Positions 1 to 64,000 are shown, counted from the stretch's first letter. The stretch: 64,000 nt of DNA from an uncultured Acidobacteriota bacterium (GCA_963736455.1 CAVTON010000001.1:1447221-1511220); one strand, 5' to 3'. Notes: generated by a model from the letters alone, not told the origin. Translations and numbers: made by a program.

Positions 1-507
1 GCGACGGCGACGCGGACGCCGACGCCCGGCTCGGGCATCGGCGCCGACCTTCGCGTCTCGAAGACGGTTTCCCGCAACCCTGCCCTGCCCGGGCAGACGT
101 TGACGTACACGATTCGGGTCATCAACGCGGGTCCCGACGCGGCCGCCGACGTCGCCCTGACCGACCCGCTGCCGTCGAACACGACCTACGTTTCCTGTTC
201 GACCAGCGTCGGAACCTGCACCGGCCCGGCGGTGGGATCGACCGGAACGGTGACGGCGGCGATGGGTACTCTTGCCGCCGGCGACGTCGCGACCGTGGCA
301 ATCGTCGTCCAGGTCGCCGCGGACTACGGCAACCTGGTCAACACGGCGACCGCCACGTCCTCGACGCCCGACCCCGACCCGGGGAACAACACGTCCACGG
401 CCGTCACGACGATCAACTCGGGGATCCCGATGCTGACCCCGCCCTGGTTGGTCCTCCTGACGCTCCTTCTCGCCGCCGCGGGTCTCGGCTTCATCCGCCG
501 CGAGTAG
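1..507 (+). CDS. DUF11 (conserved repeat domain) surface protein, 3' fragment with the 5' end outside the window; ends in an IPTL-CTERM-like sorting tail
   Basis: Frame 1 is open from nt 1 (..GADLRVSKTVSRNPALPGQTLTYTIRVINAGPDAAADVALTDPLPSNTTYVS..), which is the DUF11 repeat pattern. The C-terminus GIPMLTPPWLVLLTLLLAAAGLGFIRRE is IP(T/M)L plus a hydrophobic helix plus basic residues. Confidence 0.7.
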   Translation, partial: ATATRTPTPGSGIGADLRVSKTVSRNPALPGQTLTYTIRVINAGPDAAADVALTDPLPSNTTYVSCSTSVGTCTGPAVGSTGTVTAAMGTLAAGDVATVAIVVQVAADYGNLVNTATATSSTPDPDPGNNTSTAVTTINSGIPMLTPPWLVLLTLLLAAAGLGFIRRE

Positions 508-572
508 CCCGAGCCGCCGGCCGCCTGCGGCGCGGCGGACCTGCCCCGCGCGTCCTGCCATAGACTCCCGCC

Positions 573-1208
573 ATGTTCTCCTCGGCCGACGCGAAGTTCG
601 TCGTGCTCGCCTTCTCGTCGCTCTTCTCGGTCATCAATCCTATCGAGGCGGCTCCCCTCTTCGTCTCCCTGACGGCGGGAGAGCCGGAGACCCGACGCCG
701 GATGGCATTCCGCGCGAGCTTCGCGGCGGCGCTGATCCTCGCGATCTTCGCGCTGACCGGGGGCGCGATCTTTTCGGCGTTTGGAATCACTCTGCCCGCG
801 TTCCAGATCGCGGGCGGCATCCTCTTCACGAGCATGGGGCTGCGCACGCTCGCCGAGGACGACCGCCCCGATCGGACTCCGGCGGTCGTCACCCGGGATC
901 CGTCGATCGTCCCGCTCGGGATGCCGCTCATCGCCGGACCGGGAGCGATCTCCGCCGTCATGGTCCTCGTCGGTCAGGCGCGTGACGGCGGTCACAGGGT
1001 GGCGCTCGCGCTCGCGATCGCCGCGAACATCCTCCTGACGCTCCTGATCCTGCTCGCCGCGCCCGTCCTCGTCTCTCGAATCGGCGTGACGGGCCAGCGC
1101 ATCGTCTCCAAAATCATGGGTTTGATCACCGCCGTCATCGGCGTCCAGTTCGTTCTGAACGGCGTCGAGACGGTCGCCCTCTCGATCCTCCGGTCCGCGC
1201 GCACCTGA
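573..1208 (+). CDS. MarC family (UPF0056) integral membrane protein
   Basis: 211-aa multi-pass hydrophobic ORF. FSSLFSVINPIEAAPLFVSLT and IAGPGAISAVMVL resemble MarC-family signatures. Confidence 0.85.
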   Translation: MFSSADAKFVVLAFSSLFSVINPIEAAPLFVSLTAGEPETRRRMAFRASFAAALILAIFALTGGAIFSAFGITLPAFQIAGGILFTSMGLRTLAEDDRPDRTPAVVTRDPSIVPLGMPLIAGPGAISAVMVLVGQARDGGHRVALALAIAANILLTLLILLAAPVLVSRIGVTGQRIVSKIMGLITAVIGVQFVLNGVETVALSILRSART

Positions 1209-1214
1209 CGGGGA

Positions 1215-1251
1215 CCTGTCCTTCGCGTCCCGGAACGCGAAAAAGGACAGG
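1215..1251 (+). terminator. Imperfect GC-rich hairpin after the MarC gene; possible terminator, no U-tract
   Basis: cctgtccttcgcg ... cgcgaaaaaggacagg form inverted arms 7 nt after the stop codon. No T-run follows. Confidence 0.25.
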
Positions 1252-1273
1252 AGACGCAAAGGCCTGACGTCTC

Positions 1274-1279
1274 TATAAT
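1274..1279 (+). promoter_or_regulatory. Candidate -10 box (perfect TATAAT) for the REC-PAS-GGDEF-EAL gene
   Basis: TATAAT lies in an intergenic region of otherwise GC-rich DNA, 15 nt upstream of the ATG at 1294. There is only a weak -35 (GAGACG). Confidence 0.3.
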
Positions 1280-1293
1280 TTGTTCATCCGACA

Positions 1294-4158
1294 ATGAGTG
1301 TTCCTGTTCGGGCCCTGCTGGTGGACGAGCGTGCGTCCAGCACCCGGCTCCTCTCGGAGGAGCTCGCGCGGGGCGGATTCGACGCCGCCCTGGAACGCGT
1401 GGCCTCGCGATCCGATTTCGAGAAGGCGCTCTCGGCCGGCGGCTTCGACGTCGTTCTCTCGGACCTGTCCGCGGCGGGACTGAGCGCCCTCGACGCGCTC
1501 GCTCTCCTCAAGCAGCACGACCTCGACGTGCCCTTCCTCGTCGTGGCGGAATCGGTGGGCGAGGAGGCCGCGGTCCAGGCGATGAAGGCCGGAGCGCAGA
1601 ACTGCATCGGCCACGCGAGCCTCTCGCGCCTGAGCCCGATCCTCGAGCGCGAGCTTCGGGAAGCCGCCATCCGGCGCGAGCGCCGTGCGGCGCAGCAGGC
1701 GCTCTCCGAGAGCGAGCTGCGCCTGCGCGGCCTCGCCGACTCGGCCCCCGACTCGATCCTGATCGCGGATGCCTCCGGAACCGTTCTCTTCGCGAACCGC
1801 GCGGCCGGCATCCTGTTCGGCCACCCGCCCGCCGCCCTGATCGGGCGGCCGATGATCTCGCTTCTGCCCGACTACGCCTCACGGGTCTCGGGCCCCGCGG
1901 CTGACCCGTCGCTTCCGGTTCCGGCCATCGGGCAGGATGCCTCGGGACGGCCGATCGGCCTCGAAATCGTGCTCGGCGAGCTCTTCCGCGATGGCAAACG
2001 GCTCACGATGATCTTCGCTCGAGGACTCGAGGAGGCGTCGCGACCCGACATCGTGACGCTGCGTCAGTCGGAGGAGATCTTCCGCCGGGCGGCGCTGATG
2101 GCCGCCGACCTCGTCCACGATTGCGACCGGACCTCGGGCGGGATCCAGTGGTATGGGGACGTCGACCGCGTTCTCGGATGCGCCCCCGGAGAGTTTCCCC
2201 GGACGGTCGAAGCGTGGGAGAAAGTCATTCACCCCGAGGATCGGGGCCGGGTCACGTCGGCCGCGCTCCGTCACTTCCAGACGGGCGAGCCTTTTTTCGA
2301 AGAGTACCGCGTCCAGACGCACGATGGCCGAACGGTCCACTGGCACCACGCGGGCAGCCTCCTGGCGTCGGAAGGCGGCCGTCCGGCGCGCAGCATCGCC
2401 ACGATCTCCGACATCAGCGGCCGCCGCCAGATCGAAGAGGCCCTGAAGGTCTCGGAACGGCGTTACCGTGCGCTCTTCGAGAGAAATCTCGCCGGCGTGT
2501 ACCGGTCCACGATCGAGGGCCGCATTCTCGACTGCAACGAGTCCTTCGCCCGGATTTTCGGATGCTCGTCGCGCGAGGAGGTCCTTCGGCAGGTCGCCTG
2601 GGACTTCTACGTCAAGCCCGAGGACCGGCAGGCGGCGATCGCGAAGCTCGTCGAGCGCCAGAGCCTGACGAACTACGAGCTCTGTCTGCGCCGCAAGGAC
2701 GGCAGCCTCGTCTGGGTGCTGCAGAACGAGAACCTCGCCGAGGGGCCGGACGGCCTGCTTTCGGTCATCGAAGGCACGATCATCGACATCAGCGAGCGCA
2801 AGCGCGCCGAGGAACAGGTCAAGCACCTCGCGTTCCACGATCCGCTCACGAACCTCCCCAACCGCCTGCTCTTCAACGACCGCCTGACTCTCGCCGTCGC
2901 CCAGGCCCACCGGCACAACCAGCGCCTCGCCGTTCTCTTCCTCGACCTCGACCGCTTCAAGACGATCAACGATTCCCTCGGCCACTCGGTCGGCGACGAG
3001 CTGCTGCGCCAGGTCGCGGAGAGGATTCAGGAGTACGTGCGCGAGGGCGACACGGTGGCGCGGCTCGGCGGCGACGAGTTCACGCTTCTCGTCCCCGGCA
3101 TCACCGCCGAAGAAGACGCCGCCAAGATCGCGCGCAAGATCTGCGAGGCGATCCACGACCCCTTCTGGATCGACGGCCGGGAGCTCTTCGTGACGACCAG
3201 CGTCGGCGTCTCGGTCTACCCCTCCGACGGGCACGACTCCGAAAGCCTCGTCCGCAACGCCGACTCGGCCATGTACCGCGCCAAGGAGCAGGGCCGGGAC
3301 AACTATCAGCTCTATACGCCGGCGATGAACGCGAAAGCGGTCGAGCGCCTGTCCCTCGAGAGCCGCCTGCGCCAGGCGATCGCCAACGACGAGCTGGAGC
3401 TTCATTTCCAACCCTTCATCGATCTGAAGACCGCCGAGCTCCTCGGCGCCGAGGCGCTGATCCGGTGGCGTCATCCGGAGCTCGGCCTGATTCCCCCCGG
3501 CGAGTTCATCCCCATCGCCGAGCTCTCGGGCCTCATCGTTCCGATCGGCGAGTGGGTCCTCCGCACCGCCTGCGCCGAGGCGCGCAAGTGGCACCAGAAG
3601 GGGTTCCAGGACCTGACCGTTTCGGTCAACCTCTCGAGCCGCCAGTTCCAGCAGACCGACCTCGTCAGTCAGGTGACCCACGCCCTCGACGAGACCGGCC
3701 TCGATCCGGACAAGCTCGACCTGGAGATCACCGAGTCGAACGCGATGCAGAACGCGGAGCACTCGATCAACACGCTCTGGGGCCTGAAGAAGCAGGGCGT
3801 TCGCATCTCGATGGACGATTTCGGCACCGGATATTCCTCTCTCAACTACCTGAAGCGATTCCCGATCGACCGGATCAAGCTCGACCAGTCGTTCGTGCGC
3901 GACCTGCCCAGCGACAAGGACGACGCGGCCATCGCCATGGCCGTCATCGCGATGGGACGCAGCCTCGAGCTCGTCGTCATCGCGGAGGGCGTCGAGACCG
4001 AGGAACAGCTCGCGTTCCTGAAGGGCCACGAATGCGATCAGCTCCAGGGCTTCCTGCTTTCGAAACCGCTGGCGGCCGAGGCCTTCGACCGGTTTCTCGA
4101 CGACAGCCGCGAACCCCAGGCGACCCGCGAGCGCGCGCGTTTCGCCCGAGCGAGCTGA
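1294..4158 (+). CDS. Response-regulator receiver / PAS repeats / GGDEF / EAL cyclic-di-GMP turnover protein
   Basis: N-terminal receiver (..FDVVLSDLS..), PAS-like segments, then RLGGDEFTLL (GGDEF). EAL motifs present: EALIRWRHP, LDLEITES and DDFGTGYSSLNYL. Confidence 0.9.
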   Translation: MSVPVRALLVDERASSTRLLSEELARGGFDAALERVASRSDFEKALSAGGFDVVLSDLSAAGLSALDALALLKQHDLDVPFLVVAESVGEEAAVQAMKAGAQNCIGHASLSRLSPILERELREAAIRRERRAAQQALSESELRLRGLADSAPDSILIADASGTVLFANRAAGILFGHPPAALIGRPMISLLPDYASRVSGPAADPSLPVPAIGQDASGRPIGLEIVLGELFRDGKRLTMIFARGLEEASRPDIVTLRQSEEIFRRAALMAADLVHDCDRTSGGIQWYGDVDRVLGCAPGEFPRTVEAWEKVIHPEDRGRVTSAALRHFQTGEPFFEEYRVQTHDGRTVHWHHAGSLLASEGGRPARSIATISDISGRRQIEEALKVSERRYRALFERNLAGVYRSTIEGRILDCNESFARIFGCSSREEVLRQVAWDFYVKPEDRQAAIAKLVERQSLTNYELCLRRKDGSLVWVLQNENLAEGPDGLLSVIEGTIIDISERKRAEEQVKHLAFHDPLTNLPNRLLFNDRLTLAVAQAHRHNQRLAVLFLDLDRFKTINDSLGHSVGDELLRQVAERIQEYVREGDTVARLGGDEFTLLVPGITAEEDAAKIARKICEAIHDPFWIDGRELFVTTSVGVSVYPSDGHDSESLVRNADSAMYRAKEQGRDNYQLYTPAMNAKAVERLSLESRLRQAIANDELELHFQPFIDLKTAELLGAEALIRWRHPELGLIPPGEFIPIAELSGLIVPIGEWVLRTACAEARKWHQKGFQDLTVSVNLSSRQFQQTDLVSQVTHALDETGLDPDKLDLEITESNAMQNAEHSINTLWGLKKQGVRISMDDFGTGYSSLNYLKRFPIDRIKLDQSFVRDLPSDKDDAAIAMAVIAMGRSLELVVIAEGVETEEQLAFLKGHECDQLQGFLLSKPLAAEAFDRFLDDSREPQATRERARFARAS

Positions 4159-4185
4159 GACTTCGCCGCGCGGCGGCGCCCGGGG

Positions 4186-5136
4186 GTGCCGGGATCGGGC
4201 GCACTTCGGCTACTATGCGGCCTCGTGAGCTCCCCTCGGACAAGCCCCGACCCCGTGCGTCACCGGTCCATCTTCACTCCCAGCTCCTCGAGCGAGAGGT
4301 CGGAGAATTTCGAGTCCTACTGGGCGTTTACGCAGCGCCATGACGGCGAGATCCTCGAGGAACGCCGCGAGCTGAGCCGCAAGAACGAGCTGCTGGCCGG
4401 CTTCCAGAACGACCCCGTCCGCTCGCGGCGGCCGCTGCCGGACCCCGAGCTCTTCTACCGCAACTACGTGCACATGCGGGACGACCCCCGGAAGTTCGAC
4501 CGCAAGACGCTCCTCCTGACCTTCCTTTACAAGTTCGCGCGCCACGAGTGGGTCGGGATCTCGGCAGCCTGGGACCAGATTCCGACGATCGCCGAGTGCA
4601 CGAAGACGAGCGAGCGCATCAGCCGGTATCACCTCTGCGAGGAGTTCTGCCACGTCCGGCTCTTCCACGAGATGTTCCGGACGTTCCACCTCGACCGCGT
4701 CGAATGGGTCCCGCTCGGCAAGTGGATGGGACGCGTCTACCGTCTGTTCCCCAAGTTTCCCGAGTCCCTCATGTCGCCGCCGGCCTTCGTGAGCGAGCTG
4801 ATGGGGCTCATGCTCTACCTCCACATCGACGCGATCCTCGACGGCGTGTTTGCCGACGAGCCCGAGGCCCGGGATCGAGTCCGCGCCCTCCTGCGCGAGA
4901 TCATGACCGACGAGATGGCGCACGTCGGCCAGCGGCGCAACTTCATCGGGCCGGTGGGCCTCAAGGCGGCGCAGCTCATGGTCGAGCCGATGTTCCGACT
5001 CTTCTACCGCGACATCCCCGAGTCGAAGTATCTCTTCGACATCGACCGCATGGTCCAGGATGCCAGGGAGTTCGACTACGGCGTCATGCCCGCGGACGTG
5101 ATTCGGAGGAGCTGGATCCCGTCGTACTGTGAGTAA
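4186..5136 (+). CDS. Hypothetical protein with two E-x-x-H motifs (ferritin-like / diiron-carboxylate candidate)
   Basis: 316-aa ORF with GC-rich third codon positions. CEEFCH (aa 151-156) and DEMAH (aa 242-246) lie about 90 aa apart. The start is uncertain; a GTG at 4225 is an alternative. Confidence 0.55.
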   Translation: MPGSGALRLLCGLVSSPRTSPDPVRHRSIFTPSSSSERSENFESYWAFTQRHDGEILEERRELSRKNELLAGFQNDPVRSRRPLPDPELFYRNYVHMRDDPRKFDRKTLLLTFLYKFARHEWVGISAAWDQIPTIAECTKTSERISRYHLCEEFCHVRLFHEMFRTFHLDRVEWVPLGKWMGRVYRLFPKFPESLMSPPAFVSELMGLMLYLHIDAILDGVFADEPEARDRVRALLREIMTDEMAHVGQRRNFIGPVGLKAAQLMVEPMFRLFYRDIPESKYLFDIDRMVQDAREFDYGVMPADVIRRSWIPSYCE

Positions 5137-5170
5137 CGTCGCCTCCGCTCCGTGAGGAGGTCTGGGCGCC

Positions 5171-5296
5171 TTGCGGCGCGCACCGCCGGGCGGCTCGCCT
5201 GATGGCTCGACCGCCCGGCTGACCTCCTCACTGCGCTCCGGCTCCCGCGGCGTGAGCCTCCACCTTCGCTTCGCTCGGGTGACTTCTCACGCCGCG
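5171..5296 (+). repeat. Copy 1 of a dispersed palindromic intergenic repeat (REP/MITE-like)
   Basis: The 58-nt core 5239-5296 matches the reverse complement of 28518-28575 at 57/58 positions by manual alignment. The core is a hairpin (gcggcgtgag ... ctcacgccgc). Its left part also resembles 28209-28288. Confidence 0.65.
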
Positions 5297-5463
5297 AACG
5301 TCACCAACAGTGCCGCGCGTCGACTCCTACTCCCTCGCCCCCCGCAAGGGGGGAGCACATGGAGGGCCGGCCGCGGCCAGAGGCCGCGTCTCGCGCAGCG
5401 AGCGGCCGGCGGGGGTGAGGGGGAGGACTAAACACCCTCCGTCGTCAGACAGGATTGTTCGCT

Positions 5464-5919
5464 CTAACTACCGCGCACCATTTCGAAGCCGTCCAGGCCG
5501 CGACCGTAGTATCCGCGCAGGAGGCGCGTCTTCTCGAATCCCAGCTGCTCGTAGAACCGGATGGCTCCGGCGTTGCGGACGTCCACCTCGAGCCGAATCC
5601 GCCGGGCGCCGTCGTCGCCGAGCCGCCGGAAGATCTCGCCGAAGAGCCGCCGGCCGAGGCCGCGCCGCCGGACGGCCTCCGCGACGTCGATCGTGACGAC
5701 GTGGCCGCGCTGACCGCGCCGCTCCGCGATCGCGAATCCCACGAGACGGCCTCGGGACTCGGCGGCGAGCGCGATCGCTCCGGGGCGCGAAAAGAACGAC
5801 CGGATCTCGGCGCGCGAGTACGCGATGGCCGGCTCGAAGCACTCCTGATCGAGCGCCCACGCGTCCTCGAGATCGTCCGCGGCGAGGTCGCGGAGGACGA
5901 CCGCGGCCCGCGCGGTCAC
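5464..5919 (-). CDS. rimI: GNAT N-acetyltransferase, RimI-like (ribosomal-protein-alanine acetyltransferase)
   Basis: 151-aa C-terminal part of track ORF 5464..6546: ..GFAIAERRGQRGHVVTIDVAEAVRRRGLGRRLF..AIRFYEQLGFEK (GNAT acetyl-CoA motif). The GTG start at 5919 overlaps the smpB stop (GTGA). Confidence 0.8.
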   Translation of the reverse strand: MTARAAVVLRDLAADDLEDAWALDQECFEPAIAYSRAEIRSFFSRPGAIALAAESRGRLVGFAIAERRGQRGHVVTIDVAEAVRRRGLGRRLFGEIFRRLGDDGARRIRLEVDVRNAGAIRFYEQLGFEKTRLLRGYYGRGLDGFEMVRGS

Positions 5920-6398
5920 CGGCGCCGCATGTCCCGGTCCGCTTCCCGCTTGAGATCGCGGTCGCGGATCGCGTCGCGCTTGTCGTGAAGCTTCTTGCCC
6001 TTGACCAGGGCGATCTCCGCCTTCACGTGAGAGCCCTTGAAATAGAGAGACAGCGGCACGCAGGCCACGCCCTTGGTCGCCACGGCTCCCGCCCAGCGGT
6101 CGAGCTCCCGGCGGTGCAGCAGGAGCTTTCGGTCCCGTTCGGGAAGATGATTGGTCCACGACCCGGCCGCGTAAGCCGAAATGTGCGCCCCGACGAGGAA
6201 GGCCTCTCCATCCCGGAAATGGACGTACGAGTCCTTCAGCTGCGCCCGGCCCTCCCGCAGCGACTTGACCTCGGTGCCCGTCAGCGCCAACCCGGCCTCG
6301 GTCCGGTCGTCGATGAAGTAGTCGTGGAAGGCTTTCTTGTTGGTCGCGACAACCTTGACCGTGGAGGACCTTATGGAGGGGGGAGGCTTGGGTTTCAT
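5916..6398 (-). CDS. smpB: SsrA-binding protein SmpB
   Basis: VATNKKAFHDYFIDDRTEAGLALTGTEVKSLREG..LLLHRRELDRW.. is a classic SmpB sequence. I chose the ATG at 6398 (MKPKPP..) rather than the track start at 6449. Confidence 0.9.
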   Translation of the reverse strand: MKPKPPPSIRSSTVKVVATNKKAFHDYFIDDRTEAGLALTGTEVKSLREGRAQLKDSYVHFRDGEAFLVGAHISAYAAGSWTNHLPERDRKLLLHRRELDRWAGAVATKGVACVPLSLYFKGSHVKAEIALVKGKKLHDKRDAIRDRDLKREADRDMRRR

Positions 6399-6616
6399 GA
6401 GGGGCAGGGAGTCTAACCCGCCCGGCTTGCCGGGTTTGCGACGGCGCAAGTTGGCTCAAATCTGGCATCAGCCGGCTCCGTATATGTACAGCAGGGCCGA
6501 CCGAAAAAACCGATGGGTATGCTAAGCTTTTCTGGAATAACGACATAGGGGACGAGAGTTCTCCGCGGCGAAATCGGCACTGTTACCGCAGCAGAGCGGC
6601 TTACGTTAGACAAGGC

Positions 6617-7525
6617 ATGAGACAGCAGGCAACACTGCGTACGACCGTCTCGATCGATGGCGTTGGCCTCCATTCCGGCCATCCCGTTCGAGCCCATTTC
6701 CATCCCGCACCCGTCGACCATGGGCTCATTTTCCTGCGCCGCGAGCATTCCGAGCAGGTCATCCCGGCCGAGCTCGACTCGGCGGCGACGTTCGACTACG
6801 CGACCACCCTCAAGCGCGGCACCGTGTCGATCGGAACCGTCGAGCACGTCCTGGCCGCGGCAGCCGGCCTGGGCCTCGACAACTGCCTGATCGAGATCGA
6901 AGGCCCCGAGGTCCCGATCCTGGACGGGTCGGCTCTCCCCTTCGTCCGGCTTTTCCACGCGGCGGGATTCGAGCGACAGGACGCCCTCGTCCGGCCCTTC
7001 GAGCTCGGCCGGTCCGTCGAGATCTCACACGACGACAAGCAGATGTCCTACGAGCCGGGCGGCAGCGGCCTGACGATCACCTACGAAATCGACTTCCCGC
7101 ACCCGTTCGTCGGCCAGCAGGAGTTGACGTTTTCCGTCCGCCCCGAGGAATTCGCCTCGCGGATCGCGCCGGCCCGAACGTTCGGCTTCGCCCGCGAGGT
7201 CGCGCAGCTGCGCGCCCGCGGCCTCGCCCGGGGCGGCAGCCTGCACAACGCCGTCGTCCTGGACGACACGGGGATTCTCTCGGGTCCCCTGCGCTTCCGG
7301 GACGAGTTCGTCCGCCACAAGGTGCTCGATCTCATCGGCGATCTCGCCCTCCTCGGCCGCCCGCTGAACGGACGCATTCACGCGCGCAAGGCCGGACACG
7401 CGGTCCACGTGGAGTTCGCACGGGCCCTGAACGCCGCGCTCTCGAGCCCCGCTCTCGAGTTCCTCGACGACGAGGCCGAAGGATTCGAGGCGCCGGGAAG
7501 GCGCGAGAGGCTCTCCCGCTCCTGA
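6617..7525 (+). CDS. lpxC: UDP-3-O-acyl-N-acetylglucosamine deacetylase
   Basis: ..TVSIDGVGLHSGHPV.., ..TFGFAREV.., HNAVVLDD and FVRHKVLDLIGDLALLG are LpxC hallmarks. Confidence 0.92.
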   Translation: MRQQATLRTTVSIDGVGLHSGHPVRAHFHPAPVDHGLIFLRREHSEQVIPAELDSAATFDYATTLKRGTVSIGTVEHVLAAAAGLGLDNCLIEIEGPEVPILDGSALPFVRLFHAAGFERQDALVRPFELGRSVEISHDDKQMSYEPGGSGLTITYEIDFPHPFVGQQELTFSVRPEEFASRIAPARTFGFAREVAQLRARGLARGGSLHNAVVLDDTGILSGPLRFRDEFVRHKVLDLIGDLALLGRPLNGRIHARKAGHAVHVEFARALNAALSSPALEFLDDEAEGFEAPGRRERLSRS

Positions 7526-7611
7526 CGGTCCGCGGCGGGCCGCTGTTCCTTTTCGCCTCCCGGCCCTCGGTTCCCTCGGCCCGGAAGGCGACGCGGCGTT
7601 CTCCCGCCGCG

Positions 7612-8511
7612 TTAATCCTCCAGCAGCTTCGTCTCGAGAACCTGCTCGGCCGTGAAGCGCTCGAGCCGCAGGTAGTGCTCCGCGGCGGCGAACAGCGCGT
7701 CGGCCGGCGTCAACCCGACGATCTCGGAGCCGACGATCGGTACACCGTGGCGCTCCGCCTCGGAGCGCACGCACTCGAAGACACGGTGAAGCGGCGTCTT
7801 GCGGAAGTTCGTCATGTTGATCGACACCTGGACGATTCCCCGGTCGGCCAGCTCGACCCCCATGGCCTTCACGAACCGGAACCCGCCCGAGAGGTGGCGG
7901 ATCGCTTTCGCGATGCGGTCGGCGACGGCCAGGTCCTTCGTTCCCAGGTTGACGTTGTAGGCGATCAGGAAAGGCCGGGCGCCGATCGCCACCGCGCCCG
8001 CGGTCGGGTGCGGCGCCGGGGGCCCGAAGTCGGGAGCCCAGCGCGGATCCTTCATCTTGTCGGCGAAGCCCTCGAACTGCCCCTTCCGGACCTCGGCGAG
8101 ATTGCGGCGGTGCTCGGCGGCGGCGGAGTCCTCGTAGAGAAACACGGGGATGCCGAACTCGGCCGCGACGGCCTCGCCGACGTCGCGGGAGAGTGCCACG
8201 CACGCCTCGACCGTGCTGCCCCGCACCGGAATGAAGGGAACGACGTCGACGGCCCCCATGCGCGGGTGCTCGCCGCGGTGCGTCCGAAGATCGATCCGCC
8301 GGATCGCCTCGCGAAAGAGGCCGAGGACTCCCGCCTTCACCGCGGCGCCGTCGCCGACGAAGGTCAGAACGCTGCGGTTGTGCGAACCGTCGGACGAGAC
8401 GTCGAGCAGACGCAGTCCGGGCGCCGCACGCACCGCGGCGGCCATCGCGTCGATCGCGGCTCGATCCCGGCCCTCGGACACGTTGGGCACGCACTCGATG
8501 ATCGTTCTCAT
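7612..8511 (-). CDS. Glutamate formimidoyltransferase (FtcD N-terminal-type, stand-alone)
   Basis: MRTIIECVPNVSEGRD.. is the formiminotransferase N-terminal signature. The 299-aa length fits the transferase domain alone. Confidence 0.85.
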   Translation of the reverse strand: MRTIIECVPNVSEGRDRAAIDAMAAAVRAAPGLRLLDVSSDGSHNRSVLTFVGDGAAVKAGVLGLFREAIRRIDLRTHRGEHPRMGAVDVVPFIPVRGSTVEACVALSRDVGEAVAAEFGIPVFLYEDSAAAEHRRNLAEVRKGQFEGFADKMKDPRWAPDFGPPAPHPTAGAVAIGARPFLIAYNVNLGTKDLAVADRIAKAIRHLSGGFRFVKAMGVELADRGIVQVSINMTNFRKTPLHRVFECVRSEAERHGVPIVGSEIVGLTPADALFAAAEHYLRLERFTAEQVLETKLLED

Positions 8512-8533
8512 GTAAGTTCCTGACGGGTCAGTT

Positions 8534-8539
8534 TATAAT
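8534..8539 (+). promoter_or_regulatory. Candidate -10 box (perfect TATAAT) upstream of the TPR/RDD/nadE/MT/GT2 gene string
   Basis: TATAAT lies in the divergent intergenic region 8512-8596, 58 nt before the start at 8597. There is no convincing -35. Confidence 0.25.
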
Positions 8540-8596
8540 CTCCCGCATCGTGCACGAGACAATCCGAGCCCTCCCGGCGGCCTCGGGGAGGGGCGC

Positions 8597-10960
8597 TTGA
8601 GCGGGGCCGACTCCGCAGCGTACCCCGGCAACCCGTCGTTGCCGCGGGAGGTCCGGGACAAGATCCTCTCGACCTTCCGGCACACGCTGAATCTCTTCAA
8701 GGAAGGCAAGAACGAGGATTGCCTCATCGGGTGCGACTTCATCCTCAAGATGGACCCGCGCTTCGCTCCGGCGCGCCAGCTCATGGACAAGGCGAAGAAC
8801 CCCGCGAGCGCCGTCGACGTCGCCGCCCTCGAGGCGCTGGTCGTCGAAACCCCCACGCGACAGGATCGGATCGCCTCACCCGAGACGGACCGGCTGCTGG
8901 TCCGCGCGGCCGAAAGCCTCAACGCCCGCGACTTCGATGCGGCAGTGGCGGCGGCGGAACAGGTGCTCCAGGTCCTTCCCGGCAACCAGAACGCCGCCGA
9001 GATCCTCCGCAGCGCCCGCGAGAAGAAGAACGCGCAGCCCCAGTTCGAGGTCGCTCGGCAGCGGGCGATCGCGGCCCTCGAGGGCAAGCGGATCGGCGAG
9101 GCGCGGGCGGCGCTCGAGAAGATGCGCTCGCTCGACGCGGAGCACCCGGCCGTGGCGCTGCTCGATCGCAAGCTCGCGGCTCCCGAACCGGCCGCGGGCT
9201 CCGAGCTGGGCGAGTCGACGAACCCGGGACTGAGCCTGGCCGAGGAGCCGGACTCCGCTCCGCCGCCACCCACCCGCTTCGCGCCGCCGCCCCGCCCGCC
9301 CCGACCCGCTCCGCCTCCGCCGTCCGATTCGAACGCCGCGGGCGGCCTCGGCGACCTCTCGCTCGATTCCCTGTCCTTCGACGAGATGCCGTCGGCCGTT
9401 CCGCCTCCTCCGGACGTGGGCGACTCCTTTACCGGGCCGCTTTCGCTGTCGGGCCGCGACGTCTTTTCGGGGCACGAGGGAGGGGGAACGCCCGCGCCGA
9501 ACCTCTGGAGCGATCCTCCGGCTGGCGCCGGCGACCTCGGCAGCCTCTCGCTCGACGAGCCGGCGCCGATGGCCGACCCGACGTCTTCGCCGTATGCCGA
9601 CGTGCCCGATCCCGTCTTCACGCCGGCCGTTCCCGCGCCGGTGCCCGAGCCCCCGTCCCAGCAGCAGGAGATTGCCTCGCTGATCCAGCGGGGGGACGAC
9701 GCGGCGCGTTCCGGAAATCGGCAGCAGGCGATCGAGATCTGGTCCCGCATTTTCCTGATCGACATCAACAACTCCGAGGCCGTGGGCCGGATCGAGAAGA
9801 CCCGCCAGGAAATGTCGGAAGGCAACAAGCGCGTGGCCGAGGGGCTCAAGCACGGTCGCGAGGCGTTCGAGGCGGGAGATTTCTCGACGGCCCGCGAGGC
9901 GTTCCTGCAGGTCCTCGCCTTCGACGAGACCGACGCCACGGCGCGCTCGTACCTGGATCGCATCGAGTCCGAGCTCGCCCGGCCCTCGTCGGGGCTCGAC
10001 CTCGCGAAGAAGACGCCCCAGACCGACATCCTCTCCGAGGAGATGGCGCAGGCCGCCGCTCCCGAGATCGAGGCCGAGGAGGAGCCCGCCGAGGACGCGC
10101 CGCGGCCGGCCGCGGCGGCGGCAAAGAAGCCCGCCGACCGGCGCTTCCTGCTCGCGCTCGGCGCCGCCGTCCTTCTCGCGGTCGTCGTCGGCGGATACAT
10201 GATGTTTCGCCCCGGGCATGGAAAGGCATCCGGCGGGGGCGTGGCCGAGGGCGGACCCTCGCTCGAGCACGCGACGAGCCTCTTCGGCGAGGGCAAGGTG
10301 GCCGAGACGATCGCGGAGCTGCGCCAGATCCCGGTCGAGAGTCCGGACTACGCGCGGGCGCAGAAGCTGCTGGCTTCGCTCACTCGCAAGGGAAGCGGTC
10401 CGGCCGAGGGCGGCTCCGCTCCCGCCGACGGGGCCGCGGCTCCGGGAAAGAGCGGCGAGGCGCCCGCCCCGGCGCCGAGCGGCCCCCCGCCCGAGGCCCT
10501 GCATCAGCGCCAGGAAGCGGAGAAGGCGTTCGCCGAGAAGCGCTACATCGACTCGCTCACGGCCTTCAACCTCGCGGCGTCCGCTTTCCAGCAGGACCCC
10601 TCGTTCGCGCAGGAGCTCGGCGCCGCAGGCGAGAAGGTCAGCGAGATCACGCCCGCCGTCAAGCTCTACAACGAGGGGGAATACGAGACGGCGATCCCCA
10701 TCCTGTGGCGGATCTACCAGGCCGACCGCGAGAATCAGGATGCCCGCTCGTACCTGCTGCGCAGCTACTACAACGAGGGCATCGGCCAGCTCCAGAACGG
10801 CCTCTACGCCAAGGCCGCCGAGAGCTTCAAGGAAGTCCTCGGAATCGACGCGTCCGACGCGGACGCCATCCGGCACGAGAAGTTCGCCCTGAGGTATTCG
10901 AAGGGCGATCTCGACCTGATGGGCCGGATCTACGTCCGCCACGTCCAGCAGCGGCCATAG
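8597..10960 (+). CDS. TPR-repeat protein with a Pro-rich low-complexity linker and one TM segment
   Basis: 787-aa ORF with TPR-like helices at both ends. It has a Pro/Ala-rich region with a repeated GDL(G)SLSLDE motif and a TM segment (FLLALGAAVLLAVVVGGYMMF). Confidence 0.75.
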   Translation: MSGADSAAYPGNPSLPREVRDKILSTFRHTLNLFKEGKNEDCLIGCDFILKMDPRFAPARQLMDKAKNPASAVDVAALEALVVETPTRQDRIASPETDRLLVRAAESLNARDFDAAVAAAEQVLQVLPGNQNAAEILRSAREKKNAQPQFEVARQRAIAALEGKRIGEARAALEKMRSLDAEHPAVALLDRKLAAPEPAAGSELGESTNPGLSLAEEPDSAPPPPTRFAPPPRPPRPAPPPPSDSNAAGGLGDLSLDSLSFDEMPSAVPPPPDVGDSFTGPLSLSGRDVFSGHEGGGTPAPNLWSDPPAGAGDLGSLSLDEPAPMADPTSSPYADVPDPVFTPAVPAPVPEPPSQQQEIASLIQRGDDAARSGNRQQAIEIWSRIFLIDINNSEAVGRIEKTRQEMSEGNKRVAEGLKHGREAFEAGDFSTAREAFLQVLAFDETDATARSYLDRIESELARPSSGLDLAKKTPQTDILSEEMAQAAAPEIEAEEEPAEDAPRPAAAAAKKPADRRFLLALGAAVLLAVVVGGYMMFRPGHGKASGGGVAEGGPSLEHATSLFGEGKVAETIAELRQIPVESPDYARAQKLLASLTRKGSGPAEGGSAPADGAAAPGKSGEAPAPAPSGPPPEALHQRQEAEKAFAEKRYIDSLTAFNLAASAFQQDPSFAQELGAAGEKVSEITPAVKLYNEGEYETAIPILWRIYQADRENQDARSYLLRSYYNEGIGQLQNGLYAKAAESFKEVLGIDASDADAIRHEKFALRYSKGDLDLMGRIYVRHVQQRP

Positions 10961-10965
10961 GAACG

Positions 10966-11484
10966 ATGGTCGAGCCGGGGCCTGCCGAGCCCTTCGAGGA
11001 CTTTCCGCTCCGGCCGGAATTCCAGGTCGAGCCGATGAGCGCCGACCGTGAATCCGAAGCGGCCGGGGCGGATGCCGCGGTCCGGGCGGCTCCGCTGGGT
11101 CCGCGCTTCTCCGCCGCGGCCGCCGACGCGGCCGTCGTCCTCCTGCTCGCCGCCCTCGCCCTTCTCGGGGCCCGGTGGGTGACGGGTGCCATCCCCCGCC
11201 GGGCGGGTGTGCCGTGGACGCTGGTCTTTCTTCTCTACCTCTCGCTCTTCGCCACCGTTCCCCCGCTCGTCCTCTTCGGGCGAACCGTGGGTATGGCCAT
11301 CTCCGATCTCTCCGCGCGCGCGGACGGTGAAGACGGCCTGACGGCCGCCGGGGCGCTCCGACGCTGGGCCGGGACGCTCGCCTGCGCCGCGACGGCAGGC
11401 CTGATTCTGCTCTGGAGTCGGCGGGACCCGGCGCGGCCCACGCCCGCCGACCGCCTCTCGGGCCGCCCGCTCACGCTTGACTAG
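10966..11484 (+). CDS. RDD family membrane protein
   Basis: This is the C-terminal part of shadow ORF 8719..11484, starting at the ATG at 10966. ..GPRFSAAAADAAVVLLLAALALLGA..LYLSLFATVPPLVLFGRTVGMAISDL.. fits the RDD-domain topology. Confidence 0.7.
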   Translation: MVEPGPAEPFEDFPLRPEFQVEPMSADRESEAAGADAAVRAAPLGPRFSAAAADAAVVLLLAALALLGARWVTGAIPRRAGVPWTLVFLLYLSLFATVPPLVLFGRTVGMAISDLSARADGEDGLTAAGALRRWAGTLACAATAGLILLWSRRDPARPTPADRLSGRPLTLD

Positions 11485-13135
11485 GAGCCGTTCGCCGCTG
11501 AGGGTCGGCGTCGCGCAGATCGACGTGACCGTCGGCGACTTCGAAGGCAACGAGGCCAAGATCGTGGACTACGGCCGTCTCGCGGAAGCCGCGGGCGCCG
11601 ATCTGGTCCTCTTCCCCGAGCTCGCCGCCTGCGGCTATCCCCCGCGCGACCTGGTCGAGCGCGCGGCGTTCGTGTCGGCGAGCGAACGCGCGGCGGATCG
11701 GATCGCCCGCGCCGCCGGAAAGACGACATGGATCTTCGGCGCCCTGGTGGCCAACCGCGCCGCCACCGGCCGGCGGGTCTTCAACGCCGCCATCGCGGCG
11801 CGCGGCGGAAAGCGCGTGGCGCTCTACCGCAAGCGCCTGCTCCCCACGTATGACGTCTTCGACGAGGGCCGCTACGTCGAGCCGGGCGACTGCTCTCTAG
11901 TCCTGCGAATCGCCGGCCGGCGCGTGGCCGTCACGATCTGCGAGGACATCTGGAACGACAAGACCTTCTGGCGGCGGCCGCTCTACGACACGGACCCGGT
12001 GGCCGAGCTCTCGCCGCTCCGGCTCGACCTCCACGTCAATATCTCGGCCTCGCCGTACACGCTCGGCAAGAATCGCCTGCGCCGCCGCATGATGGAGCGC
12101 ATCGCCCGGCGCACGCGCGTTCCCCTCGTCCACTGCAACCTCGTCGGCGGCAACGACGGCCTCGTCTTCGACGGCGCCTCGACGGCCTTCGACGCGAACG
12201 GCCGGCTCGTCGGCGCCTCCCGCCGTTTCGAGGAAGACTTCTGGACGATCGAGGTTCCCGGCGGCCGCGGCCCCTCACCGCCCGAGATCGCCTCGGTTCC
12301 CGGATTGCGACGCGCGCTCGTCCTCGCCCTCTCGGACTATGCCCGCAAGTGCGGGTTCGAGAGCGCCGTCCTCGGTCTCTCGGGCGGGATCGACTCGGCG
12401 GTCGTGGCGACCCTCGCGGTCGAAGCCCTCGGGCCGCGCCAGGTCCTGGGCGTGGCGATGCCCGGTCCCTATTCTTCGGGAGGCAGCCTTCGCGACGCGC
12501 GAGAGCTCGCGAAGCGCCTCGGCATCCGCTTCGAAGAAATCCCGATCGGCCCCGTCCTCACGGCCTACGGCGAGACCCTCGGACCGCTCGTCGGCACGGG
12601 CGGGCCGTCGCCCACCGAGGAGAACCTCCAGGCCCGGATCCGCGGCGCGATCCTGATGGCGCTCTCGAACCGCTTCGGCCACCTCGTCCTCTCGACCGGC
12701 AACAAGTCCGAGATCGCCGTCGGCTACTGCACGCTGTACGGCGACATGGCCGGCGGCTACGCGCTCATCTCCGACGTCCCGAAGACGCTCGTCTACGAGC
12801 TCGCCGCGGAGCTCAACCGCGAGGGCGAGCGCATCCCGCGCGCGACGCTCGAGAAGGAGCCGTCGGCGGAGCTGCGTCCGAACCAGAAGGACAGCGATTC
12901 GCTGCCGCCCTACGAACGGCTCGATCCGCTCATCGAGGCCCTCGTGGACCGGGCCCTGCCCGTCGGGCGCGCCGCGGCGATCGCGGGAGTGTCCCGGCCG
13001 CTCGCCGAGGAGATCGCGCTTCGCATCGACCGCAACGAGTACAAGCGTCGGCAGATGCCGCCCGGCCCCAAGGTCACCGCTCGGGCCTTCGGAGACGGGC
13101 GCCGGTACCCGATCGCGCAGAAGTTCCGTGGCTGA
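11477..13135 (+). CDS. nadE: Glutamine-dependent NAD+ synthetase
   Basis: N-terminal CN-hydrolase domain (LRVGVAQID..LVLFPELAACGY) plus a C-terminal NAD synthetase with the SGGIDS PP-loop (GLSGGIDSAV). The start could instead be the CTG at 11498. Confidence 0.9.
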   Translation: MTRSRSPLRVGVAQIDVTVGDFEGNEAKIVDYGRLAEAAGADLVLFPELAACGYPPRDLVERAAFVSASERAADRIARAAGKTTWIFGALVANRAATGRRVFNAAIAARGGKRVALYRKRLLPTYDVFDEGRYVEPGDCSLVLRIAGRRVAVTICEDIWNDKTFWRRPLYDTDPVAELSPLRLDLHVNISASPYTLGKNRLRRRMMERIARRTRVPLVHCNLVGGNDGLVFDGASTAFDANGRLVGASRRFEEDFWTIEVPGGRGPSPPEIASVPGLRRALVLALSDYARKCGFESAVLGLSGGIDSAVVATLAVEALGPRQVLGVAMPGPYSSGGSLRDARELAKRLGIRFEEIPIGPVLTAYGETLGPLVGTGGPSPTEENLQARIRGAILMALSNRFGHLVLSTGNKSEIAVGYCTLYGDMAGGYALISDVPKTLVYELAAELNREGERIPRATLEKEPSAELRPNQKDSDSLPPYERLDPLIEALVDRALPVGRAAAIAGVSRPLAEEIALRIDRNEYKRRQMPPGPKVTARAFGDGRRYPIAQKFRG

Positions 13136-13811
13136 GTCTGCCGAGCGGTACGTCTGGAAGGAGATTCCGGGCTCCTCCCACGACCTGCTTCGCCGGCGGC
13201 TGCGCGCCCTGGCGCCGGCGATGCGGCTGCTCGACCTGGGCGCCGCGGGCGGTCACCTCGGACGGGCGGTGCGGGATCGCTGCACCTACCTCGCGGGCGT
13301 CGAGCCCGATCCGACGCTCGCCGCCGCGGCGCGGGACGGCTATGACGACTGGCGCGCCTCGGACGCGCTCGCCTGCGGCGACTGGAGCGAGCCCTTCGAC
13401 GCGATCGTCTGCGCCGACGTCCTCGAGCACCTTCCCAGTCCCGAGGAGCTCCTCGGCCGGGCCCGGGGCTGGCTGCGCGGCGGCGGCACTCTTCTGGTCT
13501 CGCTCCCGAACGTCGCCAACGTGACCGTGCGCGGGGCGCTCCTGGCCGGACGATTTCCCTACGCCGAGCGCGGGATCCTCGATCGCACGCACCTGCGCTT
13601 CTACACGCGCGAGAGCGCGGTCGAGCTCGTGGAATCCGGAGGCTTCTCCGTGCGGGCGGTCGAAGCCACGGCGATGCCCTACGAGCTCGCGATCCCGCGG
13701 CTGGCCTCGGCTCCCTGGCGGGGCCCCGTCCGGGCCTTCGCGCGCGGCTCCGCCCGCATCTGGCCCACCCTCTTCGGATACCAGTTCGTGATCGAGGCGA
13801 AGAAGGCGTGA
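13128..13811 (+). CDS. Class I SAM-dependent methyltransferase
   Basis: Motif I LLDLGAAGGHLG and motif II FDAIVCADVLEHL. It overlaps the nadE stop by 8 nt. Confidence 0.75.
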   Translation: MAESAERYVWKEIPGSSHDLLRRRLRALAPAMRLLDLGAAGGHLGRAVRDRCTYLAGVEPDPTLAAAARDGYDDWRASDALACGDWSEPFDAIVCADVLEHLPSPEELLGRARGWLRGGGTLLVSLPNVANVTVRGALLAGRFPYAERGILDRTHLRFYTRESAVELVESGGFSVRAVEATAMPYELAIPRLASAPWRGPVRAFARGSARIWPTLFGYQFVIEAKKA

Positions 13812-14518
13812 GCGCATCCCTGGTCATCCCCGCCTTCAACGAGGCGAGCCGGATCGAGAGCTGCGTCCGCACGGCCGCCGCGTGGGCGCGGTCCCGGCCG
13901 GGAGGCCTGGACTGGGAGGTTCTCCTCGTCGACGACGGCTCGACGGACGGCACGGCCGAGCGCGCGCGAGGCTTCGCGGCGGAGGAGAAGCTGCCTCTCC
14001 GGGTCGTCTCGTACCCCCGCAATCGCGGAAAGGGCGCGGCCATCCGGGCCGGCGTCCTCGAGGCCTCGGGCGACCCGATCCTCGTGTCGGACACGGACCT
14101 CTCGACGCCGCTCTCGGAGTGGAGCAAGCTCGCCGGGAAGCTCGCGACGCATCCGGTCGCGATCGGCTCCCGGGCCATCGAGCAGGCGCTGGTCCGCAGG
14201 CGGCAGCCGTTCTACCGTCAGCTCATGGGACGCACCTTCAACCGCCTCGTACGCCTCCTGACCGTGCAGGGCATCGGCGACACGCAGTGCGGGTTCAAAC
14301 TGTTCCGTCGCGACGTGGCCCGCGCGCTCTTCCGGGAAGCGCGCATCGATCGCTTCGCCTACGACGTCGAAATCCTCTACGTCGCCCAGCGCCGCGGGAT
14401 CCCGATCGCCGAAGTGCCGGTGGTCTGGGTCAACTCGCCGGAGTCGAAAGTGGCGGTCGTGAGGGATTCGTTTCGGATGCTCGGAGACCTGTTTCGGATC
14501 CGCTGGATGCACCGCTGA
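13808..14518 (+). CDS. Family-2 glycosyltransferase, polyprenyl-phosphate sugar synthase-like
   Basis: SLVIPAFNEA, LLVDDGSTDGT, VSDTDLS (DxD) and ..GIGDTQCGFKLFRR.. are present. The GTGA start overlaps the methyltransferase stop. Confidence 0.85.
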   Translation: MSASLVIPAFNEASRIESCVRTAAAWARSRPGGLDWEVLLVDDGSTDGTAERARGFAAEEKLPLRVVSYPRNRGKGAAIRAGVLEASGDPILVSDTDLSTPLSEWSKLAGKLATHPVAIGSRAIEQALVRRRQPFYRQLMGRTFNRLVRLLTVQGIGDTQCGFKLFRRDVARALFREARIDRFAYDVEILYVAQRRGIPIAEVPVVWVNSPESKVAVVRDSFRMLGDLFRIRWMHR

Positions 14519-15779
14519 ATCGGACGGCGATGCCCGCGGCCACGAGCGGTGCGAGCGCGGCGGTGGTGCGCAGGAACGTCGTCTCGATGAGCCAGGCCGG
14601 TCCGCGAACGGCAAAGGCGGGAATGACCAGGTAGGCCGTCGCCGCGCACGCCGCGAGACCCAGGAGACGGTTGCCCGCGGCGGACCGTCTCCCGAGAGCG
14701 GCGAGGACGATCACGAGCGCCAGGCCCGCCCAGGGCGCCCATCCCAGAAGACGCAGGGCGGCCGCGAGCGAATCCCACACACGATCCGTCGAGAATGCGC
14801 TCCACTCGAAGTCCGCCAGCGGCACGCGGCTCCGCCAGGGAAGATAGAGGGCGCGCACGAGAAGCGCCGGACCGAGCGCCGCCGCCGCCGCCCTCCATCG
14901 GATCGCTTTTCCAAAGAGGATGGCCCACAGAAATCCGACGGCGGCGAGAAACAGGCCCTCGTTCTTCGTCGCGGCGATCAGCGCCGAAGCCAGGACCAGT
15001 CGACGAAGCGCTCCGCGGTCCGTCCGATCGAGCACGTCCGCGAAGGCCGTCCCGAACAGCAGCATGCCGAACGCGAGCGGTACCTCCGCCATGCCGGTAA
15101 GGAACGCCGAGTAGAGGGGCTCGAACCAGGCGAGGGTCGCCGTCGCGAGGCCGGCCACCGCCGGCGACGCGCCGCGGCGCCGCAGCCAGCCGAAGAGGAC
15201 GAGCAGCGTCGCGGCCTGCAGGAACGGAAAGAGCAGCGCCATCGCATGGTCGTCCCAGCGGCCGGTCAGGAAGGAGATGCCGGCGTAGAGCAGCGGCAGC
15301 CCCAGGGGATACTCCGGATGGGCGTATTCCAGGCTGCGCATCCGCTCCGGATACCCCAGCGCGCCGAAGATCGTCTTCCCCTTCAGGCCCCAGATCGCGA
15401 TGAAGTCGTTGGCCCACATGGGCTCGGTGAGGGCGCGGAGCGTGTAGACGGCGACGCCGAGGGCGATCGCGCCGAGAAGCACCACGGAGAGCTTTCGGCG
15501 CGGCAGCGAACCGCTTCCCGGCGCCAGCCGCAGCCGCCTGCCGAGCACGACGGCCGCCGCCGACAGAACGACGAAGACCAGGCGCGGCGGGAGACCGGGC
15601 CCGAGCGCGATCGGGACGGCGGCGATGAGCACGGCGCACCCCAGGGCATCGCCCCAGCCGAGCCGCTCGAGAAAGAAGATCCGGTCGGGCGGCAGGAACG
15701 CCCTGCTCGTCCCGATGCCGACCGCCGACACGACGAAGAGCGCCACCGCGACGGCGAGAAGCGACAGGACGAGCGTCAA
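14430..15779 (-). CDS. Polytopic membrane protein, possible GT-C-fold glycosyltransferase
   Basis: About 450 codons with many hydrophobic helices. I propose the TTG start at 15779, which overlaps the upstream stop (TTGA). The track ORF extends to 16172 but that part overlaps the upstream gene in another frame. Function is inferred from topology and the GT2 neighbour only. Confidence 0.55.
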   Translation of the reverse strand: MTLVLSLLAVAVALFVVSAVGIGTSRAFLPPDRIFFLERLGWGDALGCAVLIAAVPIALGPGLPPRLVFVVLSAAAVVLGRRLRLAPGSGSLPRRKLSVVLLGAIALGVAVYTLRALTEPMWANDFIAIWGLKGKTIFGALGYPERMRSLEYAHPEYPLGLPLLYAGISFLTGRWDDHAMALLFPFLQAATLLVLFGWLRRRGASPAVAGLATATLAWFEPLYSAFLTGMAEVPLAFGMLLFGTAFADVLDRTDRGALRRLVLASALIAATKNEGLFLAAVGFLWAILFGKAIRWRAAAAALGPALLVRALYLPWRSRVPLADFEWSAFSTDRVWDSLAAALRLLGWAPWAGLALVIVLAALGRRSAAGNRLLGLAACAATAYLVIPAFAVRGPAWLIETTFLRTTAALAPLVAAGIAVRFSGASSGSETGLRASETNPSRPPLSTPAS

Positions 15780-16213
15780 GGAGCCGGCCCCCAGAGAACG
15801 CCTTCCGGGAGAATGGTGACGGGCCCGGCAGGAGTCGGCGAGCTCCCGTACTGGGCGACGAACCAGCCCGAGGGCACGAGGGGAACGTCGTGCCCGCGCC
15901 GGAAATCGAAAGAGACCGGCAGCGGGGCAAAGTGGTAGCTCGCGAGGTAGATGAGCGGTTCGCTCCCCGGAGTCCCGAGGACGATGATTCCCCTCGCGGA
16001 TGGCGGCAGCCGCCGCCGGACGTTCTCGAGGAACGAGAAATACCGGCGGTCGAACGCCGTCCCGGACCCCCCGAGCCGCCGCACGGCGAGGTCCTTCGGG
16101 GCGAAGGCGGCCAGGAAACGGACGCGCCGCGGCAGCTCGGCCCAGCTCTGGCTCGCGAGCACGAGGGCGCACAGCAGGAGAGCCGCGGCCCCCGCCGCCG
16201 AGCGCCGCGTCAC
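15776..16213 (-). CDS. Small exported or membrane-anchored hypothetical protein
   Basis: C-terminal part of shadow ORF 15776..17254. The GTG at 16213 overlaps the glyA stop (GTGA). N-terminal hydrophobic segment [20 protein letters not shown]. Confidence 0.5.
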
Positions 16214-17478
16214 ACCAGCGGGTACGCGGCGCAGAGCTCCGCGACGGTGCGGTGCGCCTCGTCCAGGGCGGCGGCGTCCTCGCCGGCGTCGAGCACGCGG
16301 GCGATGGCGCCGGCGATCGTCTCCATCTCGGCCGGACCCATGCCCCGCGTCGTCACGGCCGGCGTTCCGAGCCGAATCCCGGAGGCGACCATCGGCGAGC
16401 GCGTGTCGAAGGGAATCGTGTTCTTGTTGACCGTGATCCCGGCGCGATCGAGCCGCGTCTCGGCGTCCTTTCCGGAGATCCCGCGCGCTCCGACGTCCAC
16501 CATCATGACGTGGTTGTCGGTGCCGCCCGAGACGAGACGGAAGCCGCGCCGCGAGAGCGCGGCGGCCAGGGCCCGGGCGTTCTCGACGACCCGCCCCTGG
16601 TACGCCACGAACTCCGGGGTCGCCGCCTCGGCGAAAGCCACCGCCTTCGCGGCGATCACGTGCTCGAGCGGACCTCCCTGGACTCCCGGGAACACGCTGC
16701 GGTCGAGGTCCTTCGCATGCGCGCTCCGGCAGAGCACCAGGCCGCCGCGCGGGCCTCGCAGCGTCTTGTGGGTCGTCGTCGTCACGAAGGGCGCATGCGG
16801 CACCGGGGACGGGTGCAGGCCCGCGATGACCAGGCCCGCGATGTGGGCGATGTCGCACATCAGCACCGCGCCGACCTCGTCCGCGACGGCGCCGAAGCGG
16901 GCGAAGTCGATCACGCGCGCGTAGGCCGACGCCCCGGCGATGATCAGCTTCGGGCGATGCTCGCGCGCGAGCGCCGCCATCGCGTCGTAGTCGATGCGCT
17001 CGTCCTCGCGGCGCACGCCGTAGGCCACGACCCTGTATTCGCGGCCCGAGAACGACAGGGGATGTCCGTGCGTCAGGTGGCCGCCGTGCGTCAGGTCCAT
17101 CCCCAGGATTGTGTCGCCGGGTTTCAACGCCGTCAGGTAGACGGACATGTTCGCCTGCGAGCCGGAGTGGGGCTGGACGTTGGCGTGCTCGGCGCCGAAG
17201 AGCGCCTTCGCCCGGTCGATCGCGAGCTGCTCGACCTTGTCCACGAACTCGCACCCGCCGTAGTAGCGCTTGCCCGGATAGCCCTCGGCGTACTTGTTCG
17301 TCAGGACGGAGCCCTGGGCCTCCCGCACGGCCCGCGAGACCCAGTTCTCGGAAGCGATCAGCTCGAGTCCCTCGTTCTGCCGGCGCGCTTCGGCGGCGAT
17401 CCAGCGAGCGATCTCGGGGTCGACCGCGTCGAGGTCGCGGTCCATCAACGAGGCGGGGGCGGCAGGAGATCCGGACAT
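16210..17478 (-). CDS. glyA: Serine hydroxymethyltransferase
   Basis: [29 protein letters not shown] and [14 protein letters not shown] (PLP lysine) are present. The ATG at 17478 is preceded by GGAGA. The track ORF's upstream extension to 18039 is Arg-rich read-through. Confidence 0.95.
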
Positions 17479-17494
17479 CGTTTCTCTCCTCATT

Positions 17495-17584
17495 CTGTCA
17501 TCCCGAGCGCAGCGAGGGATCCCTTTCGTGGCCGCAGCACGACCTGAAAGGGATCCCTCGGGCCGCCGGCCCTCGGGATGACAG
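17495..17584. repeat. Nested 90-bp palindrome (REP-like element, possible terminator) between dgt and glyA
   Basis: Outer arms are ctgtcatcccgag (17495-17507) and ctcgggatgacag (17572-17584). Inner arms are gagggatcccttt (17514-17526) and aaagggatccctc (17547-17559). Confidence 0.65.
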
Positions 17585-17609
17585 GACGTTTCGACATGAA
17601 GCTCGCGCT

Positions 17610-18884
17610 CTACTCGACGACGAGCTCGCGGTACTCGGAGTTGCAGTAGCTGTCGGTCATGCCGGCGATGTGGTCGGCGATCGCGCGATAGAACGCGGGC
17701 CGCGGCCGGTAGTGTTCGCCGACCTCGCGATCCACGGCGCCGAGAGAGACTTCGCGAAGGAAGCGCACGCCCAGATCGTGCTGGAGGCCCCTCAGGACGT
17801 CGTCGGGGAGCAGCCTCGGATTGTCGCGATAGGCCTGGAACAGGCCGGCCAGCACGCGGCGCGCGTGGCCGTCGTGCCGCGAGACCGGGAAAGAATGGAT
17901 GATGTGGCGGTACACGAACTCGCGCAGCTCCGCGTAGAGACGGCGCCCGGACTCGCTGAACCCGACCAGGTCGCCCGGCAGCCGGTCGCGGCGCGCATAG
18001 AAGTCGTCGGCCGACGCGACGCCGGAGGATTCGAGCCACCGTTCGATGCGTGCGCGTGAGCCCTCCACGAGGTCCGCGGAAAGCGTCGCGATCATCCCGC
18101 GGATCAGCGAGGAACGGCGCGACGCGGCGTCGCTCCCGTAGCCCCGCGACGACCGCACGAGCCGGGCGATCGCCAGCTCCTCGATCGAGGCCTCCTCCGT
18201 CAGGGGCAGGCCGTCCTCGAGATCGTGGGTCTGCTGGGCGATCTCGTCGGACCAGTTGACCGCCTGCGCCTCGAGCGTGCCGGCGGAGTCGAACCGGAGG
18301 CCCTCCGTGAAATCGAGCGGGAACGGGAAATCCTTCGGCCAGGCCGTGTGCTTGAGCATCCCCTCGCGCACGTCGTGAGTGAGGTTCAGGCCCGGCTCCT
18401 CGTAGCGCTTCTCGAGCCGGTCCACGACGCGCACGGACTGGAAGTTGTGCTTGAAGCCTCCGGCGTCCGGGTGGCTCTCCCGCAGGAGCCGGTCGAGCAC
18501 GGACTCGCCCGAGTGGCCGAACGGCGTGTGGCCGAGATCATGGCCGAGGGCGATCGCCTCGGTCAGGTCCTCGTTCAGTCCCAGCGCCCGCGCGACGCTC
18601 CGGGCGATCTGCGCGACCTCGATCGTGTGGGTCAGACGCGTGCGGAAGTGATCTCCCTCGTACGGGATGAAGACCTGCGTCTTGTGCTTCAGGCGCCGGA
18701 AGGCGCGGGAGTGGATGATTCGGTCGCGGTCGCGGGCGTAGTCGGTGCGCGCGTCGCCCGGATTCGAGGAGGCGGCTCCGCGCGGCCGGATCGCCCGGGC
18801 GCTCTTCGAGGCGTAGATCGCCAGCCGCTCCTCCTCGAGGCGCTCGAAGTGCTCCCGCGTGATCGGGGCGACGACCGTGGTCAT
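17610..18884 (-). CDS. dgt: dGTP triphosphohydrolase-like HD-domain protein
   Basis: [47 protein letters not shown]. The start ATG overlaps the folC stop (ATGA). Confidence 0.9.
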
Positions 18885-20221
18885 GGGCCCTTTCCGCCGT
18901 ACCGTCCGGAGAGAAGCAGCGAGCGCGCCTCGCCGACGAGGTACAGAGATCCCGCGACGATTATAGATTCGGCCGCGGGAAAACCGAGCAGCTCGTCGAG
19001 CGCGCCCGCGAGGCTCGACGCCGCGAGCGCGTCGGGACGGCCCGGAGAGAACCGGCGGAGCAGCTCTTCAGGCGGCTCCGCACGCGGCGAATCCGACGCT
19101 CTCACGAACCGGATTCGTCCGACGGCCGGGGCGAGTGCCCGGCCCATCGTCTCGACGTCCTTGTCCGACATCGCCCCGAAGACGAGGTCGGCCCGCAGGC
19201 CGGAGTCGGCGAGAAAGCGCACGAGGGAGAGAGCGCCGTCGGCGTTGTGGCACCCGTCCAGGAGCACGGTCCGGCCGCGGACGGTGAACCGCTCGAGTCG
19301 GCCCGGCCAGCGGACCGATGCGACTCCGCGCTCGACGACGCCGGGCCCGAGACGGATCAGGGGCCCGAGCAGCTCGGCGGCGCGGACCGCCACGGCGGCA
19401 TTCTCCGCCTGATGCGACCCGGGAAGCGGCGTCGTCAGCGAATAGCTCCCCTGCAGCGTCGCAATCTCGACGCGGGTGCCCTCGGTCGAAACCGACTCTG
19501 CCGTGAAGCGGACTTCGTCGACGAGGCGGTGCAGGCGCGCCCCCGTCCGCGCCGCGACCTCGTCGAACACCGTCAGCGCCTCCGGCCGCCGGCTCGCCAC
19601 GAGCGCGGGCCGGTTCGCGCGGAAGACGCCGGCCTTCTCGAAGGCGATCGACGCGATCGTCCCGCCGAGCTCCTCGACGTGGTCGAGCGAGATCGACGTC
19701 ACCACCGACAGGACCGCCGGCGCGACGTTGGTCGCGTCGAAGCGTCCGCCGAGCCCCACCTCGAGCACCGCCAGATCCAGGCCTCGCCGGGCGAAGGCTG
19801 TGAAGGCGGCGGCGGTCATGGCTTCGAAGTACGTCAGGGGAATCGGTGACTCCCGGTCGGCGGCCGCGAACACTTCGCCGAGCTCGGCATCGAGCGCCTC
19901 GGGCGCGATGTCCTCGGCCCCGAGGCGGATGCGCTCGGTCGCGCTCTCGAGGTGCGGCGACGTGTACAACCCGGCCGCGAGCCCGGCGGACCCGGCGATC
20001 GAGGCGAGCGTGGCCGCGGTCGAGCCCTTGCCGTTGGTCCCGGCCACGAGCACCGAAGGCACCCGCCGCTCGGGCCGCCCGAGCCGTTCGCAGACCGCGT
20101 CGATCGACGCCAGCCCGAGGCGGATGCCCCTCTGCCCGAGCGACTCGAGGCGGGAGAGGTGCGGAAGGGAGGGTCCGGGAGCGGGGCGCAAGCCGGTCAG
20201 GCGGCGGGCCGTCGGTCCCAC
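18881..20221 (-). CDS. folC: Folylpolyglutamate synthase / dihydrofolate synthase
   Basis: IRLGLASIDAVCERLGRP..VLVAGTNGKGST.. (Mur-ligase P-loop). The start is uncertain: GTG at 20221 or CTG at 20200, both overlapping the accD 3' end. The rest of track ORF 18881..21208 is a shadow of accD. Confidence 0.85.
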   Translation of the reverse strand: MGPTARRLTGLRPAPGPSLPHLSRLESLGQRGIRLGLASIDAVCERLGRPERRVPSVLVAGTNGKGSTAATLASIAGSAGLAAGLYTSPHLESATERIRLGAEDIAPEALDAELGEVFAAADRESPIPLTYFEAMTAAAFTAFARRGLDLAVLEVGLGGRFDATNVAPAVLSVVTSISLDHVEELGGTIASIAFEKAGVFRANRPALVASRRPEALTVFDEVAARTGARLHRLVDEVRFTAESVSTEGTRVEIATLQGSYSLTTPLPGSHQAENAAVAVRAAELLGPLIRLGPGVVERGVASVRWPGRLERFTVRGRTVLLDGCHNADGALSLVRFLADSGLRADLVFGAMSDKDVETMGRALAPAVGRIRFVRASDSPRAEPPEELLRRFSPGRPDALAASSLAGALDELLGFPAAESIIVAGSLYLVGEARSLLLSGRYGGKGP

Positions 20222-21054
20222 ATCAGGGCCAGGCACCGGGCGAGCGTCGCCTTCATCTCGGACCGGTCCACGATCAGGTCGAGCATCCCGTGCTCGAGAA
20301 GGAACTCGGAGCGCTGGAACCCTTCCGGCAGCGTCTGCCGGATCGTCTGCTCGATCACGCGCGGGCCCGCGAAGCCGATGAGCGCGTTCGGCTCCGCGAT
20401 GTTCAGGTCGCCGAGCATCGCGTAGGAAGCCGTCACCCCGCCCGTCGTCGGGTCGGTCATGATCGAAACGTACGGGATCCGCGCCTCCGACAGCCGCGCG
20501 AGCGCGGCCGAGATCTTCCCCATCTGCATGAGGGAGAGGATCCCCTCCTGCATGCGCGCTCCCCCGGAGGTCGAAACGAGCAGCAGCGGCCGCCGCTCGT
20601 CCAGGGCCCGTTCGGCCGCGCGCGTCACCTTCTCTCCCACGACCGAACCCATGGACCCCGCCATGAAGAAGAACTCCATCGCGCCGATGAGGACCGGAAT
20701 GCCCTCGAGGGTGCCCGAGCCGACGACGATGGCATCCGAAGTGCCGACGTTCTCTTCGGCGTCCCGCAGCCGGTCGCGATACTTCTTGCTGTCCCGGAAC
20801 TTGAGCGGATCGGAGGAGCGGAGGTTGGCGTCGAGCTCCACCCATTCGCCGTCGTCGAAGAGCATCCGCAGCCGCTCGGGAGCCGAGAGGCGAAAGTGGA
20901 AGTTGCACTTGGGGCAGATCTTGAAGTTCCGGGCGAGTTCCTTGTTGTAGAGGATCTGGCGGCAGTGGTCGCACTTGACCCAGAGGCCCTCGGGGACCTT
21001 GCTCTGCCGCCCCTCCCGGATCTCCTTGGGAGCCCGATCTTTCCTGAACCACAT
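20197..21054 (-). CDS. accD: Acetyl-CoA carboxylase carboxyltransferase beta subunit
   Basis: N-terminal zinc ribbon (CDHC..CPKC), then the carboxyltransferase core ..SGGARMQEG.. Confidence 0.93.
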   Translation of the reverse strand: MWFRKDRAPKEIREGRQSKVPEGLWVKCDHCRQILYNKELARNFKICPKCNFHFRLSAPERLRMLFDDGEWVELDANLRSSDPLKFRDSKKYRDRLRDAEENVGTSDAIVVGSGTLEGIPVLIGAMEFFFMAGSMGSVVGEKVTRAAERALDERRPLLLVSTSGGARMQEGILSLMQMGKISAALARLSEARIPYVSIMTDPTTGGVTASYAMLGDLNIAEPNALIGFAGPRVIEQTIRQTLPEGFQRSEFLLEHGMLDLIVDRSEMKATLARCLALMWDRRPAA

Positions 21055-21128
21055 GGGGGGCAGGATGGTAGCAGGATTGACGCCGCGGCGGCGAAGGCCC
21101 GCGCCCGAAGAACCGGACGCAGAACGAC

Positions 21129-21944
21129 TTACAGGTTCGGAAGCCCCTCCGGGAGGACGTCGCTCGCCAGTCCGAAGCCCGACCCCCGCCGCTCGAACAC
21201 CGTTCCAAAGGCGCGGAAGAGGTTCTCCGGAGTCAGGACCTCGCCGCGGGGGCCCTCGGCGATCGTCCGGCCGCCCCGCAGGAGCAGGACCGAGCTCGAC
21301 AGGCGCGCGGCCAGCCCGATCTCGTGCGTCACCAGAAGAACCGTCGTGGCCCGCTCGCGGTGGACCCGCCAGAGCGTCTCCAGGAACTCGAGGCGGTGCC
21401 GGGGGTCGAGCCCCGCCGTCGGTTCGTCGAGCAGCCAGACCTCGGCTTCCTGCGCGAGCGCCCGCGCGAGAAACACCCGGCGCCGCTCGCCGCCCGACAG
21501 CGCCCGGGCGTCGCGCTCGGCGAGCGAGGCGACGTCGCAGGCGCGCATGGCCTCCAGGGCCAGGCGCCGATCCTCGGGCGACTCCGCGACGAACCCCCGG
21601 CTGTGCGGGGCCCGACCCTGCAGCACCAGGTCCAGGCTTCGAATCGGAAACACCAGGTCCACGCTCTGTGGGACGTAGGCGATGCGCTGCGCGGACGTCC
21701 GCCGTGAAATCGTCGAGAGCGCAACGCCGTCCAGAAGAATCTCGCCGCCCGAGGAAGGCAGCACGCGGGCGAGGACCCTCAGGAACGTGGACTTGCCCGA
21801 TCCGTTTTCGCCGAGCACCGCGACGACCGCGCCGGCGGGAATCGAGGCGTCGAGACCGTCGAGCGCCGTTGTCGGGCCGTAGCGGGCGCGAAGATCCCGA
21901 GCCTCGATTCGCGGCGGGATCACGGCGTCCTCAGAAGCAGCCAT
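21129..21944 (-). CDS. ABC transporter ATP-binding protein (iron-chelate / cobalamin uptake type)
   Basis: Walker A GENGSGKST, signature LSGGERRR, Walker B WLLDEPT. The start is the ATG at 21944, or the GTG at 21923 giving a GTGA overlap with the permease stop. Confidence 0.88.
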   Translation of the reverse strand: MAASEDAVIPPRIEARDLRARYGPTTALDGLDASIPAGAVVAVLGENGSGKSTFLRVLARVLPSSGGEILLDGVALSTISRRTSAQRIAYVPQSVDLVFPIRSLDLVLQGRAPHSRGFVAESPEDRRLALEAMRACDVASLAERDARALSGGERRRVFLARALAQEAEVWLLDEPTAGLDPRHRLEFLETLWRVHRERATTVLLVTHEIGLAARLSSSVLLLRGGRTIAEGPRGEVLTPENLFRAFGTVFERRGSGFGLASDVLPEGLPNL

Positions 21945-22894
21945 GCGAAGAGCGGCGCGCCGAGAGCCGCGGTGATGGCGCCGATCGGGAGCTCGGCCGG
22001 AGCCAGGACCGCGCGCGAAACCGCATCCGCGGCGACCAGGAGGGCCGCGCCGGAAAGCGCCGAGAGCGGCAGGAGGGTGCGCTGGTCGTTTCCCGCGATC
22101 GCACGCACGCCGTGCGGGACGAGCAGCCCGACGAACCCGATGACCCCGGCGAAGGCGACCGCCGCCCCGGTCAGAAGCGATGCGGCGAGAAAAACGACGC
22201 GCTTGGTCTTTTCCGTGTCGACGCCGAGGGCCCCCGCGCTCTCCTCCCCGACCGCGAAGAGGTTCAGGCGCGCCGAGGCGGCGAGCAGCACCAGGAGCCC
22301 CGCCGCGGCATACGGAGCGAGGGCGGCGACCTTGCCCGGCGTCGCGTCGGACAGGCTTCCCATCATCCAGAAGAGCATCGTGCGCGAGGCCTCCCCCGAT
22401 GCGATCGAGAACGCCGCGAGCAGAAGCGCCGAGAAGAACGCGTTCGCGATCAGGCCCGAGAGCAGAAGGCGCTCGAGGTCGAGCCGCCCGCCGCGCCGCG
22501 CCATCGCGGCAACTCCGATCGAGGCGGCCGCCGCACCCACGACCGCCGCCGCCGGCGAGACGAGCGGCGAGGCGCCCGCCAGGGCCGCGCCGGCGGCTCC
22601 CACCGCGGCGCCGCCGGAGGTGCCGAGCAGGAAGGGGTCGGCGAGCGGATTCTTGAGAAGGGCCTGAAGCGCGGCGCCGGCGAGGGCGAGGCACCCGCCT
22701 ACGAGCGCCGCAAGCACGACCCTCGGCCAGCGCAATGCCGCCAGCATGCGCGCGGTCTCCCCCGCTTCGCCGCCGCCGCCCACGAGATCCCCGAGCGAGA
22801 GATGAACGCCTCCCACCGAGAACGCGACCAGAACGACCCCGGCGAGGACGAGCGCACCGACCGCCAGAGCAGGCCCCCGGGCCAGCGTCTTCAC
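21920..22894 (-). CDS. FecCD/BtuC-family ABC permease
   Basis: ..LLKNPLADPFLLGTSGGAA.. and ..GVIGFVGLLVPH.. within a roughly 10-helix hydrophobic protein. The GTG start overlaps the binding-protein stop (GTGA). Confidence 0.88.
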   Translation of the reverse strand: MKTLARGPALAVGALVLAGVVLVAFSVGGVHLSLGDLVGGGGEAGETARMLAALRWPRVVLAALVGGCLALAGAALQALLKNPLADPFLLGTSGGAAVGAAGAALAGASPLVSPAAAVVGAAAASIGVAAMARRGGRLDLERLLLSGLIANAFFSALLLAAFSIASGEASRTMLFWMMGSLSDATPGKVAALAPYAAAGLLVLLAASARLNLFAVGEESAGALGVDTEKTKRVVFLAASLLTGAAVAFAGVIGFVGLLVPHGVRAIAGNDQRTLLPLSALSGAALLVAADAVSRAVLAPAELPIGAITAALGAPLFAWLLLRTP

Positions 22895-23739
22895 CGGGCC
22901 GCCCCGGCCAGGCGCTCGAGGACGTCGAAGACGCGCGGACCGGGCCGGGTCAGAGCCGCTTCGTCCAGGCGCACGCGGCGGGCCCTGGCGATCGGCCCCG
23001 CGGAGAGGGTTCCCCCCGGCGCGAAGGCGCTCTCCCAGGCCGCCTTCGCTTCGATCGACTCCGGAATCACGAGCAGCTCGACGGGCGCCGTCGCGACGTA
23101 TTCCTTCGAGAGCACGGGCCACCCGCGGCGGTCCGCGACCAGGTTCTGCAGGCCCGCCTCCTCGAGCACGTCGTTTAAGAACGTCTGCCCGCCCGCCGCC
23201 TGAGGCGGGTCGGGCCAGACGAGCAGCAGCGCCTTCGGCCGGCGCCGCCCCGCGACGCTTCGTCGGACGGCGTCCCGGCGGCGCTCGAGATCCTCGCTCA
23301 GGCGGCGGCCCGCCTCGGGGATTCCGAGCCGAACCGCGACGAGCCGGATGCTCTCCAGCACGGCGTCGAGCGAGCCCGACGGCGTCACCGTCACGGGAAG
23401 GCCTGCGGACTGAAGGGCGCGGACGGCTCCCTGCGCATTGCCTTCGGCGATGGCCAGGACGAGGTCCGGCCTCAGGGCGGCCACCTTCTCGGGATCCACC
23501 TGCAGCCCGCCGACGCGGGGGATCCGGCGCGCCGCCTCGGGATAGTCGGAATACTCCGACACGCCGACGAGGCGGTCTCCCGCACCGAGAGCGAACACGA
23601 TCTCCGTCAGGTTCGGGGCGAGCGTGACGACGCGCCGGGGGCTGCCGGGCGCCGGAACCGCGGGGCCGGACCCGCGACACGCGAGAAGCCCGGCGGCGAG
23701 CAGGAGACTCGCGGCGAACGGCCGCGGCGATCGTGACAC
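22891..23739 (-). CDS. BtuF/FhuD-type periplasmic substrate-binding lipoprotein (cobalamin / haem / siderophore class)
   Basis: Lipobox LLAAGLLAC, then VVTLAPNLTEIVFALGAGDRLVGVSEYSDYP, typical of class III (TroA-like) binding proteins. GTG start at 23739. Confidence 0.85.
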   Translation of the reverse strand: MSRSPRPFAASLLLAAGLLACRGSGPAVPAPGSPRRVVTLAPNLTEIVFALGAGDRLVGVSEYSDYPEAARRIPRVGGLQVDPEKVAALRPDLVLAIAEGNAQGAVRALQSAGLPVTVTPSGSLDAVLESIRLVAVRLGIPEAGRRLSEDLERRRDAVRRSVAGRRRPKALLLVWPDPPQAAGGQTFLNDVLEEAGLQNLVADRRGWPVLSKEYVATAPVELLVIPESIEAKAAWESAFAPGGTLSAGPIARARRVRLDEAALTRPGPRVFDVLERLAGAAR

Positions 23740-23783
23740 GACCGGCGGCCGGGAAGCGCCGCGGCCGCCGCCACGAAAAACGA

Positions 23784-24008
23784 TCAACCCTGCGATTCGG
23801 CCTCTTCGAGCTCGTTGCGGACGCCGAGGCGCTGACACGCCGCGTCGTACATCTGGCGCGCCGCTTTCTGCGCGTTCTGGAGCTCGGCCAGCCGGTCCTT
23901 GACCTTCGCCAGCTCTTCCTGGATCTCGCCTTCGAGCTCCTGGATCTCCTTCTTGGTGACGGTCAGCGTGTTTTCGTAGAACTTCTTCTGGTCGTTCGAA
24001 AGGGACAT
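23784..24008 (-). CDS. Small (74 aa) coiled-coil protein of unknown function
   Basis: AGGAGG lies 8 nt before the ATG. The sequence is charged with heptad character (..KEIQELEGEIQEELAKVKDRLAELQNAQKAARQMY..) and lies between the kinase and the ABC importer. Confidence 0.55.
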   Translation of the reverse strand: MSLSNDQKKFYENTLTVTKKEIQELEGEIQEELAKVKDRLAELQNAQKAARQMYDAACQRLGVRNELEEAESQG

Positions 24009-24035
24009 GCCGGTTGCCTCCTGTCCGTCGGGATT

Positions 24036-26876
24036 CTACGGTTTCACTTCGATGATGATGGGACGCCACATCCTGACCGGGATTCCATTCTTCGTGGCGG
24101 CCCGGAATTTCGCCTTCTTCACCCCGGCGACGACCGCGTCGTTGACGGCGCGCTCCGAGAGGCCCTCTTGCAGCCGCGTCTCGGTGGCGTTGCCGTTCTC
24201 GTCGACCAGGACCATCACGACGACACGGCCCTCGACGCGCCGCTCCCGCGCGATCGGAGGATAGACGACCCGCGGCGGCGCGATCAGCGTCGGCTCGACG
24301 ACACCCGGGCCGGGACCGACGAGGTCCCCGCGCTGCGTCTCGGGCTCCTTCGGCGGAGCCGGTTTCGGCGCTTCGGCCGGCGGAGGGGGTTCGGTCGGGA
24401 TCGCCGTCGGAATCGGAACCGCCGTGGGGGGCAGGGTCGGCAAGGCGGTCGGCTCCACGACCTGAGGAGCCGGGGCGGCTTGCGCGGCCGAGGGCTGGGC
24501 GGCCGCCGGCGCCGGAGCGCTCTTCGAGGCCGTCGCGGTTCGCTCGAGCTCCTTGCGCTTGATCGCCAGCTGGCGCTGCACTTCGGCTTCGACCGCCTTC
24601 TGATCGACGGCCGGAGGCGCCGCCGTGGCGACGGCGACCGGCGCGGCCGCGAGCGTGGGCGCGGCGGTCGGAAGCGCGGCCGCCGGGGTGACGCTCCCCG
24701 CCGTCGTCTTGCCGCCGGCCGAGGGTTTCATCATGCGCCAGGCGAGGAACCCGACCAGCGCGATCGCCGCCGCGACCACGAGGGCGATCAACGGAGTGCG
24801 GCTGGCCCTTTCGGCCTCCGCCGACTTCTCGAGCGAGCCGAAAACCTCGGCCGAAGGACGCGAGGGCTCTCGCGACGGCGGCGCCGGGGCCGGCGGCGGA
24901 CTCGGGGCGGTGGCGGCCGGAGGCGGAGCGGGCGGCGGCGGCGGTTTCGGGACCGACGAGGTCTTCCGCGAGACCGGCGCTCCCTTCGACTTGCGCTTGC
25001 GGGCCGCCGGTTCGCTTTCTTCGACGGCCTGGGCCGCCTCGCGGGCCTGCGCTTCCGCGACCGCACCTTCCTCGGCCTGCAGGCGATGGAGGTAGATCGC
25101 GACGTCTGCGCTGCCGGGAGCGGGCGTGTAGGAGTAGAGGACCGAATCCAGATCGCGCAGGAGGTCCGAAGCGTTGGCGTACCGGTCGTCCGGCTCCTTC
25201 GCCAGCGCCTTCAGGACCACGGTGTCGAGGTTGTGCGGAACCTCGGGATTCAGCTGGGAGGGAGGCGCCACGTCGGCGCTTCGCACCTTTTCGAGGACGT
25301 TGATGTCGGTGTCTCCGCCGAACAGCCGTTCCCCTGTGAGCAGCTCGTGGAGAACGACTCCGAGCGAGAAGAGATCGCTGCGGCGGTCGATGGGCTTTCC
25401 CCAGGCCTGCTCGGGCGACATGTACTGGATCTTTCCCTTCAGCGCTCCCGACTGCGTCTTCGACGCCTTCGACGCCGCCTTGGCGATCCCGAAGTCGCAG
25501 AGCTTGATGTCCCCCTCGTACGAGATGAGGATGTTCTGCGGGGAAACGTCGCGATGGACGATGTTGAGCTCGTGCCCCTCCGCATCGCGGCGGCGGTGGG
25601 CATAGTCGAGGGCCGAGGCGACCTTCGACGCGACGTAGACGGCCAGCGGAACCGGCAGGGGAACCCCGAGCGCGCGGCCCGATTGCTGGATCGTCTTCAG
25701 GTCGCGGCCGTCCACGTACTCCATCGCGATGAAGTAGCCGCCCGCCTGGATCTTCCCGAGGTCGTAGATGTGGATGATGTTGGGATGGTTCAGCTGCGCC
25801 GCGAGCTTGGCCTCGTCGGCGAACATCGTGACGAACGCTTCGTCGTCGGCCAGGTGCGGCAGGATCTTCTTGATCGCGACGATCTTCTGGAATCCTTCGA
25901 CGCCGGTCCGCTTGGCCTTGTAGAGCTCGGCCATTCCCCCCGACGCGATCCGCTCGAGGATCTCGTATTGCCCGAACTGGTCTGGTCCGGATGACGAGAC
26001 GGCGGCCGCGGGCTCCTCGCGCCTGCGCGGCAGGGCGGCGGGCGGCGACGCCGGCGGAGGCGTCGCGCCGGCCGGAGGCCTCGGCTTCGAAATCGAAAGG
26101 CCCGACAGCGTGTCGGAGAGCATCCGGTCCACGTCGGTGTCGGAAGACATCCTGGGGCGAGGCGGCGCCGCCGGAGTGGGAGACGGCGGAACCATCGGCG
26201 GCGGGGTCTTGTCGGACGGGGCGGCCGGGCGGACGGAGGGCGGCTTCGTCGGCATCAGGCCCGAGAGCGTGTCGCGGAGGCGCTTGTCCATGTCGCTCTC
26301 CGCGTCGGCTCGCGCGGCCGGCGGGGCGGCGGGCGCCGCGGCCGGAGGAGGAGCCGCCCTGGGGACCGGCGGCGTCGGCCGCTTCTTCGAAGCGTCGGCC
26401 GTCAGCTCGTCGAGGACGTCCGAGAAGATGTCGGAGGAGGTCAGCGGCGACGGCGCGGCGGCGGCCTGGGCCGTCTCGATGCGCATCGTCTTGGCGCCGA
26501 CGTCGGTCGAGTCGATCGCCTCCCGAACCGAGCCCATGAAATCCTCGTCGGAGAAGGGGCGCTGGAGGATGTCGAACGCGCCGACTTTCTGGGCGTCCGC
26601 CTTGCGGTTGGAGCCCCGGTAACCGGTCATCATCAGGATGATCGGCGGCGCCGTCGCGCCCCCCTTCTTGCGGATTTCCCGGATCACCTCGGCGCTGGGC
26701 AAGCGCGGGAGCATGCCGGAAAGAAGGATCAGGTCGAAGCGCGAGGCGCCGAAGGTCTGGATCCCCGCCTCGCCGTCGTGGGCCTCGGAGATCGTGTAGC
26801 CGAGCGGCGTCAACAGAGTCCGAGTCCGCTCGATGTAGCGCGGCTCGTATTCGATCAAAAGAACCTTCTTGGGCAT
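24036..26876 (-). CDS. Degenerate receiver / Ser-Thr protein kinase / TM / Pro-Ala linker / TonB C-terminal domain fusion protein
   Basis: REC-like N-terminus with altered active-site residues. Kinase motifs: GGMAELYKAK, AIKKI, HRDVSPQNIL, DFGIAKA. TM segment PLIALVVAAAIALVGFLAW. C-terminus ..VVYPPIARERRVEGRVVVMVLVDENGN..GIPVRMW.. is TonB_C-like. Confidence 0.88.
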   Translation of the reverse strand: MPKKVLLIEYEPRYIERTRTLLTPLGYTISEAHDGEAGIQTFGASRFDLILLSGMLPRLPSAEVIREIRKKGGATAPPIILMMTGYRGSNRKADAQKVGAFDILQRPFSDEDFMGSVREAIDSTDVGAKTMRIETAQAAAAPSPLTSSDIFSDVLDELTADASKKRPTPPVPRAAPPPAAAPAAPPAARADAESDMDKRLRDTLSGLMPTKPPSVRPAAPSDKTPPPMVPPSPTPAAPPRPRMSSDTDVDRMLSDTLSGLSISKPRPPAGATPPPASPPAALPRRREEPAAAVSSSGPDQFGQYEILERIASGGMAELYKAKRTGVEGFQKIVAIKKILPHLADDEAFVTMFADEAKLAAQLNHPNIIHIYDLGKIQAGGYFIAMEYVDGRDLKTIQQSGRALGVPLPVPLAVYVASKVASALDYAHRRRDAEGHELNIVHRDVSPQNILISYEGDIKLCDFGIAKAASKASKTQSGALKGKIQYMSPEQAWGKPIDRRSDLFSLGVVLHELLTGERLFGGDTDINVLEKVRSADVAPPSQLNPEVPHNLDTVVLKALAKEPDDRYANASDLLRDLDSVLYSYTPAPGSADVAIYLHRLQAEEGAVAEAQAREAAQAVEESEPAARKRKSKGAPVSRKTSSVPKPPPPPAPPPAATAPSPPPAPAPPSREPSRPSAEVFGSLEKSAEAERASRTPLIALVVAAAIALVGFLAWRMMKPSAGGKTTAGSVTPAAALPTAAPTLAAAPVAVATAAPPAVDQKAVEAEVQRQLAIKRKELERTATASKSAPAPAAAQPSAAQAAPAPQVVEPTALPTLPPTAVPIPTAIPTEPPPPAEAPKPAPPKEPETQRGDLVGPGPGVVEPTLIAPPRVVYPPIARERRVEGRVVVMVLVDENGNATETRLQEGLSERAVNDAVVAGVKKAKFRAATKNGIPVRMWRPIIIEVKP

Positions 26877-26943
26877 GAACTGAACCTATTGTCGCTGGAA
26901 ATGCCCGGAAATCAAGGAGAAGCGGGAGCCGGACGTGTCCTCA

Positions 26944-26949
26944 TATAAT
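26944..26949 (+). promoter_or_regulatory. Candidate -10 box (perfect TATAAT) for yebC-ruvC
   Basis: TATAAT lies 22 nt upstream of the ATG at 26971, with AGGAGA in between as a Shine-Dalgarno sequence. No good -35. Confidence 0.3.
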
Positions 26950-26970
26950 CCCCGCCCTTAGGAGACGCAC

Positions 26971-27711
26971 ATGTCCGGCCACAGCAAATGGAGCACGATC
27001 AAGCATAAGAAGGGCGCCGCCGACGCCAAGCGCGGCCGCCTCTTCACCAAGCTGATCCGCGAGATCACCATGTCCGCCAAGCAGGGCGGAGGCGCTCCGG
27101 AATCCAATCCCCGTCTGCGAAAGGCGATCGACGACGCGAAAGCGGTCAACATGCCCGCCGACAACATCAAGCGCGCCGTCCAGCGCGGCACGGGGGAATT
27201 GCCCGGCGTCTCCTACGAAGAGGTGACCTACGAGGGCTACGGCCCCGGCGGAACGGCCATTCTGATCGAGGCGCTGACGGACAACAAGAACCGGACGCTG
27301 CCGGAGATCCGGACGATCTTCTCCAAGCACGGCGGCAATCTCGGCGAGTCGGGATCGGTCAAGTTTCTCTTTCAGAAGAAGGGCTATATCGCGATCGAAA
27401 AGGACAAGGCGAGCGAGGACGCGGTGATGGAAGCCGCGATCGAGGCGGGCGCCGACGACGTCCAGACCTCCGACCAGTTCCACGAGATCCAGACCGCTCC
27501 CGAGTCTTTCGAAGACGTCCGGAAGCAGCTCGAAGGCAAGGGCCTCGCGCTCGCCGTGGCGGAGATCTCCATGATTCCGACGACCGAGGTCATGCTCGAC
27601 GCGCGCAAAGCGGACCAGATGGTCAAGCTGATGGAAGCGATCGAGGACCACGACGACGTCCAGCACGTCTGGGCCAACTTCGATTTCGCCGAGGCTCCCG
27701 CCGAGAGGTGA
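26971..27711 (+). CDS. yebC: YebC/PmpR family DNA-binding regulator
   Basis: MSGHSKWSTIKHKKGAADAKRGRLFTKL.. is a near-invariant YebC N-terminus. Confidence 0.93.
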   Translation: MSGHSKWSTIKHKKGAADAKRGRLFTKLIREITMSAKQGGGAPESNPRLRKAIDDAKAVNMPADNIKRAVQRGTGELPGVSYEEVTYEGYGPGGTAILIEALTDNKNRTLPEIRTIFSKHGGNLGESGSVKFLFQKKGYIAIEKDKASEDAVMEAAIEAGADDVQTSDQFHEIQTAPESFEDVRKQLEGKGLALAVAEISMIPTTEVMLDARKADQMVKLMEAIEDHDDVQHVWANFDFAEAPAER

Positions 27712-27712
27712 A

Positions 27713-28207
27713 GTGAAGATCCTCGGCCTCGATCCGGGAACGGCCGCCACCGGATTCGGGATCGTGACCTTCGCCGAGGGACGGCTCACTCTGGAGGGCT
27801 GCGGCGTCTGGCGTCCGCCGGCGCGCCTCGAATTCGCCGGACGGCTCGACTTTCTCGCCGGGGCGGCCCAGGCGCTGATCGCGACGGAGTGCCCGGCGGC
27901 CGTTTCCGTCGAAACCGTGTTCGCCGCCAGGAACATCGCCTCGGCGCTCAAGCTCGCCCATGCCCGGGGCGTCCTGCTCGCGGCCGCTGCGCGGGCTTCT
28001 CTTCCGGTGTTCGAATACGAGCCGAGGCTCGTCAAGAAGGCCCTGGTGGGCTACGGTCAGGCCGAGAAGGAGCAGGTCCGAGCCATGGTGCTCTCCCTGC
28101 TTTCCCGGCAGCGGTCCCGGATTCCGCTCGACGCGGCCGACGCGCTGGCGGTCGCGATCTGCCACATACATTCGTCGCCTCCGCTCCGTTCGGGGCCTGC
28201 GCCCTAG
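27713..28207 (+). CDS. ruvC: Crossover junction endodeoxyribonuclease RuvC
   Basis: KILGLDPGTAATGFGIV.., ..GYGQAEKEQV.. and ..DAADALAVAICH.. Confidence 0.92.
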   Translation: MKILGLDPGTAATGFGIVTFAEGRLTLEGCGVWRPPARLEFAGRLDFLAGAAQALIATECPAAVSVETVFAARNIASALKLAHARGVLLAAAARASLPVFEYEPRLVKKALVGYGQAEKEQVRAMVLSLLSRQRSRIPLDAADALAVAICHIHSSPPLRSGPAP

Positions 28208-28208
28208 C

Positions 28209-28288
28209 GGGCGCACCGGCGAGCGGCTCGCCCGGATGCGGGCTCGACCGCTCGCCTGGCCCCTCTCTCCGCTCCGGCTCCCGCCGCG
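28209..28288 (+). repeat. Partial copy of the dispersed intergenic repeat, direct orientation relative to copy 1
   Basis: gggcgcaccggcgagcggctcgcccggatgcgggctcgaccgc..ccgctccggctcccgccgcg aligns by eye with 5176-5250. Confidence 0.45.
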
Positions 28289-28517
28289 CAAGTCGTTTCG
28301 CTCGCCCGAGCTCGCGAAACTTGGTCGCGCGGCGAGCAAAAAGTCACACGGTTCCTAAAATCTACGCTTCCGAGCGAGGCGAGGAGGCCCCTCACACCAA
28401 CCGAAAACGCCGTGCTCCGCACGGCGCACCCTACTGCTGAGGGTCTGCCTTCGGTGGTCGGGGTCCCGCCGGGAGAGGGGGTAAGACGGCTCGACAAGAC
28501 GCGATCTTCCAAAAGCT

Positions 28518-28644
28518 CGCGGCGTGAGAAGTCACCTGAGCGAAGCGAAGGTGGAGGCTCACGCCGCGGGAGCCGCAGCGAGCGTCGGGATCAGGCCGGC
28601 GGTCGAGCGCCTTTGCGCGAGCCGCCGGCCGGTGCGCGCCCGAA
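28518..28644 (-). repeat. Copy 2 of the dispersed palindromic intergenic repeat, inverted relative to copy 1
   Basis: 28518-28575 equals the reverse complement of 5239-5296 at 57/58 positions. The remaining ~70 nt are more diverged but alignable. Confidence 0.65.
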
Positions 28645-28703
28645 CGGGCGCGCAGATCCCAAAGCGAGCGAAGGCGACGTTGGGTGCTAGCATTCCAGCA
28701 AGT

Positions 28704-29615
28704 ATGTCCTTTCAGGGTTCCATCTCGGAGCTGCCGGTCCCGGACATCATTCAGCTCGTCTCGGTCTCCGGAAAGACCGGGGTGTTCCTGCTGATGCGGG
28801 GGCCCGAAAGAGGCTCGATTTACCTCCAGAACGGCCGGATCGTGCATGCCGAGCTCGGCTCGCTCGGCGGTGAGGAGGCCGTGTACGCGCTGGCGATCTG
28901 GTCCACGGGCGACTTCCAGTTCACGCCCGGCAAGGAAAGCGAAAAGACCACGATCGAGAAGTCGAACACCTCGCTGTTGATGGAAGCGGCACGGCGTCTG
29001 GACGAATGGAAAGTGCTCGCCCGAAAGATCCCGGGCGTGGACTTCATCCCGGTCCTGAAACCGCGGGAGCTCGGCGAGCCCGTCACGCTCTCGCCTCCGG
29101 AGTGGAACCTGATCATTCGCATCGACGGCCGGAAGTCGGTCGAGGAGCTCGCGCGTTCGACGAGCTCGAACTCCTTCGAGACGGCGAAAGTGCTCTATGG
29201 GCTCGTGACTTCCGACCTGGTGGACATGCGTCCCAATTCCGCGGCCCGGAGCGGCGCGGCCGCACCGGCGCCGGCGGCGCCCTCGCCCGCCGAAGCGCCG
29301 GCTCACCGCCCCGCCTCGACGGCGCCGCCTTCGGGCGCCACCGCGGCGCCGGTCCTCGGCGACGAGAAGAAGATCCTGATGATTCTCTGTACGCGCGTGA
29401 AGCAGGAAGCCGAGGGCGCGATCGGGGAAGCGAATCTGCCGGGGATCGATCGCCCCTACAAGCAGGCGCTGGCCGAAATCGATCGCGGCCGGGGAGTGGA
29501 GGCCGTCCGCGATCTGATCCGCCAGACGGAGAAGGCCATTTCTTCGATCCGCGGCCCGGCGATCATGCGGGCGTTCCAGGAAAAGATGTCCCTGGTGATG
29601 CAGCCCAAGGTCTGA
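28704..29615 (+). CDS. DUF4388 domain protein
   Basis: ATG at 28704: MSFQGSISELPVPDIIQLVSVSGKTGVFLL..GSIYLQNGRIVHAE..GEEAVYALAIWSTGDFQF, the DUF4388 pattern. The track's upstream extension lies inside the repeat region. Confidence 0.75.
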   Translation: MSFQGSISELPVPDIIQLVSVSGKTGVFLLMRGPERGSIYLQNGRIVHAELGSLGGEEAVYALAIWSTGDFQFTPGKESEKTTIEKSNTSLLMEAARRLDEWKVLARKIPGVDFIPVLKPRELGEPVTLSPPEWNLIIRIDGRKSVEELARSTSSNSFETAKVLYGLVTSDLVDMRPNSAARSGAAAPAPAAPSPAEAPAHRPASTAPPSGATAAPVLGDEKKILMILCTRVKQEAEGAIGEANLPGIDRPYKQALAEIDRGRGVEAVRDLIRQTEKAISSIRGPAIMRAFQEKMSLVMQPKV

Positions 29616-29710
29616 TCCGGATCCTGTCGGGCCGCCGCCCTTTCGACTTCAGCCTTCGGGGTCAGGGGGACCTGACCGGAAGGACGGTGACCTGCCCAAA
29701 CAGAAGATGT

Positions 29711-29739
29711 TTGGCAATCCGAGCGTTTTGCCTTATCCT
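29711..29739 (+). promoter_or_regulatory. Candidate sigma70-type promoter (TTGGCA-17 nt-TATCCT) for the OmpA-family gene
   Basis: Hexamers at 29711-29716 and 29734-29739, about 53 nt upstream of the ATG at 29792, which has an AAAGGAGA Shine-Dalgarno sequence. Confidence 0.3.
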
Positions 29740-29791
29740 ATTCGGCAGCTACGTTTCCCCGTCCGGGCTCGACTCGAAAGGAGACACTCGC

Positions 29792-31171
29792 ATGATGTCC
29801 AAGCGGACCGCGCTCCTCGGGATGCTGCTCGCCCTGACCGGCGCTTTCGCCTTCGGGCAGCCCGCCGTGATCGCCCCGACGACGGGTGGCGACATCGGAC
29901 TCCTGACGATGCCCACGGCCGACTCGCCCCGGGCGGGCCAGTTCACCCTCGGCTTCTACGGCTGGTACGCGCCGCGATACGCCGCCGAGTCCTTTGACGG
30001 TCAGCCGAACAATACGCGGTGGTTCGTGCAGTACGGCGCGACGGGTTCCGCGAGCCTCGGTCTGACCAACTGGTGGTCCATTTTCGTCGCGGGCGGCGGC
30101 CAGGTCACCCAGACGGGCGGCGGCTGGCAGGGGGGAATCATCAATGGCGTTTCGATCCCCGGCCACCTTCGCCTTTCGGAGGGACAGAAGATCCGCCTCG
30201 GGACCAAGGTCAGCTTCCACTCCGAAGATGATCCGGACCTGCGCTTCGGAATCTGGTTGGCCGGGCTCATTCCGGTCACCTCCGCGGACGCGACCGATGC
30301 GAACGGCACCGTGCAGCGCATCAACACGGATCGCGGCGACTGGGAATGGGGCGGCGCGGTCACCAAGGGCTGGTTTACGGGCATGGTGTCCTATCAGCTC
30401 TCCGGCCAGCCCACCGACGTGGACGTCCGTGTGCCGAACATCCTGAGATTCGGCGTCGGCACCGAGATCCCGGTCCTTCCGATCCTGCACATCCTCCTCG
30501 AGGGCTGGTACAACGTCTACGACGGAGGCGACTTCCCCGAGCCCGACTACGGCGCGCTCAACGCGGGCGCCCGCTTCTGGATCGGGCACACCGGCTGGGC
30601 GGTTTCCGGCGCGCTCTCGACCAACCTGAGCATGCTGTTCGACCACGGCATCGATCCGAACCCGTTCGGCGGCGTCGTCGGCATCACCTATGCCGCGTGG
30701 CCCCCGGCGCCTCCGCCGCCCGTGGTCGTTCCGGCCGCCGCCGAACCGATCATCGAGCAGCCGGCTCCGGCCCCGGCCGCCGTGGCTCCGGCTCCGCAGC
30801 CTCCCCCGCGACCGGCGCCGCGAACCACGACCGACGAGATCTTTTTCGACGGCAAGAGCGCTCGCCTGACCAACATCGCCAAGGCCGTCCTGGACGGCGT
30901 GGCCCTGCGCATGAAGAACGACCTCAACGCGACGGCCGTCGTGACCGGCTACACCGACAACAACGGGACCGACAAGGCCAACGAAGAGCTCGGCATGAAG
31001 CGGGCGCAGGCGGCCAAGGAATACCTGGTGACGCGCCACGGCATCGATCCGGGCCGGATCACGGCCGCTTCCAAGGGGTCGTCGGAGCCGGCGTACGACA
31101 ACTCCACGGCGGAGGGCAAGACGAAGAACCGCCGGGCCCAGATTGTGGTTACACTCGTATCGGGAACGTGA
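29792..31171 (+). CDS. OmpA-family outer-membrane protein (N-terminal barrel-like domain, Pro-rich hinge, C-terminal OmpA/peptidoglycan-binding domain)
   Basis: Signal peptide MMSKRTALLGMLLALTGAFAFG, PPAPPPPVVVP hinge, and ..VTGYTDNNGTDKANEELGMKRAQAAKEYLV..NRRAQIVV. Confidence 0.85.
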   Translation: MMSKRTALLGMLLALTGAFAFGQPAVIAPTTGGDIGLLTMPTADSPRAGQFTLGFYGWYAPRYAAESFDGQPNNTRWFVQYGATGSASLGLTNWWSIFVAGGGQVTQTGGGWQGGIINGVSIPGHLRLSEGQKIRLGTKVSFHSEDDPDLRFGIWLAGLIPVTSADATDANGTVQRINTDRGDWEWGGAVTKGWFTGMVSYQLSGQPTDVDVRVPNILRFGVGTEIPVLPILHILLEGWYNVYDGGDFPEPDYGALNAGARFWIGHTGWAVSGALSTNLSMLFDHGIDPNPFGGVVGITYAAWPPAPPPPVVVPAAAEPIIEQPAPAPAAVAPAPQPPPRPAPRTTTDEIFFDGKSARLTNIAKAVLDGVALRMKNDLNATAVVTGYTDNNGTDKANEELGMKRAQAAKEYLVTRHGIDPGRITAASKGSSEPAYDNSTAEGKTKNRRAQIVVTLVSGT

Positions 31172-31200
31172 GAGGGATCTCGCCACAGCGCTTCTTCGAA

Positions 31201-31225
31201 CCCCCTCCCCGCGAGGGGGTTTTTT
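31201..31225 (+). terminator. Rho-independent terminator of the OmpA-family gene
   Basis: 7-bp stem ccccctc/gaggggg, 5-nt loop and a run of six T, 30 nt after the stop codon. Confidence 0.7.
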
Positions 31226-32354
31226 GACTCCGGCCGGCGAAGCCGAGGTTCCGCACAGCCCTCCCCCTCGGGTCGTCGGGCTGACGGTCATCTCGCTCGC
31301 CGCCGTCGTCGGGCTGCTCTACTACGGCCGCCCGCTCCTCGTTCCGATCGCGTTCGCTCTCTTCCTGTCCTTCGCGCTGCGCCCCTTCGTTTCGCTGCTC
31401 GAGCGGGCGGGCGTGCCCCGCGTGCTCGCGATCCTCCTGATCCTCTTCGTCATCGTCGGCGGCGTGGCGCTGCTCGTCATCAACGTGACGGCGCAGCTGA
31501 ACCAGTTCTTCGCGGCGCTGCCCCGCTACCAGGCCCGGATCCGGGACCTCGTGAGCCACGTCATGGCCGTCGTGAACCGGCTCCGCGAGCGGATGGGCTC
31601 GATCCTTCCGGAGGATTCCCGGGGCGTCCGCGAGGTCAAGCTCACCGAATCGCAGCTCGACACGACCCGCGCCCTCTTCACCCAGCTCGGCGAGACGCTC
31701 GGCGTCGTGCTCTATGCCGCCACGGTCCCCTTCCTGACGTTCTTCATGCTGAAAGACCGCGAGAAGTTCAACCGCGTGCTCGCCGGGATCTTCACGCGCA
31801 ACGAAAGGCTCGGCGAAGCGGACGTCACCGGCGCGATCTCGCGGACGATGACGGCCTACGCCCTGGGCCTGACCTTCGTGATGCTCATCATGGCGGGCAT
31901 GACGACGCTGTCCCTGATGGCCCTGCGCATCGACTACTACTACGTGCTCGGGCCCGTCGCGGGAATCGCCATCCTTCTTCCCTACGTCGGCGTGATCCTC
32001 TCGACCGTGCCGGCGGTCGCCGTCGCCTACTTCCAGTACGACGGCGAGAAGGCGCTGCTCGTCTTTCTCGTCTACAGCCTCCTCCAGTTTCTCGAGGGCA
32101 ACGTCCTGACGCCCTTCATCGTCGGCGGCAAGGTTCGGCTCTTCCCCCTGACCGTGATGATCGCGTTCATCTTCTGGGGGACGCTCTGGGGCATTCCGGG
32201 CGCCGTGCTCGCCGTGCCCCTCACCTCGGCCATCAAGGTCGTCTGCGAGCACGTGCGCGGATGGGAGGGCCTCGCGCGCCTGCTCGGCGAGCCGGACCTG
32301 CCGCACTACCGAAAGCGAAAGCGCTCCCCCGAGCACGCCGCCGAAACCGGTTAG
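31224..32354 (+). CDS. AI-2E family transporter (PerM/UPF0118)
   Basis: Multi-pass protein with ..LLYYGRPLLVPIAFALFLSFALRP.. and ..LQFLEGNVLTPFIVG..FWGTLWGIPGAVLAVPLT.. The track start at 31143 would span the terminator, so a TTG at 31224 or a later start is more plausible. Confidence 0.75.
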   Translation: MTPAGEAEVPHSPPPRVVGLTVISLAAVVGLLYYGRPLLVPIAFALFLSFALRPFVSLLERAGVPRVLAILLILFVIVGGVALLVINVTAQLNQFFAALPRYQARIRDLVSHVMAVVNRLRERMGSILPEDSRGVREVKLTESQLDTTRALFTQLGETLGVVLYAATVPFLTFFMLKDREKFNRVLAGIFTRNERLGEADVTGAISRTMTAYALGLTFVMLIMAGMTTLSLMALRIDYYYVLGPVAGIAILLPYVGVILSTVPAVAVAYFQYDGEKALLVFLVYSLLQFLEGNVLTPFIVGGKVRLFPLTVMIAFIFWGTLWGIPGAVLAVPLTSAIKVVCEHVRGWEGLARLLGEPDLPHYRKRKRSPEHAAETG

Positions 32355-32414
32355 ACGTTCCAACGGCCTCGGCTTGAAGCCTCTCTCGCGTCGCACGAGA
32401 ATGGCGCAAGGAGG

Positions 32415-33179
32415 TTGGCCATGCTTCAACGCCTCACGAGGCGCCTCGGTGCCGGTCTGCTCTCGTTGTTCGCTTGTTCTGCCGCCGCGAAGGCGCAGGA
32501 CCCGCGACAACCCCCTCCGGAGCCTCCGTCGTCGACTCGATCACCCCGGGACTTCGGACCCCAGGAGACGGAATCGACGATCTCCGCGCTCGCTTTCTAC
32601 CCGGGCTCGAACGGCGATCCGTACAGCACGTCCGGAAGCCTCGGCCGGTTCGGAGCCGTGAACCTGGACGAGCACTTCTACGCTTCTGTCGAACTTCCCC
32701 TCGGCGCGGTCATCGACTACATCGCGCTCAACAACGTCAACGACAACACCCCCAACGTGATCACCCTGACGCTCCGATACCGGAACGAGAACGCCGCACT
32801 GGCGACGATCGCGACCGTGGGAAACACGCCTCACGAGAATTGGCAAACGGACTTCAGCAGCGGGACGCTCGGCTATGTCTACTCGCTGCACTTTCCGCTG
32901 ATCCTGGACGTCGAAATCACGTCCAGCCCGAACCTGCAGTTCTTCGGCAACGCTCGGATCGGATGGCACCGTTCCGTCAGCCCCGCTCCGGGCGAGGCCC
33001 ACTTCAACGACGTGCCGGCGGACCACCCGTTCTTCCAGTTCATCTCGGCCCTGTACTTCTCGGGGATCACGTCGGGCTGCCAGGCGAGCCCGCCGTTGTA
33101 CTGCCCGGACAGCCCCGTGACCCGCGGCCAGATGGCGGTCTTCCTGGCGAAGGCCCTCGGCTTGAGCTGGCCAAACTAA
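32415..33179 (+). CDS. Secreted protein: variable beta-rich domain plus a single SLH-like C-terminal module (paralogue E of the 55.5-59.2 kb family)
   Basis: Signal peptide LGAGLLSLFACSAAAKAQ. C-terminus FNDVPADHPFFQFISALYFSGITSGCQASPPLYCPDSPVTRGQMAVFLAKALGLSWPN. Shares the LP.GA.I.. landmark (ELPLGAVIDYI) with the family. Confidence 0.75.
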   Translation: MAMLQRLTRRLGAGLLSLFACSAAAKAQDPRQPPPEPPSSTRSPRDFGPQETESTISALAFYPGSNGDPYSTSGSLGRFGAVNLDEHFYASVELPLGAVIDYIALNNVNDNTPNVITLTLRYRNENAALATIATVGNTPHENWQTDFSSGTLGYVYSLHFPLILDVEITSSPNLQFFGNARIGWHRSVSPAPGEAHFNDVPADHPFFQFISALYFSGITSGCQASPPLYCPDSPVTRGQMAVFLAKALGLSWPN

Positions 33180-33202
33180 AACGAGGTCGCCGGAGCGTCC
33201 CT

Positions 33203-35506
33203 TCAGTGCGCCGGTGCTTCGAGGGCCGCGAGCTTGCGCGCGTACTCCTGCGCTTCGGCCGCGCGGCCGGCCTTGGCCGAAAAGGACGCCAGCGCCTCGA
33301 CGAGCTCGCGGTCGCCGTCGTGCTTTGCGTAGGCCGCCTCGAGCACGTCGAGCGCCGGACCGGTCCGGCCGGCGGCGTCGAGAGCGACCGCGTACACGTA
33401 CGCGTAGCGCGCTCGATCCGGAGCGAGCTCGGCCGCCTTACGCAGCTCCGCGAGCGCCTCCTCCAGACGCTTCTGGCGCACGAGGGAGAGCCCGATCGCG
33501 TGGTGGAGGCCGGCATCGGCCGGAGAGACCGCGAGACCCTCGCGCAGCGTCGCTTCGGAGTCCTTCTCGCGCCCCTGGGCTCGGTAGAGATCGGCCAGGT
33601 TCGCATAGGCCGCCGCTAGGGCGGGGGTGATCGCGATCGCACGCCGGTACTCCGCCTCGGCCTTCACGGCATCTCCGCGTTCGGCGTAGAGAGTTCCGAG
33701 GCTCGCGTGGGCCTCGGCGCGGTCGGCATCCACTTCCTGTGAGGCAATGAACTCGGCGACGCCTCGTTCGAGCTCCGTTCGATCCGAGGGACTCAGAGCG
33801 TCCGGCGGCGCGGCCGCGAGGGCGCGGGCCGCTTCGATGCGGACCGCGCGGACCGGATCGCGCAGCAGCGGCCCGGCGAGCGGAACTCGCGCGGGCGGAT
33901 CGAGGCCGCGGAGGGCGACGACCGCGCCGTAGCGCACGAGGGGGTCCGGGTCCGACAGCGCCCGGGCGAGGGCGCCACTCTCGCCGGGGCCGCCGCCGAG
34001 GAGTGTGGCTGCGGTCGCGCGGCGGATGGCCGGCTCCGCGGGGTCTTCCACCACCCGCGCCAGGGCGGCGCTGGCGCCGGCGCGACCTTCGCGACCGGCA
34101 TGGATCGCCTCGGCGTAGGGCGCGGCCGGACGCGCTCGCTCGCCCCACCATTTCTGCGCGGCGGCCGCGGCCCACGCGACGGAACGATCGGTGTGGCACC
34201 CCGTGCAGGCGTCCGGCGTCCCGAGCGCGGCGTCGAGGTCCGGCCTCGGGGTCCGGAAGCTGTGGTCGTGGCGGGCGTGGACGACCATGTACTTGCGCGT
34301 CGGCATGTGACAGGCGACGCAGCGCGCGCCCGGCGAACCGGCCGCATGGAAGTGGTGCTTCGGCGTATCGAACTTGTCCGCCGCATGGCACGCCATGCAC
34401 ACGCGGTCGGCCGAGCCCTTCACCTGGAGCGAGTGGGGATCGTGGCAATCCGTGCACGAGACGCCCGCGGCGTGCATCTTGCTCTGGAGGAATGAGCCGT
34501 ACTCGTAGACCTCGTCCTCGATCTGGCCGTCGGAAAAGTAAAGGCCTTCCTGGAGCAGCGCCGGCCGATAGGTCTGCATCAGGGGTTCGCCGAAGACGTA
34601 GTCGGCGGCGACGACGGACCGGCGGGCATGGCAGCGCGCGCACGTCTCGATCTCCGCCTGCGATGTGCGCGGGACGCTCCGCTTGGCGATGCCGGTGGCC
34701 GGGTCGACGTTCCACGTCGCCTTCGCCGGATCCTTCAGGACGACGGCGAGGCCCTTCTGCGGATCGTCCGGCGCGGGCTTTCCCGAGACCGACGCCTCGG
34801 CCCACGCGACGTGCGCCGAGCCCGGACCGTGGCAGGCCTCGCACGAGACGTCGAGCTCGGACCAGGTCGTCGCGTAGGAATCCGTCGCCTCCGCATAGCC
34901 CTTCTTCACGTTGGTCGAGTGGCAGTCCGCGCACATGAAGTTCCAGTTCTGGTAGGGCCCGGTCCAGTGCAGCGGGTCGGTATGCGCCACCTCTTCCTTC
35001 GGATAGAGATGGAACCAGCGCTGGCCGCCGTCCTTTGCCGGACGCGTGTCCCACACGACGTTCAGCGCCTGAAGCCGTCCTCCCGGAAAAGCGATCAGGT
35101 ATTGCTGCAGCGGCGAGACGCCGAACGTGTACGCGATCGGATATTCGTGGAGCTTGCCGTCCGGGCCGTCCGTCCGCGCAAAGAACTTTCCCTCGCGCTT
35201 GAAGAAGGTCGTCGTGACGCCGTAGTGCGTGAACCGGACGCCGTCGAAGTTGCCGAGCACCGTCTCGTCCGTCGCCTCCTGCATCGCGAGATCGTGGTGC
35301 GAGCCCTTCCACCGGCTCTCCTCGTCGGCGTGGCAGCGCGCGCACGCCGCGCGTCCGACGAAAGCCAGGGGGGCCGCCTTCGGAGCGGGTGGAGGCGTCT
35401 TGACCGCGCCGGCGACGTCTCGCCGGCCGCGGCAGGCCGCGGCCGCCGCCAGGAGGCAGACGGCCACGACAGCGGAAGACCGGGGACCGCGCACGACGCG
35501 GATCAT
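33203..35506 (-). CDS. Octahaem c-type cytochrome fused to HEAT/TPR repeats (lipoprotein-type signal)
   Basis: Eight CxxCH motifs: CARCH, CADCH, CEACH, CARCH, CTDCH, CMACH, CVACH, CTGCH. Signal with LLAAAAAC. C-terminal half has HEAT-like (DPDPLVRYGAVVAL) and TPR-like repeats. Confidence 0.85.
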   Translation of the reverse strand: MIRVVRGPRSSAVVAVCLLAAAAACRGRRDVAGAVKTPPPAPKAAPLAFVGRAACARCHADEESRWKGSHHDLAMQEATDETVLGNFDGVRFTHYGVTTTFFKREGKFFARTDGPDGKLHEYPIAYTFGVSPLQQYLIAFPGGRLQALNVVWDTRPAKDGGQRWFHLYPKEEVAHTDPLHWTGPYQNWNFMCADCHSTNVKKGYAEATDSYATTWSELDVSCEACHGPGSAHVAWAEASVSGKPAPDDPQKGLAVVLKDPAKATWNVDPATGIAKRSVPRTSQAEIETCARCHARRSVVAADYVFGEPLMQTYRPALLQEGLYFSDGQIEDEVYEYGSFLQSKMHAAGVSCTDCHDPHSLQVKGSADRVCMACHAADKFDTPKHHFHAAGSPGARCVACHMPTRKYMVVHARHDHSFRTPRPDLDAALGTPDACTGCHTDRSVAWAAAAAQKWWGERARPAAPYAEAIHAGREGRAGASAALARVVEDPAEPAIRRATAATLLGGGPGESGALARALSDPDPLVRYGAVVALRGLDPPARVPLAGPLLRDPVRAVRIEAARALAAAPPDALSPSDRTELERGVAEFIASQEVDADRAEAHASLGTLYAERGDAVKAEAEYRRAIAITPALAAAYANLADLYRAQGREKDSEATLREGLAVSPADAGLHHAIGLSLVRQKRLEEALAELRKAAELAPDRARYAYVYAVALDAAGRTGPALDVLEAAYAKHDGDRELVEALASFSAKAGRAAEAQEYARKLAALEAPAH

Positions 35507-35556
35507 AGCTCCCGCGTCTGCGGTGATAGGCTCTCACCGATTCGCGGAGGTGGGAA

Positions 35557-36270
35557 ATGAGAAACCGCATCGGCCTCGCGCTCGCGCTGCTGCTCGGGTT
35601 CGCCCTCGCGGCGTCGGCTCAGCAGAGCATGTACAGGATCCAGCTGAAAGCGTCCGGGGCGATGGTCTCGCTCGACCAGCCGAACCTCGTCGAGGGCCGA
35701 TACGTCTTCCACCAGTGGCCGGACGGAGCGCTCGCGTCGATCTCGCAGGACGTGGTCTCTCAGATCACTCCGCTCACCGGCCACTCGCGCGACACGATCT
35801 ACCAGATCGAGCTCAACCCCTCGGGAACGATGATCGCCCGCGACATGCCGGTGCGCCGGGGAACGACGTACACGTTCCACAGCTGGCTCCACGGCTCGCT
35901 CATGAGCCTGCGCGCCTCCGACGTCCAGAAGATCACTGCGCTGACCGGCGACCACGCCTTCTGGGTCGAGGAGGGGCTGGAGGGCGAGGTCCCCGTCGAC
36001 AACCTCGCGATGCAGGGCACCAACAGGATCGTCGAGATCGGCGTGCCGCGGCCGAACGAGACCTCGCAGGCGGGACCGTCGAGCCTGAGCTCGATCAACA
36101 GCGGAGGAACGCCGGGCATCAGCGGCGCCCCGGCGTACGGCAACTGGTCTTACCAGGGGACGCCGGGAGTCTCCGACGCCTGGTCGCCGGCCAACGCCAC
36201 CATGTCGAGCGGCGTGCCGACGATGCCGGCCGCCACGGACGGCATGGCGCCGCCGACGATGCCCCAGTAG
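35557..36270 (+). CDS. Secreted hypothetical protein with an internal ~50-aa tandem duplication and a Ser/Gly/Pro-rich tail
   Basis: Signal peptide GLALALLLGFALAASAQ. Repeats are YRIQLKASGAMVSLDQP..ITPLTG and YQIELNPSGTMIARDMP..ITALTG. Confidence 0.65.
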   Translation: MRNRIGLALALLLGFALAASAQQSMYRIQLKASGAMVSLDQPNLVEGRYVFHQWPDGALASISQDVVSQITPLTGHSRDTIYQIELNPSGTMIARDMPVRRGTTYTFHSWLHGSLMSLRASDVQKITALTGDHAFWVEEGLEGEVPVDNLAMQGTNRIVEIGVPRPNETSQAGPSSLSSINSGGTPGISGAPAYGNWSYQGTPGVSDAWSPANATMSSGVPTMPAATDGMAPPTMPQ

Positions 36271-36277
36271 GCGGCGA

Positions 36278-36392
36278 GGCCGCGCGAGAACGCCGCCTCG
36301 GAAGCCCGACCCGGACGAAGTCCGGACCGGAGATTCCGAAAGATTCGGCCGCGCGAGAACGCCGCCTCGCAACCCCGAGCCGGACGAAGTCC
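36278..36392. repeat. Two copies of a 46-bp direct repeat (period 69 bp) in a convergent intergenic region
   Basis: ggccgcgcgagaacgccgcctcggaagcccgacccggacgaagtcc (36278-36323) versus ggccgcgcgagaacgccgcctcgcaaccccgagccggacgaagtcc (36347-36392). Confidence 0.6.
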
Positions 36393-36395
36393 CCC

Positions 36396-37119
36396 TCAGC
36401 GGGCCGCGTCCACGTAGAAGCTGACGGCCAGTCCCAGCACGTTCAGGAAGGCCGGGTTGCAGCTCGGGCAGTTCTGGCGAAGATAGTAGACGTCGACCAT
36501 CAGCCAGGGGCGGTACGGTACCTCGAAGCCCGCGGTGTACCACTCCTGTTTCCAGGCCGCGGCCGTGACGTCGTAGAAGAACTCGGCCGATGCGTAGGGC
36601 GTGAATCGAAACCGGTGGATTTCGGCGTCAAATTCGGCGGCCACGAGGTTGCGGTAGCGCGTCGAATACGCTCCGTCGACCCATCGGAACTCGACGCGGT
36701 TGCGGTCGGTCAGGAGAAGCGACTTCCCGAGCCGGAAGCGCGGCGTGGCTTGGACGGCCACGTCGGTTCTCGATCGTGTCCTTGCCGGATCGGATCGTCT
36801 GAAGATGCTCGTACCCCGCCGCCGTGACGAGGATAGTTCTCCTTGTCGGGATCGATGTTGACGGAGTGCGGCTGCTCGAAGCGCCACCATTGCAGGCCGA
36901 GCCCAGCGCCGAAGTCGACCTGGCGGTAAGGATAATCCTGATCGGTCCGGCTCTCGGCGAAGGCGAGAGCCCTCAGGTTCGGCGTGAGCTGAAGATGGAG
37001 GTCGGCGCTCGGCCAGAGCGCTCCGCTCGTCTCGGAGGTCTGCGCGAAGTCCCACGTGCGGGGCCGGCCTGGAGGAGGAGCGCTGCGAGCAGCGATCGGA
37101 GGGCGAACCGCGTCTTCAC
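36396..37119 (-). pseudogene. Outer-membrane-type protein (possibly DUF2490-like) disrupted by about three frame changes
   Basis: Signal peptide VKTRFALRSLLAALLLQAGPA is in one frame. WDFAQTSETSGALWPSADLHLQLTPNLRALAFAE..DKENY is in a second, ..LVTAAGYEHLQTIRSGKDTIEN in a third, and TDVAVQATPRFRLGKS..GLAVSFYVDAAR in the track frame. Junctions are near 37056, 36831 and 36766. Confidence 0.5.
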
Positions 37120-37187
37120 ACGGGACCGCAAAGGAATGCGGGGCCCGCCCCGGAAGATCGGGGACGGGCCCCGCACCGAAAGTCCGA

Positions 37188-37628
37188 CTACTTCTCGATC
37201 GTGAGCTTGAGTCCCTCGGCCGCGATCTTGAGGCTCGCGCCCTTGGTGATGCTCGTGAGCGTGATTCCGACGCCCTTGGCGTTGGTCAGAGCCGTGATGC
37301 CCTTCCCCGAACCCGCCGTCGCGCCCGCGCCCGCCGCCGCATAGACTCCGCTGAAATCGTCGACCGACTTCAGGTCATAGACGTCGCCCTTCGCCTTGAC
37401 GTCCGTCATTCCGACTTCACCAACCGAGAGTCCCTCGACCTTGACCTTGTAGTTCTTGCCCATGTAGGTCAGGGTCCCGTGACCCCAGCTCCAGCCGATC
37501 CCCACCGCGACCGAGCCCTCGGTCAACTTGAGCGTCGCGCTCGGCTTCTTGTCTGCCGCCATCGCGAACACCGCCGAAAACGCCAGCACAGCCGCCAGGA
37601 CCACCGACGAAATCCACCGACGATTCAT
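37188..37628 (-). CDS. Small secreted Gly/Ala/Thr-rich protein, unknown function
   Basis: 146 aa with signal peptide SVVLAAVLAFSAVFAMA, then ..GIGWSWGHGTLTYMGKNYKVKVEGLSVGEVG.. Confidence 0.65.
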   Translation of the reverse strand: MNRRWISSVVLAAVLAFSAVFAMAADKKPSATLKLTEGSVAVGIGWSWGHGTLTYMGKNYKVKVEGLSVGEVGMTDVKAKGDVYDLKSVDDFSGVYAAAGAGATAGSGKGITALTNAKGVGITLTSITKGASLKIAAEGLKLTIEK

Positions 37629-37773
37629 GGTCTACTCCTCATGTCTTCGTGCCGCCGAAACGCTCGGCGGCGCAACACCCTCACTCCACGGATCCCGTTC
37701 CAATCGTTCCGGATGCTGATTCTAGCCGAACAGAAAAACGCGAATTCCTCCTAAGGTTTTACTCCGCGCACCA

Positions 37774-38845
37774 TCAGTAGGGCTTCGCCGGGCCGATCTG
37801 CGGCGCGCGCACGGGCTTGGCCAGGCCGAAGAAGATCGTCACGCCCTGCCCCCCGCAGCGGGTCGAGAGCGCCTCGTCCGGAACGCCGAAGCAACTGTCG
37901 ACGTCCTGCCAGTTGTTCATGGCCCAGACGTCTCCGGACGGGCTGACCGCGATGTCGGTCTGCATCTGGAGGCCGCCGCCCACGTAGCCGTTCGCCGGCG
38001 ACGTAGCCGCCCCCGTCGAACCGGAGCGGAAGCACCCATGCGCTCGGGGGGTAAACCAGGTACGGCATGAAGGGCACGCCGCGCATCGTCTTGCCCTTCG
38101 GGATCGTGTAGAACGCGTCGAGGAGCTGGAAGAGGCGCTGCGGCTGGTACCAGGAGTTGCGGGCGACCGCGATCGCGGCCGTCAATGTGTCGGTCGGCGC
38201 CGGCCCCTTGGGAGGCGTGGACGCCGCGTACAGGCGCCCGCAGGCGTCCGGCGTGAGGCGCGTCGCGCAGGCGGAGAGCAGGTCGGCAAGCGTGGCGAAG
38301 TTGGCCATCGTCGGCGTTTGCGGCCCGTTGAGCGGATCCTGGATGACGCCGCCCCAGCCACCGGTCGAGAGGTCGACGAAGCTCGGTACGTTGCCGGCGG
38401 CGATCTTCAGCCCGAGCGGGTGGCCCCTGAGCGCCTCGCCCTCGAGGAACTGCGCGTTGGTCCAGACCGACGCCACGGTCGTGAACTCGTTGATCGTGAC
38501 GCTCCTCGGCGGCGTCGCTCCGAGAACCGCCAGGAAAGCGAGCGCAGCGTTGTTCGTCCGGTCCGGCCGGGCCGCGGGCGTGCCGCCTTTGGCGACGATA
38601 TAGACGGAAGACCCCGCCGGCGCGGCGCCGAGAGAAAGCGTGAAGGCTCCCTGAGCGTCCGTCTTCGCCTCCCCGAGTTTCGCCGGTGCGCCCGCTCCTG
38701 CGGCATAGGCAATGACCGTCGAGCCCGACACGGCCTTGCCACCGGCCTGGACGCGGCCGCCGAGCGAAACGCCGGTCTGGGCTCCGACCGCCGCCGCGAA
38801 TGACACGAAACCCGCGATCGCTGCGAATAGGGATCTATGGCGCAT
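37774..38845 (-). pseudogene. Secreted protein with an N-terminal carboxypeptidase-regulatory-like domain, split by one frame change
   Basis: ATG at 38845 (MRHRSLFAAIAGFVSFAAAVGAQ..GGRVQAGGKAVSGSTV..DAQGAFTL). After ..RFDGGGYVAG the sensible reading continues in track ORF 37774..37983 (NGYVGGGLQMQTDIAVSPSGDVWAMNNW..). The junction is near 37994. Confidence 0.6.
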
Positions 38846-38901
38846 TGAAGGTCCTTTCAGCACGCCCCGGCGGCGCGGCCCGCCTGGGTATCGATCCATC
38901 A

Positions 38902-40455
38902 CTAGTCACCGGTCGCGTTTGGCGCGGTTTGCAGCATCTCGAGAGCCTGGTCGAGGCTGAAGCTGCCGGCCTTCTGGCTCGGCGGGAATTCCTTGAAGGT
39001 GGCCAGGAACTGCCCCACGTACTGCTGGGCCGGCACGAGCACGAAGGCGCGGTCGACCCGCCACGTTCCGTAGGAGACGCTCTCGTGATCCGCCGTCTCG
39101 AAGGGATCCGACCGCAGGTTGAAGAGCTTCGGAAAACGCAGCGGCACGAACGGATCCTGCCAGACGTCCAGCCCGTGCGCGCGCTGCTCGGCGAAGACGA
39201 TCTTCCACTGGTTGTAGCGGAGACCGACGAGCGAGCCGTCGTCGTTGAAGTAGAAGAACTCGTGGCGGGGGCTCGGGGACTTCCCGGCGAGCGTGTCGGT
39301 CATGTTGTAACCGTCGATGTGGACCTTGTAGGTCTTGTCGCCGACCTTCATGCCCTTCAGCAGCTGGTCCTTGACGTTCGGCACGCCGGCCGCTGCGAGG
39401 AGCGTGGGCAGCATGTCCTCGTGCGCGAAGACGTCGTTGAAGACCGTGCCGGGCTTGATGACCCCGGGCCAGCGGATCGCGCAGGGGACGCGGTATCCGC
39501 CTTCCCAGTTGGTGGCCTTCTCGTTGCGGAACGGCGACGTGCCGCCGTCCGGCCAGGAGAACTTCTCCGCTCCGTTGTCGGTCGAGTACATGACGATGGT
39601 GTCGTTCTCGAGACCCAGCTCCTTCAACTTGTCGAGCAGCAGGCCGACGTCGTAGTCGTGCTCGAGCATGCCGTCGGGATAGACGCCGAGGCCGGTCTTG
39701 CCCTCCCACTGGGGCGAAAGGTGCGTCCAGATGTGCATGCGGGTCGCGTTCCACCAGAGGAAGAACGGCTTGTTCTCCTTCTTGGCCTCGTCCATGAAGC
39801 GGAGCGCCTCTTTGGTGAACTCGTCGTCCACGGTCTCCATCCGCTTCTTGGTGAGCGCTCCCGTCAGCTCGATCTTCTGCGTCCCGTCGGGGTTCGCCCA
39901 CGTATGGATCACGCCGCGGGTCGCGTACTTCTTCTGCATCTCGGGGTCCTTGAAGTAGTCGGGGTTCTCCGGCTCCTCTTCGGCATTCAGGTGATAGAGC
40001 GAACCGTAGAATTCGTGGAAGCCGTGCGCCGTCGGCAGCTGCTCGTCCCGATCGCCCAGGTGGTTCTTGCCGAACTGGCCGGTCTTGTATCCCTGAGCCT
40101 TCAGGAGCTCGGCGATCGTGACGTCCCGCGCCTGGAGTCCTTCCTTGGCGCCCGGCAGGCCGACCTTGAGGAGCCCGGTGCGGAAGGGAGACTGTCCCGT
40201 GATGAACGCGCCGCGCCCGGCGGTGCAGCTCTGCTGGCCGTACCAGTCGGTGAAGAGCGCCCCTTCTTTCGCGATGCGGTCGATGTTCGGCGTCCGGTAG
40301 CCCATCATCCCCTGGTTGTAGGCGCTGAGGTTCCAGTAGCCGATGTCGTCGCCCCAGATGATGAGGATGTTCGGCTTCTTCTGCGCCTGGCCCGTAGCCG
40401 GAAGCGACAGGACGCAGCCGAAGGTCAGCAGCAGGGTTCTCACGAATGTCTTCAT
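38902..40455 (-). CDS. Arylsulfatase (Cys-type, formylglycine-dependent), paralogue 1
   Basis: Signal peptide, KKPNILIIWGDDIGYWN, active-site SCTAGRGAFITG (C-x-A-x-R) and GKNHLGD. Confidence 0.92.
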   Translation of the reverse strand: MKTFVRTLLLTFGCVLSLPATGQAQKKPNILIIWGDDIGYWNLSAYNQGMMGYRTPNIDRIAKEGALFTDWYGQQSCTAGRGAFITGQSPFRTGLLKVGLPGAKEGLQARDVTIAELLKAQGYKTGQFGKNHLGDRDEQLPTAHGFHEFYGSLYHLNAEEEPENPDYFKDPEMQKKYATRGVIHTWANPDGTQKIELTGALTKKRMETVDDEFTKEALRFMDEAKKENKPFFLWWNATRMHIWTHLSPQWEGKTGLGVYPDGMLEHDYDVGLLLDKLKELGLENDTIVMYSTDNGAEKFSWPDGGTSPFRNEKATNWEGGYRVPCAIRWPGVIKPGTVFNDVFAHEDMLPTLLAAAGVPNVKDQLLKGMKVGDKTYKVHIDGYNMTDTLAGKSPSPRHEFFYFNDDGSLVGLRYNQWKIVFAEQRAHGLDVWQDPFVPLRFPKLFNLRSDPFETADHESVSYGTWRVDRAFVLVPAQQYVGQFLATFKEFPPSQKAGSFSLDQALEMLQTAPNATGD

Positions 40456-40626
40456 GCTTGGACTCCTATTCCGCGGGCTCTGCGGCGCGGGCTCTCATAG
40501 ACGTTCCGCAATCAGTCCGGATTCGGATGATGGCGCATTATTCATCAACGGTCTTTCGACGTTAAGCCCGATCGACTATCCATTTGCTCATGCCGGTCTC
40601 CTTCCGGGCCGTAACCGCGGTCTCCG

Positions 40627-41688
40627 TCATTCGAATGCGAAGACTTTCTTCCAGTCGTTCTTCATGCTGATGACGATCCAGTTCTTCTTGGCCTCGTCGT
40701 AGAGCGACTGGGTGAACGTCCCGACCTTGCTGGCAGGAAGGCCGTCCGCCGGGCCGTACGCGTACTCGCGCTTGGCGTCGTCGTGCAGCACGATCATCGC
40801 GAGGCGCGGGCCGTCGCCGCCCTTGGTGTATTCGAGCATCTGTTGATCGCCGGTCGAATTGCCGAAGGCCGCATACGGGCGGCGGCCGATCTCCAGGTAG
40901 ATGCCCTCCGCCTTGCCCGCGTTGTTGTTGTCGAGAATCAGCTTCGGCTCTTTGGTCAGGACGGGTTTGCCGTCCTTGCCGTAGCTGTACTTCGTGCCGA
41001 TCGACGTGCCGATCACCTGCTCCGGCGGAATCCCGTAGGTCGCTTCGGCATACGCGCGCACGAAATCCTGGCCGCCCCCGGTAACGATGTAGGTCCGGTA
41101 GCCGCTGGACCGGAGGTACTTGAGGACCTCCTGCATCGGGAGGTAGGTCAGATCCGTGTAGGGCCGGTTCCAGCGATGATCTTTGGCCGCGGCGATCCAC
41201 TTCCGGACCTCGGCCCGGAAGTCGTCGACCGGCATCCCGCTCAAGGTCACCATCGCGATCTTGACGAGGTCCTCTTCGGAGAGGTGAGCGATCGCGTCCC
41301 GACTGCCGGACATCACGGTCTTGAAGGGCTCGACGTTGGCGAGCTCGGGCTTCGCCTTTACGACGACGGGAATCCGGTCGAGGCAATAGACGAGCTGGGT
41401 GTAAACAGGTTGCTCGACCCAGAGCGTTCCGTCCTGATCGAACGTGGCGACGCGCTCCTCGGGCGCGACGAACTGCGGGCTGCCCTGGGTCGTCGTCGAT
41501 CGAACGAACTCGACGATGGCCTTCTTCGCGGCGCCGTCGTTCCAGGACGGCAGCGGATCGTTCGGCGCCTGGGCTCTCGCGGAGATCGCGCCGAACGCCA
41601 GAGCGAGCAGGACGGTGGTGATCGTTCGGTTCGAAAGCCGGCTTCTTCGGGTTCCCACTGAAAACCTCCTACGAGAACCCGCCGTCAC
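40627..41688 (-). CDS. Secreted HAD-superfamily (subfamily IB-like) hydrolase / phosphatase
   Basis: Signal peptide. Motif I FDQDGTLW, ..VTGGGQDFV.., and motif IV GNSTGDQQML. Confidence 0.8.
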   Translation of the reverse strand: MTAGSRRRFSVGTRRSRLSNRTITTVLLALAFGAISARAQAPNDPLPSWNDGAAKKAIVEFVRSTTTQGSPQFVAPEERVATFDQDGTLWVEQPVYTQLVYCLDRIPVVVKAKPELANVEPFKTVMSGSRDAIAHLSEEDLVKIAMVTLSGMPVDDFRAEVRKWIAAAKDHRWNRPYTDLTYLPMQEVLKYLRSSGYRTYIVTGGGQDFVRAYAEATYGIPPEQVIGTSIGTKYSYGKDGKPVLTKEPKLILDNNNAGKAEGIYLEIGRRPYAAFGNSTGDQQMLEYTKGGDGPRLAMIVLHDDAKREYAYGPADGLPASKVGTFTQSLYDEAKKNWIVISMKNDWKKVFAFE

Positions 41689-42209
41689 TCCGCGTGACGG
41701 CCGCTGTTGCGGAAAAAGAGATCGAAGAGCTTCCTCTCGCCGAGGGCCCGGTCGAGCTCCCAGATCGCGAAGAACGGAATGAACGCCACGAAGAGCACGA
41801 GGGTTCGGGCGAGGATCTCGTAGATGCCCTGGCTCAGCATCTCCTCGACGCTTGCGGCGAGCGTCCGGCCCTTGAGGAGCCCTTCGACGACGTGCTCGAA
41901 AACGGCGAACACCGCGACGAGGAGGGCGTAGAGGACCGATGCGCGAAGCGTCGCGAAGGCGAGCATTCGCCGGCTCGTCTTCTTTTCGATTCCGATGGCC
42001 TTGCCGATGAGGATGACCTTGGCGATGACCAGCGCCTCGATGATCGCGAACCCGAATCGAAAGGTCGCGACGCCGAGCTCCCGGGAGATGAGGATCCGAT
42101 AGACGTGGAACGCCACGAAGAACGCGGCGAGGTACACCGTGATCAGCAGCATGAGGCGGAACTCCTCGGCCGCCTTCTCCTTGAGTGTCGACTTCTTCTG
42201 GTCGTTCAT
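41685..42209 (-). CDS. Four-helix membrane protein, unknown function
   Basis: ATG at 42209 (MNDQKKSTLKEKAAEEF..) followed by four hydrophobic segments. Its stop overlaps the HAD start (4 nt). The rest of the track ORF to 42758 is read-through. Confidence 0.65.
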   Translation of the reverse strand: MNDQKKSTLKEKAAEEFRLMLLITVYLAAFFVAFHVYRILISRELGVATFRFGFAIIEALVIAKVILIGKAIGIEKKTSRRMLAFATLRASVLYALLVAVFAVFEHVVEGLLKGRTLAASVEEMLSQGIYEILARTLVLFVAFIPFFAIWELDRALGERKLFDLFFRNSGRHAE

Positions 42210-42223
42210 GGATTCAGGGGCCT

Positions 42224-42571
42224 TCAATTGCCCGGCGGCGCGAGGCTCTCGAGCTGCCGCAGACGCTTCATGGCCTGCATCGCCTGCAGCGAGTTGTGGT
42301 TGAGGCCGGCCGCATTGAGACTGCTGCCCCGCTGGAACGGGAAGTCCGGCAGCGTCAGCAGAAACGCCTTGAGCTTCTGCTCCACCGGGATGAAGAGCCA
42401 GATGTTGTCGCCGTACCAGCGGATGTACATGCCGGACTCGCGCGGGGCCTTCTCGAACGGGTCGGCTCGCAGATTGACGATCTCCGGCCAGCCGGGAACG
42501 TCGCGCGTGGCGGTGGCGATGTTGCCGTTCTCGAGGGCGGCGAAAACGGACCATGCTCGACGCGTGTTCAT
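42224..42571 (-). pseudogene. Remnant encoding only the C-terminal ~110 aa of an arylsulfatase
   Basis: ..EIVNLRADPFEKAP..FLLTLPDFPFQRGSSLNAAGLNHNSLQAMQAMKRL aligns with the C-terminus of the 38902..40455 sulfatase (..LFNLRSDPFETAD..FLATFKEFPPSQKAGSFSLDQALEMLQ). There is no catalytic N-terminal domain. Confidence 0.6.
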
Positions 42572-42634
42572 GAGATTTCCTTGGGCTCGAAAGAGACGGG
42601 CGGCCCTTTCGAGCCGCCCGCCGGACATCGCACG

Positions 42635-44338
42635 CTACTCGCCTGCGTGGCTGGCGACGTGCGCCTTCTTGAGCTGGTCCATGACCTGGGTCAGGTTGTA
42701 GCTCGCCGGATCCTGCATCGGGGGAAACTGCTGGTACGTCTCCAGCTCCTGGAGCCAAAGCGACTGCCCGATCGGGAGCATGTTCCAGTCGTAGATGTAT
42801 GCCGTCACCGGTCCCGCGAGGGAGCCGCCCATGCCGGTCAGCGTCTTGTATTGCTCGCCGAGCGAAGTCTCGAACGGATCGCGCCGGATGTTGACGACCT
42901 GGGCCCAGTGGTACGGCAGGGCGCCCGAGATGAAGCCCGCCGGAGCGTCGGAAACCATCGTGAAATAGATCTTCCAGTTCTTGTAGCGCACCGCCGACGG
43001 ATCCGCCCCGGAGTAGTAGAAGAAGACGTCGGTCGCCGCCTTCGGCGACTTGCCCGTCAGGTAGTCGATCTGGTCGTGGCCATCGAGGGTCGTCTTGACG
43101 ATCCCCGGGTATTTGCCGGCCTCGATCTCCTTCTTCAAACCGTCGCCCTTCGGGCCGCCGGCGATGTCGACGAACGTTGGCACCCAGTCGAGGGACGCGA
43201 AGATGTCGTTGAAGATCGTTCCCGGCTTGACGACTCCCTTCCAGCGGATGACGCAGGGAGCGCGCATGCCGCCTTCCCAGGTGGAGAGCTTCCCGCCCTT
43301 GAACGGCGTGGTGCCGCCGTCGGGGTACGTGATCGTCTCGGCGCCATTGTCGGTCGTGAAGACGACGATCGTGTTGTCGAGCTGTCCCATGTCTTCGAGT
43401 TTCTTCAAAACGACGCCGATGTTGTCGTCCATCTGCTTCATTCCGGCCTCGTTGACGCCCCAGTCCTTGCCGCCCGCCTGGCCGACCATCGCCATGTACT
43501 TGTCCGACAGTACGGTCGTGATGTGCATGCGCGCCGGGTTGTACCAGACGAAGAAGGGCTTGTTGGTCTTCCTGGGATCGTTGCGGTCGAGGAAGTCGAC
43601 GACGTGGGAGGAGATCTCCTCATCGACGGTCTTCGAGCGCTCGAGGGTCAACGGTCCCTGGTCCTGGCAGCTCTGGCCCTTCGACGAGCCGTCGGACGAC
43701 TTGCACCAGATCACCGGGCGCGGAGGCGTCAGGCACGTCGTCGTCCTGGGATCGACTGCTCCCGGAACGTCCGACAGACCCGGGATGGGAGTGTTCTTGC
43801 ACGGCGGCGCGACCGCCTGCTGTGTCGGCGTCTTGTTGATGTCCGGGAAGCTGACGCCCTGCATGGCATCCAGGTGATACAGGTAGCCCCAGAACTCCTG
43901 AAAGCCGTGCGCCGTCGGCAGCGCGTCGGTGTGGTCGCCGAGATGGTTCTTGCCGAACTCGCCCGTCGTGTACCCGAGATCGTAGAGAAACTTGGCGAGC
44001 GCCGGCGTGCCGGGCCGCAGATAACTGGGGCTGCCGGGCAGCTGCGGCGGAATCATGCCCGTGCGGAGCGGATGCATGCCGGTAAAGAAGGCGTTGCGCC
44101 CCGCCGTGCAGCTCTGCTCGGCATAGTACGTCATGAAGATGCCGCCCTCGTTGCCGATGCGGTCGATGTTCGGCGTCTCCCCGACCATCAGCCCGCGGTG
44201 GTAGATGCTCGGCTGCATCCAGCCGATGTCGTCGCCCATGATGAAGAGGATGTTCGGCTTTTTCTCCTGGGCCTGGACCGATGCCGTAATCAGGACACCA
44301 ACCGATACTGCGAACCATCGAATCAGGGTTCGATTCAT
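42635..44338 (-). CDS. Arylsulfatase (Cys-type), paralogue 2, with a Cys-rich insertion
   Basis: ATG at 44338 (MNRTLIRWFAVSVGVLITASVQAQEKKPNILFIMGDDIGW), SCTAGRNAFFTG and GKNHLGD. The upstream 560 codons of track ORF 42635..46018 are a shadow of the next gene. Confidence 0.92.
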   Translation of the reverse strand: MNRTLIRWFAVSVGVLITASVQAQEKKPNILFIMGDDIGWMQPSIYHRGLMVGETPNIDRIGNEGGIFMTYYAEQSCTAGRNAFFTGMHPLRTGMIPPQLPGSPSYLRPGTPALAKFLYDLGYTTGEFGKNHLGDHTDALPTAHGFQEFWGYLYHLDAMQGVSFPDINKTPTQQAVAPPCKNTPIPGLSDVPGAVDPRTTTCLTPPRPVIWCKSSDGSSKGQSCQDQGPLTLERSKTVDEEISSHVVDFLDRNDPRKTNKPFFVWYNPARMHITTVLSDKYMAMVGQAGGKDWGVNEAGMKQMDDNIGVVLKKLEDMGQLDNTIVVFTTDNGAETITYPDGGTTPFKGGKLSTWEGGMRAPCVIRWKGVVKPGTIFNDIFASLDWVPTFVDIAGGPKGDGLKKEIEAGKYPGIVKTTLDGHDQIDYLTGKSPKAATDVFFYYSGADPSAVRYKNWKIYFTMVSDAPAGFISGALPYHWAQVVNIRRDPFETSLGEQYKTLTGMGGSLAGPVTAYIYDWNMLPIGQSLWLQELETYQQFPPMQDPASYNLTQVMDQLKKAHVASHAGE

Positions 44339-44367
44339 GTCAGGTTCCTCCTTGTTTCCGATCGGCC

Positions 44368-46026
44368 TCAATCGCCCGCGGCCTTGACGTTGACCTTCGA
44401 CGGGTCGACCAGCGGCACCGGGTTCTCCGGGTGCTGGAGGTTCGGGATCAGGTCGTTCGACGCGCCGCCCGGATACCGCTTGATGCTCGGGTACTTCACG
44501 ATCGACTCGTCGAAATCGACGATCACCGGGTAGATCAGCGACAGGACCCAGCCGTTGTCCATTCCCGCCCACTGTCCGGGCGATGACTTGGGCAGGCGCG
44601 ACGCCATGGCGCCGTTGAAGACCATGTCGTACTTCTCGAAGGGATCCATCGTGAGGCAGTAGAGGGAGCCGATCGAGCCGAGGTTCTGATTGGGGCCCAG
44701 CCACGTGTCCTTGGCGGTGTAGAGGTACTTCCACGCGATGTGGACGTCGTCGTTGTTGGGGTCGCCGCCGATGTCGTACCGTGCGCCCTGGAAGTTCTCG
44801 CCGTCGATGTAAATCCAGGAGTTGCGCGCGGAATGTTTCGCCTTGCCCATGACGTAGGCGCTGTTGTCGATCGAGTCGAAATAGATCGGCTTTCCGTCGT
44901 TGCCCTTCCACGCGCCGTGGGGCGGAGGCGTGACGCCGACCATCGAGGAAAGCGTCGCCCACAGATCGATGTGGGACATCATCTCGTCGTACGAGACGCT
45001 CTGGGGAATGTGGTTTGGCCACCACATGATGCCGGGAACGCGCCATCCGGCCTCGAACGCGGAGCCCTTCTCCCCCCGGAACGGGTGCGTGCCGGCGTCG
45101 GGATACGCGTCCTGCCACGCGCCGTTGTCGGCGGTGAAGACCACGATCGTGTTGGGCGCCACCTGCCGGATCGCCTCCATGATCCGCCCGACGTTGTCGT
45201 CCATCTCCATCACCGAGTCGGAGTACCGGCCGAGGTGCGACTTGCCGGCGAACTTCGGCGCCGGATTGTTCGGGTTGTGCATCTTCATGAAGTTGACGTC
45301 CATGAAGAAGGGCTTGCTGTCGTTGGCGTGCGCCTTGATGTATTCGATCGCGGAGTCCGCCTGGCGCACGTCGAAGGTGGCGAGGTAGTCCCAGGTGATC
45401 TCCGCCACCTTGCGCGCGGGCTTCCCGGCCTCGCCCTCCCACTCGAACATGTTGACGGCGCCGAAGTAGTCCTTCGCGAATACCGGGTTGTAGGACGGGA
45501 ACCAGGGATGGAACCACTCGTTCGTGTCGCTGTACGTGTAGACGCCGGGGTAATACGCGCCGAACTCCCGCATCGTCTGGTAACCGTGCTCGATCGGGTA
45601 GGCCTCCGGCTTGTCGCCGAGGTGCCACTTGCCCGAGAAATAGGTCGAGTAACCGTGATCGCGGAACCACTCCGCGATCGTGGGCGTCTCCTTGCGCAGG
45701 GAGTTCTCGTCGCCCGGGGCGACGACGATCGACAGCGCCGAGCGGATCGGGATGCGGCCCGTGTTGAACGACGCACGGCCGGCCGTGCAGCTCGCCTGCC
45801 CGTACCAGCTCGTGAACATCGCCCCCTCCTTGGCGAGGCGATCCAGGTTGGGCGTCGGGTGGCCGAGCGCCCGTCCACCTCCGGAATACGCACCCAGGTC
45901 GTTCCAGCCCGTGTCGTCGCTCATGAGGACGAGGACGTTGGGCTTCTTCGTCTGCGCCTGGACCGATGCCGTGAGGAAGGTTCCGACAACGATGCCGAAC
46001 AAGAATCTGCGGGGCCATCTGGCCAT
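44368..46026 (-). CDS. Arylsulfatase (Cys-type), paralogue 3
   Basis: ATG at 46026 preceded by AAGGAG (MARWPRRFLFGIVVGTFLTASVQAQTKKPNVLVLMSDDTGW), SCTAGRASFNTG and GKWHLGD. Confidence 0.92.
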   Translation of the reverse strand: MARWPRRFLFGIVVGTFLTASVQAQTKKPNVLVLMSDDTGWNDLGAYSGGGRALGHPTPNLDRLAKEGAMFTSWYGQASCTAGRASFNTGRIPIRSALSIVVAPGDENSLRKETPTIAEWFRDHGYSTYFSGKWHLGDKPEAYPIEHGYQTMREFGAYYPGVYTYSDTNEWFHPWFPSYNPVFAKDYFGAVNMFEWEGEAGKPARKVAEITWDYLATFDVRQADSAIEYIKAHANDSKPFFMDVNFMKMHNPNNPAPKFAGKSHLGRYSDSVMEMDDNVGRIMEAIRQVAPNTIVVFTADNGAWQDAYPDAGTHPFRGEKGSAFEAGWRVPGIMWWPNHIPQSVSYDEMMSHIDLWATLSSMVGVTPPPHGAWKGNDGKPIYFDSIDNSAYVMGKAKHSARNSWIYIDGENFQGARYDIGGDPNNDDVHIAWKYLYTAKDTWLGPNQNLGSIGSLYCLTMDPFEKYDMVFNGAMASRLPKSSPGQWAGMDNGWVLSLIYPVIVDFDESIVKYPSIKRYPGGASNDLIPNLQHPENPVPLVDPSKVNVKAAGD

Positions 46027-46082
46027 AGTCACCACTCCTTTTTTCAACGTCGACAAAAAAACGAAACTCGGAAATCCGAAAC

Positions 46083-47315
46083 TCAGAAGTGCAATTTGAT
46101 GTCCGCCGAGCCGCCGAGCGCTTCGCGGTCGGGATTCTTGTAATTGAAGCCCCCGGTCGGCCCCCAGACGACGGCGAGATCGACCGAGACGACCGGGACT
46201 CCGATGCCCAGGCCGAAGGTATAGGCCCACGACGGATTGGCCGCCGCGAAGTCGCGCATCGCGCCGGCCCTGAAGGCGAGAAACGGAATCCGCGCCTCGG
46301 CGCCGAGCGAGAGCTGCTGACTCTTGGTGCCCGGCTCGATCTGGAGTCCCCGGGAATCCGGAACGAGCGTGTCGCTCTTGATGAAGTCGCCGTCGGCGGC
46401 GAGCGTCAGGAACGGCAGCGGATCGACCGAAACGCCTCCCCGAACCTGGCGGGGCAGCGGCACGGTTCCGGGGCTGCCCGCGACGTCCGCGACCGTGAAC
46501 TCCGGCTGGTTGAGCGCCACGCCGACGACGCCGAGCTTGACGATGCCGAGATTCGCGCGCGCCCCGACGTCGAAGGTCAGCTTGTTCGTCGTGCGGGCGT
46601 TCTCCTGGAAGGCGTCATGGAGCAGCTCCGAGAGGTCCTTGCCCGCGCAGGAATCGCTGCCGAGGGCATGGCACGCCCCGAAATACGTCACGCCCGACAC
46701 GTACCGCAGCGCCCCGCCGACCTCGAGAACTCCGTCCAGGAACTTCGCGCCGTAGGCCAGCCGCGCTTCGCGTGCCGAAAGGCCCACGAGATAGAGACCG
46801 GTCTGGTTGAAGGCGAGCCCGTCGTCGGGGCCGCCGCCCGGAACGACGTGCTGGAGGTCGATCACCGGGTAGATGCCGGCATTCGGCACGTCGCCCACCG
46901 CGAAGGCGAATCCATTCCACGAGGCCACGAGGCCCACGACGCCGGACGAGATGACGCTCGTGCCGGGCCGCGCCAGGTTGGCGATGTTGGCGAGCGCCAC
47001 CGGGATGAGATCGGGGCGGTCGCCGTTGACGATCTGGTCGAACGGCAGGTTGCTCAGGTTGACGAGAGTCCCGACGAGGTTGTTGCGATTCTGGGCCGTC
47101 ATCCCCGCGAGAAGCTGGATGTCGAAGCCCTTCAGGTCGGCGAGCGCCGCCGGATTCGCGTAGATCGCGGAGTTGTCGTTCACGGCCGCGACCTCCGCGC
47201 CGCCCATGCCGGTCGCCCGGGCTCCGGCCCACGGGAACTGGGCCCGCGCCCGCGAGGTGAGAGCGAGGAAAAGGACCGTGGCACACGAGAGGGCTCGACG
47301 CAGGGTGCGATCCAT
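46083..47315 (-). CDS. Outer-membrane beta-barrel protein, FadL/TodX- or PorV-like
   Basis: Signal peptide ..FLALTSRARAQ, N-terminal motif ARATGMGGAEVAAVNDNSAIYANPAALA and C-terminal aromatic residue (..DIKLHF). Confidence 0.65.
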   Translation of the reverse strand: MDRTLRRALSCATVLFLALTSRARAQFPWAGARATGMGGAEVAAVNDNSAIYANPAALADLKGFDIQLLAGMTAQNRNNLVGTLVNLSNLPFDQIVNGDRPDLIPVALANIANLARPGTSVISSGVVGLVASWNGFAFAVGDVPNAGIYPVIDLQHVVPGGGPDDGLAFNQTGLYLVGLSAREARLAYGAKFLDGVLEVGGALRYVSGVTYFGACHALGSDSCAGKDLSELLHDAFQENARTTNKLTFDVGARANLGIVKLGVVGVALNQPEFTVADVAGSPGTVPLPRQVRGGVSVDPLPFLTLAADGDFIKSDTLVPDSRGLQIEPGTKSQQLSLGAEARIPFLAFRAGAMRDFAAANPSWAYTFGLGIGVPVVSVDLAVVWGPTGGFNYKNPDREALGGSADIKLHF

Positions 47316-47338
47316 GGCGATGGTCTCCTTCCGGGCTT

Positions 47339-47731
47339 CTAGGGCTGTGGCTCTCTTCCTCCACGCTCCAGGGCTTCGCTGACGGCCTTCACGAGGAGTC
47401 GTCCTTCGAAGGGCTTCGCCAGGAAAGCGATGGCGCCGAGCTCGTCGGCCTCCCGCCGGAACAGGGCCGAGTCGTGAGCCGTGATGAAAATGACCGGTCC
47501 GGCCTGGCCATCCTCCCTCAACCGGCGCTGCAAGTCGATCCCCGAGGCGCCCGGCAGGTGAACGTCGGCGATCAGGCAGCCGAGGCTTCCGGACGCGCCA
47601 CTCTCCAGAAACGCCTCGGCCGAGCCGTAGGTCCGGGCGTCGTACCCGGCCGTCTTCAGCATTCGCCCCAGCGCCTCGCGCATCCCGGCATCGTCCTCCA
47701 CGATCGCAATCGTCGCCTGCGGCCCCGCCAT
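47339..47731 (-). CDS. Stand-alone receiver-domain response regulator
   Basis: ATG at 47731: ..IAIVEDDAGMREAL..CLIADVHLPGASG..VIFITAH..FLAKPF. No output domain. Confidence 0.85.
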   Translation of the reverse strand: MAGPQATIAIVEDDAGMREALGRMLKTAGYDARTYGSAEAFLESGASGSLGCLIADVHLPGASGIDLQRRLREDGQAGPVIFITAHDSALFRREADELGAIAFLAKPFEGRLLVKAVSEALERGGREPQP

Positions 47732-47828
47732 GAACTTGGTGTGAGCATCTCGCCGCCCGGAGGCCGCGCGGAAGTCGGCTCTTCGGGAGGGAAAGGCTGC
47801 CCTTTGGGGCAATACGCCGAGAACTCCC

Positions 47829-48473
47829 TCAGAATTTCGACGGCCGGTGGTCCGGGCCGTGCCGGCGGCGAAGCAGGCCGTCGGCGTGGACGAGCTCGGC
47901 GACCGAGCCAACCTCCATCTTCTCCATGATCCGGGCCCGGTGAGCCTTGACGGTGCGCTCGGAGATGCCGAGCTCGGCGGCGATCTGCTTGTTGAGCCGG
48001 CCCGCGACCACGCGCTCGAAGACCTCGCGCTCCCGCGCCGTCAGGCTCTCGAAGCGCCGCGCGGCCTCTCTCCGGCGCCCGGCTCCGTCCCCTTCGCTAC
48101 GCTGCCTCGCGAGCGCCGACTCGATGGCCTCGAGCAGCTCCCTGCGCGGAACGGGCTTCGTCAGAAAATCCACGGCGCCGCGGCGCATCGCGCGCACGCT
48201 CTGCCGGATGTCGCCGTGACCGGTCAGGAAAACGACGGGAAGCGCGTCGCCCCGCCTTGCGATGGACTCCTGGAGCTCCAGCCCGCTCGGCCCCGGCATG
48301 CGCACGTCGAGCAGCACGCAGCCAGGCCCCTCGGCGGGCGGATCCAGGAGGAAATCGCCGGCGGAGCGGTACGGCTTCGTCGCATAGCCCGCGGCCTTCA
48401 AGAGCCGCGACACCGCGGTCCGAAACGAATCGTCGTCGTCGACGACGTGGATGACAGCCGCTCCGGCGGTCAT
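47829..48473 (-). CDS. FixJ/NarL (LuxR-type HTH) response regulator
   Basis: VIHVVDDDDSFR..VLLDVRMPGPSG..VVFLTGHGD..FLTKP, then ..LTAREREVFERVVAGRLNKQIAAELGISERTVKAHR.. Its ATG overlaps the kinase stop (ATGA). Confidence 0.9.
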   Translation of the reverse strand: MTAGAAVIHVVDDDDSFRTAVSRLLKAAGYATKPYRSAGDFLLDPPAEGPGCVLLDVRMPGPSGLELQESIARRGDALPVVFLTGHGDIRQSVRAMRRGAVDFLTKPVPRRELLEAIESALARQRSEGDGAGRRREAARRFESLTAREREVFERVVAGRLNKQIAAELGISERTVKAHRARIMEKMEVGSVAELVHADGLLRRRHGPDHRPSKF

Positions 48474-50461
48474 GCCGTCGTGCTTTCCGGACCGGCCGGA
48501 GCGGAAGCGGGTCCGTCCGGCACCCACGAGGGGAGCGTGAACTCGAATGCCGCGCCTCCCCCCGGCTCGTTCGTGGCATCGATTCGTCCGCCGTGCGCCT
48601 CCACGATCGAGCGGCAGATCGAGAGGCCGAGGCCCACGCCGTACGCCTTGGTCGTGAAGAAGGACTGGAAGAGACGGGGGCCCTCGGACGGTCCGATCCC
48701 GTGGCCCGTGTCCGACACGCGGACGGAGACGCGGTCGCGGGCGACGCGCGTGCGCATCACGAGACGCCGCCGGTCTTCCGGCACCCCCGCCATCGCTTCC
48801 ATGCCGTTCAACGCCAGGTTGATGACGACCTGCTGCAGGGCGACCTCGTCGCCGCGCGCCGCCGGCAGGCCGCGACCGAGCTCGCGCTCGATCGAGACGC
48901 CGTGCCGGCGGGCTTCGTGCCGGAGCATCCGCGCGACCGACTCGACCACCGCGTTGAGGTCGAGCGGCTTCATCTCCATCTCGCGCTTGCCGGCGAGCCT
49001 GCGCACGCGCTGCACCACCTCGCTCGCCCTCTGGTCGTCCCGACGGATGTCGCCGAGAATCTGGCGCACCTCGTCGAACTCGCCGTTTCTCGAGGCGAGC
49101 AGCATCTCGGCGGTCTCAGCATTGGCGAGGATCGCCCCGAGGGGCTGATTGATCTCGTGCGAGATCGAAGCGGCCAGCTCCCCCACCGTCGCCAGCCGCG
49201 CCGCCTGCGCCAATTCCTCCTGGCGCCGCCGGTTCTCCTCCTGGGCGCCCCTCCTCTGCCGGCGCTCGATCAACAGGGCGATCAACAGGGCCGTCTCGGC
49301 GGCCACGGCGGCTGCGCCGGCGATGATCCGGTTCCGGTAGGTCGTCCAGAACGAGGGAGAGCGATACCGGATCTCGTAGTTCGACGGCACCCCGCGTATC
49401 GGGATTCCGAAGCGTTTCAGCGCCCGCGCATCGACCTCGTACTGGCGAGGGGAGCGAGCGACGAATGCGATCGAGGCGGGAGGCTCTCCCCGCAGCACGC
49501 GCAACGCGATCTCGCCGGCCGCCCGGCCCTCGTGGGCATAGTCGAACAGAGCCCCGCCCGCGATCCCACTCCCGAGATACGTGGCGTGCACGGAAAAGAC
49601 CGGCACCGAAGCCGCGGCGGCGAGCGCCCGGGCCGCGTCGACCGGAACGATCGACCGACCGGCCGAGTCGCGAAACATCATCGTGTAGACGAGGATGGTG
49701 TCGGGGGGCAGTCGGCCGAACTCCTTCGGGAAATCGGCGATCGGAATGCCGGTGCGGGCGGCCACCTCAAGGCCGATGCCGAGTTTCTTCACGTCGCGGC
49801 GCACGCTCTCGACGGAACCGACGTCGAGGGGTCCCGAGCCCGCGACGACCACGATCCGGCGCGCGTCGGGCAGGAGGTGTCGCGCCAGCTGGAGCGTCTC
49901 CGTCATGTCGTCGTCGCTGAAGACACCGGTGACCCAGTCGGGCCGGGCGCGGTGGTCGAAGTAGGACGGCTCGACCGCGATGAACACGACCGCGGCGTGC
50001 GGCCACAGGCGATCCCGGTGCTTCGCCAGAAAATCGAGGGCGAGCTCCGTGAAGGCGAAGACGAGCTCCGGCTCCTTCTCCGCGTACTTGCGTTCGAGGA
50101 ACGCCGCGAACTCGTCCCCGTATTCGCCGCTCTGGAAGCGGAAGGCGTCCAGCCCCTCGGAGTGGATCTCGAAAGGCCCGGCGTCCGACTCGGACAGCAC
50201 CCGCCGGATCTCGCCGTCCGCGGCCTGGCTGGCGGGAAGCATCACCTCGGTGCCCGTCAGGATCACGATGCGGCGGGCCGGCAGCGCCGATTCGGCGGCG
50301 GCCGCGGTGGAAGCGGCGACCAGCACGAGAAGCGTGCTCGAGATGAGGCGGCGCACGATGTCGTTTCCCGATCGGCCCGGCGGCCAATCTATCACCGGAT
50401 GCGGCAACGACGACTCGACGGCGTGAAGGCGCGGGCGCTCGAGGCCGGGCGCCCGCCTCAC
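48470..50461 (-). CDS. Sensor histidine kinase with a periplasmic substrate-binding-protein-like sensor domain
   Basis: N-terminal TM and a ~300-aa extracytoplasmic domain (RRIVILTGTEV..), then a second TM. HisKA ..ELAASISHEINQPL.., HATPase ..DTGHGI..FFTTKAYGVGLGLSICRSIV.. An alternative GTG start lies at 50356. Confidence 0.88.
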   Translation of the reverse strand: MRRAPGLERPRLHAVESSLPHPVIDWPPGRSGNDIVRRLISSTLLVLVAASTAAAAESALPARRIVILTGTEVMLPASQAADGEIRRVLSESDAGPFEIHSEGLDAFRFQSGEYGDEFAAFLERKYAEKEPELVFAFTELALDFLAKHRDRLWPHAAVVFIAVEPSYFDHRARPDWVTGVFSDDDMTETLQLARHLLPDARRIVVVAGSGPLDVGSVESVRRDVKKLGIGLEVAARTGIPIADFPKEFGRLPPDTILVYTMMFRDSAGRSIVPVDAARALAAAASVPVFSVHATYLGSGIAGGALFDYAHEGRAAGEIALRVLRGEPPASIAFVARSPRQYEVDARALKRFGIPIRGVPSNYEIRYRSPSFWTTYRNRIIAGAAAVAAETALLIALLIERRQRRGAQEENRRRQEELAQAARLATVGELAASISHEINQPLGAILANAETAEMLLASRNGEFDEVRQILGDIRRDDQRASEVVQRVRRLAGKREMEMKPLDLNAVVESVARMLRHEARRHGVSIERELGRGLPAARGDEVALQQVVINLALNGMEAMAGVPEDRRRLVMRTRVARDRVSVRVSDTGHGIGPSEGPRLFQSFFTTKAYGVGLGLSICRSIVEAHGGRIDATNEPGGGAAFEFTLPSWVPDGPASAPAGPESTTA

Positions 50462-50462
50462 G

Positions 50463-51335
50463 TCAGAAGGTCACGGTGAGATACAGCCGCGGGCCGTAGT
50501 AGCTGTACTTGAACTGCACGAGGGTCGTCGCGTCTTCCCTCTTCAGGCTGAATCTCTGGTAATCGAAGGCCGCGCTGAGGCCGAAGTTCTTCGTCGCGAA
50601 CCAGTCGACGTGCGCTTCCGCGTCGAACACGGAGCCGGAGTAGGGGGACACGGGAGCGAAGATGCCGTTGAAGATCAGGCCTGCCGAGAGTGCCTCTCCC
50701 ACCTGCTGATCGAACTTGAGGCCGAGCAGAGGAACCGGGAGCTCTTCCTTCGCGGTCCGCGTGACCGTCTGCCCGACGATCGGACCGTCCGGTCCGACGA
50801 CCCCGGCCGCGGCCTGGAGCTCGGCCTTGAGAACCACGTAGGAAGCGCCGAGAGAGACGCCGAACTGCGTGTGCTCGTTCTTGATGAAGTCGTAGCGAAG
50901 GTCGACATACGGGAGGTTCGAAGTCGTGGTCGTCGAGACGGACGCGCCCGCGGTGTACGTCACGCCGCCGTACGGAACGTCCACCGACAGGGACCGGGTC
51001 CGGTTTCGGCGAAAACCCGTGTAGCCGAAGTCGAGATAGAAGCGCCCGAGGGGGTTCCAGTAACCCCGCGCGACGAAGCCGGGCGCCGAAGACTGCATCA
51101 GACCCAGGCCCTCCAGGTCGACGCCCGCGCCGATCGGTCCCCCGGGAGTCAGGTTCTCCTGGAGGTTCACGGTCGTGTTGAACCAGGCGTACTCGCCGCC
51201 GAGATAGAGGCGGAACGTGTTCGGCACGTCGCCGGGAAACGTGCTCGACGACTCCGCGGAGGCGGCCCCCGCCGCGAGGAACAGGCCGGAGAGGGCCAGA
51301 AGAAACGCCAGGAATCTCGACCGAACCTTTGGCAC
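50463..51335 (-). CDS. Outer-membrane beta-barrel protein, unknown function
   Basis: GTG at 51335 ([27 protein letters not shown]). Alternating beta-strand pattern, ends ..[12 protein letters not shown] with a terminal Phe. Confidence 0.6.
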
Positions 51336-51548
51336 CAGAGCCCATGTCGTCCCCTTTCGAACTGAAATCTCTCGTATCGACCGCCGCCCCGGCTCGATCC
51401 GCGGCGAACCGCCGGCAGGATCGGCAATCTGACCTGGCACCGGAAAGACGGGAGGGTGATCCTATATCCGCGCACCCCGGCGTCCCAACGTCTTCCTCGA
51501 GGGCGTTGCGCCCGACTGACGACGTGCCGCGGATCCGACCGCGGCGGA

Positions 51549-52450
51549 TCAGGCGATTCGGGTCGCGCTGCGCGTCTGCCGCCGGCCCAGAGACAACAGG
51601 CTGCCCGCGAGGCCGGCTGCGGCTCCGGCGGCGGGCAGCAGCAGCGCGGTCGGAAGGCCGAGGAATCCGACCCAGAGCACCGCGAGGACGGGATGCGGGT
51701 CGCGAGCCAGCCAGTGCGTCGCGAACCGGTACGTCGCGTAGAGCAGGCCGAGCGCGAGACCGCCGCCGACGAACCCCTCGGCCGTGGCGTAGAGCCAGAA
51801 GGGCGCGCGGATCGCGCGACTCGGTGGCGCCCATCAGGCGCATGATCCCGACCTCGTCGCGGTGGAGGTCGAGGGCGAGCCGCACGGCCGACGCGACCGA
51901 CAGCACCGCCGCGAGCGTCAGGATCGCGCCGAGGAAAAGGCCCGCGTTGCGGAGAAGCGAGATCGCGTCCCGGAACCGGCGCGAGAACTCCTCTTCGGAT
52001 TCGGACGACTCGACGCCGGGCCACAGCCGCGCCGCGGCGGCGATCTCCTTCGCCGACCCGGCCGGGGCGCCGGGCTTGAGGACGATCTCGATCGAAGGCG
52101 GAAACGGCGCCTCCTTCAGGTCCGACAGACGCCGCGCCGAGATCCGGATAGGCGCGCCGGAACCGCTCGAGCGCGGCGTCGCTTCCCACGATGCGAACGA
52201 TCCTGATCCGGGCGTCGGACTGGAGCCGGCCCGAGACGGCGCGCGGATCGGCCCCCGTTTCGAGCGTGATGACGGCGGCCGTCGGTTCCGCCTCCGTCAC
52301 GGCGAGCCGACCCAGGTTGTGGGACACGAGGGCGAGCAGCCCGGGGACGTAAAGGGCCAGGGCGATCAACGTGATCGCCGCGGCCGTCTGGCGCGGGCTC
52401 GATCGAGCCACCGACCAGGCCTCGCCCACGATGTAGCGGGGCCTCAACAT
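51549..52450 (-). pseudogene. ftsX: Cell-division ABC permease FtsX, interrupted by two 1-nt frame changes (probable assembly indels)
   Basis: Three consecutive frames give [34 protein letters not shown] / [28 protein letters not shown] / [28 protein letters not shown]. Junctions are near 52122 and 51822. Confidence 0.75.
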
Positions 52451-52464
52451 GCGCGGCTCACGTC

Positions 52465-53178
52465 CTACGTCGCGGGCAGGAAGGGCGCCTCCCGCACGAT
52501 CGGCGCGACCTCCCGCGTGCGGTCCGGATCGTGGAGATGTCCCCTCTCGAGCGTCAAAGTGCGCTTGCCCATGCGGCGGATCATCTCGACGTCGTGCGTC
52601 GCGACGACGACCGTGGTGCCGCGGATGTTGAACTCGACGAAGAGCCGCATGATCTCCTCGGCGAGCACGGGGTCGAGGTTGCCGGTGGGCTCGTCGGCCA
52701 GCAGCACCGTCGGCTCGTTGACGATCGCCCGCGCGATCGCGACGCGCTGCTGCTCGCCTCCCGAGAGCTCGTCCGGATACGCGTTCATCAGGTGATGGAG
52801 GCCGACGCGCTTCAGCACGTGATACGCGCGCCGCTTCTGCTCGACGCGGGCGAGGCCCAGGACGTTCTGCACGAAGGCGATGTTCTCGAAGACGGTCTTT
52901 CGTCCGATGAGCTTGAAGTCCTGGAACACGACGCCCATCGTCCGGCGCAGGTACGGGATCTGGCTCTGCGGCAGGACGCCGATGTTGCGCCCGTTGACGA
53001 TGATCTGCCCCGCGCTCGGAGGCTCCTCGAGAAAGAGCAGCCGCAGCAGCGTGGACTTCCCGGCGCCGGAGGGGCCGGTGAGAAAGACGAATTCGCCGGC
53101 GTCGATCCGGAACGAAACGTCCACGAGCGCGTCGCGGAACGTCCCGTACTTCTTCGTGACGCCGAAGAGCTGGATCAC
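52465..53178 (-). CDS. ftsE: Cell-division ATP-binding protein FtsE
   Basis: [32 protein letters not shown] and [11 protein letters not shown]. The GTG start overlaps the gatB stop (GTGA). Confidence 0.92.
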
Positions 53179-54667
53179 GCGGGGGGCGCCTCCAGCGCGC
53201 GTCTCAGGGCGTCGCGAACCGCGGCCGGATCGGCGCGGCCGCCGGTCCCCTTCATCACCTGGCCGACGAACCAGCCGAAGGTCTGCGTCTTTCCGGCGCG
53301 ATATTCAGCCACCTGCGACGGGTTTCCGGCGATGATCTCGCGGACCGCCGCCTCGAGCGCGCCGGCATCGCGGATTCGCCCGAGGACCCTTCTCGGCGAC
53401 GATCGCCCCGGCATCGGCGGGAGAGTCGAGCATCGCGACGAGCACGTCCTTGCCCGAGGCCGCCGAGATCTCGCCCGCCTCGACCAGCCGGAGGAGCCCC
53501 GCCAGCCGCTCGGGCGAGACGGGAAACGAGCATCGCGTCCTCGACGGAGATCTTCCGCTCCTTCATCCAGCGCAGGACCTCGCCGATGACCCAGTTCGCG
53601 GCGAGCTTCGCCGGGACGCCGGCCGCGACCGTGCCCTCGAAGTAGTCCGCGAGCTCGCGCGCCGAGCTCAGGGTCTCGGCCTCCGCCAGGGCCAGCCGAT
53701 GTTCCGCTACGAACCGGCCCTGCCGGGCCTGGGGCAATTCCGGCATGTCGCGCCGGGCCTCCTCGATCCAGGCCTCGTCGACGGCGAGCAGGCCCAGGTC
53801 CGGTTCCGGAAAGTACCGGTAGTCGTGCGCCTCTTCCTTGCTCCGCATCGAGACCGTCCGGCCGCCCTTCTCGTCCCAGAGGCGGGTCTCCTGCGCGATC
53901 GTCTCGCCCCGGCCCGACGCCACCGCCTGCCGGTCGATCTCGTACTCGATCGCCTTCGCCACGAAGCGGATCGAGTTGACGTTCTTGACCTCGACGCGCG
54001 TGCCGAACGGCGCCGTCTCGGAAGGCCGGACCGACACGTTGGCGTCGCAGCGCAGGCTCCCCTTCTCCATGTCGCCGTCGCAGACCGCGGTATAGCGAAG
54101 CAGGCGCCGCAGCTCGGTCAGATAGCTCGCCGCCTCCTCGGCCGAGCGAAGATCCGGCTCGCTGACGATCTCGATCAGGGGAACGCCGGCGCGGTTCCAG
54201 TCGACGAGGGAGACGTCCGCCGGCACGTCGGCGTAGGGCGTGTCGTGGAGCAACTTCCCGGCGTCCTCCTCGACGTGGATCCGGACGAGACGGATCGCCC
54301 GGAAGCCCTCCGGCGTCTTGATCCGGATCGCCCCGCCCGTCGAGAAGGGCCGGTCGTATTGCGAGATCTGATAGCCCTTGGGAAGGTCGGGGTAGAAGTA
54401 GTTCTTGCGCGCAAACTGCGACTCGGGATGGATCGTCGCGCCGACCGCCGCCGCGAAGCGCAGGGCGAGCGTGATCACCTCTCGGTTCAGGACGGGCAGG
54501 GTCCCCGGGAATCCGAGACAGACGGGACAGGTGGCCGAGTTGGGGGGCGCGCCGACGGTCACCGGGCAGCCGCAGAAGATCTTCGACCGGGTTTTCAGCT
54601 GCGCGTGGACTTCCAGCCCGATCACCGGAAAAACGCGGGCTTTGACGGGAGTTTCGGCGGCCGACAC
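53175..54667 (-). pseudogene. gatB: Asp/Glu-tRNA amidotransferase subunit B, interrupted by two 1-nt frame changes (probable assembly indels)
   Basis: MSAAETPVKARVFPVIGLEVHAQLKTRSKIFCGC..KERKISVEDAML / FPVSPERLAGLLRLVEAGEISAASGKDVLVAMLDSPADAGAIVAEKG / LGRIRDAGALEAAVREIIAGNPSQVAEYRAGKTQTFGWFVGQVMK.. lie in three frames. Junctions are near 53528 and 53384. Confidence 0.85.
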
Positions 54668-54706
54668 CGAAGAATTTTAGCACGTGGGGTCTCCTACAAT
54701 GCGCCG

Positions 54707-55501
54707 ATGACCTGGCTCGACGAGACGCGCGAAGGGACCCGTGTGATTCGCCCGGAGTCGACGCCGAGAGGATTCGTGATCGCGTTCTCCGGCCGCGGCC
54801 ACGCGCCGGAAGGCGAAGCGACACCCACGCCGTATCTCGCCCGCCGCCTCGCGAACGCGGTCGGCCTCGACGGCGCTCCAATTCACTGGGCCCGTCAGGT
54901 GCACGGCGACCGGGCCGCGACGCTGCGCGATTCCGCGCCCGCCGCGTCGGCCCTCTGTGCCGGCGAGTGCGACGCGCTCGTCACCGATCAACCGGGAGCG
55001 GCCCTCGTCGTCCAGACGGCCGACTGCGTGGCGATTCTTCTCGCCGCTCCGGGGGTGGTGGGCGCCGCCCACGCCGGCTGGCGCGGCAGCGCGAAGAACG
55101 TCGCGGGCGAAGCCGTCGCGGCGCTCGGACGGCTCGGCGCAGAGCCCGCAGAGATCCGCGCCTGGATCGGGCCCTCGATCGGCTCCTGCTGCTACGAGGT
55201 CGGCGGCGAGGTCGCCGTGCAGTTCTCCGGAGATTTCATCCGCGCCGGCTGCGGAGGCGGATACCGCCTCGATCTCCGCGCCGTCAACGTGGCGCAGCTC
55301 GCCGCCTCGGGCGTCCCGCGCGAGGCCATCGCCATCCACCCGGCCTGCACCCTGTGCGGCGGCGAAGGCCTCCCGAGCTACCGCCGCGACGGCGCGAAGG
55401 CCGGGCGCATGATCGCGCTCATCGCCCGGGTCGGCGCGGCGGGAGAACGCCGCGTCGCCGACTGGGCCGAGGGAACCGAGGGCCGGCCGGCGAAAGGCTG
55501 A
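54707..55501 (+). CDS. pgeF: Polyphenol-oxidase / YfiH (PgeF) family protein
   Basis: ATG at 54707. ..QVHGDRA..CDALVTD..LVVQTADCVAILL..AAHAGWRG..IGPSIGSCCYEVG..CT.C....SYRRDG. are YfiH hallmarks. The rest of track ORF 53450..55501 is antisense to gatB. Confidence 0.88.
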   Translation: MTWLDETREGTRVIRPESTPRGFVIAFSGRGHAPEGEATPTPYLARRLANAVGLDGAPIHWARQVHGDRAATLRDSAPAASALCAGECDALVTDQPGAALVVQTADCVAILLAAPGVVGAAHAGWRGSAKNVAGEAVAALGRLGAEPAEIRAWIGPSIGSCCYEVGGEVAVQFSGDFIRAGCGGGYRLDLRAVNVAQLAASGVPREAIAIHPACTLCGGEGLPSYRRDGAKAGRMIALIARVGAAGERRVADWAEGTEGRPAKG

Positions 55502-55516
55502 CGGTCCTCTGTCCGC

Positions 55517-56242
55517 CTACGGGTAATAGAGTCCGAGCGCCTTCGCGAGAAACACCGCCATCTGTTTTCGGGTCACGACCGTGTCCGGACAGAAATTTCC
55601 GCTCCCGCATCCGGCCGTGACGCCCGATGCCGCCAGCGCCTCGATGTAGGGAAATGCGAGATCGGTCGCGGGAACGTCCGCGAACGTCGGCGACGCGGGC
55701 GCCGGACTGACTTGAAGTTTGTAGCCCACGACGGCGCCGCTGAACGACGTCGTGCCGTCTCCGTTCGTGCCGAAGACCGCTTCGAGGATCAGCCGATGGT
55801 CGTCGTCGTTCGTGTAGCCGAGCCCGCTCAGCTCGGCGAAGGCGGCCGTGCAGCCCTGGTTGGCGGCGCCGGTGATTTGCGTCAGCAGCGTGAGATTGGT
55901 GTTGGTCGCCGACGCGCCGTAGAGCAGGAGAAGGATCGAGCTTCCGCCGTCCGGCTGCGAATTGCAGAAGTCGAACTCGAGGTTCTGGAGCAGGGCTCCC
56001 GGCGGCAGGGACGCCGACGCGAAGAAAAAGGAGAACGGAGTGAGCGTATAGCGGCGAGCCGGGCTTCCGAAGTCGGAATAGGAAACGGCCGACGACGACG
56101 GCGAGAACTGCCACTCCGGCACCGTGACGTAGGTCGTGTTCGTCGTTCCCCACGTTTGAGGACCGTCCGGCGATCCGGCGAGCGCGCGACCCGCGGCCGC
56201 GAGCGCCAGGACGATCGACGCCGGGACTTTCCAGGATCTCAT
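55517..56242 (-). CDS. Secreted variable-domain / SLH-like-module protein, paralogue A
   Basis: ATG at 56242 with a GAGGTG Shine-Dalgarno sequence. Signal peptide IVLALAAAGRALAG, ..SLPPGALLQNLEFDFCNS.., ..GYKLQVSPAPASPTFADVPATDLAFPYIEALAASGVTAGCGSGNFCPDTVVTRKQMAVFLAKALGLYYP. Confidence 0.75.
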   Translation of the reverse strand: MRSWKVPASIVLALAAAGRALAGSPDGPQTWGTTNTTYVTVPEWQFSPSSSAVSYSDFGSPARRYTLTPFSFFFASASLPPGALLQNLEFDFCNSQPDGGSSILLLLYGASATNTNLTLLTQITGAANQGCTAAFAELSGLGYTNDDDHRLILEAVFGTNGDGTTSFSGAVVGYKLQVSPAPASPTFADVPATDLAFPYIEALAASGVTAGCGSGNFCPDTVVTRKQMAVFLAKALGLYYP

Positions 56243-56256
56243 TTCACACCTCTTCG

Positions 56257-57621
56257 TCAGTTGTAGGAGAGGCCGAGGGCCTTCGCGAGGAAGACGGCCA
56301 TCTGGCGGCGCGTGACGGGATTCGCCGGGCAGAAGTTGCCGCCGCCGCAGCCGCCGGTGATCCCGGAGGCCGCCAGCGCTTCGACGTGGGCGAAGGCGGG
56401 ATCGGACGACGGCACGTCGGCAAATGTCGGCGTGGCCGGAGGCGGGCTCACCTGCAGGTGATAGCGGAATTTCGCACCCTGGAAGCGCGCCTGGGAGCCG
56501 AAGGGGCTCTGAAACAGGAGCTCGATGACCGGCTTGAAATCGCCGACGGTATAGCCGACGTCGTGTGCCACTCCCGAGGTACACCCTCCCCCCGGCACGG
56601 AGTGAATTTCGACGAAGATCCCGTCGATCGCAGAGTTCCAGACGGTGAATATCATCGGGTCCAAGCTCCCCGCCCGATCGTCGCAGGAATCAAACTCGAC
56701 TTCGTCGATGACGGCACCCGCCGGCAAATCGACCGCCGTCAGGAGAGCGGGGTTGGGCCCCTCGTCTCCCGGGAGGAGGTAGCGGGAGAGCTGCGGCGGG
56801 CCCGTGTCGGCAAACTGAACCAATTCCGAGGCGGGCCGGAATTCCCACTCGGGAACGTAGAGGGTCGTCTCGACCGTTCCGAAACGATAGGCGAGGCCGA
56901 GGGCGCGAGAAAGAAAGACCGCCATCTGCCGCCGCGTGACGGATTGATCGGGACAGAAGTCCCCTCCTCCACAGCCCGCCGTGATGCCGGATGCGGCGAG
57001 GGCTTCGACGTACGGATACGCGGGATCGGTCGTGGGGACGTCGCCGAAAGTCGGTGTGAGCGGCGGCCGGCTGACCTGGAGCTGATACGTGAGCGTCACG
57101 TCGGACAGGTAGGTGATCGGCCCGGGCGCCCCCGGGTTTGGTCCGAAGATCGCCCATACCAGGAGGCGATGGGAGAGGCTCACGGTGTAGTTCAACGCCG
57201 TGAGATCCACCGACTGAGACGTACACCCGTCGTTGGCGTGCGCCGTGACCGTGCCGAGAGAGCCGAGGAAGTTTCCGCTCGCGTCCGTGTCCTCCAGAAT
57301 CACCAGGAAGTCGTCGCCGCCCGGAGGATTGCCGTTGCAGTAGTCGACGTTGAGCCCGACGAGCCGGCCCCCTGAAGGGATGTGTGGCGAACCGAAGAAG
57401 GCGCCGTACGGCGACGTCGTGGCCAGGACCAGGTTGAAACCCCCGGGAAATCCCCACTGCAGGAAGTCCATGGTCGAGTCGATCGGCGAGAAGTCGTATG
57501 GGGTGAGTTGATAGGTCGCGGTGTTCGCGGTCCCGAACTTGGGGACGGCTTCGGCCGCGAAGCACCGGGCGCCGGCGAGCGCGATCGCGAGACCGGCCGA
57601 GAGGAGAATCCGCGTCTTCAT
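56257..57621 (-). CDS. Double-unit member of the same family (two variable domains, two SLH-like modules), paralogue B
   Basis: ATG at 57621 after GGAAGGGAG. Unit 1 ends ..FGDVPTTDPAYPYVEALAASGITAGCGGGDFCPDQSVTRRQMAVFLSRALGLAY. It runs straight into unit 2 (RFGTVETTLYVPEWEF..), which ends ..FADVPSSDPAFAHVEALAASGITGGCGGGNFCPANPVTRRQMAVFLAKALGLSYN. Confidence 0.75.
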   Translation of the reverse strand: MKTRILLSAGLAIALAGARCFAAEAVPKFGTANTATYQLTPYDFSPIDSTMDFLQWGFPGGFNLVLATTSPYGAFFGSPHIPSGGRLVGLNVDYCNGNPPGGDDFLVILEDTDASGNFLGSLGTVTAHANDGCTSQSVDLTALNYTVSLSHRLLVWAIFGPNPGAPGPITYLSDVTLTYQLQVSRPPLTPTFGDVPTTDPAYPYVEALAASGITAGCGGGDFCPDQSVTRRQMAVFLSRALGLAYRFGTVETTLYVPEWEFRPASELVQFADTGPPQLSRYLLPGDEGPNPALLTAVDLPAGAVIDEVEFDSCDDRAGSLDPMIFTVWNSAIDGIFVEIHSVPGGGCTSGVAHDVGYTVGDFKPVIELLFQSPFGSQARFQGAKFRYHLQVSPPPATPTFADVPSSDPAFAHVEALAASGITGGCGGGNFCPANPVTRRQMAVFLAKALGLSYN

Positions 57622-57641
57622 GACTCCCTTCCTTGCGGCCT

Positions 57642-58394
57642 TCATGGCCACTGCAGCCCCAGCGCCTTCGCCAGGAACACCGCCATCTGCCGCCGCGTCA
57701 GCGGCGCATAGGGGCAGTAGTTGCCGTTGCCGCATCCCGCCGTGATGCCCGAGGCCACGAGTGCCTCGATGAACTGAAATGCGGGATCGCTCGTCGGCAC
57801 ATCGTTGAACGTGGCGGTCGGCGGCGCGGGCCTGACCTCCAGCCGGTAGTACAGGTTGACCCCGGCCAGGGCCTGGGTCCCGTTGACCGCGTCGATCCCT
57901 GCAATGAGAACGAGCTGGTTGTCGTAGTGGTTGACCTGATAGTTGAGTGACGTCAGATCCCCGATCTCGAACTCACCGCAGCCGTTCGACGAAGCGCTGT
58001 AGACACCGGTCCCCATCTCCGTCATGTTGGTCCCGTCGTACCAGGACTTGTAGAGATGAACGCCGAGCTGGTCGTTCGGGTTGGGGTCGGTGTTGCAGAA
58101 ATACACCTCGATCCCCGTCAGCAGAGCTCCATCGGGAAGCCGCGGCACGGCCGCGAAGCATTGCCCGACGCAGTTCCCCGGAGATCTCGCAAGGGTGTTG
58201 GGGAAGAGGTAGTCGGCGTAGGTCGTCGCAGAGTCCCGGGGCACAAACTCCGTGATCGGGACGTCGTAGATCGAGTCATGGCTGATTCCATACGTCTTCG
58301 CCCGGAGCTGAGGCAGCCCGTCCTCCGCGACGCCGGAGGTGGGCAATACGAGCGCCGCCGCGAAGAAGGCGCCGATCCCGATTCCTCGCTTCAT
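57642..58394 (-). CDS. Secreted variable-domain / SLH-like-module protein, paralogue C
   Basis: ATG at 58394, 7 nt after GGAGG. Signal peptide GAFFAAALVLPTSGVA, ..RLPDGALLTGIEVYFCNT.., C-terminus FNDVPTSDPAFQFIEALVASGITAGCGNGNYCPYAPLTRRQMAVFLAKALGLQWP. Confidence 0.75.
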   Translation of the reverse strand: MKRGIGIGAFFAAALVLPTSGVAEDGLPQLRAKTYGISHDSIYDVPITEFVPRDSATTYADYLFPNTLARSPGNCVGQCFAAVPRLPDGALLTGIEVYFCNTDPNPNDQLGVHLYKSWYDGTNMTEMGTGVYSASSNGCGEFEIGDLTSLNYQVNHYDNQLVLIAGIDAVNGTQALAGVNLYYRLEVRPAPPTATFNDVPTSDPAFQFIEALVASGITAGCGNGNYCPYAPLTRRQMAVFLAKALGLQWP

Positions 58395-58417
58395 GGTCAT
58401 CCTCCGTTGCGAACGCC

Positions 58418-59170
58418 TCATGGCCACTGCAGTCCGAGGGCCTTCGCGAGGAAGACCGCCATCTGCCGCCGCGTGAGCGGCGCATCGGGACAAAAGTTGC
58501 CGTTCCCGCAGCCGACGGTGACGCCAGACGCAACAAGCGCCTCGATGTACTGGAATCCGGGGTCCGTCGTCGGCACGTCGTTGAAGTCGGCGAACAGCGG
58601 CGACGGACTGACCTGGAGCGTGTATCCGAGAACGACACCGGCGAAGCGCGTGCTGGACGTTCCCGATGTGGTCTCGACCGCGACCGTGAGCTGGTTGCGG
58701 TAGTTGTCGACCTGGAAGCCGCCGGCGGGAGGCAGGCTGAATGCCGCGAACCCGCACGGGAGCGTGCCATTGCTGCTCGACCCGATCGCGCCACTGCTGC
58801 ACCCGCTGCCGAGGTTGTCGCAGAAGAAGAACGTGGCCACGACGTCGTTCACCGCGTCCTCGTCGCAGGAGTCGAGCTCGTAGTACGTGACGAGCGCGCC
58901 GGACGGCAAATGAGGAGACGCGACGAAGATTGCCGGGCCGCCCGAGGAGTAACGCTGGAAGACGCCGAAGTTCGAGTAGCCGGAATCGGTGTAGACGGCG
59001 CCGTGCGCCGTGTCGAGCGGCGTGAACTCGGAGGCGGCGATCCGATAGTAGCTGAGCTGGTTCACGCCGTAGGTCTTCGGGGCGAGCGAAGCCTTCGCCG
59101 GCGCCTGCGCGAGCAGGCGACCGCTCAGAAGGACGAGGATCAAGCCGAGGCCGAGGCGCGAAATCTTCAT
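58418..59170 (-). CDS. Secreted variable-domain / SLH-like-module protein, paralogue D
   Basis: ATG at 59170 after AAAGGAAG. Signal peptide LGLGLILVLLSGRLLAQA, ..HLPSGALVTYYELDSCDE.., C-terminus FNDVPTTDPGFQYIEALVASGVTVGCGNGNFCPDAPLTRRQMAVFLAKALGLQWP. Confidence 0.75.
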   Translation of the reverse strand: MKISRLGLGLILVLLSGRLLAQAPAKASLAPKTYGVNQLSYYRIAASEFTPLDTAHGAVYTDSGYSNFGVFQRYSSGGPAIFVASPHLPSGALVTYYELDSCDEDAVNDVVATFFFCDNLGSGCSSGAIGSSSNGTLPCGFAAFSLPPAGGFQVDNYRNQLTVAVETTSGTSSTRFAGVVLGYTLQVSPSPLFADFNDVPTTDPGFQYIEALVASGVTVGCGNGNFCPDAPLTRRQMAVFLAKALGLQWP

Positions 59171-59388
59171 GGATTCTTCCTTTCTCGGCCTCCCGACGGC
59201 CGCTGCGACCCGAGGGTCTTCATGAGGCGAATTCCGAGCATCGAAAGAACTCTCGCGAGGGGATTCTGGCGTTCCAGCCGCCGTCCGCAATTACTGCAGT
59301 AGCTCTCGTTACCGGCGAGGGGACAGCCGCAGCGGGAGCAGGCGGCCGTCGGGGACTCGGCGTCGTTCATGTGGGACAGACTGCCCAT
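59167..59388 (-). CDS. Small zinc-ribbon protein (67-73 aa) heading the paralogue operon
   Basis: CSRCGCPL-x8-YCSNCGRRL (CxxC..CxxC) followed by a basic tail. Its stop overlaps the paralogue D start (ATGA). An alternative ATG lies at 59370. Coding status is not certain. Confidence 0.45.
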   Translation of the reverse strand: MGSLSHMNDAESPTAACSRCGCPLAGNESYCSNCGRRLERQNPLARVLSMLGIRLMKTLGSQRPSGGRERKNP

Positions 59389-59404
59389 TCCGGCGCCAGG
59401 GGTC

Positions 59405-59434
59405 TTGAACCGTTCCGTGGTTTGTCCGTAGACT
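59405..59434 (+). promoter_or_regulatory. Candidate promoter (TTGAAC-18 nt-TAGACT) for the wHTH-TPR regulator
   Basis: Hexamers at 59405-59410 and 59429-59434 in the 80-nt divergent intergenic region. Weak match only. Confidence 0.2.
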
Positions 59435-59468
59435 TTCTTTCGTCAATCTTTCTTCCAATCGAAAGTAC

Positions 59469-62252
59469 TTGAGCCCGAAAGAGATCTACGAGTTCGGCCC
59501 GTTCCGGCTGGACGTCGCCGAGCACCGGCTCCTCGAGGGCGATCGCGGGATCGCCCTGAAGCCGAAGGTCTTCGAAACACTGGTCCTGCTCGTCCGAAAT
59601 GCCGGGCACCTGCTCTCCAAGCAGGACCTGATGACGCAGTTGTGGCCGGATACCGTCGTCGACGAGACGAACCTCAACAAGAACGTCTGGCTGATCCGCC
59701 GCGCCCTCGGCGGAAGCGGCGACTCGGCGGAATACATCGAGACGGTGCCGCGGATCGGTTACCGGTTCGTCGGGAGCGTGTGCCGTGCCGAACCGGTTGG
59801 ACCGCCGTCGGCGGAACCGGCCGCTCTCGCCGCAGCGGAGCCGGCCACGTCCGCACGTGCGACTCCCCCGCCGCCGCCCGTCCCTCGGAGGCATTCCCGG
59901 ACGCCGGCGGTGGTCGCTGCGGCCGCGATCCTCCTCCTCGGCGCTTTCGGCGCGTGGGTCGCGTGGCGGTCCGCCCATGCGAGTGCCGGCTCCACCGACG
60001 GCGCCTTGCGTCCGACGATCTCCGTTCTCGGCTTCCGCAATCTCTCGAACCGTCCGGATCTCGACTGGATCGGCACCGCGCTCTCCGAGATGCTCCAGGC
60101 CGAGCTCGCGCCGGGATCGACGTACCGCCTGATGCCCGTCGAGTCCGCTGACCGACTTCGCCGCGACCTCGCCCTCGAGCAGACCGGCAGCCTGTCGCGC
60201 GAGTCGCTCGCCCGTCTGCGGCGGGCAGCCGCCGTGGACGAGGTCGTCGGCGGCTCCTACGTGTCCGCCGGGTCCGGATCGGCCGACGCACGAATCCGGA
60301 TCGACGTGCTGGTCCAGGACGCGCGGACGGGCGAGACCGTCGGATCCGTGACGGAGACCGGCGAGGCGTCGAGCCTGCTCGACATGGTCGCCTCGCTCGG
60401 CTCCCGCCTGCGCCTCTCGCTTCGCGAGCCCGACCGCGCCTCGGCGGCTGCCGGAGCGCGGGAGACGCTCCCCCGCGGCGCCACGGCTCTGCGGCTCTAC
60501 GCCGAAGGACTTCGAAAGCTGCGCGACTCCGACGCGCTCGCTGCCCGCGATCTCCTTCTCGAGGCTGTCGCGGCGGAGCCCGACTTCCCGCTCGCTCACG
60601 CGGCGCTCGGCCGGGTCTATTCGACCCTCGGCTACGAGGAGAAGGCGCGCCTCGAGCTGCAGCAGGCGTTCGAGCATTCGCACGGCCTGCCGCAAAAGGA
60701 ACAGCTGGAGGTCGAATCCTCCTATCGCGCGGCCAACAAGGAATGGGACAAGGCCATCGCGCTCTGTCAGGAGCTCGACCGGCTCTCGCCCGACGACCTC
60801 GAGAACGGGCTCCCCTTCGCCGCCCTGGAGATCAACGCCTCACGCCGACAGGACGCGCTCGCGGTCCTGAAGAGACTCGAGCGCCTTCCGCCCCCGACCG
60901 GCAACGATCCGCGGATCGACCTGCTCGAATCCCGCGCGTTGCTCGGAACCGACCCGAAGGCGGCGCTCGCGGCGGCCGAGCGCGGGCTGGCGGAGAGCCG
61001 GGCGCGCCGCGTGCGGTCGGTCGAGGCCAACGCCCTCCTCGACCGGGCCGTCGCCTCCCAGACGCTCGGTTCCCCCGACAAGGCCTCGGTCGACGAGGCG
61101 ATGCGGATCTTCGCCGAGATCGGCGACTCCGGCGGCGAGGCTCGCGCGGCTCACATCCTCGGAAACGTTCAGTTCGACGAAGGCGATGCGGACGGAGCCC
61201 GTGCGTCCTTCCAGCGTGCCGTCGACCTTTCCGACCGCATCGGCTACGTTCTCGAGAAGGCGGCTGCCGTCGCGAGCCTCTCGAGGGTCGCGTCGCTCCG
61301 AGGCGAAGCCGCCGAGGCCGAGCGCCTGGTCGTCGAGGCGAATTCCATCTGGCGTGCCGTGCCCGATTTCCGCCAGCTGCCGTGGGGACTGAACGCCCTC
61401 GGCTCGATCCGACTCGGCCAGGGAAGGCTCAGTGAGGCCGAGGCCCTTCACCGGGAGGCGCTCCAGATGGGCCGGGAACGCGGCGACGCCGGCAGTTACC
61501 GCCACGAGGGATACAGCGGGCTCGTCGCCGCGCTCGCCGCGCAAGGGCGGCTCGACGAGGCCTCGCGAGTCGCCGACGAGGCGCTCGCCGCCAGCCGAAA
61601 GATGGCCGATCCGAGCTGGGTCGCGCAGCACGAGGCCGAGATCGGCACGCTGGCATTCGAACGCGGCCGGTTCGACGAGGCAGACCGCCTGTTTGCCGAA
61701 GCGCTCGCGCTTCGAAAGCAGAAGGAGGAGTACACGGTACCCGAGAGCGAGCTCCTGATCGCACACCTGCGCCTCGAAGAGCGCCGCTGGGAGGACGCGC
61801 GCACGCTGGCCGGGAGGGCATCGCGCGGGTTCGCCGCCGCTGGCCGCAAGGCCGATCAGGCCGATGCCGACGCGGTGAGCGCCGAGGCGCTTCTGTCTTC
61901 CGGGCGCAGGGAGGAGGCGAAGAAGACGGTCGAAACCGCCGCCGGGCTTCTCGACGACAAGGCCTCCCCCGACGCCCGCATTCCCGTCCTTCTCGCGACC
62001 GCCCGCGTCGAGACCGCCCTCGGACGCCCGGATGCCGCCCGCTCCGAGATCGAGACGGCGACACGGCTGGCGGAGAGAATCGCTTGGAAGAACCTCGTCC
62101 TCGAGGTGCGGCTCGCGGCCGCGGAGGTCGACGCCGGATCGGGCGACGCCAGAGCGACCGTCGAGTCGGCGGCCGTCGCCGCGGACGCGCGTCTTCTCGG
62201 TTTCGAGCGAATCGCCGTTCGCGCGGATCGGCTGACGAACCGGAAGTCGTGA
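59469..62252 (+). CDS. CadC/ToxR-like membrane-bound transcriptional regulator: OmpR/PhoB-type winged helix, TM, extracytoplasmic domain and TPR array
   Basis: ..YEFGPFRLDVAEHRLLEGDRGIALKPKVFETLVLLVRNAGHLLSKQDLMTQLWPDTVVDETNLNKNVWLIRRAL..YIETVPRIGYRF.. TM segment AVVAAAAILLLGAFGAWVAW, ..ISVLGFRNLSNRPDLDWIG.., then about 550 aa of TPR-like helices. TTG start per the track. Confidence 0.85.
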   Translation: MSPKEIYEFGPFRLDVAEHRLLEGDRGIALKPKVFETLVLLVRNAGHLLSKQDLMTQLWPDTVVDETNLNKNVWLIRRALGGSGDSAEYIETVPRIGYRFVGSVCRAEPVGPPSAEPAALAAAEPATSARATPPPPPVPRRHSRTPAVVAAAAILLLGAFGAWVAWRSAHASAGSTDGALRPTISVLGFRNLSNRPDLDWIGTALSEMLQAELAPGSTYRLMPVESADRLRRDLALEQTGSLSRESLARLRRAAAVDEVVGGSYVSAGSGSADARIRIDVLVQDARTGETVGSVTETGEASSLLDMVASLGSRLRLSLREPDRASAAAGARETLPRGATALRLYAEGLRKLRDSDALAARDLLLEAVAAEPDFPLAHAALGRVYSTLGYEEKARLELQQAFEHSHGLPQKEQLEVESSYRAANKEWDKAIALCQELDRLSPDDLENGLPFAALEINASRRQDALAVLKRLERLPPPTGNDPRIDLLESRALLGTDPKAALAAAERGLAESRARRVRSVEANALLDRAVASQTLGSPDKASVDEAMRIFAEIGDSGGEARAAHILGNVQFDEGDADGARASFQRAVDLSDRIGYVLEKAAAVASLSRVASLRGEAAEAERLVVEANSIWRAVPDFRQLPWGLNALGSIRLGQGRLSEAEALHREALQMGRERGDAGSYRHEGYSGLVAALAAQGRLDEASRVADEALAASRKMADPSWVAQHEAEIGTLAFERGRFDEADRLFAEALALRKQKEEYTVPESELLIAHLRLEERRWEDARTLAGRASRGFAAAGRKADQADADAVSAEALLSSGRREEAKKTVETAAGLLDDKASPDARIPVLLATARVETALGRPDAARSEIETATRLAERIAWKNLVLEVRLAAAEVDAGSGDARATVESAAVAADARLLGFERIAVRADRLTNRKS

Positions 62253-62333
62253 AACCGCGGCGGGAGAACGCTGCGTCGAAGCCGTGGCCGAGCGAAACGA
62301 GGAATCGAGCCTCGAAGCGACGAGCGTCGGCGC

Positions 62334-64000
62334 CTACGCCGGCGTCAGGTCCGCGTAGCGGGCGACGAACTTCTTCTTGCCGGCCCGGTCGAAGTAAACG
62401 GTCAACCGCGTCTCCTCGCCCGAGCCTTCCTCGGTCAGGATGACGCCGTAGCCGTAGCGCGGGTGGCGCACGCGCTTGCCGCGGCGCAGGGCCCGGTCGT
62501 CGCGCTCCTCTTCCTCGTGCGCGCGGCCCGAGAAGATGGTCGGCGCGGGCCGGCCGAAGAACTGCTCCTCGAGCGCCTCGCGGGGAATCTCCTCCAGAAA
62601 CCGGGAGGGACGGCGCTGCTCGATGCGGCCGTACACGAGGCGCCGGTCGGCGAGCGTCAGGACCAGGGAATCCTTCGCTCGCGTCATGCCGACGTAGAGG
62701 AGGCGCCGCTCCTCCTCGAGCTCGTCCTCGTCCTCGGCGGACTGGCCGTGCGGAAGGTAGCCCTCCTCGAGGCCCACGGCGAAGACGGCCTCGAACTCGA
62801 GCCCCTTGGCCGCATGGAGCGTGGACAGAGTCACCGCGCCGCCCGAACCGGCCGCATCGCCGTCGGTGGCGAGGGCCACCGTGTCGAGGTATTCGGCGAT
62901 CGTGGCGCCCTCGGCGTTGCGCCGCTCGAACTCGCGCGCCGACGACAGGAGCTCCTCGATGTTCTCCCGGCGCGCCACATCCTCGCGGTCCTCGGAGTGC
63001 GCGTAGAGGTCCGCGTATCCCGTCGCCGACAGCAGGTGATCGAGCAGGGCCGACGGCGTCCACGTCGCCGCCTTCTCGTGGAGATCGAGGACGATCCCGC
63101 GGAAGCGCGACAGCGCCGTCCGGGCGCGCTCGGTCAGGCCCGCGGGATTCTCCGAGACCTCCCACCACGAGCGCCCGGTCTCGCGCGCCGCGGCGGCGAG
63201 CCGATCGAGGGTGGCCGCTCCGATTCCGCGCGCCGGGACGTTGACGACGCGCCGGAAGGCCAGGTCGTCCTCGGGCCGCGCCGCCAGGCGCAGATACGCG
63301 AGCACGTCCTTGACCTCGGCGCGCTCGTAAAACTTCATCCCGCCGACCACGACGTAGGGAATGCGCCGCCGGACGAGCTCCTCTTCGAACGGCCGCGACT
63401 GGGCGTTGGTGCGGTACAGGATCGCGACCTCCCCGGGCGAGCGTCCGGACGAGGCCAGCTCGCGTACGATCGCCTCCGTCTCGGCGCGGTCCTCCTCGAA
63501 CCTCCAGAGCCGGACGGCGAGCCCCTCGCCGCGATCGGCGCGCAGCCGCTTCTCGCGGCGGCGCCGGTTGTGCGCGACCAGACCCGCCGCGGCGGCCAGG
63601 ATCTTCGAGGTCGAGCGGTAGTTGGCCTCGAGCGCGACCACGCGGGCGCCCGGAAAGTCCGTGTCGAAGCGCAGGATGTGCTCGACCTCGGCGCCTCGCC
63701 AGCGGTAGATCGCCTGGTCCTCGTCCCCGACCGCGCAGAGGGACTCGGCGTTCAGTCCGAACAGCTTGACCAGGGCATCCTGAGCGGAGTTCGTGTCCTG
63801 GTACTCGTCGATCAGGAGATGGCGCACGCGGCGGCGCTCTTCGCCGAGGACGGCCGCGTCGGACGACAGCAGCCGGACGGAGCGCGCGATCAGATCGTCG
63901 AAATCCAGGGCGCCCGTCGCCGCGAGCTTCTTCTCGTAGAGGGCATAGACCTGGCCGATCCGCTCGCCCGCGTAATCCGTCTCCGTCGCCGCGAAGCGTT
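62334..64000 (-). CDS. uvrD: UvrD/PcrA/Rep-family ATP-dependent DNA helicase, 3' portion (5' end outside window)
   Basis: The frame is open to the window edge (..ALDFDDLI..HLLIDEYQDTN..). ..VALEANYRS.., ..TLSTLHAAKGLEF..LLYVGMTRAK.., and a C-terminal ..RVRHPRYGYGVIL.. tail. Confidence 0.9.
   Translation of the reverse strand, partial: RFAATETDYAGERIGQVYALYEKKLAATGALDFDDLIARSVRLLSSDAAVLGEERRRVRHLLIDEYQDTNSAQDALVKLFGLNAESLCAVGDEDQAIYRWRGAEVEHILRFDTDFPGARVVALEANYRSTSKILAAAAGLVAHNRRRREKRLRADRGEGLAVRLWRFEEDRAETEAIVRELASSGRSPGEVAILYRTNAQSRPFEEELVRRRIPYVVVGGMKFYERAEVKDVLAYLRLAARPEDDLAFRRVVNVPARGIGAATLDRLAAAARETGRSWWEVSENPAGLTERARTALSRFRGIVLDLHEKAATWTPSALLDHLLSATGYADLYAHSEDREDVARRENIEELLSSAREFERRNAEGATIAEYLDTVALATDGDAAGSGGAVTLSTLHAAKGLEFEAVFAVGLEEGYLPHGQSAEDEDELEEERRLLYVGMTRAKDSLVLTLADRRLVYGRIEQRRPSRFLEEIPREALEEQFFGRPAPTIFSGRAHEEEERDDRALRRGKRVRHPRYGYGVILTEEGSGEETRLTVYFDRAGKKKFVARYADLTPA

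Follow-up and report, generated by a model that had tools for sequence, protein, structure and literature searches.

An Array of SLH Units Lies beside a Divergent Regulator Gene

We analyzed a 64-kb stretch of DNA (the window) from a soil acidobacterium of the class Thermoanaerobaculia. Its minus strand carries, at 55517-59388, a conserved zinc-ribbon gene followed by four genes that encode five paralogous units. In each unit, a variable head of ~155 amino acids, predicted to be a β-sandwich, is joined by a short proline-rich linker to a single S-layer homology (SLH) module. The features are as follows:

59167-59388, minus strand: zinc-ribbon gene, 73 aa; gene 1 of the putative operon, with its TGA overlapping the ATG of gene A (ATGA)
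58418-59170, minus strand: unit A, 250 aa; signal peptide, predicted jelly-roll head, one SLH module (Pfam SLH 3e-09, 37.1 bits); matches head and SLH HMMs
57642-58394, minus strand: unit B, 250 aa; signal peptide, head, one SLH module (Pfam SLH 3.9e-07); matches head and SLH HMMs
56257-57621, minus strand: gene C, 454 aa; signal peptide, head C1, SLH, head C2, SLH (Pfam SLH 3.5e-20)
55517-56242, minus strand: unit D, 241 aa; signal peptide, head, one SLH module (Pfam SLH 7.1e-08)
56436-57606, minus strand: segment replaced by recombination (head C1, SLH-C1, head C2), delimited by sliding identity to locus L001
59469-62252, plus strand: regulator gene (winged helix, transmembrane helix, TPR region), divergent to the array; Pfam Trans_reg_C and TPR_MalT
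32421-33179, plus strand: sixth, divergent family member; family HMM 37 bits for the head and 96 bits for the SLH module

The gene coordinates and junctions given in an earlier note on this DNA were borne out by the sequence: the ATGA overlap is followed by gaps of 23 nt (A to B), 20 nt (B to C) and 14 nt (C to D). That note described four tandem paralogues, with one SLH module per unit and four to five units co-encoded. There are indeed four genes and one module per unit, and the units number five, since gene C fuses two; the boundary between C1 and C2 lies near 56887, and C2 has no signal peptide. A purine-rich, Shine-Dalgarno-like motif can be read upstream of every gene start in the array, as had been described for each paralogue. 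Unit B has a second possible in-frame ATG at 58400. A sigma-70 promoter scan returned 0 sites (0.3 expected), and terminator-like sites occurred at chance level. With tight junctions, Shine-Dalgarno-like motifs and no excess of terminator-like sites, the genes appear to be packed like an operon.

The signal peptides end in AQA, GVA, CFA and ALA, as read from the sequence; because they contain no lipobox, we rejected the possibility that the units are lipoproteins. Five direct repeats of ~225 nt coincide with the five SLH-coding segments. As their DNA identity is just 64-78%, recent gene conversion between these segments was also rejected. Elsewhere in the window, genes for LpxC, an OmpA-family protein and a TonB_C domain provide a diderm context.

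The Regulator and Zinc-Ribbon Genes Are Conserved beside Arrays

The divergent gene encodes a ToxR/CadC-like protein with a winged helix at residues 27-100 (Pfam Trans_reg_C, 2.7e-14), one hydrophobic helix at about residues 143-165 (read from the translation) and then a TPR region of ~760 aa (Pfam TPR_MalT, 1.8e-15). NCBIfam models gave partial matches to the N termini of CadC and HilA. Orthologues adjoin arrays at L001, L002, L006, L007, L019 and L023. These Pfam domains, the single membrane helix and the position beside arrays in relatives uphold the earlier description of a membrane-bound winged helix-TPR regulator next door. The whole module of regulator, zinc-ribbon gene and array recurs at six other loci, confirming that the array is conserved in relatives.

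The zinc-ribbon protein matches Pfam Zn_Ribbon_1 at 22.2 bits, below the cut-off of 25. The gene is nevertheless real, because its core, AC.RCGCPLAGNESYCSNCGR (CxxC...CxxC), recurs in conserved form upstream of an array or pair at six other loci and because pairwise substitutions at codon positions 1, 2 and 3 number 38, 28 and 140. A transmembrane helix follows the ribbon in most relatives, but in neither this window nor L001. We looked for a frameshift behind this absence; no alternative frame encodes a transmembrane helix. The synteny suggests that array expression is probably under the control of the adjacent regulator, together with the zinc-ribbon protein.

The Units Pair an SLH Module with a Head outside Curated Families

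All five C-terminal modules score above the Pfam SLH (PF00395) gathering score of 20.8 bits, with E values of 4e-7 to 3.5e-20; single units reach 30.4-37.1 bits, and the two gene C modules together reach 72.2 bits. A family profile searched against the PDB matched SbsB (4aq1, 6.5e-13), Sap (3pyw, 1.2e-10), OmpM (8bz2/8bys, ~1e-8 to 1e-7) and SlpA (7zgx, 0.019), always across the C-terminal module. The proposed SLH-like module is thus a bona fide SLH domain. The sixth family member, a singleton 22 kb from the array, scores 18.8 bits, under the gathering score; its head lacks the Cys pair, and the Cys loop of its SLH module is longer (GCQASPPLYCP).

We measured conservation in a 94-sequence family alignment. 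Residues F187, D189, V190, G207, G211, C212, C218, T224 and R225 of the SLH module are invariant, as are P80 and G82 (LPxGA motif), C93, C131, Y174 and L176 of the head, so the shared landmarks noted previously are real. The "extra conserved Cys pair" of the module (C212 and C218) is likewise invariant, but it is not specific to the family: canonical triple-SLH proteins from the same genomes have the GCGxGxxCP motif in 51 of their 63 SLH repeats, and the same pair is found in multi-domain SLH proteins named from Chloroflexi/Anaerolineales. Among the array paralogues, the SLH modules are 69-87% identical, versus 17-33% for the heads.

The head had no match in Pfam (no CBM family even at E<=1), no NCBIfam model (the only unit-level match was the SLH tail of NF033190, far under its cut-off) and no sequence match to the PDB in the family profile search. 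The variable domain, which had gone unrecognized before, therefore lies outside every curated family in Pfam and NCBIfam. AlphaFold2 (AF2) predicted a confident β-sandwich for unit D (mean pLDDT 84, with the head above 95), and both heads of gene C were modeled at pLDDT 80-95. Foldseek searches with the head model gave 1gmm, 7zvo, 1uxx, 2cdo and 6sgf as top matches (target-normalized TM 0.55-0.64, E values of 1e-5 to 1e-4); for CBM6, CBM35, CBM86 and lectin-like domains of phage tailspikes, probabilities were ~1.0, E values 1e-5 to 6e-7 and TM ~0.6 when normalized to the CBM. The predicted head is thus a jelly-roll closest to these domains. Sequence identity to the CBMs is ~10%, so the likeness is at the level of the fold and does not show that the heads bind sugars.

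A Large Family in Which the Gene C Heads Have Been Replaced by Recombination

Loci in other genomes were recruited using the SLH patterns of the full alignment, and whole-protein tblastn searches then confirmed them. The family has undergone a large expansion and is found almost entirely in metagenome-assembled genomes of Thermoanaerobaculia/Acidobacteriota, with many copies per genome; the head family comprises 3,294 clusters at 50% identity (E<=1e-3). Heads also occur without SLH modules, in proteins of ~500 aa with three tandem heads. As regards database annotation, the family is not "undescribed": homologues carry the name "S-layer homology domain-containing protein". No paper on this protein family was found in the literature search.

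The two-unit fusion of gene C is kept in ~20 database orthologues (P0264-P0281) and at L001, L002, L006 and L007. Unit D is the most conserved across species, with orthologues 65-93% identical. L001 comes from a ~95%-identical relative. Within gene C, the segment at 56436-57606 is 61-76% identical to L001, while its flanks are 88-100% identical. The C heads of L001 are nearest to those of L007 (84% and 79%), not to those of the window (62% and 52%), and B and D differ from this pattern. The gene C heads have been exchanged by recombination relative to L001. This rapid divergence and exchange suggests that the heads recognize variable ligands, probably glycans.

Ligand-Contact Residues and a CsaB-like Gene Linked to Arrays in Relatives

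In SpaA, the ligand is contacted by SLH-Gly29 (the second Gly of GIIxG), SLH-Arg43 (in TRAE) and SLH-Trp13 (PMC6081394). The first two correspond to G211 and R225, each kept in 94/94 sequences. Trp13 is not conserved: Pro stands at the aligned position in 66/94 sequences, with an aromatic residue (F/Y) two residues downstream in 93/94. The fourth residue of TRAE is Gln in the family, giving TR(R/G)Q; in SpaA, SLH3 functions with TRAQ at this site (PMC6081394).

A search for csaB had been proposed. A Pfam search of the ~50 ORFs of the 64-kb window found no CsaB-like gene, but each of the three largest arrays, which come from three other species (L034, L035 and L066), has such a gene next to it in divergent orientation. 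These genes match PF04230 at ~1e-37 and TIGR03609 at 207-210 bits, just under the NCBIfam equivalog cut-off of 213.1, and reach only 37-51 bits against WcaK models. A search with the L034 CsaB domain listed no match from the window's 2.95-Mb contig, but it did not list the query's own protein either, so this negative says nothing about the contig.

One alternative is that the module serves mainly in trimerization or folding, or binds a different envelope ligand such as LPS, capsule or unmodified peptidoglycan. The units would then be trimeric lectins or adhesins, either soluble or exposed at the surface, and would not be anchored to the wall via a pyruvylated polymer. The replaced Trp13, the Gln of TR(R/G)Q, the lack of CsaB in the window and the SLH-free three-head proteins all fit this idea, as do the hypervariable, recombining heads, which are typical of surface-exposed proteins. 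In addition, the SLH specificity of OmpM in Negativicutes has shifted, to polyaminated peptidoglycan (PMC10628300). However, the pyruvate-contacting Arg43 and Gly29 are invariant, TRAQ works in SpaA, and CsaB-like genes adjoin arrays in three species. We consider this alternative rather improbable.

How the Units May Assemble

Single-SLH homotrimers are known for OmpM and SlpA (PMC10628300) and for LysBT1 (PMC12285257). The earlier note had envisaged a composite anchor assembled hetero-oligomerically from the co-encoded units. In its strict form, these would be obligate partners in defined SLH heterotrimers with mixed heads, such as gene C plus one single unit. We infer that gene C, with two SLH modules, cannot close a threefold spindle alone, and one further unit would supply the third. 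The C1-C2-D order is kept in four other loci, tight operon packing favors co-translation, and near-identical SLH interfaces would permit mixing. Arguing against such partnerships, most of the family across 78 loci occurs as singletons or pairs, the singletons lying far from other copies, so the SLH module must work without array partners. Moreover, the 5′ half of the array varies in composition from species to species (the A/B order changes and the second unit is replaced), and the SLH modules are not split into three types. AF2 gave no confident SLH-SLH packing for gene C, but both modules were modeled at pLDDT 36-54, a confidence so low that the result says nothing either way. Obligate heterotrimers thus seem unlikely to us, and a hetero-oligomeric anchor is not required. 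Because the array modules are near-equivalent, unlike the differentiated SLH1, SLH2 and SLH3 of single-chain trimers, they fit a homotrimer pattern. Homotrimers are the simpler reading, and mixing would be possible.

Could the units instead be subunits of a true S-layer lattice, a paracrystalline coat of several small paralogues? They bear an SLH anchor, exist in many copies per genome and are named S-layer-homology proteins by annotation pipelines. However, a mature unit is ~22 kDa with one ~150-aa head, whereas Sap, SbsB and SpaA are large proteins with triple SLH repeats and multi-domain crystallization regions, and the known SLH-anchored S-layer proteins matched in the PDB have chain lengths of 814-892. 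One abundant lattice protein would be at odds with dozens of divergent paralogues dispersed as singletons, and our literature search found no S-layer report for the class Thermoanaerobaculia. We regard a lattice as highly improbable.

We cautiously favor, as somewhat probable, the explanation that the units are Sec-exported envelope proteins of a diderm bacterium, with lectin-like heads and single SLH modules that join in threes to form a three-pronged spindle. By default these would be homotrimers; since one module could almost stand in for another, mixed trimers are also possible. The ligand of the spindle grooves would be a wall-attached, pyruvylated glycan made by a CsaB-like pyruvyl transferase. 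Each anchor would then display three variable heads, either at the periplasmic wall face or at the cell surface. Since published surveys report SLH/CsaB to be practically absent from Gracilicutes, this anchoring mechanism is extrapolated from other phyla.

A broader proposal, which we think has little chance of being correct, is that these gracilicute bacteria run a full CsaB/SLH system, possibly acquired from Chloroflexota-like donors. They would build a combinatorial coat of small trimeric lectin-like proteins in which the near-identical single SLH modules from dozens of paralogues mix freely and heads are diversified and swapped by recombination under pressure from phages, predators or variable glycan targets. 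If so, it would represent a previously unrecognized type of variable envelope layer.

Discussion

In published surveys, SLH/CsaB anchoring has counted as a hallmark of Terrabacteria. Here, we find SLH proteins in large numbers in an acidobacterial class; among them is a class-restricted family of small single-SLH proteins with an uncurated head. Confirmation of the anchoring mechanism would widen the known range of the SLH/CsaB envelope system, establish a new family of domains whose fold is lectin-like and provide a compact natural system for asking whether single SLH modules of different proteins form heterotrimers. As the replacement within gene C by recombination indicates, diversifying selection in soil populations probably acts on these proteins.

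The array is a variant of SLH anchoring: the family is large and unstudied, and the anchoring principle is already known. Like OmpM (Veillonella), SlpA (Deinococcus/Thermus) and LysBT1 (a Brevibacillus prophage endolysin), the array units have one SLH module per chain and conserve the GIIxG glycine and TRxx arginine. In those proteins, each of three chains provides one prong of the spindle, creating equivalent binding grooves (PMC10628300, PMC12285257). The array units differ in several ways: they carry the SLH module at the C terminus and lack a coiled-coil stalk; a soluble β-sandwich of 150 aa takes the place of the β-barrel porin or amidase as partner domain; the host is an acidobacterium (Gracilicutes), not a member of Terrabacteria; and the family has expanded to many paralogues per genome, arranged in arrays. 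With no barrel, a C-terminal SLH module and no helices of stalk length, an outer-membrane tether like OmpM or SlpA was rejected.

The triple-SLH cell-wall anchors of Sap, SbsB and SpaA, whose secondary cell-wall polymer is pyruvylated in a CsaB-dependent manner, belong to the same domain family and share the ligand-contact residues except Trp13; three related species likewise have a CsaB-like pyruvyl transferase gene linked to the arrays. In contrast, each array unit has a single module rather than three differentiated repeats, carries a conserved pair of Cys residues in the loop that follows GIIxG and has, as cargo, a small lectin-like head instead of a lattice-forming or enzymatic region. 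The predicted head shares its jelly-roll β-sandwich with CBM6, CBM35, CBM86 and tailspike lectin-like domains, but has its own signature: LPxGA, the invariant Cys93-Cys131 and a terminal YxLQVSP strand.

Finally, the regulator shares an OmpR-type winged helix, one transmembrane helix and a large extracytoplasmic domain with ToxR/CadC-type regulators, whose partners include ToxS and TcpH. As in those arrangements, a small co-conserved protein, here the zinc ribbon with its membrane helix in most relatives, adjoins the regulator. However, the sensor is a long TPR array, and the zinc ribbon is unlike ToxS or TcpH; differing from these small membrane partners, the version in the window has lost its membrane helix.

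Gene layout and conserved surroundings of the array

The locus proved to be as the earlier note had observed it: five close-packed minus-strand genes lie at 55517-59388, in a window of ~69% GC, and all of their junctions match the first reading exactly.

Genes in the window (coordinates, strand, content)
6617-7525, LpxC
29792-31171, OmpA-family protein
32421-33179, plus strand, sixth, divergent family member, 22 kb from the array
55517-56242, minus strand, gene D: signal peptide, head and SLH module, single unit
56257-57621, minus strand, gene C: two-unit fusion, the second unit without a signal peptide
57642-58394, minus strand, gene B: signal peptide, head and SLH module, single unit
58418-59170, minus strand, gene A: signal peptide, head and SLH module, single unit
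59167-59388, minus strand, zinc-ribbon ORF, 73 aa, its stop overlapping the start of gene A (ATGA)

The description of four tandem paralogues with one unit each holds for the genes but not for the units: two units are fused in gene C, so four genes encode five units (A, B, C1, C2 and D). An assembly artefact was ruled out as the source of the fusion by ~20 gene C orthologues of 423-466 aa in public data and by four related loci from other genomes in which it is also present (L001, the closest relative of the window locus, L002, L006 and L007). The organism is a diderm, since genes for LpxC, an OmpA-family protein and a TonB_C-containing protein lie in the window. The window's proteins have homologues labelled as coming from Thermoanaerobaculia/Acidobacteriota MAGs.

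The zinc-ribbon gene is genuine, because its core (AC.RCGCPLAGNESYCSNCGR) recurs directly upstream of arrays or pairs in six related loci (L001, L002, L006, L007, L019 and L023) and substitutions fall mostly at third positions (38, 28 and 140 at codon positions 1, 2 and 3, respectively). A transmembrane helix follows the ribbon in five of these six relatives, and in comparison with L002, L006, L007, L019 and L023 most relatives have helix and a tail of 40-60 aa past the ribbon; the ORFs in the window and L001 have no such helix and terminate in the ATGA overlap. Orthologues of the divergent wHTH-TM-TPR regulator are neighboring genes in the same six loci. The order C1-C2-D is retained in L001, L002, L006 and L007, and turnover between species affects the 5′ part of the array (A and B). 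As ribbon, regulator and C1-C2-D order recur in relatives, the first reading's placing of the regulator and the zinc ribbon together with the array holds up: they form a conserved unit.

In L002, the D orthologue and one more unit of the orthologous array are separated by an inserted 386-aa ORF without a Pfam match (10814-11974). At 24036-26876 (minus strand), the window encodes a 946-aa protein whose unusual architecture joins a Ser/Thr kinase domain and a response-regulator receiver to a TonB_C domain at the C-terminus. A cluster at 38902-46002 on the minus strand comprises three sulfatase genes (517, 578 and 544 aa), the first and second of which are separated by a gene for a HAD-family hydrolase and a pair of small ORFs without a family match; sulfatase fragments also occur near the L001 locus.

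Family distribution

The family is large and uncharacterised, and is found almost entirely in Thermoanaerobaculia/Acidobacteriota MAGs. In a survey of GTDB contigs with one genome per species, at least 254 stretches encode family relatives; the best 80 of these are nearly all from such MAGs, and there are single matches in MAGs labelled Planctomycetota, Gemmatimonadales and Sedimenticola. An HMM scan of 83 loci revealed that most copies are singletons and some are pairs or convergent pairs; large arrays are few (L034, L035, L038 and L066), and several genomes contain many dispersed copies. The sixth copy in the window has a head without the Cys pair and an SLH module with a longer Cys loop (GCQASPPLYCP) that scores 18.8 bits, against a Pfam gathering score of 20.8.

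The sixth copy is immediately followed downstream, on the other strand (33203-35467, minus), by a gene for a 754-aa protein that combines HEAT and TPR repeats with multihaem cytochrome c motifs (Cytochrome_C7, paired CXXCH). An envelope-glycan context surrounds the singleton of L003/L008 (contig_11883, 10001-10711): a UbiA/GT2/amine-oxidase group flanks it on one side and four large PMT_2 (ArnT-like) glycosyltransferase genes on the other.

SLH modules and their assembly

All five C-terminal modules of the array exceed the Pfam SLH gathering score, and a PDB search with the 94-sequence family profile matched SbsB, Sap, OmpM and SlpA in their SLH domains, which supports the SLH assignment made earlier. 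In structures of SpaA, the ligand is contacted at three positions, namely the GIIxG motif's second glycine, the TRAE arginine and Trp13 (PMC6081394). In the 94-sequence family alignment, the glycine (G211, 94/94) and the arginine (R225) are invariant, and Trp13 aligns to a proline that precedes a conserved aromatic by two residues. The TRAE-equivalent motif is TR(R/G)Q; in SpaA, the TRAQ variant of SLH3 contributes to binding (PMC6081394).

The extra conserved Cys pair that had been described in the module exists (C212 and C218) but is not special to the family: ordinary triple-SLH proteins from the same genomes carry it in 51 of their 63 repeats, and many multi-domain SLH proteins have it as well, some of them labelled Chloroflexi/Anaerolineales. 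Canonical C-terminal triple SLH repeats with GCGxGxxCP are found in many large proteins of these genomes (L004 18216-18761; L011, L030, L043, L047, L054 and others), often with a second Cys pair (PCxGxFxDVxCP), and their genes frequently neighbor those of single-SLH family members.

Single SLH modules form homotrimers in OmpM and SlpA (PMC10628300), as does that of LysBT1 (PMC12285257). Since the SLH modules of the five array units are 69-87% identical versus 17-33% for their heads (family-wide means, 72% and 32%), the paralogue modules are equivalent, unlike SLH1, SLH2 and SLH3 of single-chain trimers, which are differentiated. Self-association must be the default assembly, given that the family consists mostly of singletons. 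Mixed trimers of different paralogues are possible, as the near-identity of the modules would allow them. The conserved gene C, with two SLH modules, would need a third from elsewhere to close a spindle. AF2 gave no confident SLH packing for gene C. With most members singletons and the modules equivalent, the composite hetero-oligomeric anchor proposed in the earlier note is neither needed nor supported.

Exchange of gene C heads

We compared the DNA of the window and L001 in 200-nt windows. Flanking DNA is 88-100% identical, and identity falls to 61-76% at 57606-56436, precisely between the beginning of gene C and that of its second SLH module, before returning to 96%. This stretch covers heads C1 and C2 and the first SLH module (L001 counterpart, ~8700-9800). 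The L001 C heads are 84% and 79% identical to those of L007, versus 62% and 52% to those of the window, while B and D track genome relationship (92% and 93%). This pattern indicates that lineages have exchanged gene C heads by recombination; one breakpoint lies in a conserved SLH-coding segment. Proteins under diversifying selection typically show such a pattern.

A lectin-like fold predicted for the head

The head matched no Pfam model, NCBIfam model or PDB sequence, in support of the novelty of the variable domain. Its signature consists of LPxGA, invariant C93 and C131, and a terminal YxLQVSP strand. Given the family alignment as input, AF2 predicted a confident all-beta domain (pLDDT >95 at residues ~40-175), whose Foldseek neighbors are jelly-roll carbohydrate-binding modules (CBM6 1gmm/1uxx, CBM35, CBM86 and BT0996-C; TM ~0.6, identity ~10%); the model also resembles phage tailspike lectin-like domains. 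This evidence places the head in a jelly-roll fold class, with sugar binding putative.

A head-only profile matched 3,294 clusters (50% identity) at E<=1e-3 and 816 at E<=1e-10, mostly proteins of 230-280 aa. In a minority, ~500 aa long, the head is present three times in tandem and both SLH module and Cys pair are absent; such distant tandem-triple proteins include P0151, P0177, P0194 and P0226 (~500 aa) and P0237 (990 aa). Proteins of ~240 aa with the same SLH type, missed by the head HMM, retain the LPxGA and QVS motifs and align to the head with an hhalign probability of 64%; they carry diverged versions of the same head.

CsaB-like genes beside the largest arrays

The search for csaB gave a divided result: the 64-kb window contains no pyruvyl transferase gene, but CsaB-like genes lie beside arrays in three other species. 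Searching all the related loci with jackhmmer from E. coli WcaK yielded exactly three matches, one beside each of the three largest arrays and oriented divergently to it.

CsaB-like genes in related loci
L034 2090-4156, CsaB-like pyruvyl transferase
L035 2-1729, CsaB-like pyruvyl transferase
L066 2-2872, CsaB-like pyruvyl transferase fused to a GT1 glycosyltransferase

All three proteins match PF04230 (~1e-37) and score 207-210 bits with TIGR03609, the CsaB equivalog, just below its cut-off of 213.1; WcaK models give only 37-51 bits. In one of them the transferase is joined to a coiled-coil-like region. Their nearest database relatives are named CsaB by JGI, and the named relatives include Chloroflexota, Anaerolineales, Bryobacteraceae and Thermoanaerobaculia. 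These array-adjacent genes, identified by sequence, provide the strongest support for probable SLH-pyruvyl-glycan anchoring in the class.

The best interpretation of the locus is a regulated operon for lectin-like envelope proteins that are SLH-anchored and probably trimeric. According to a published survey, SLH and CsaB are practically absent from Gracilicutes. The anchoring principle is already known; what is new is a variant of it in an unexpected phylum, with a novel head.
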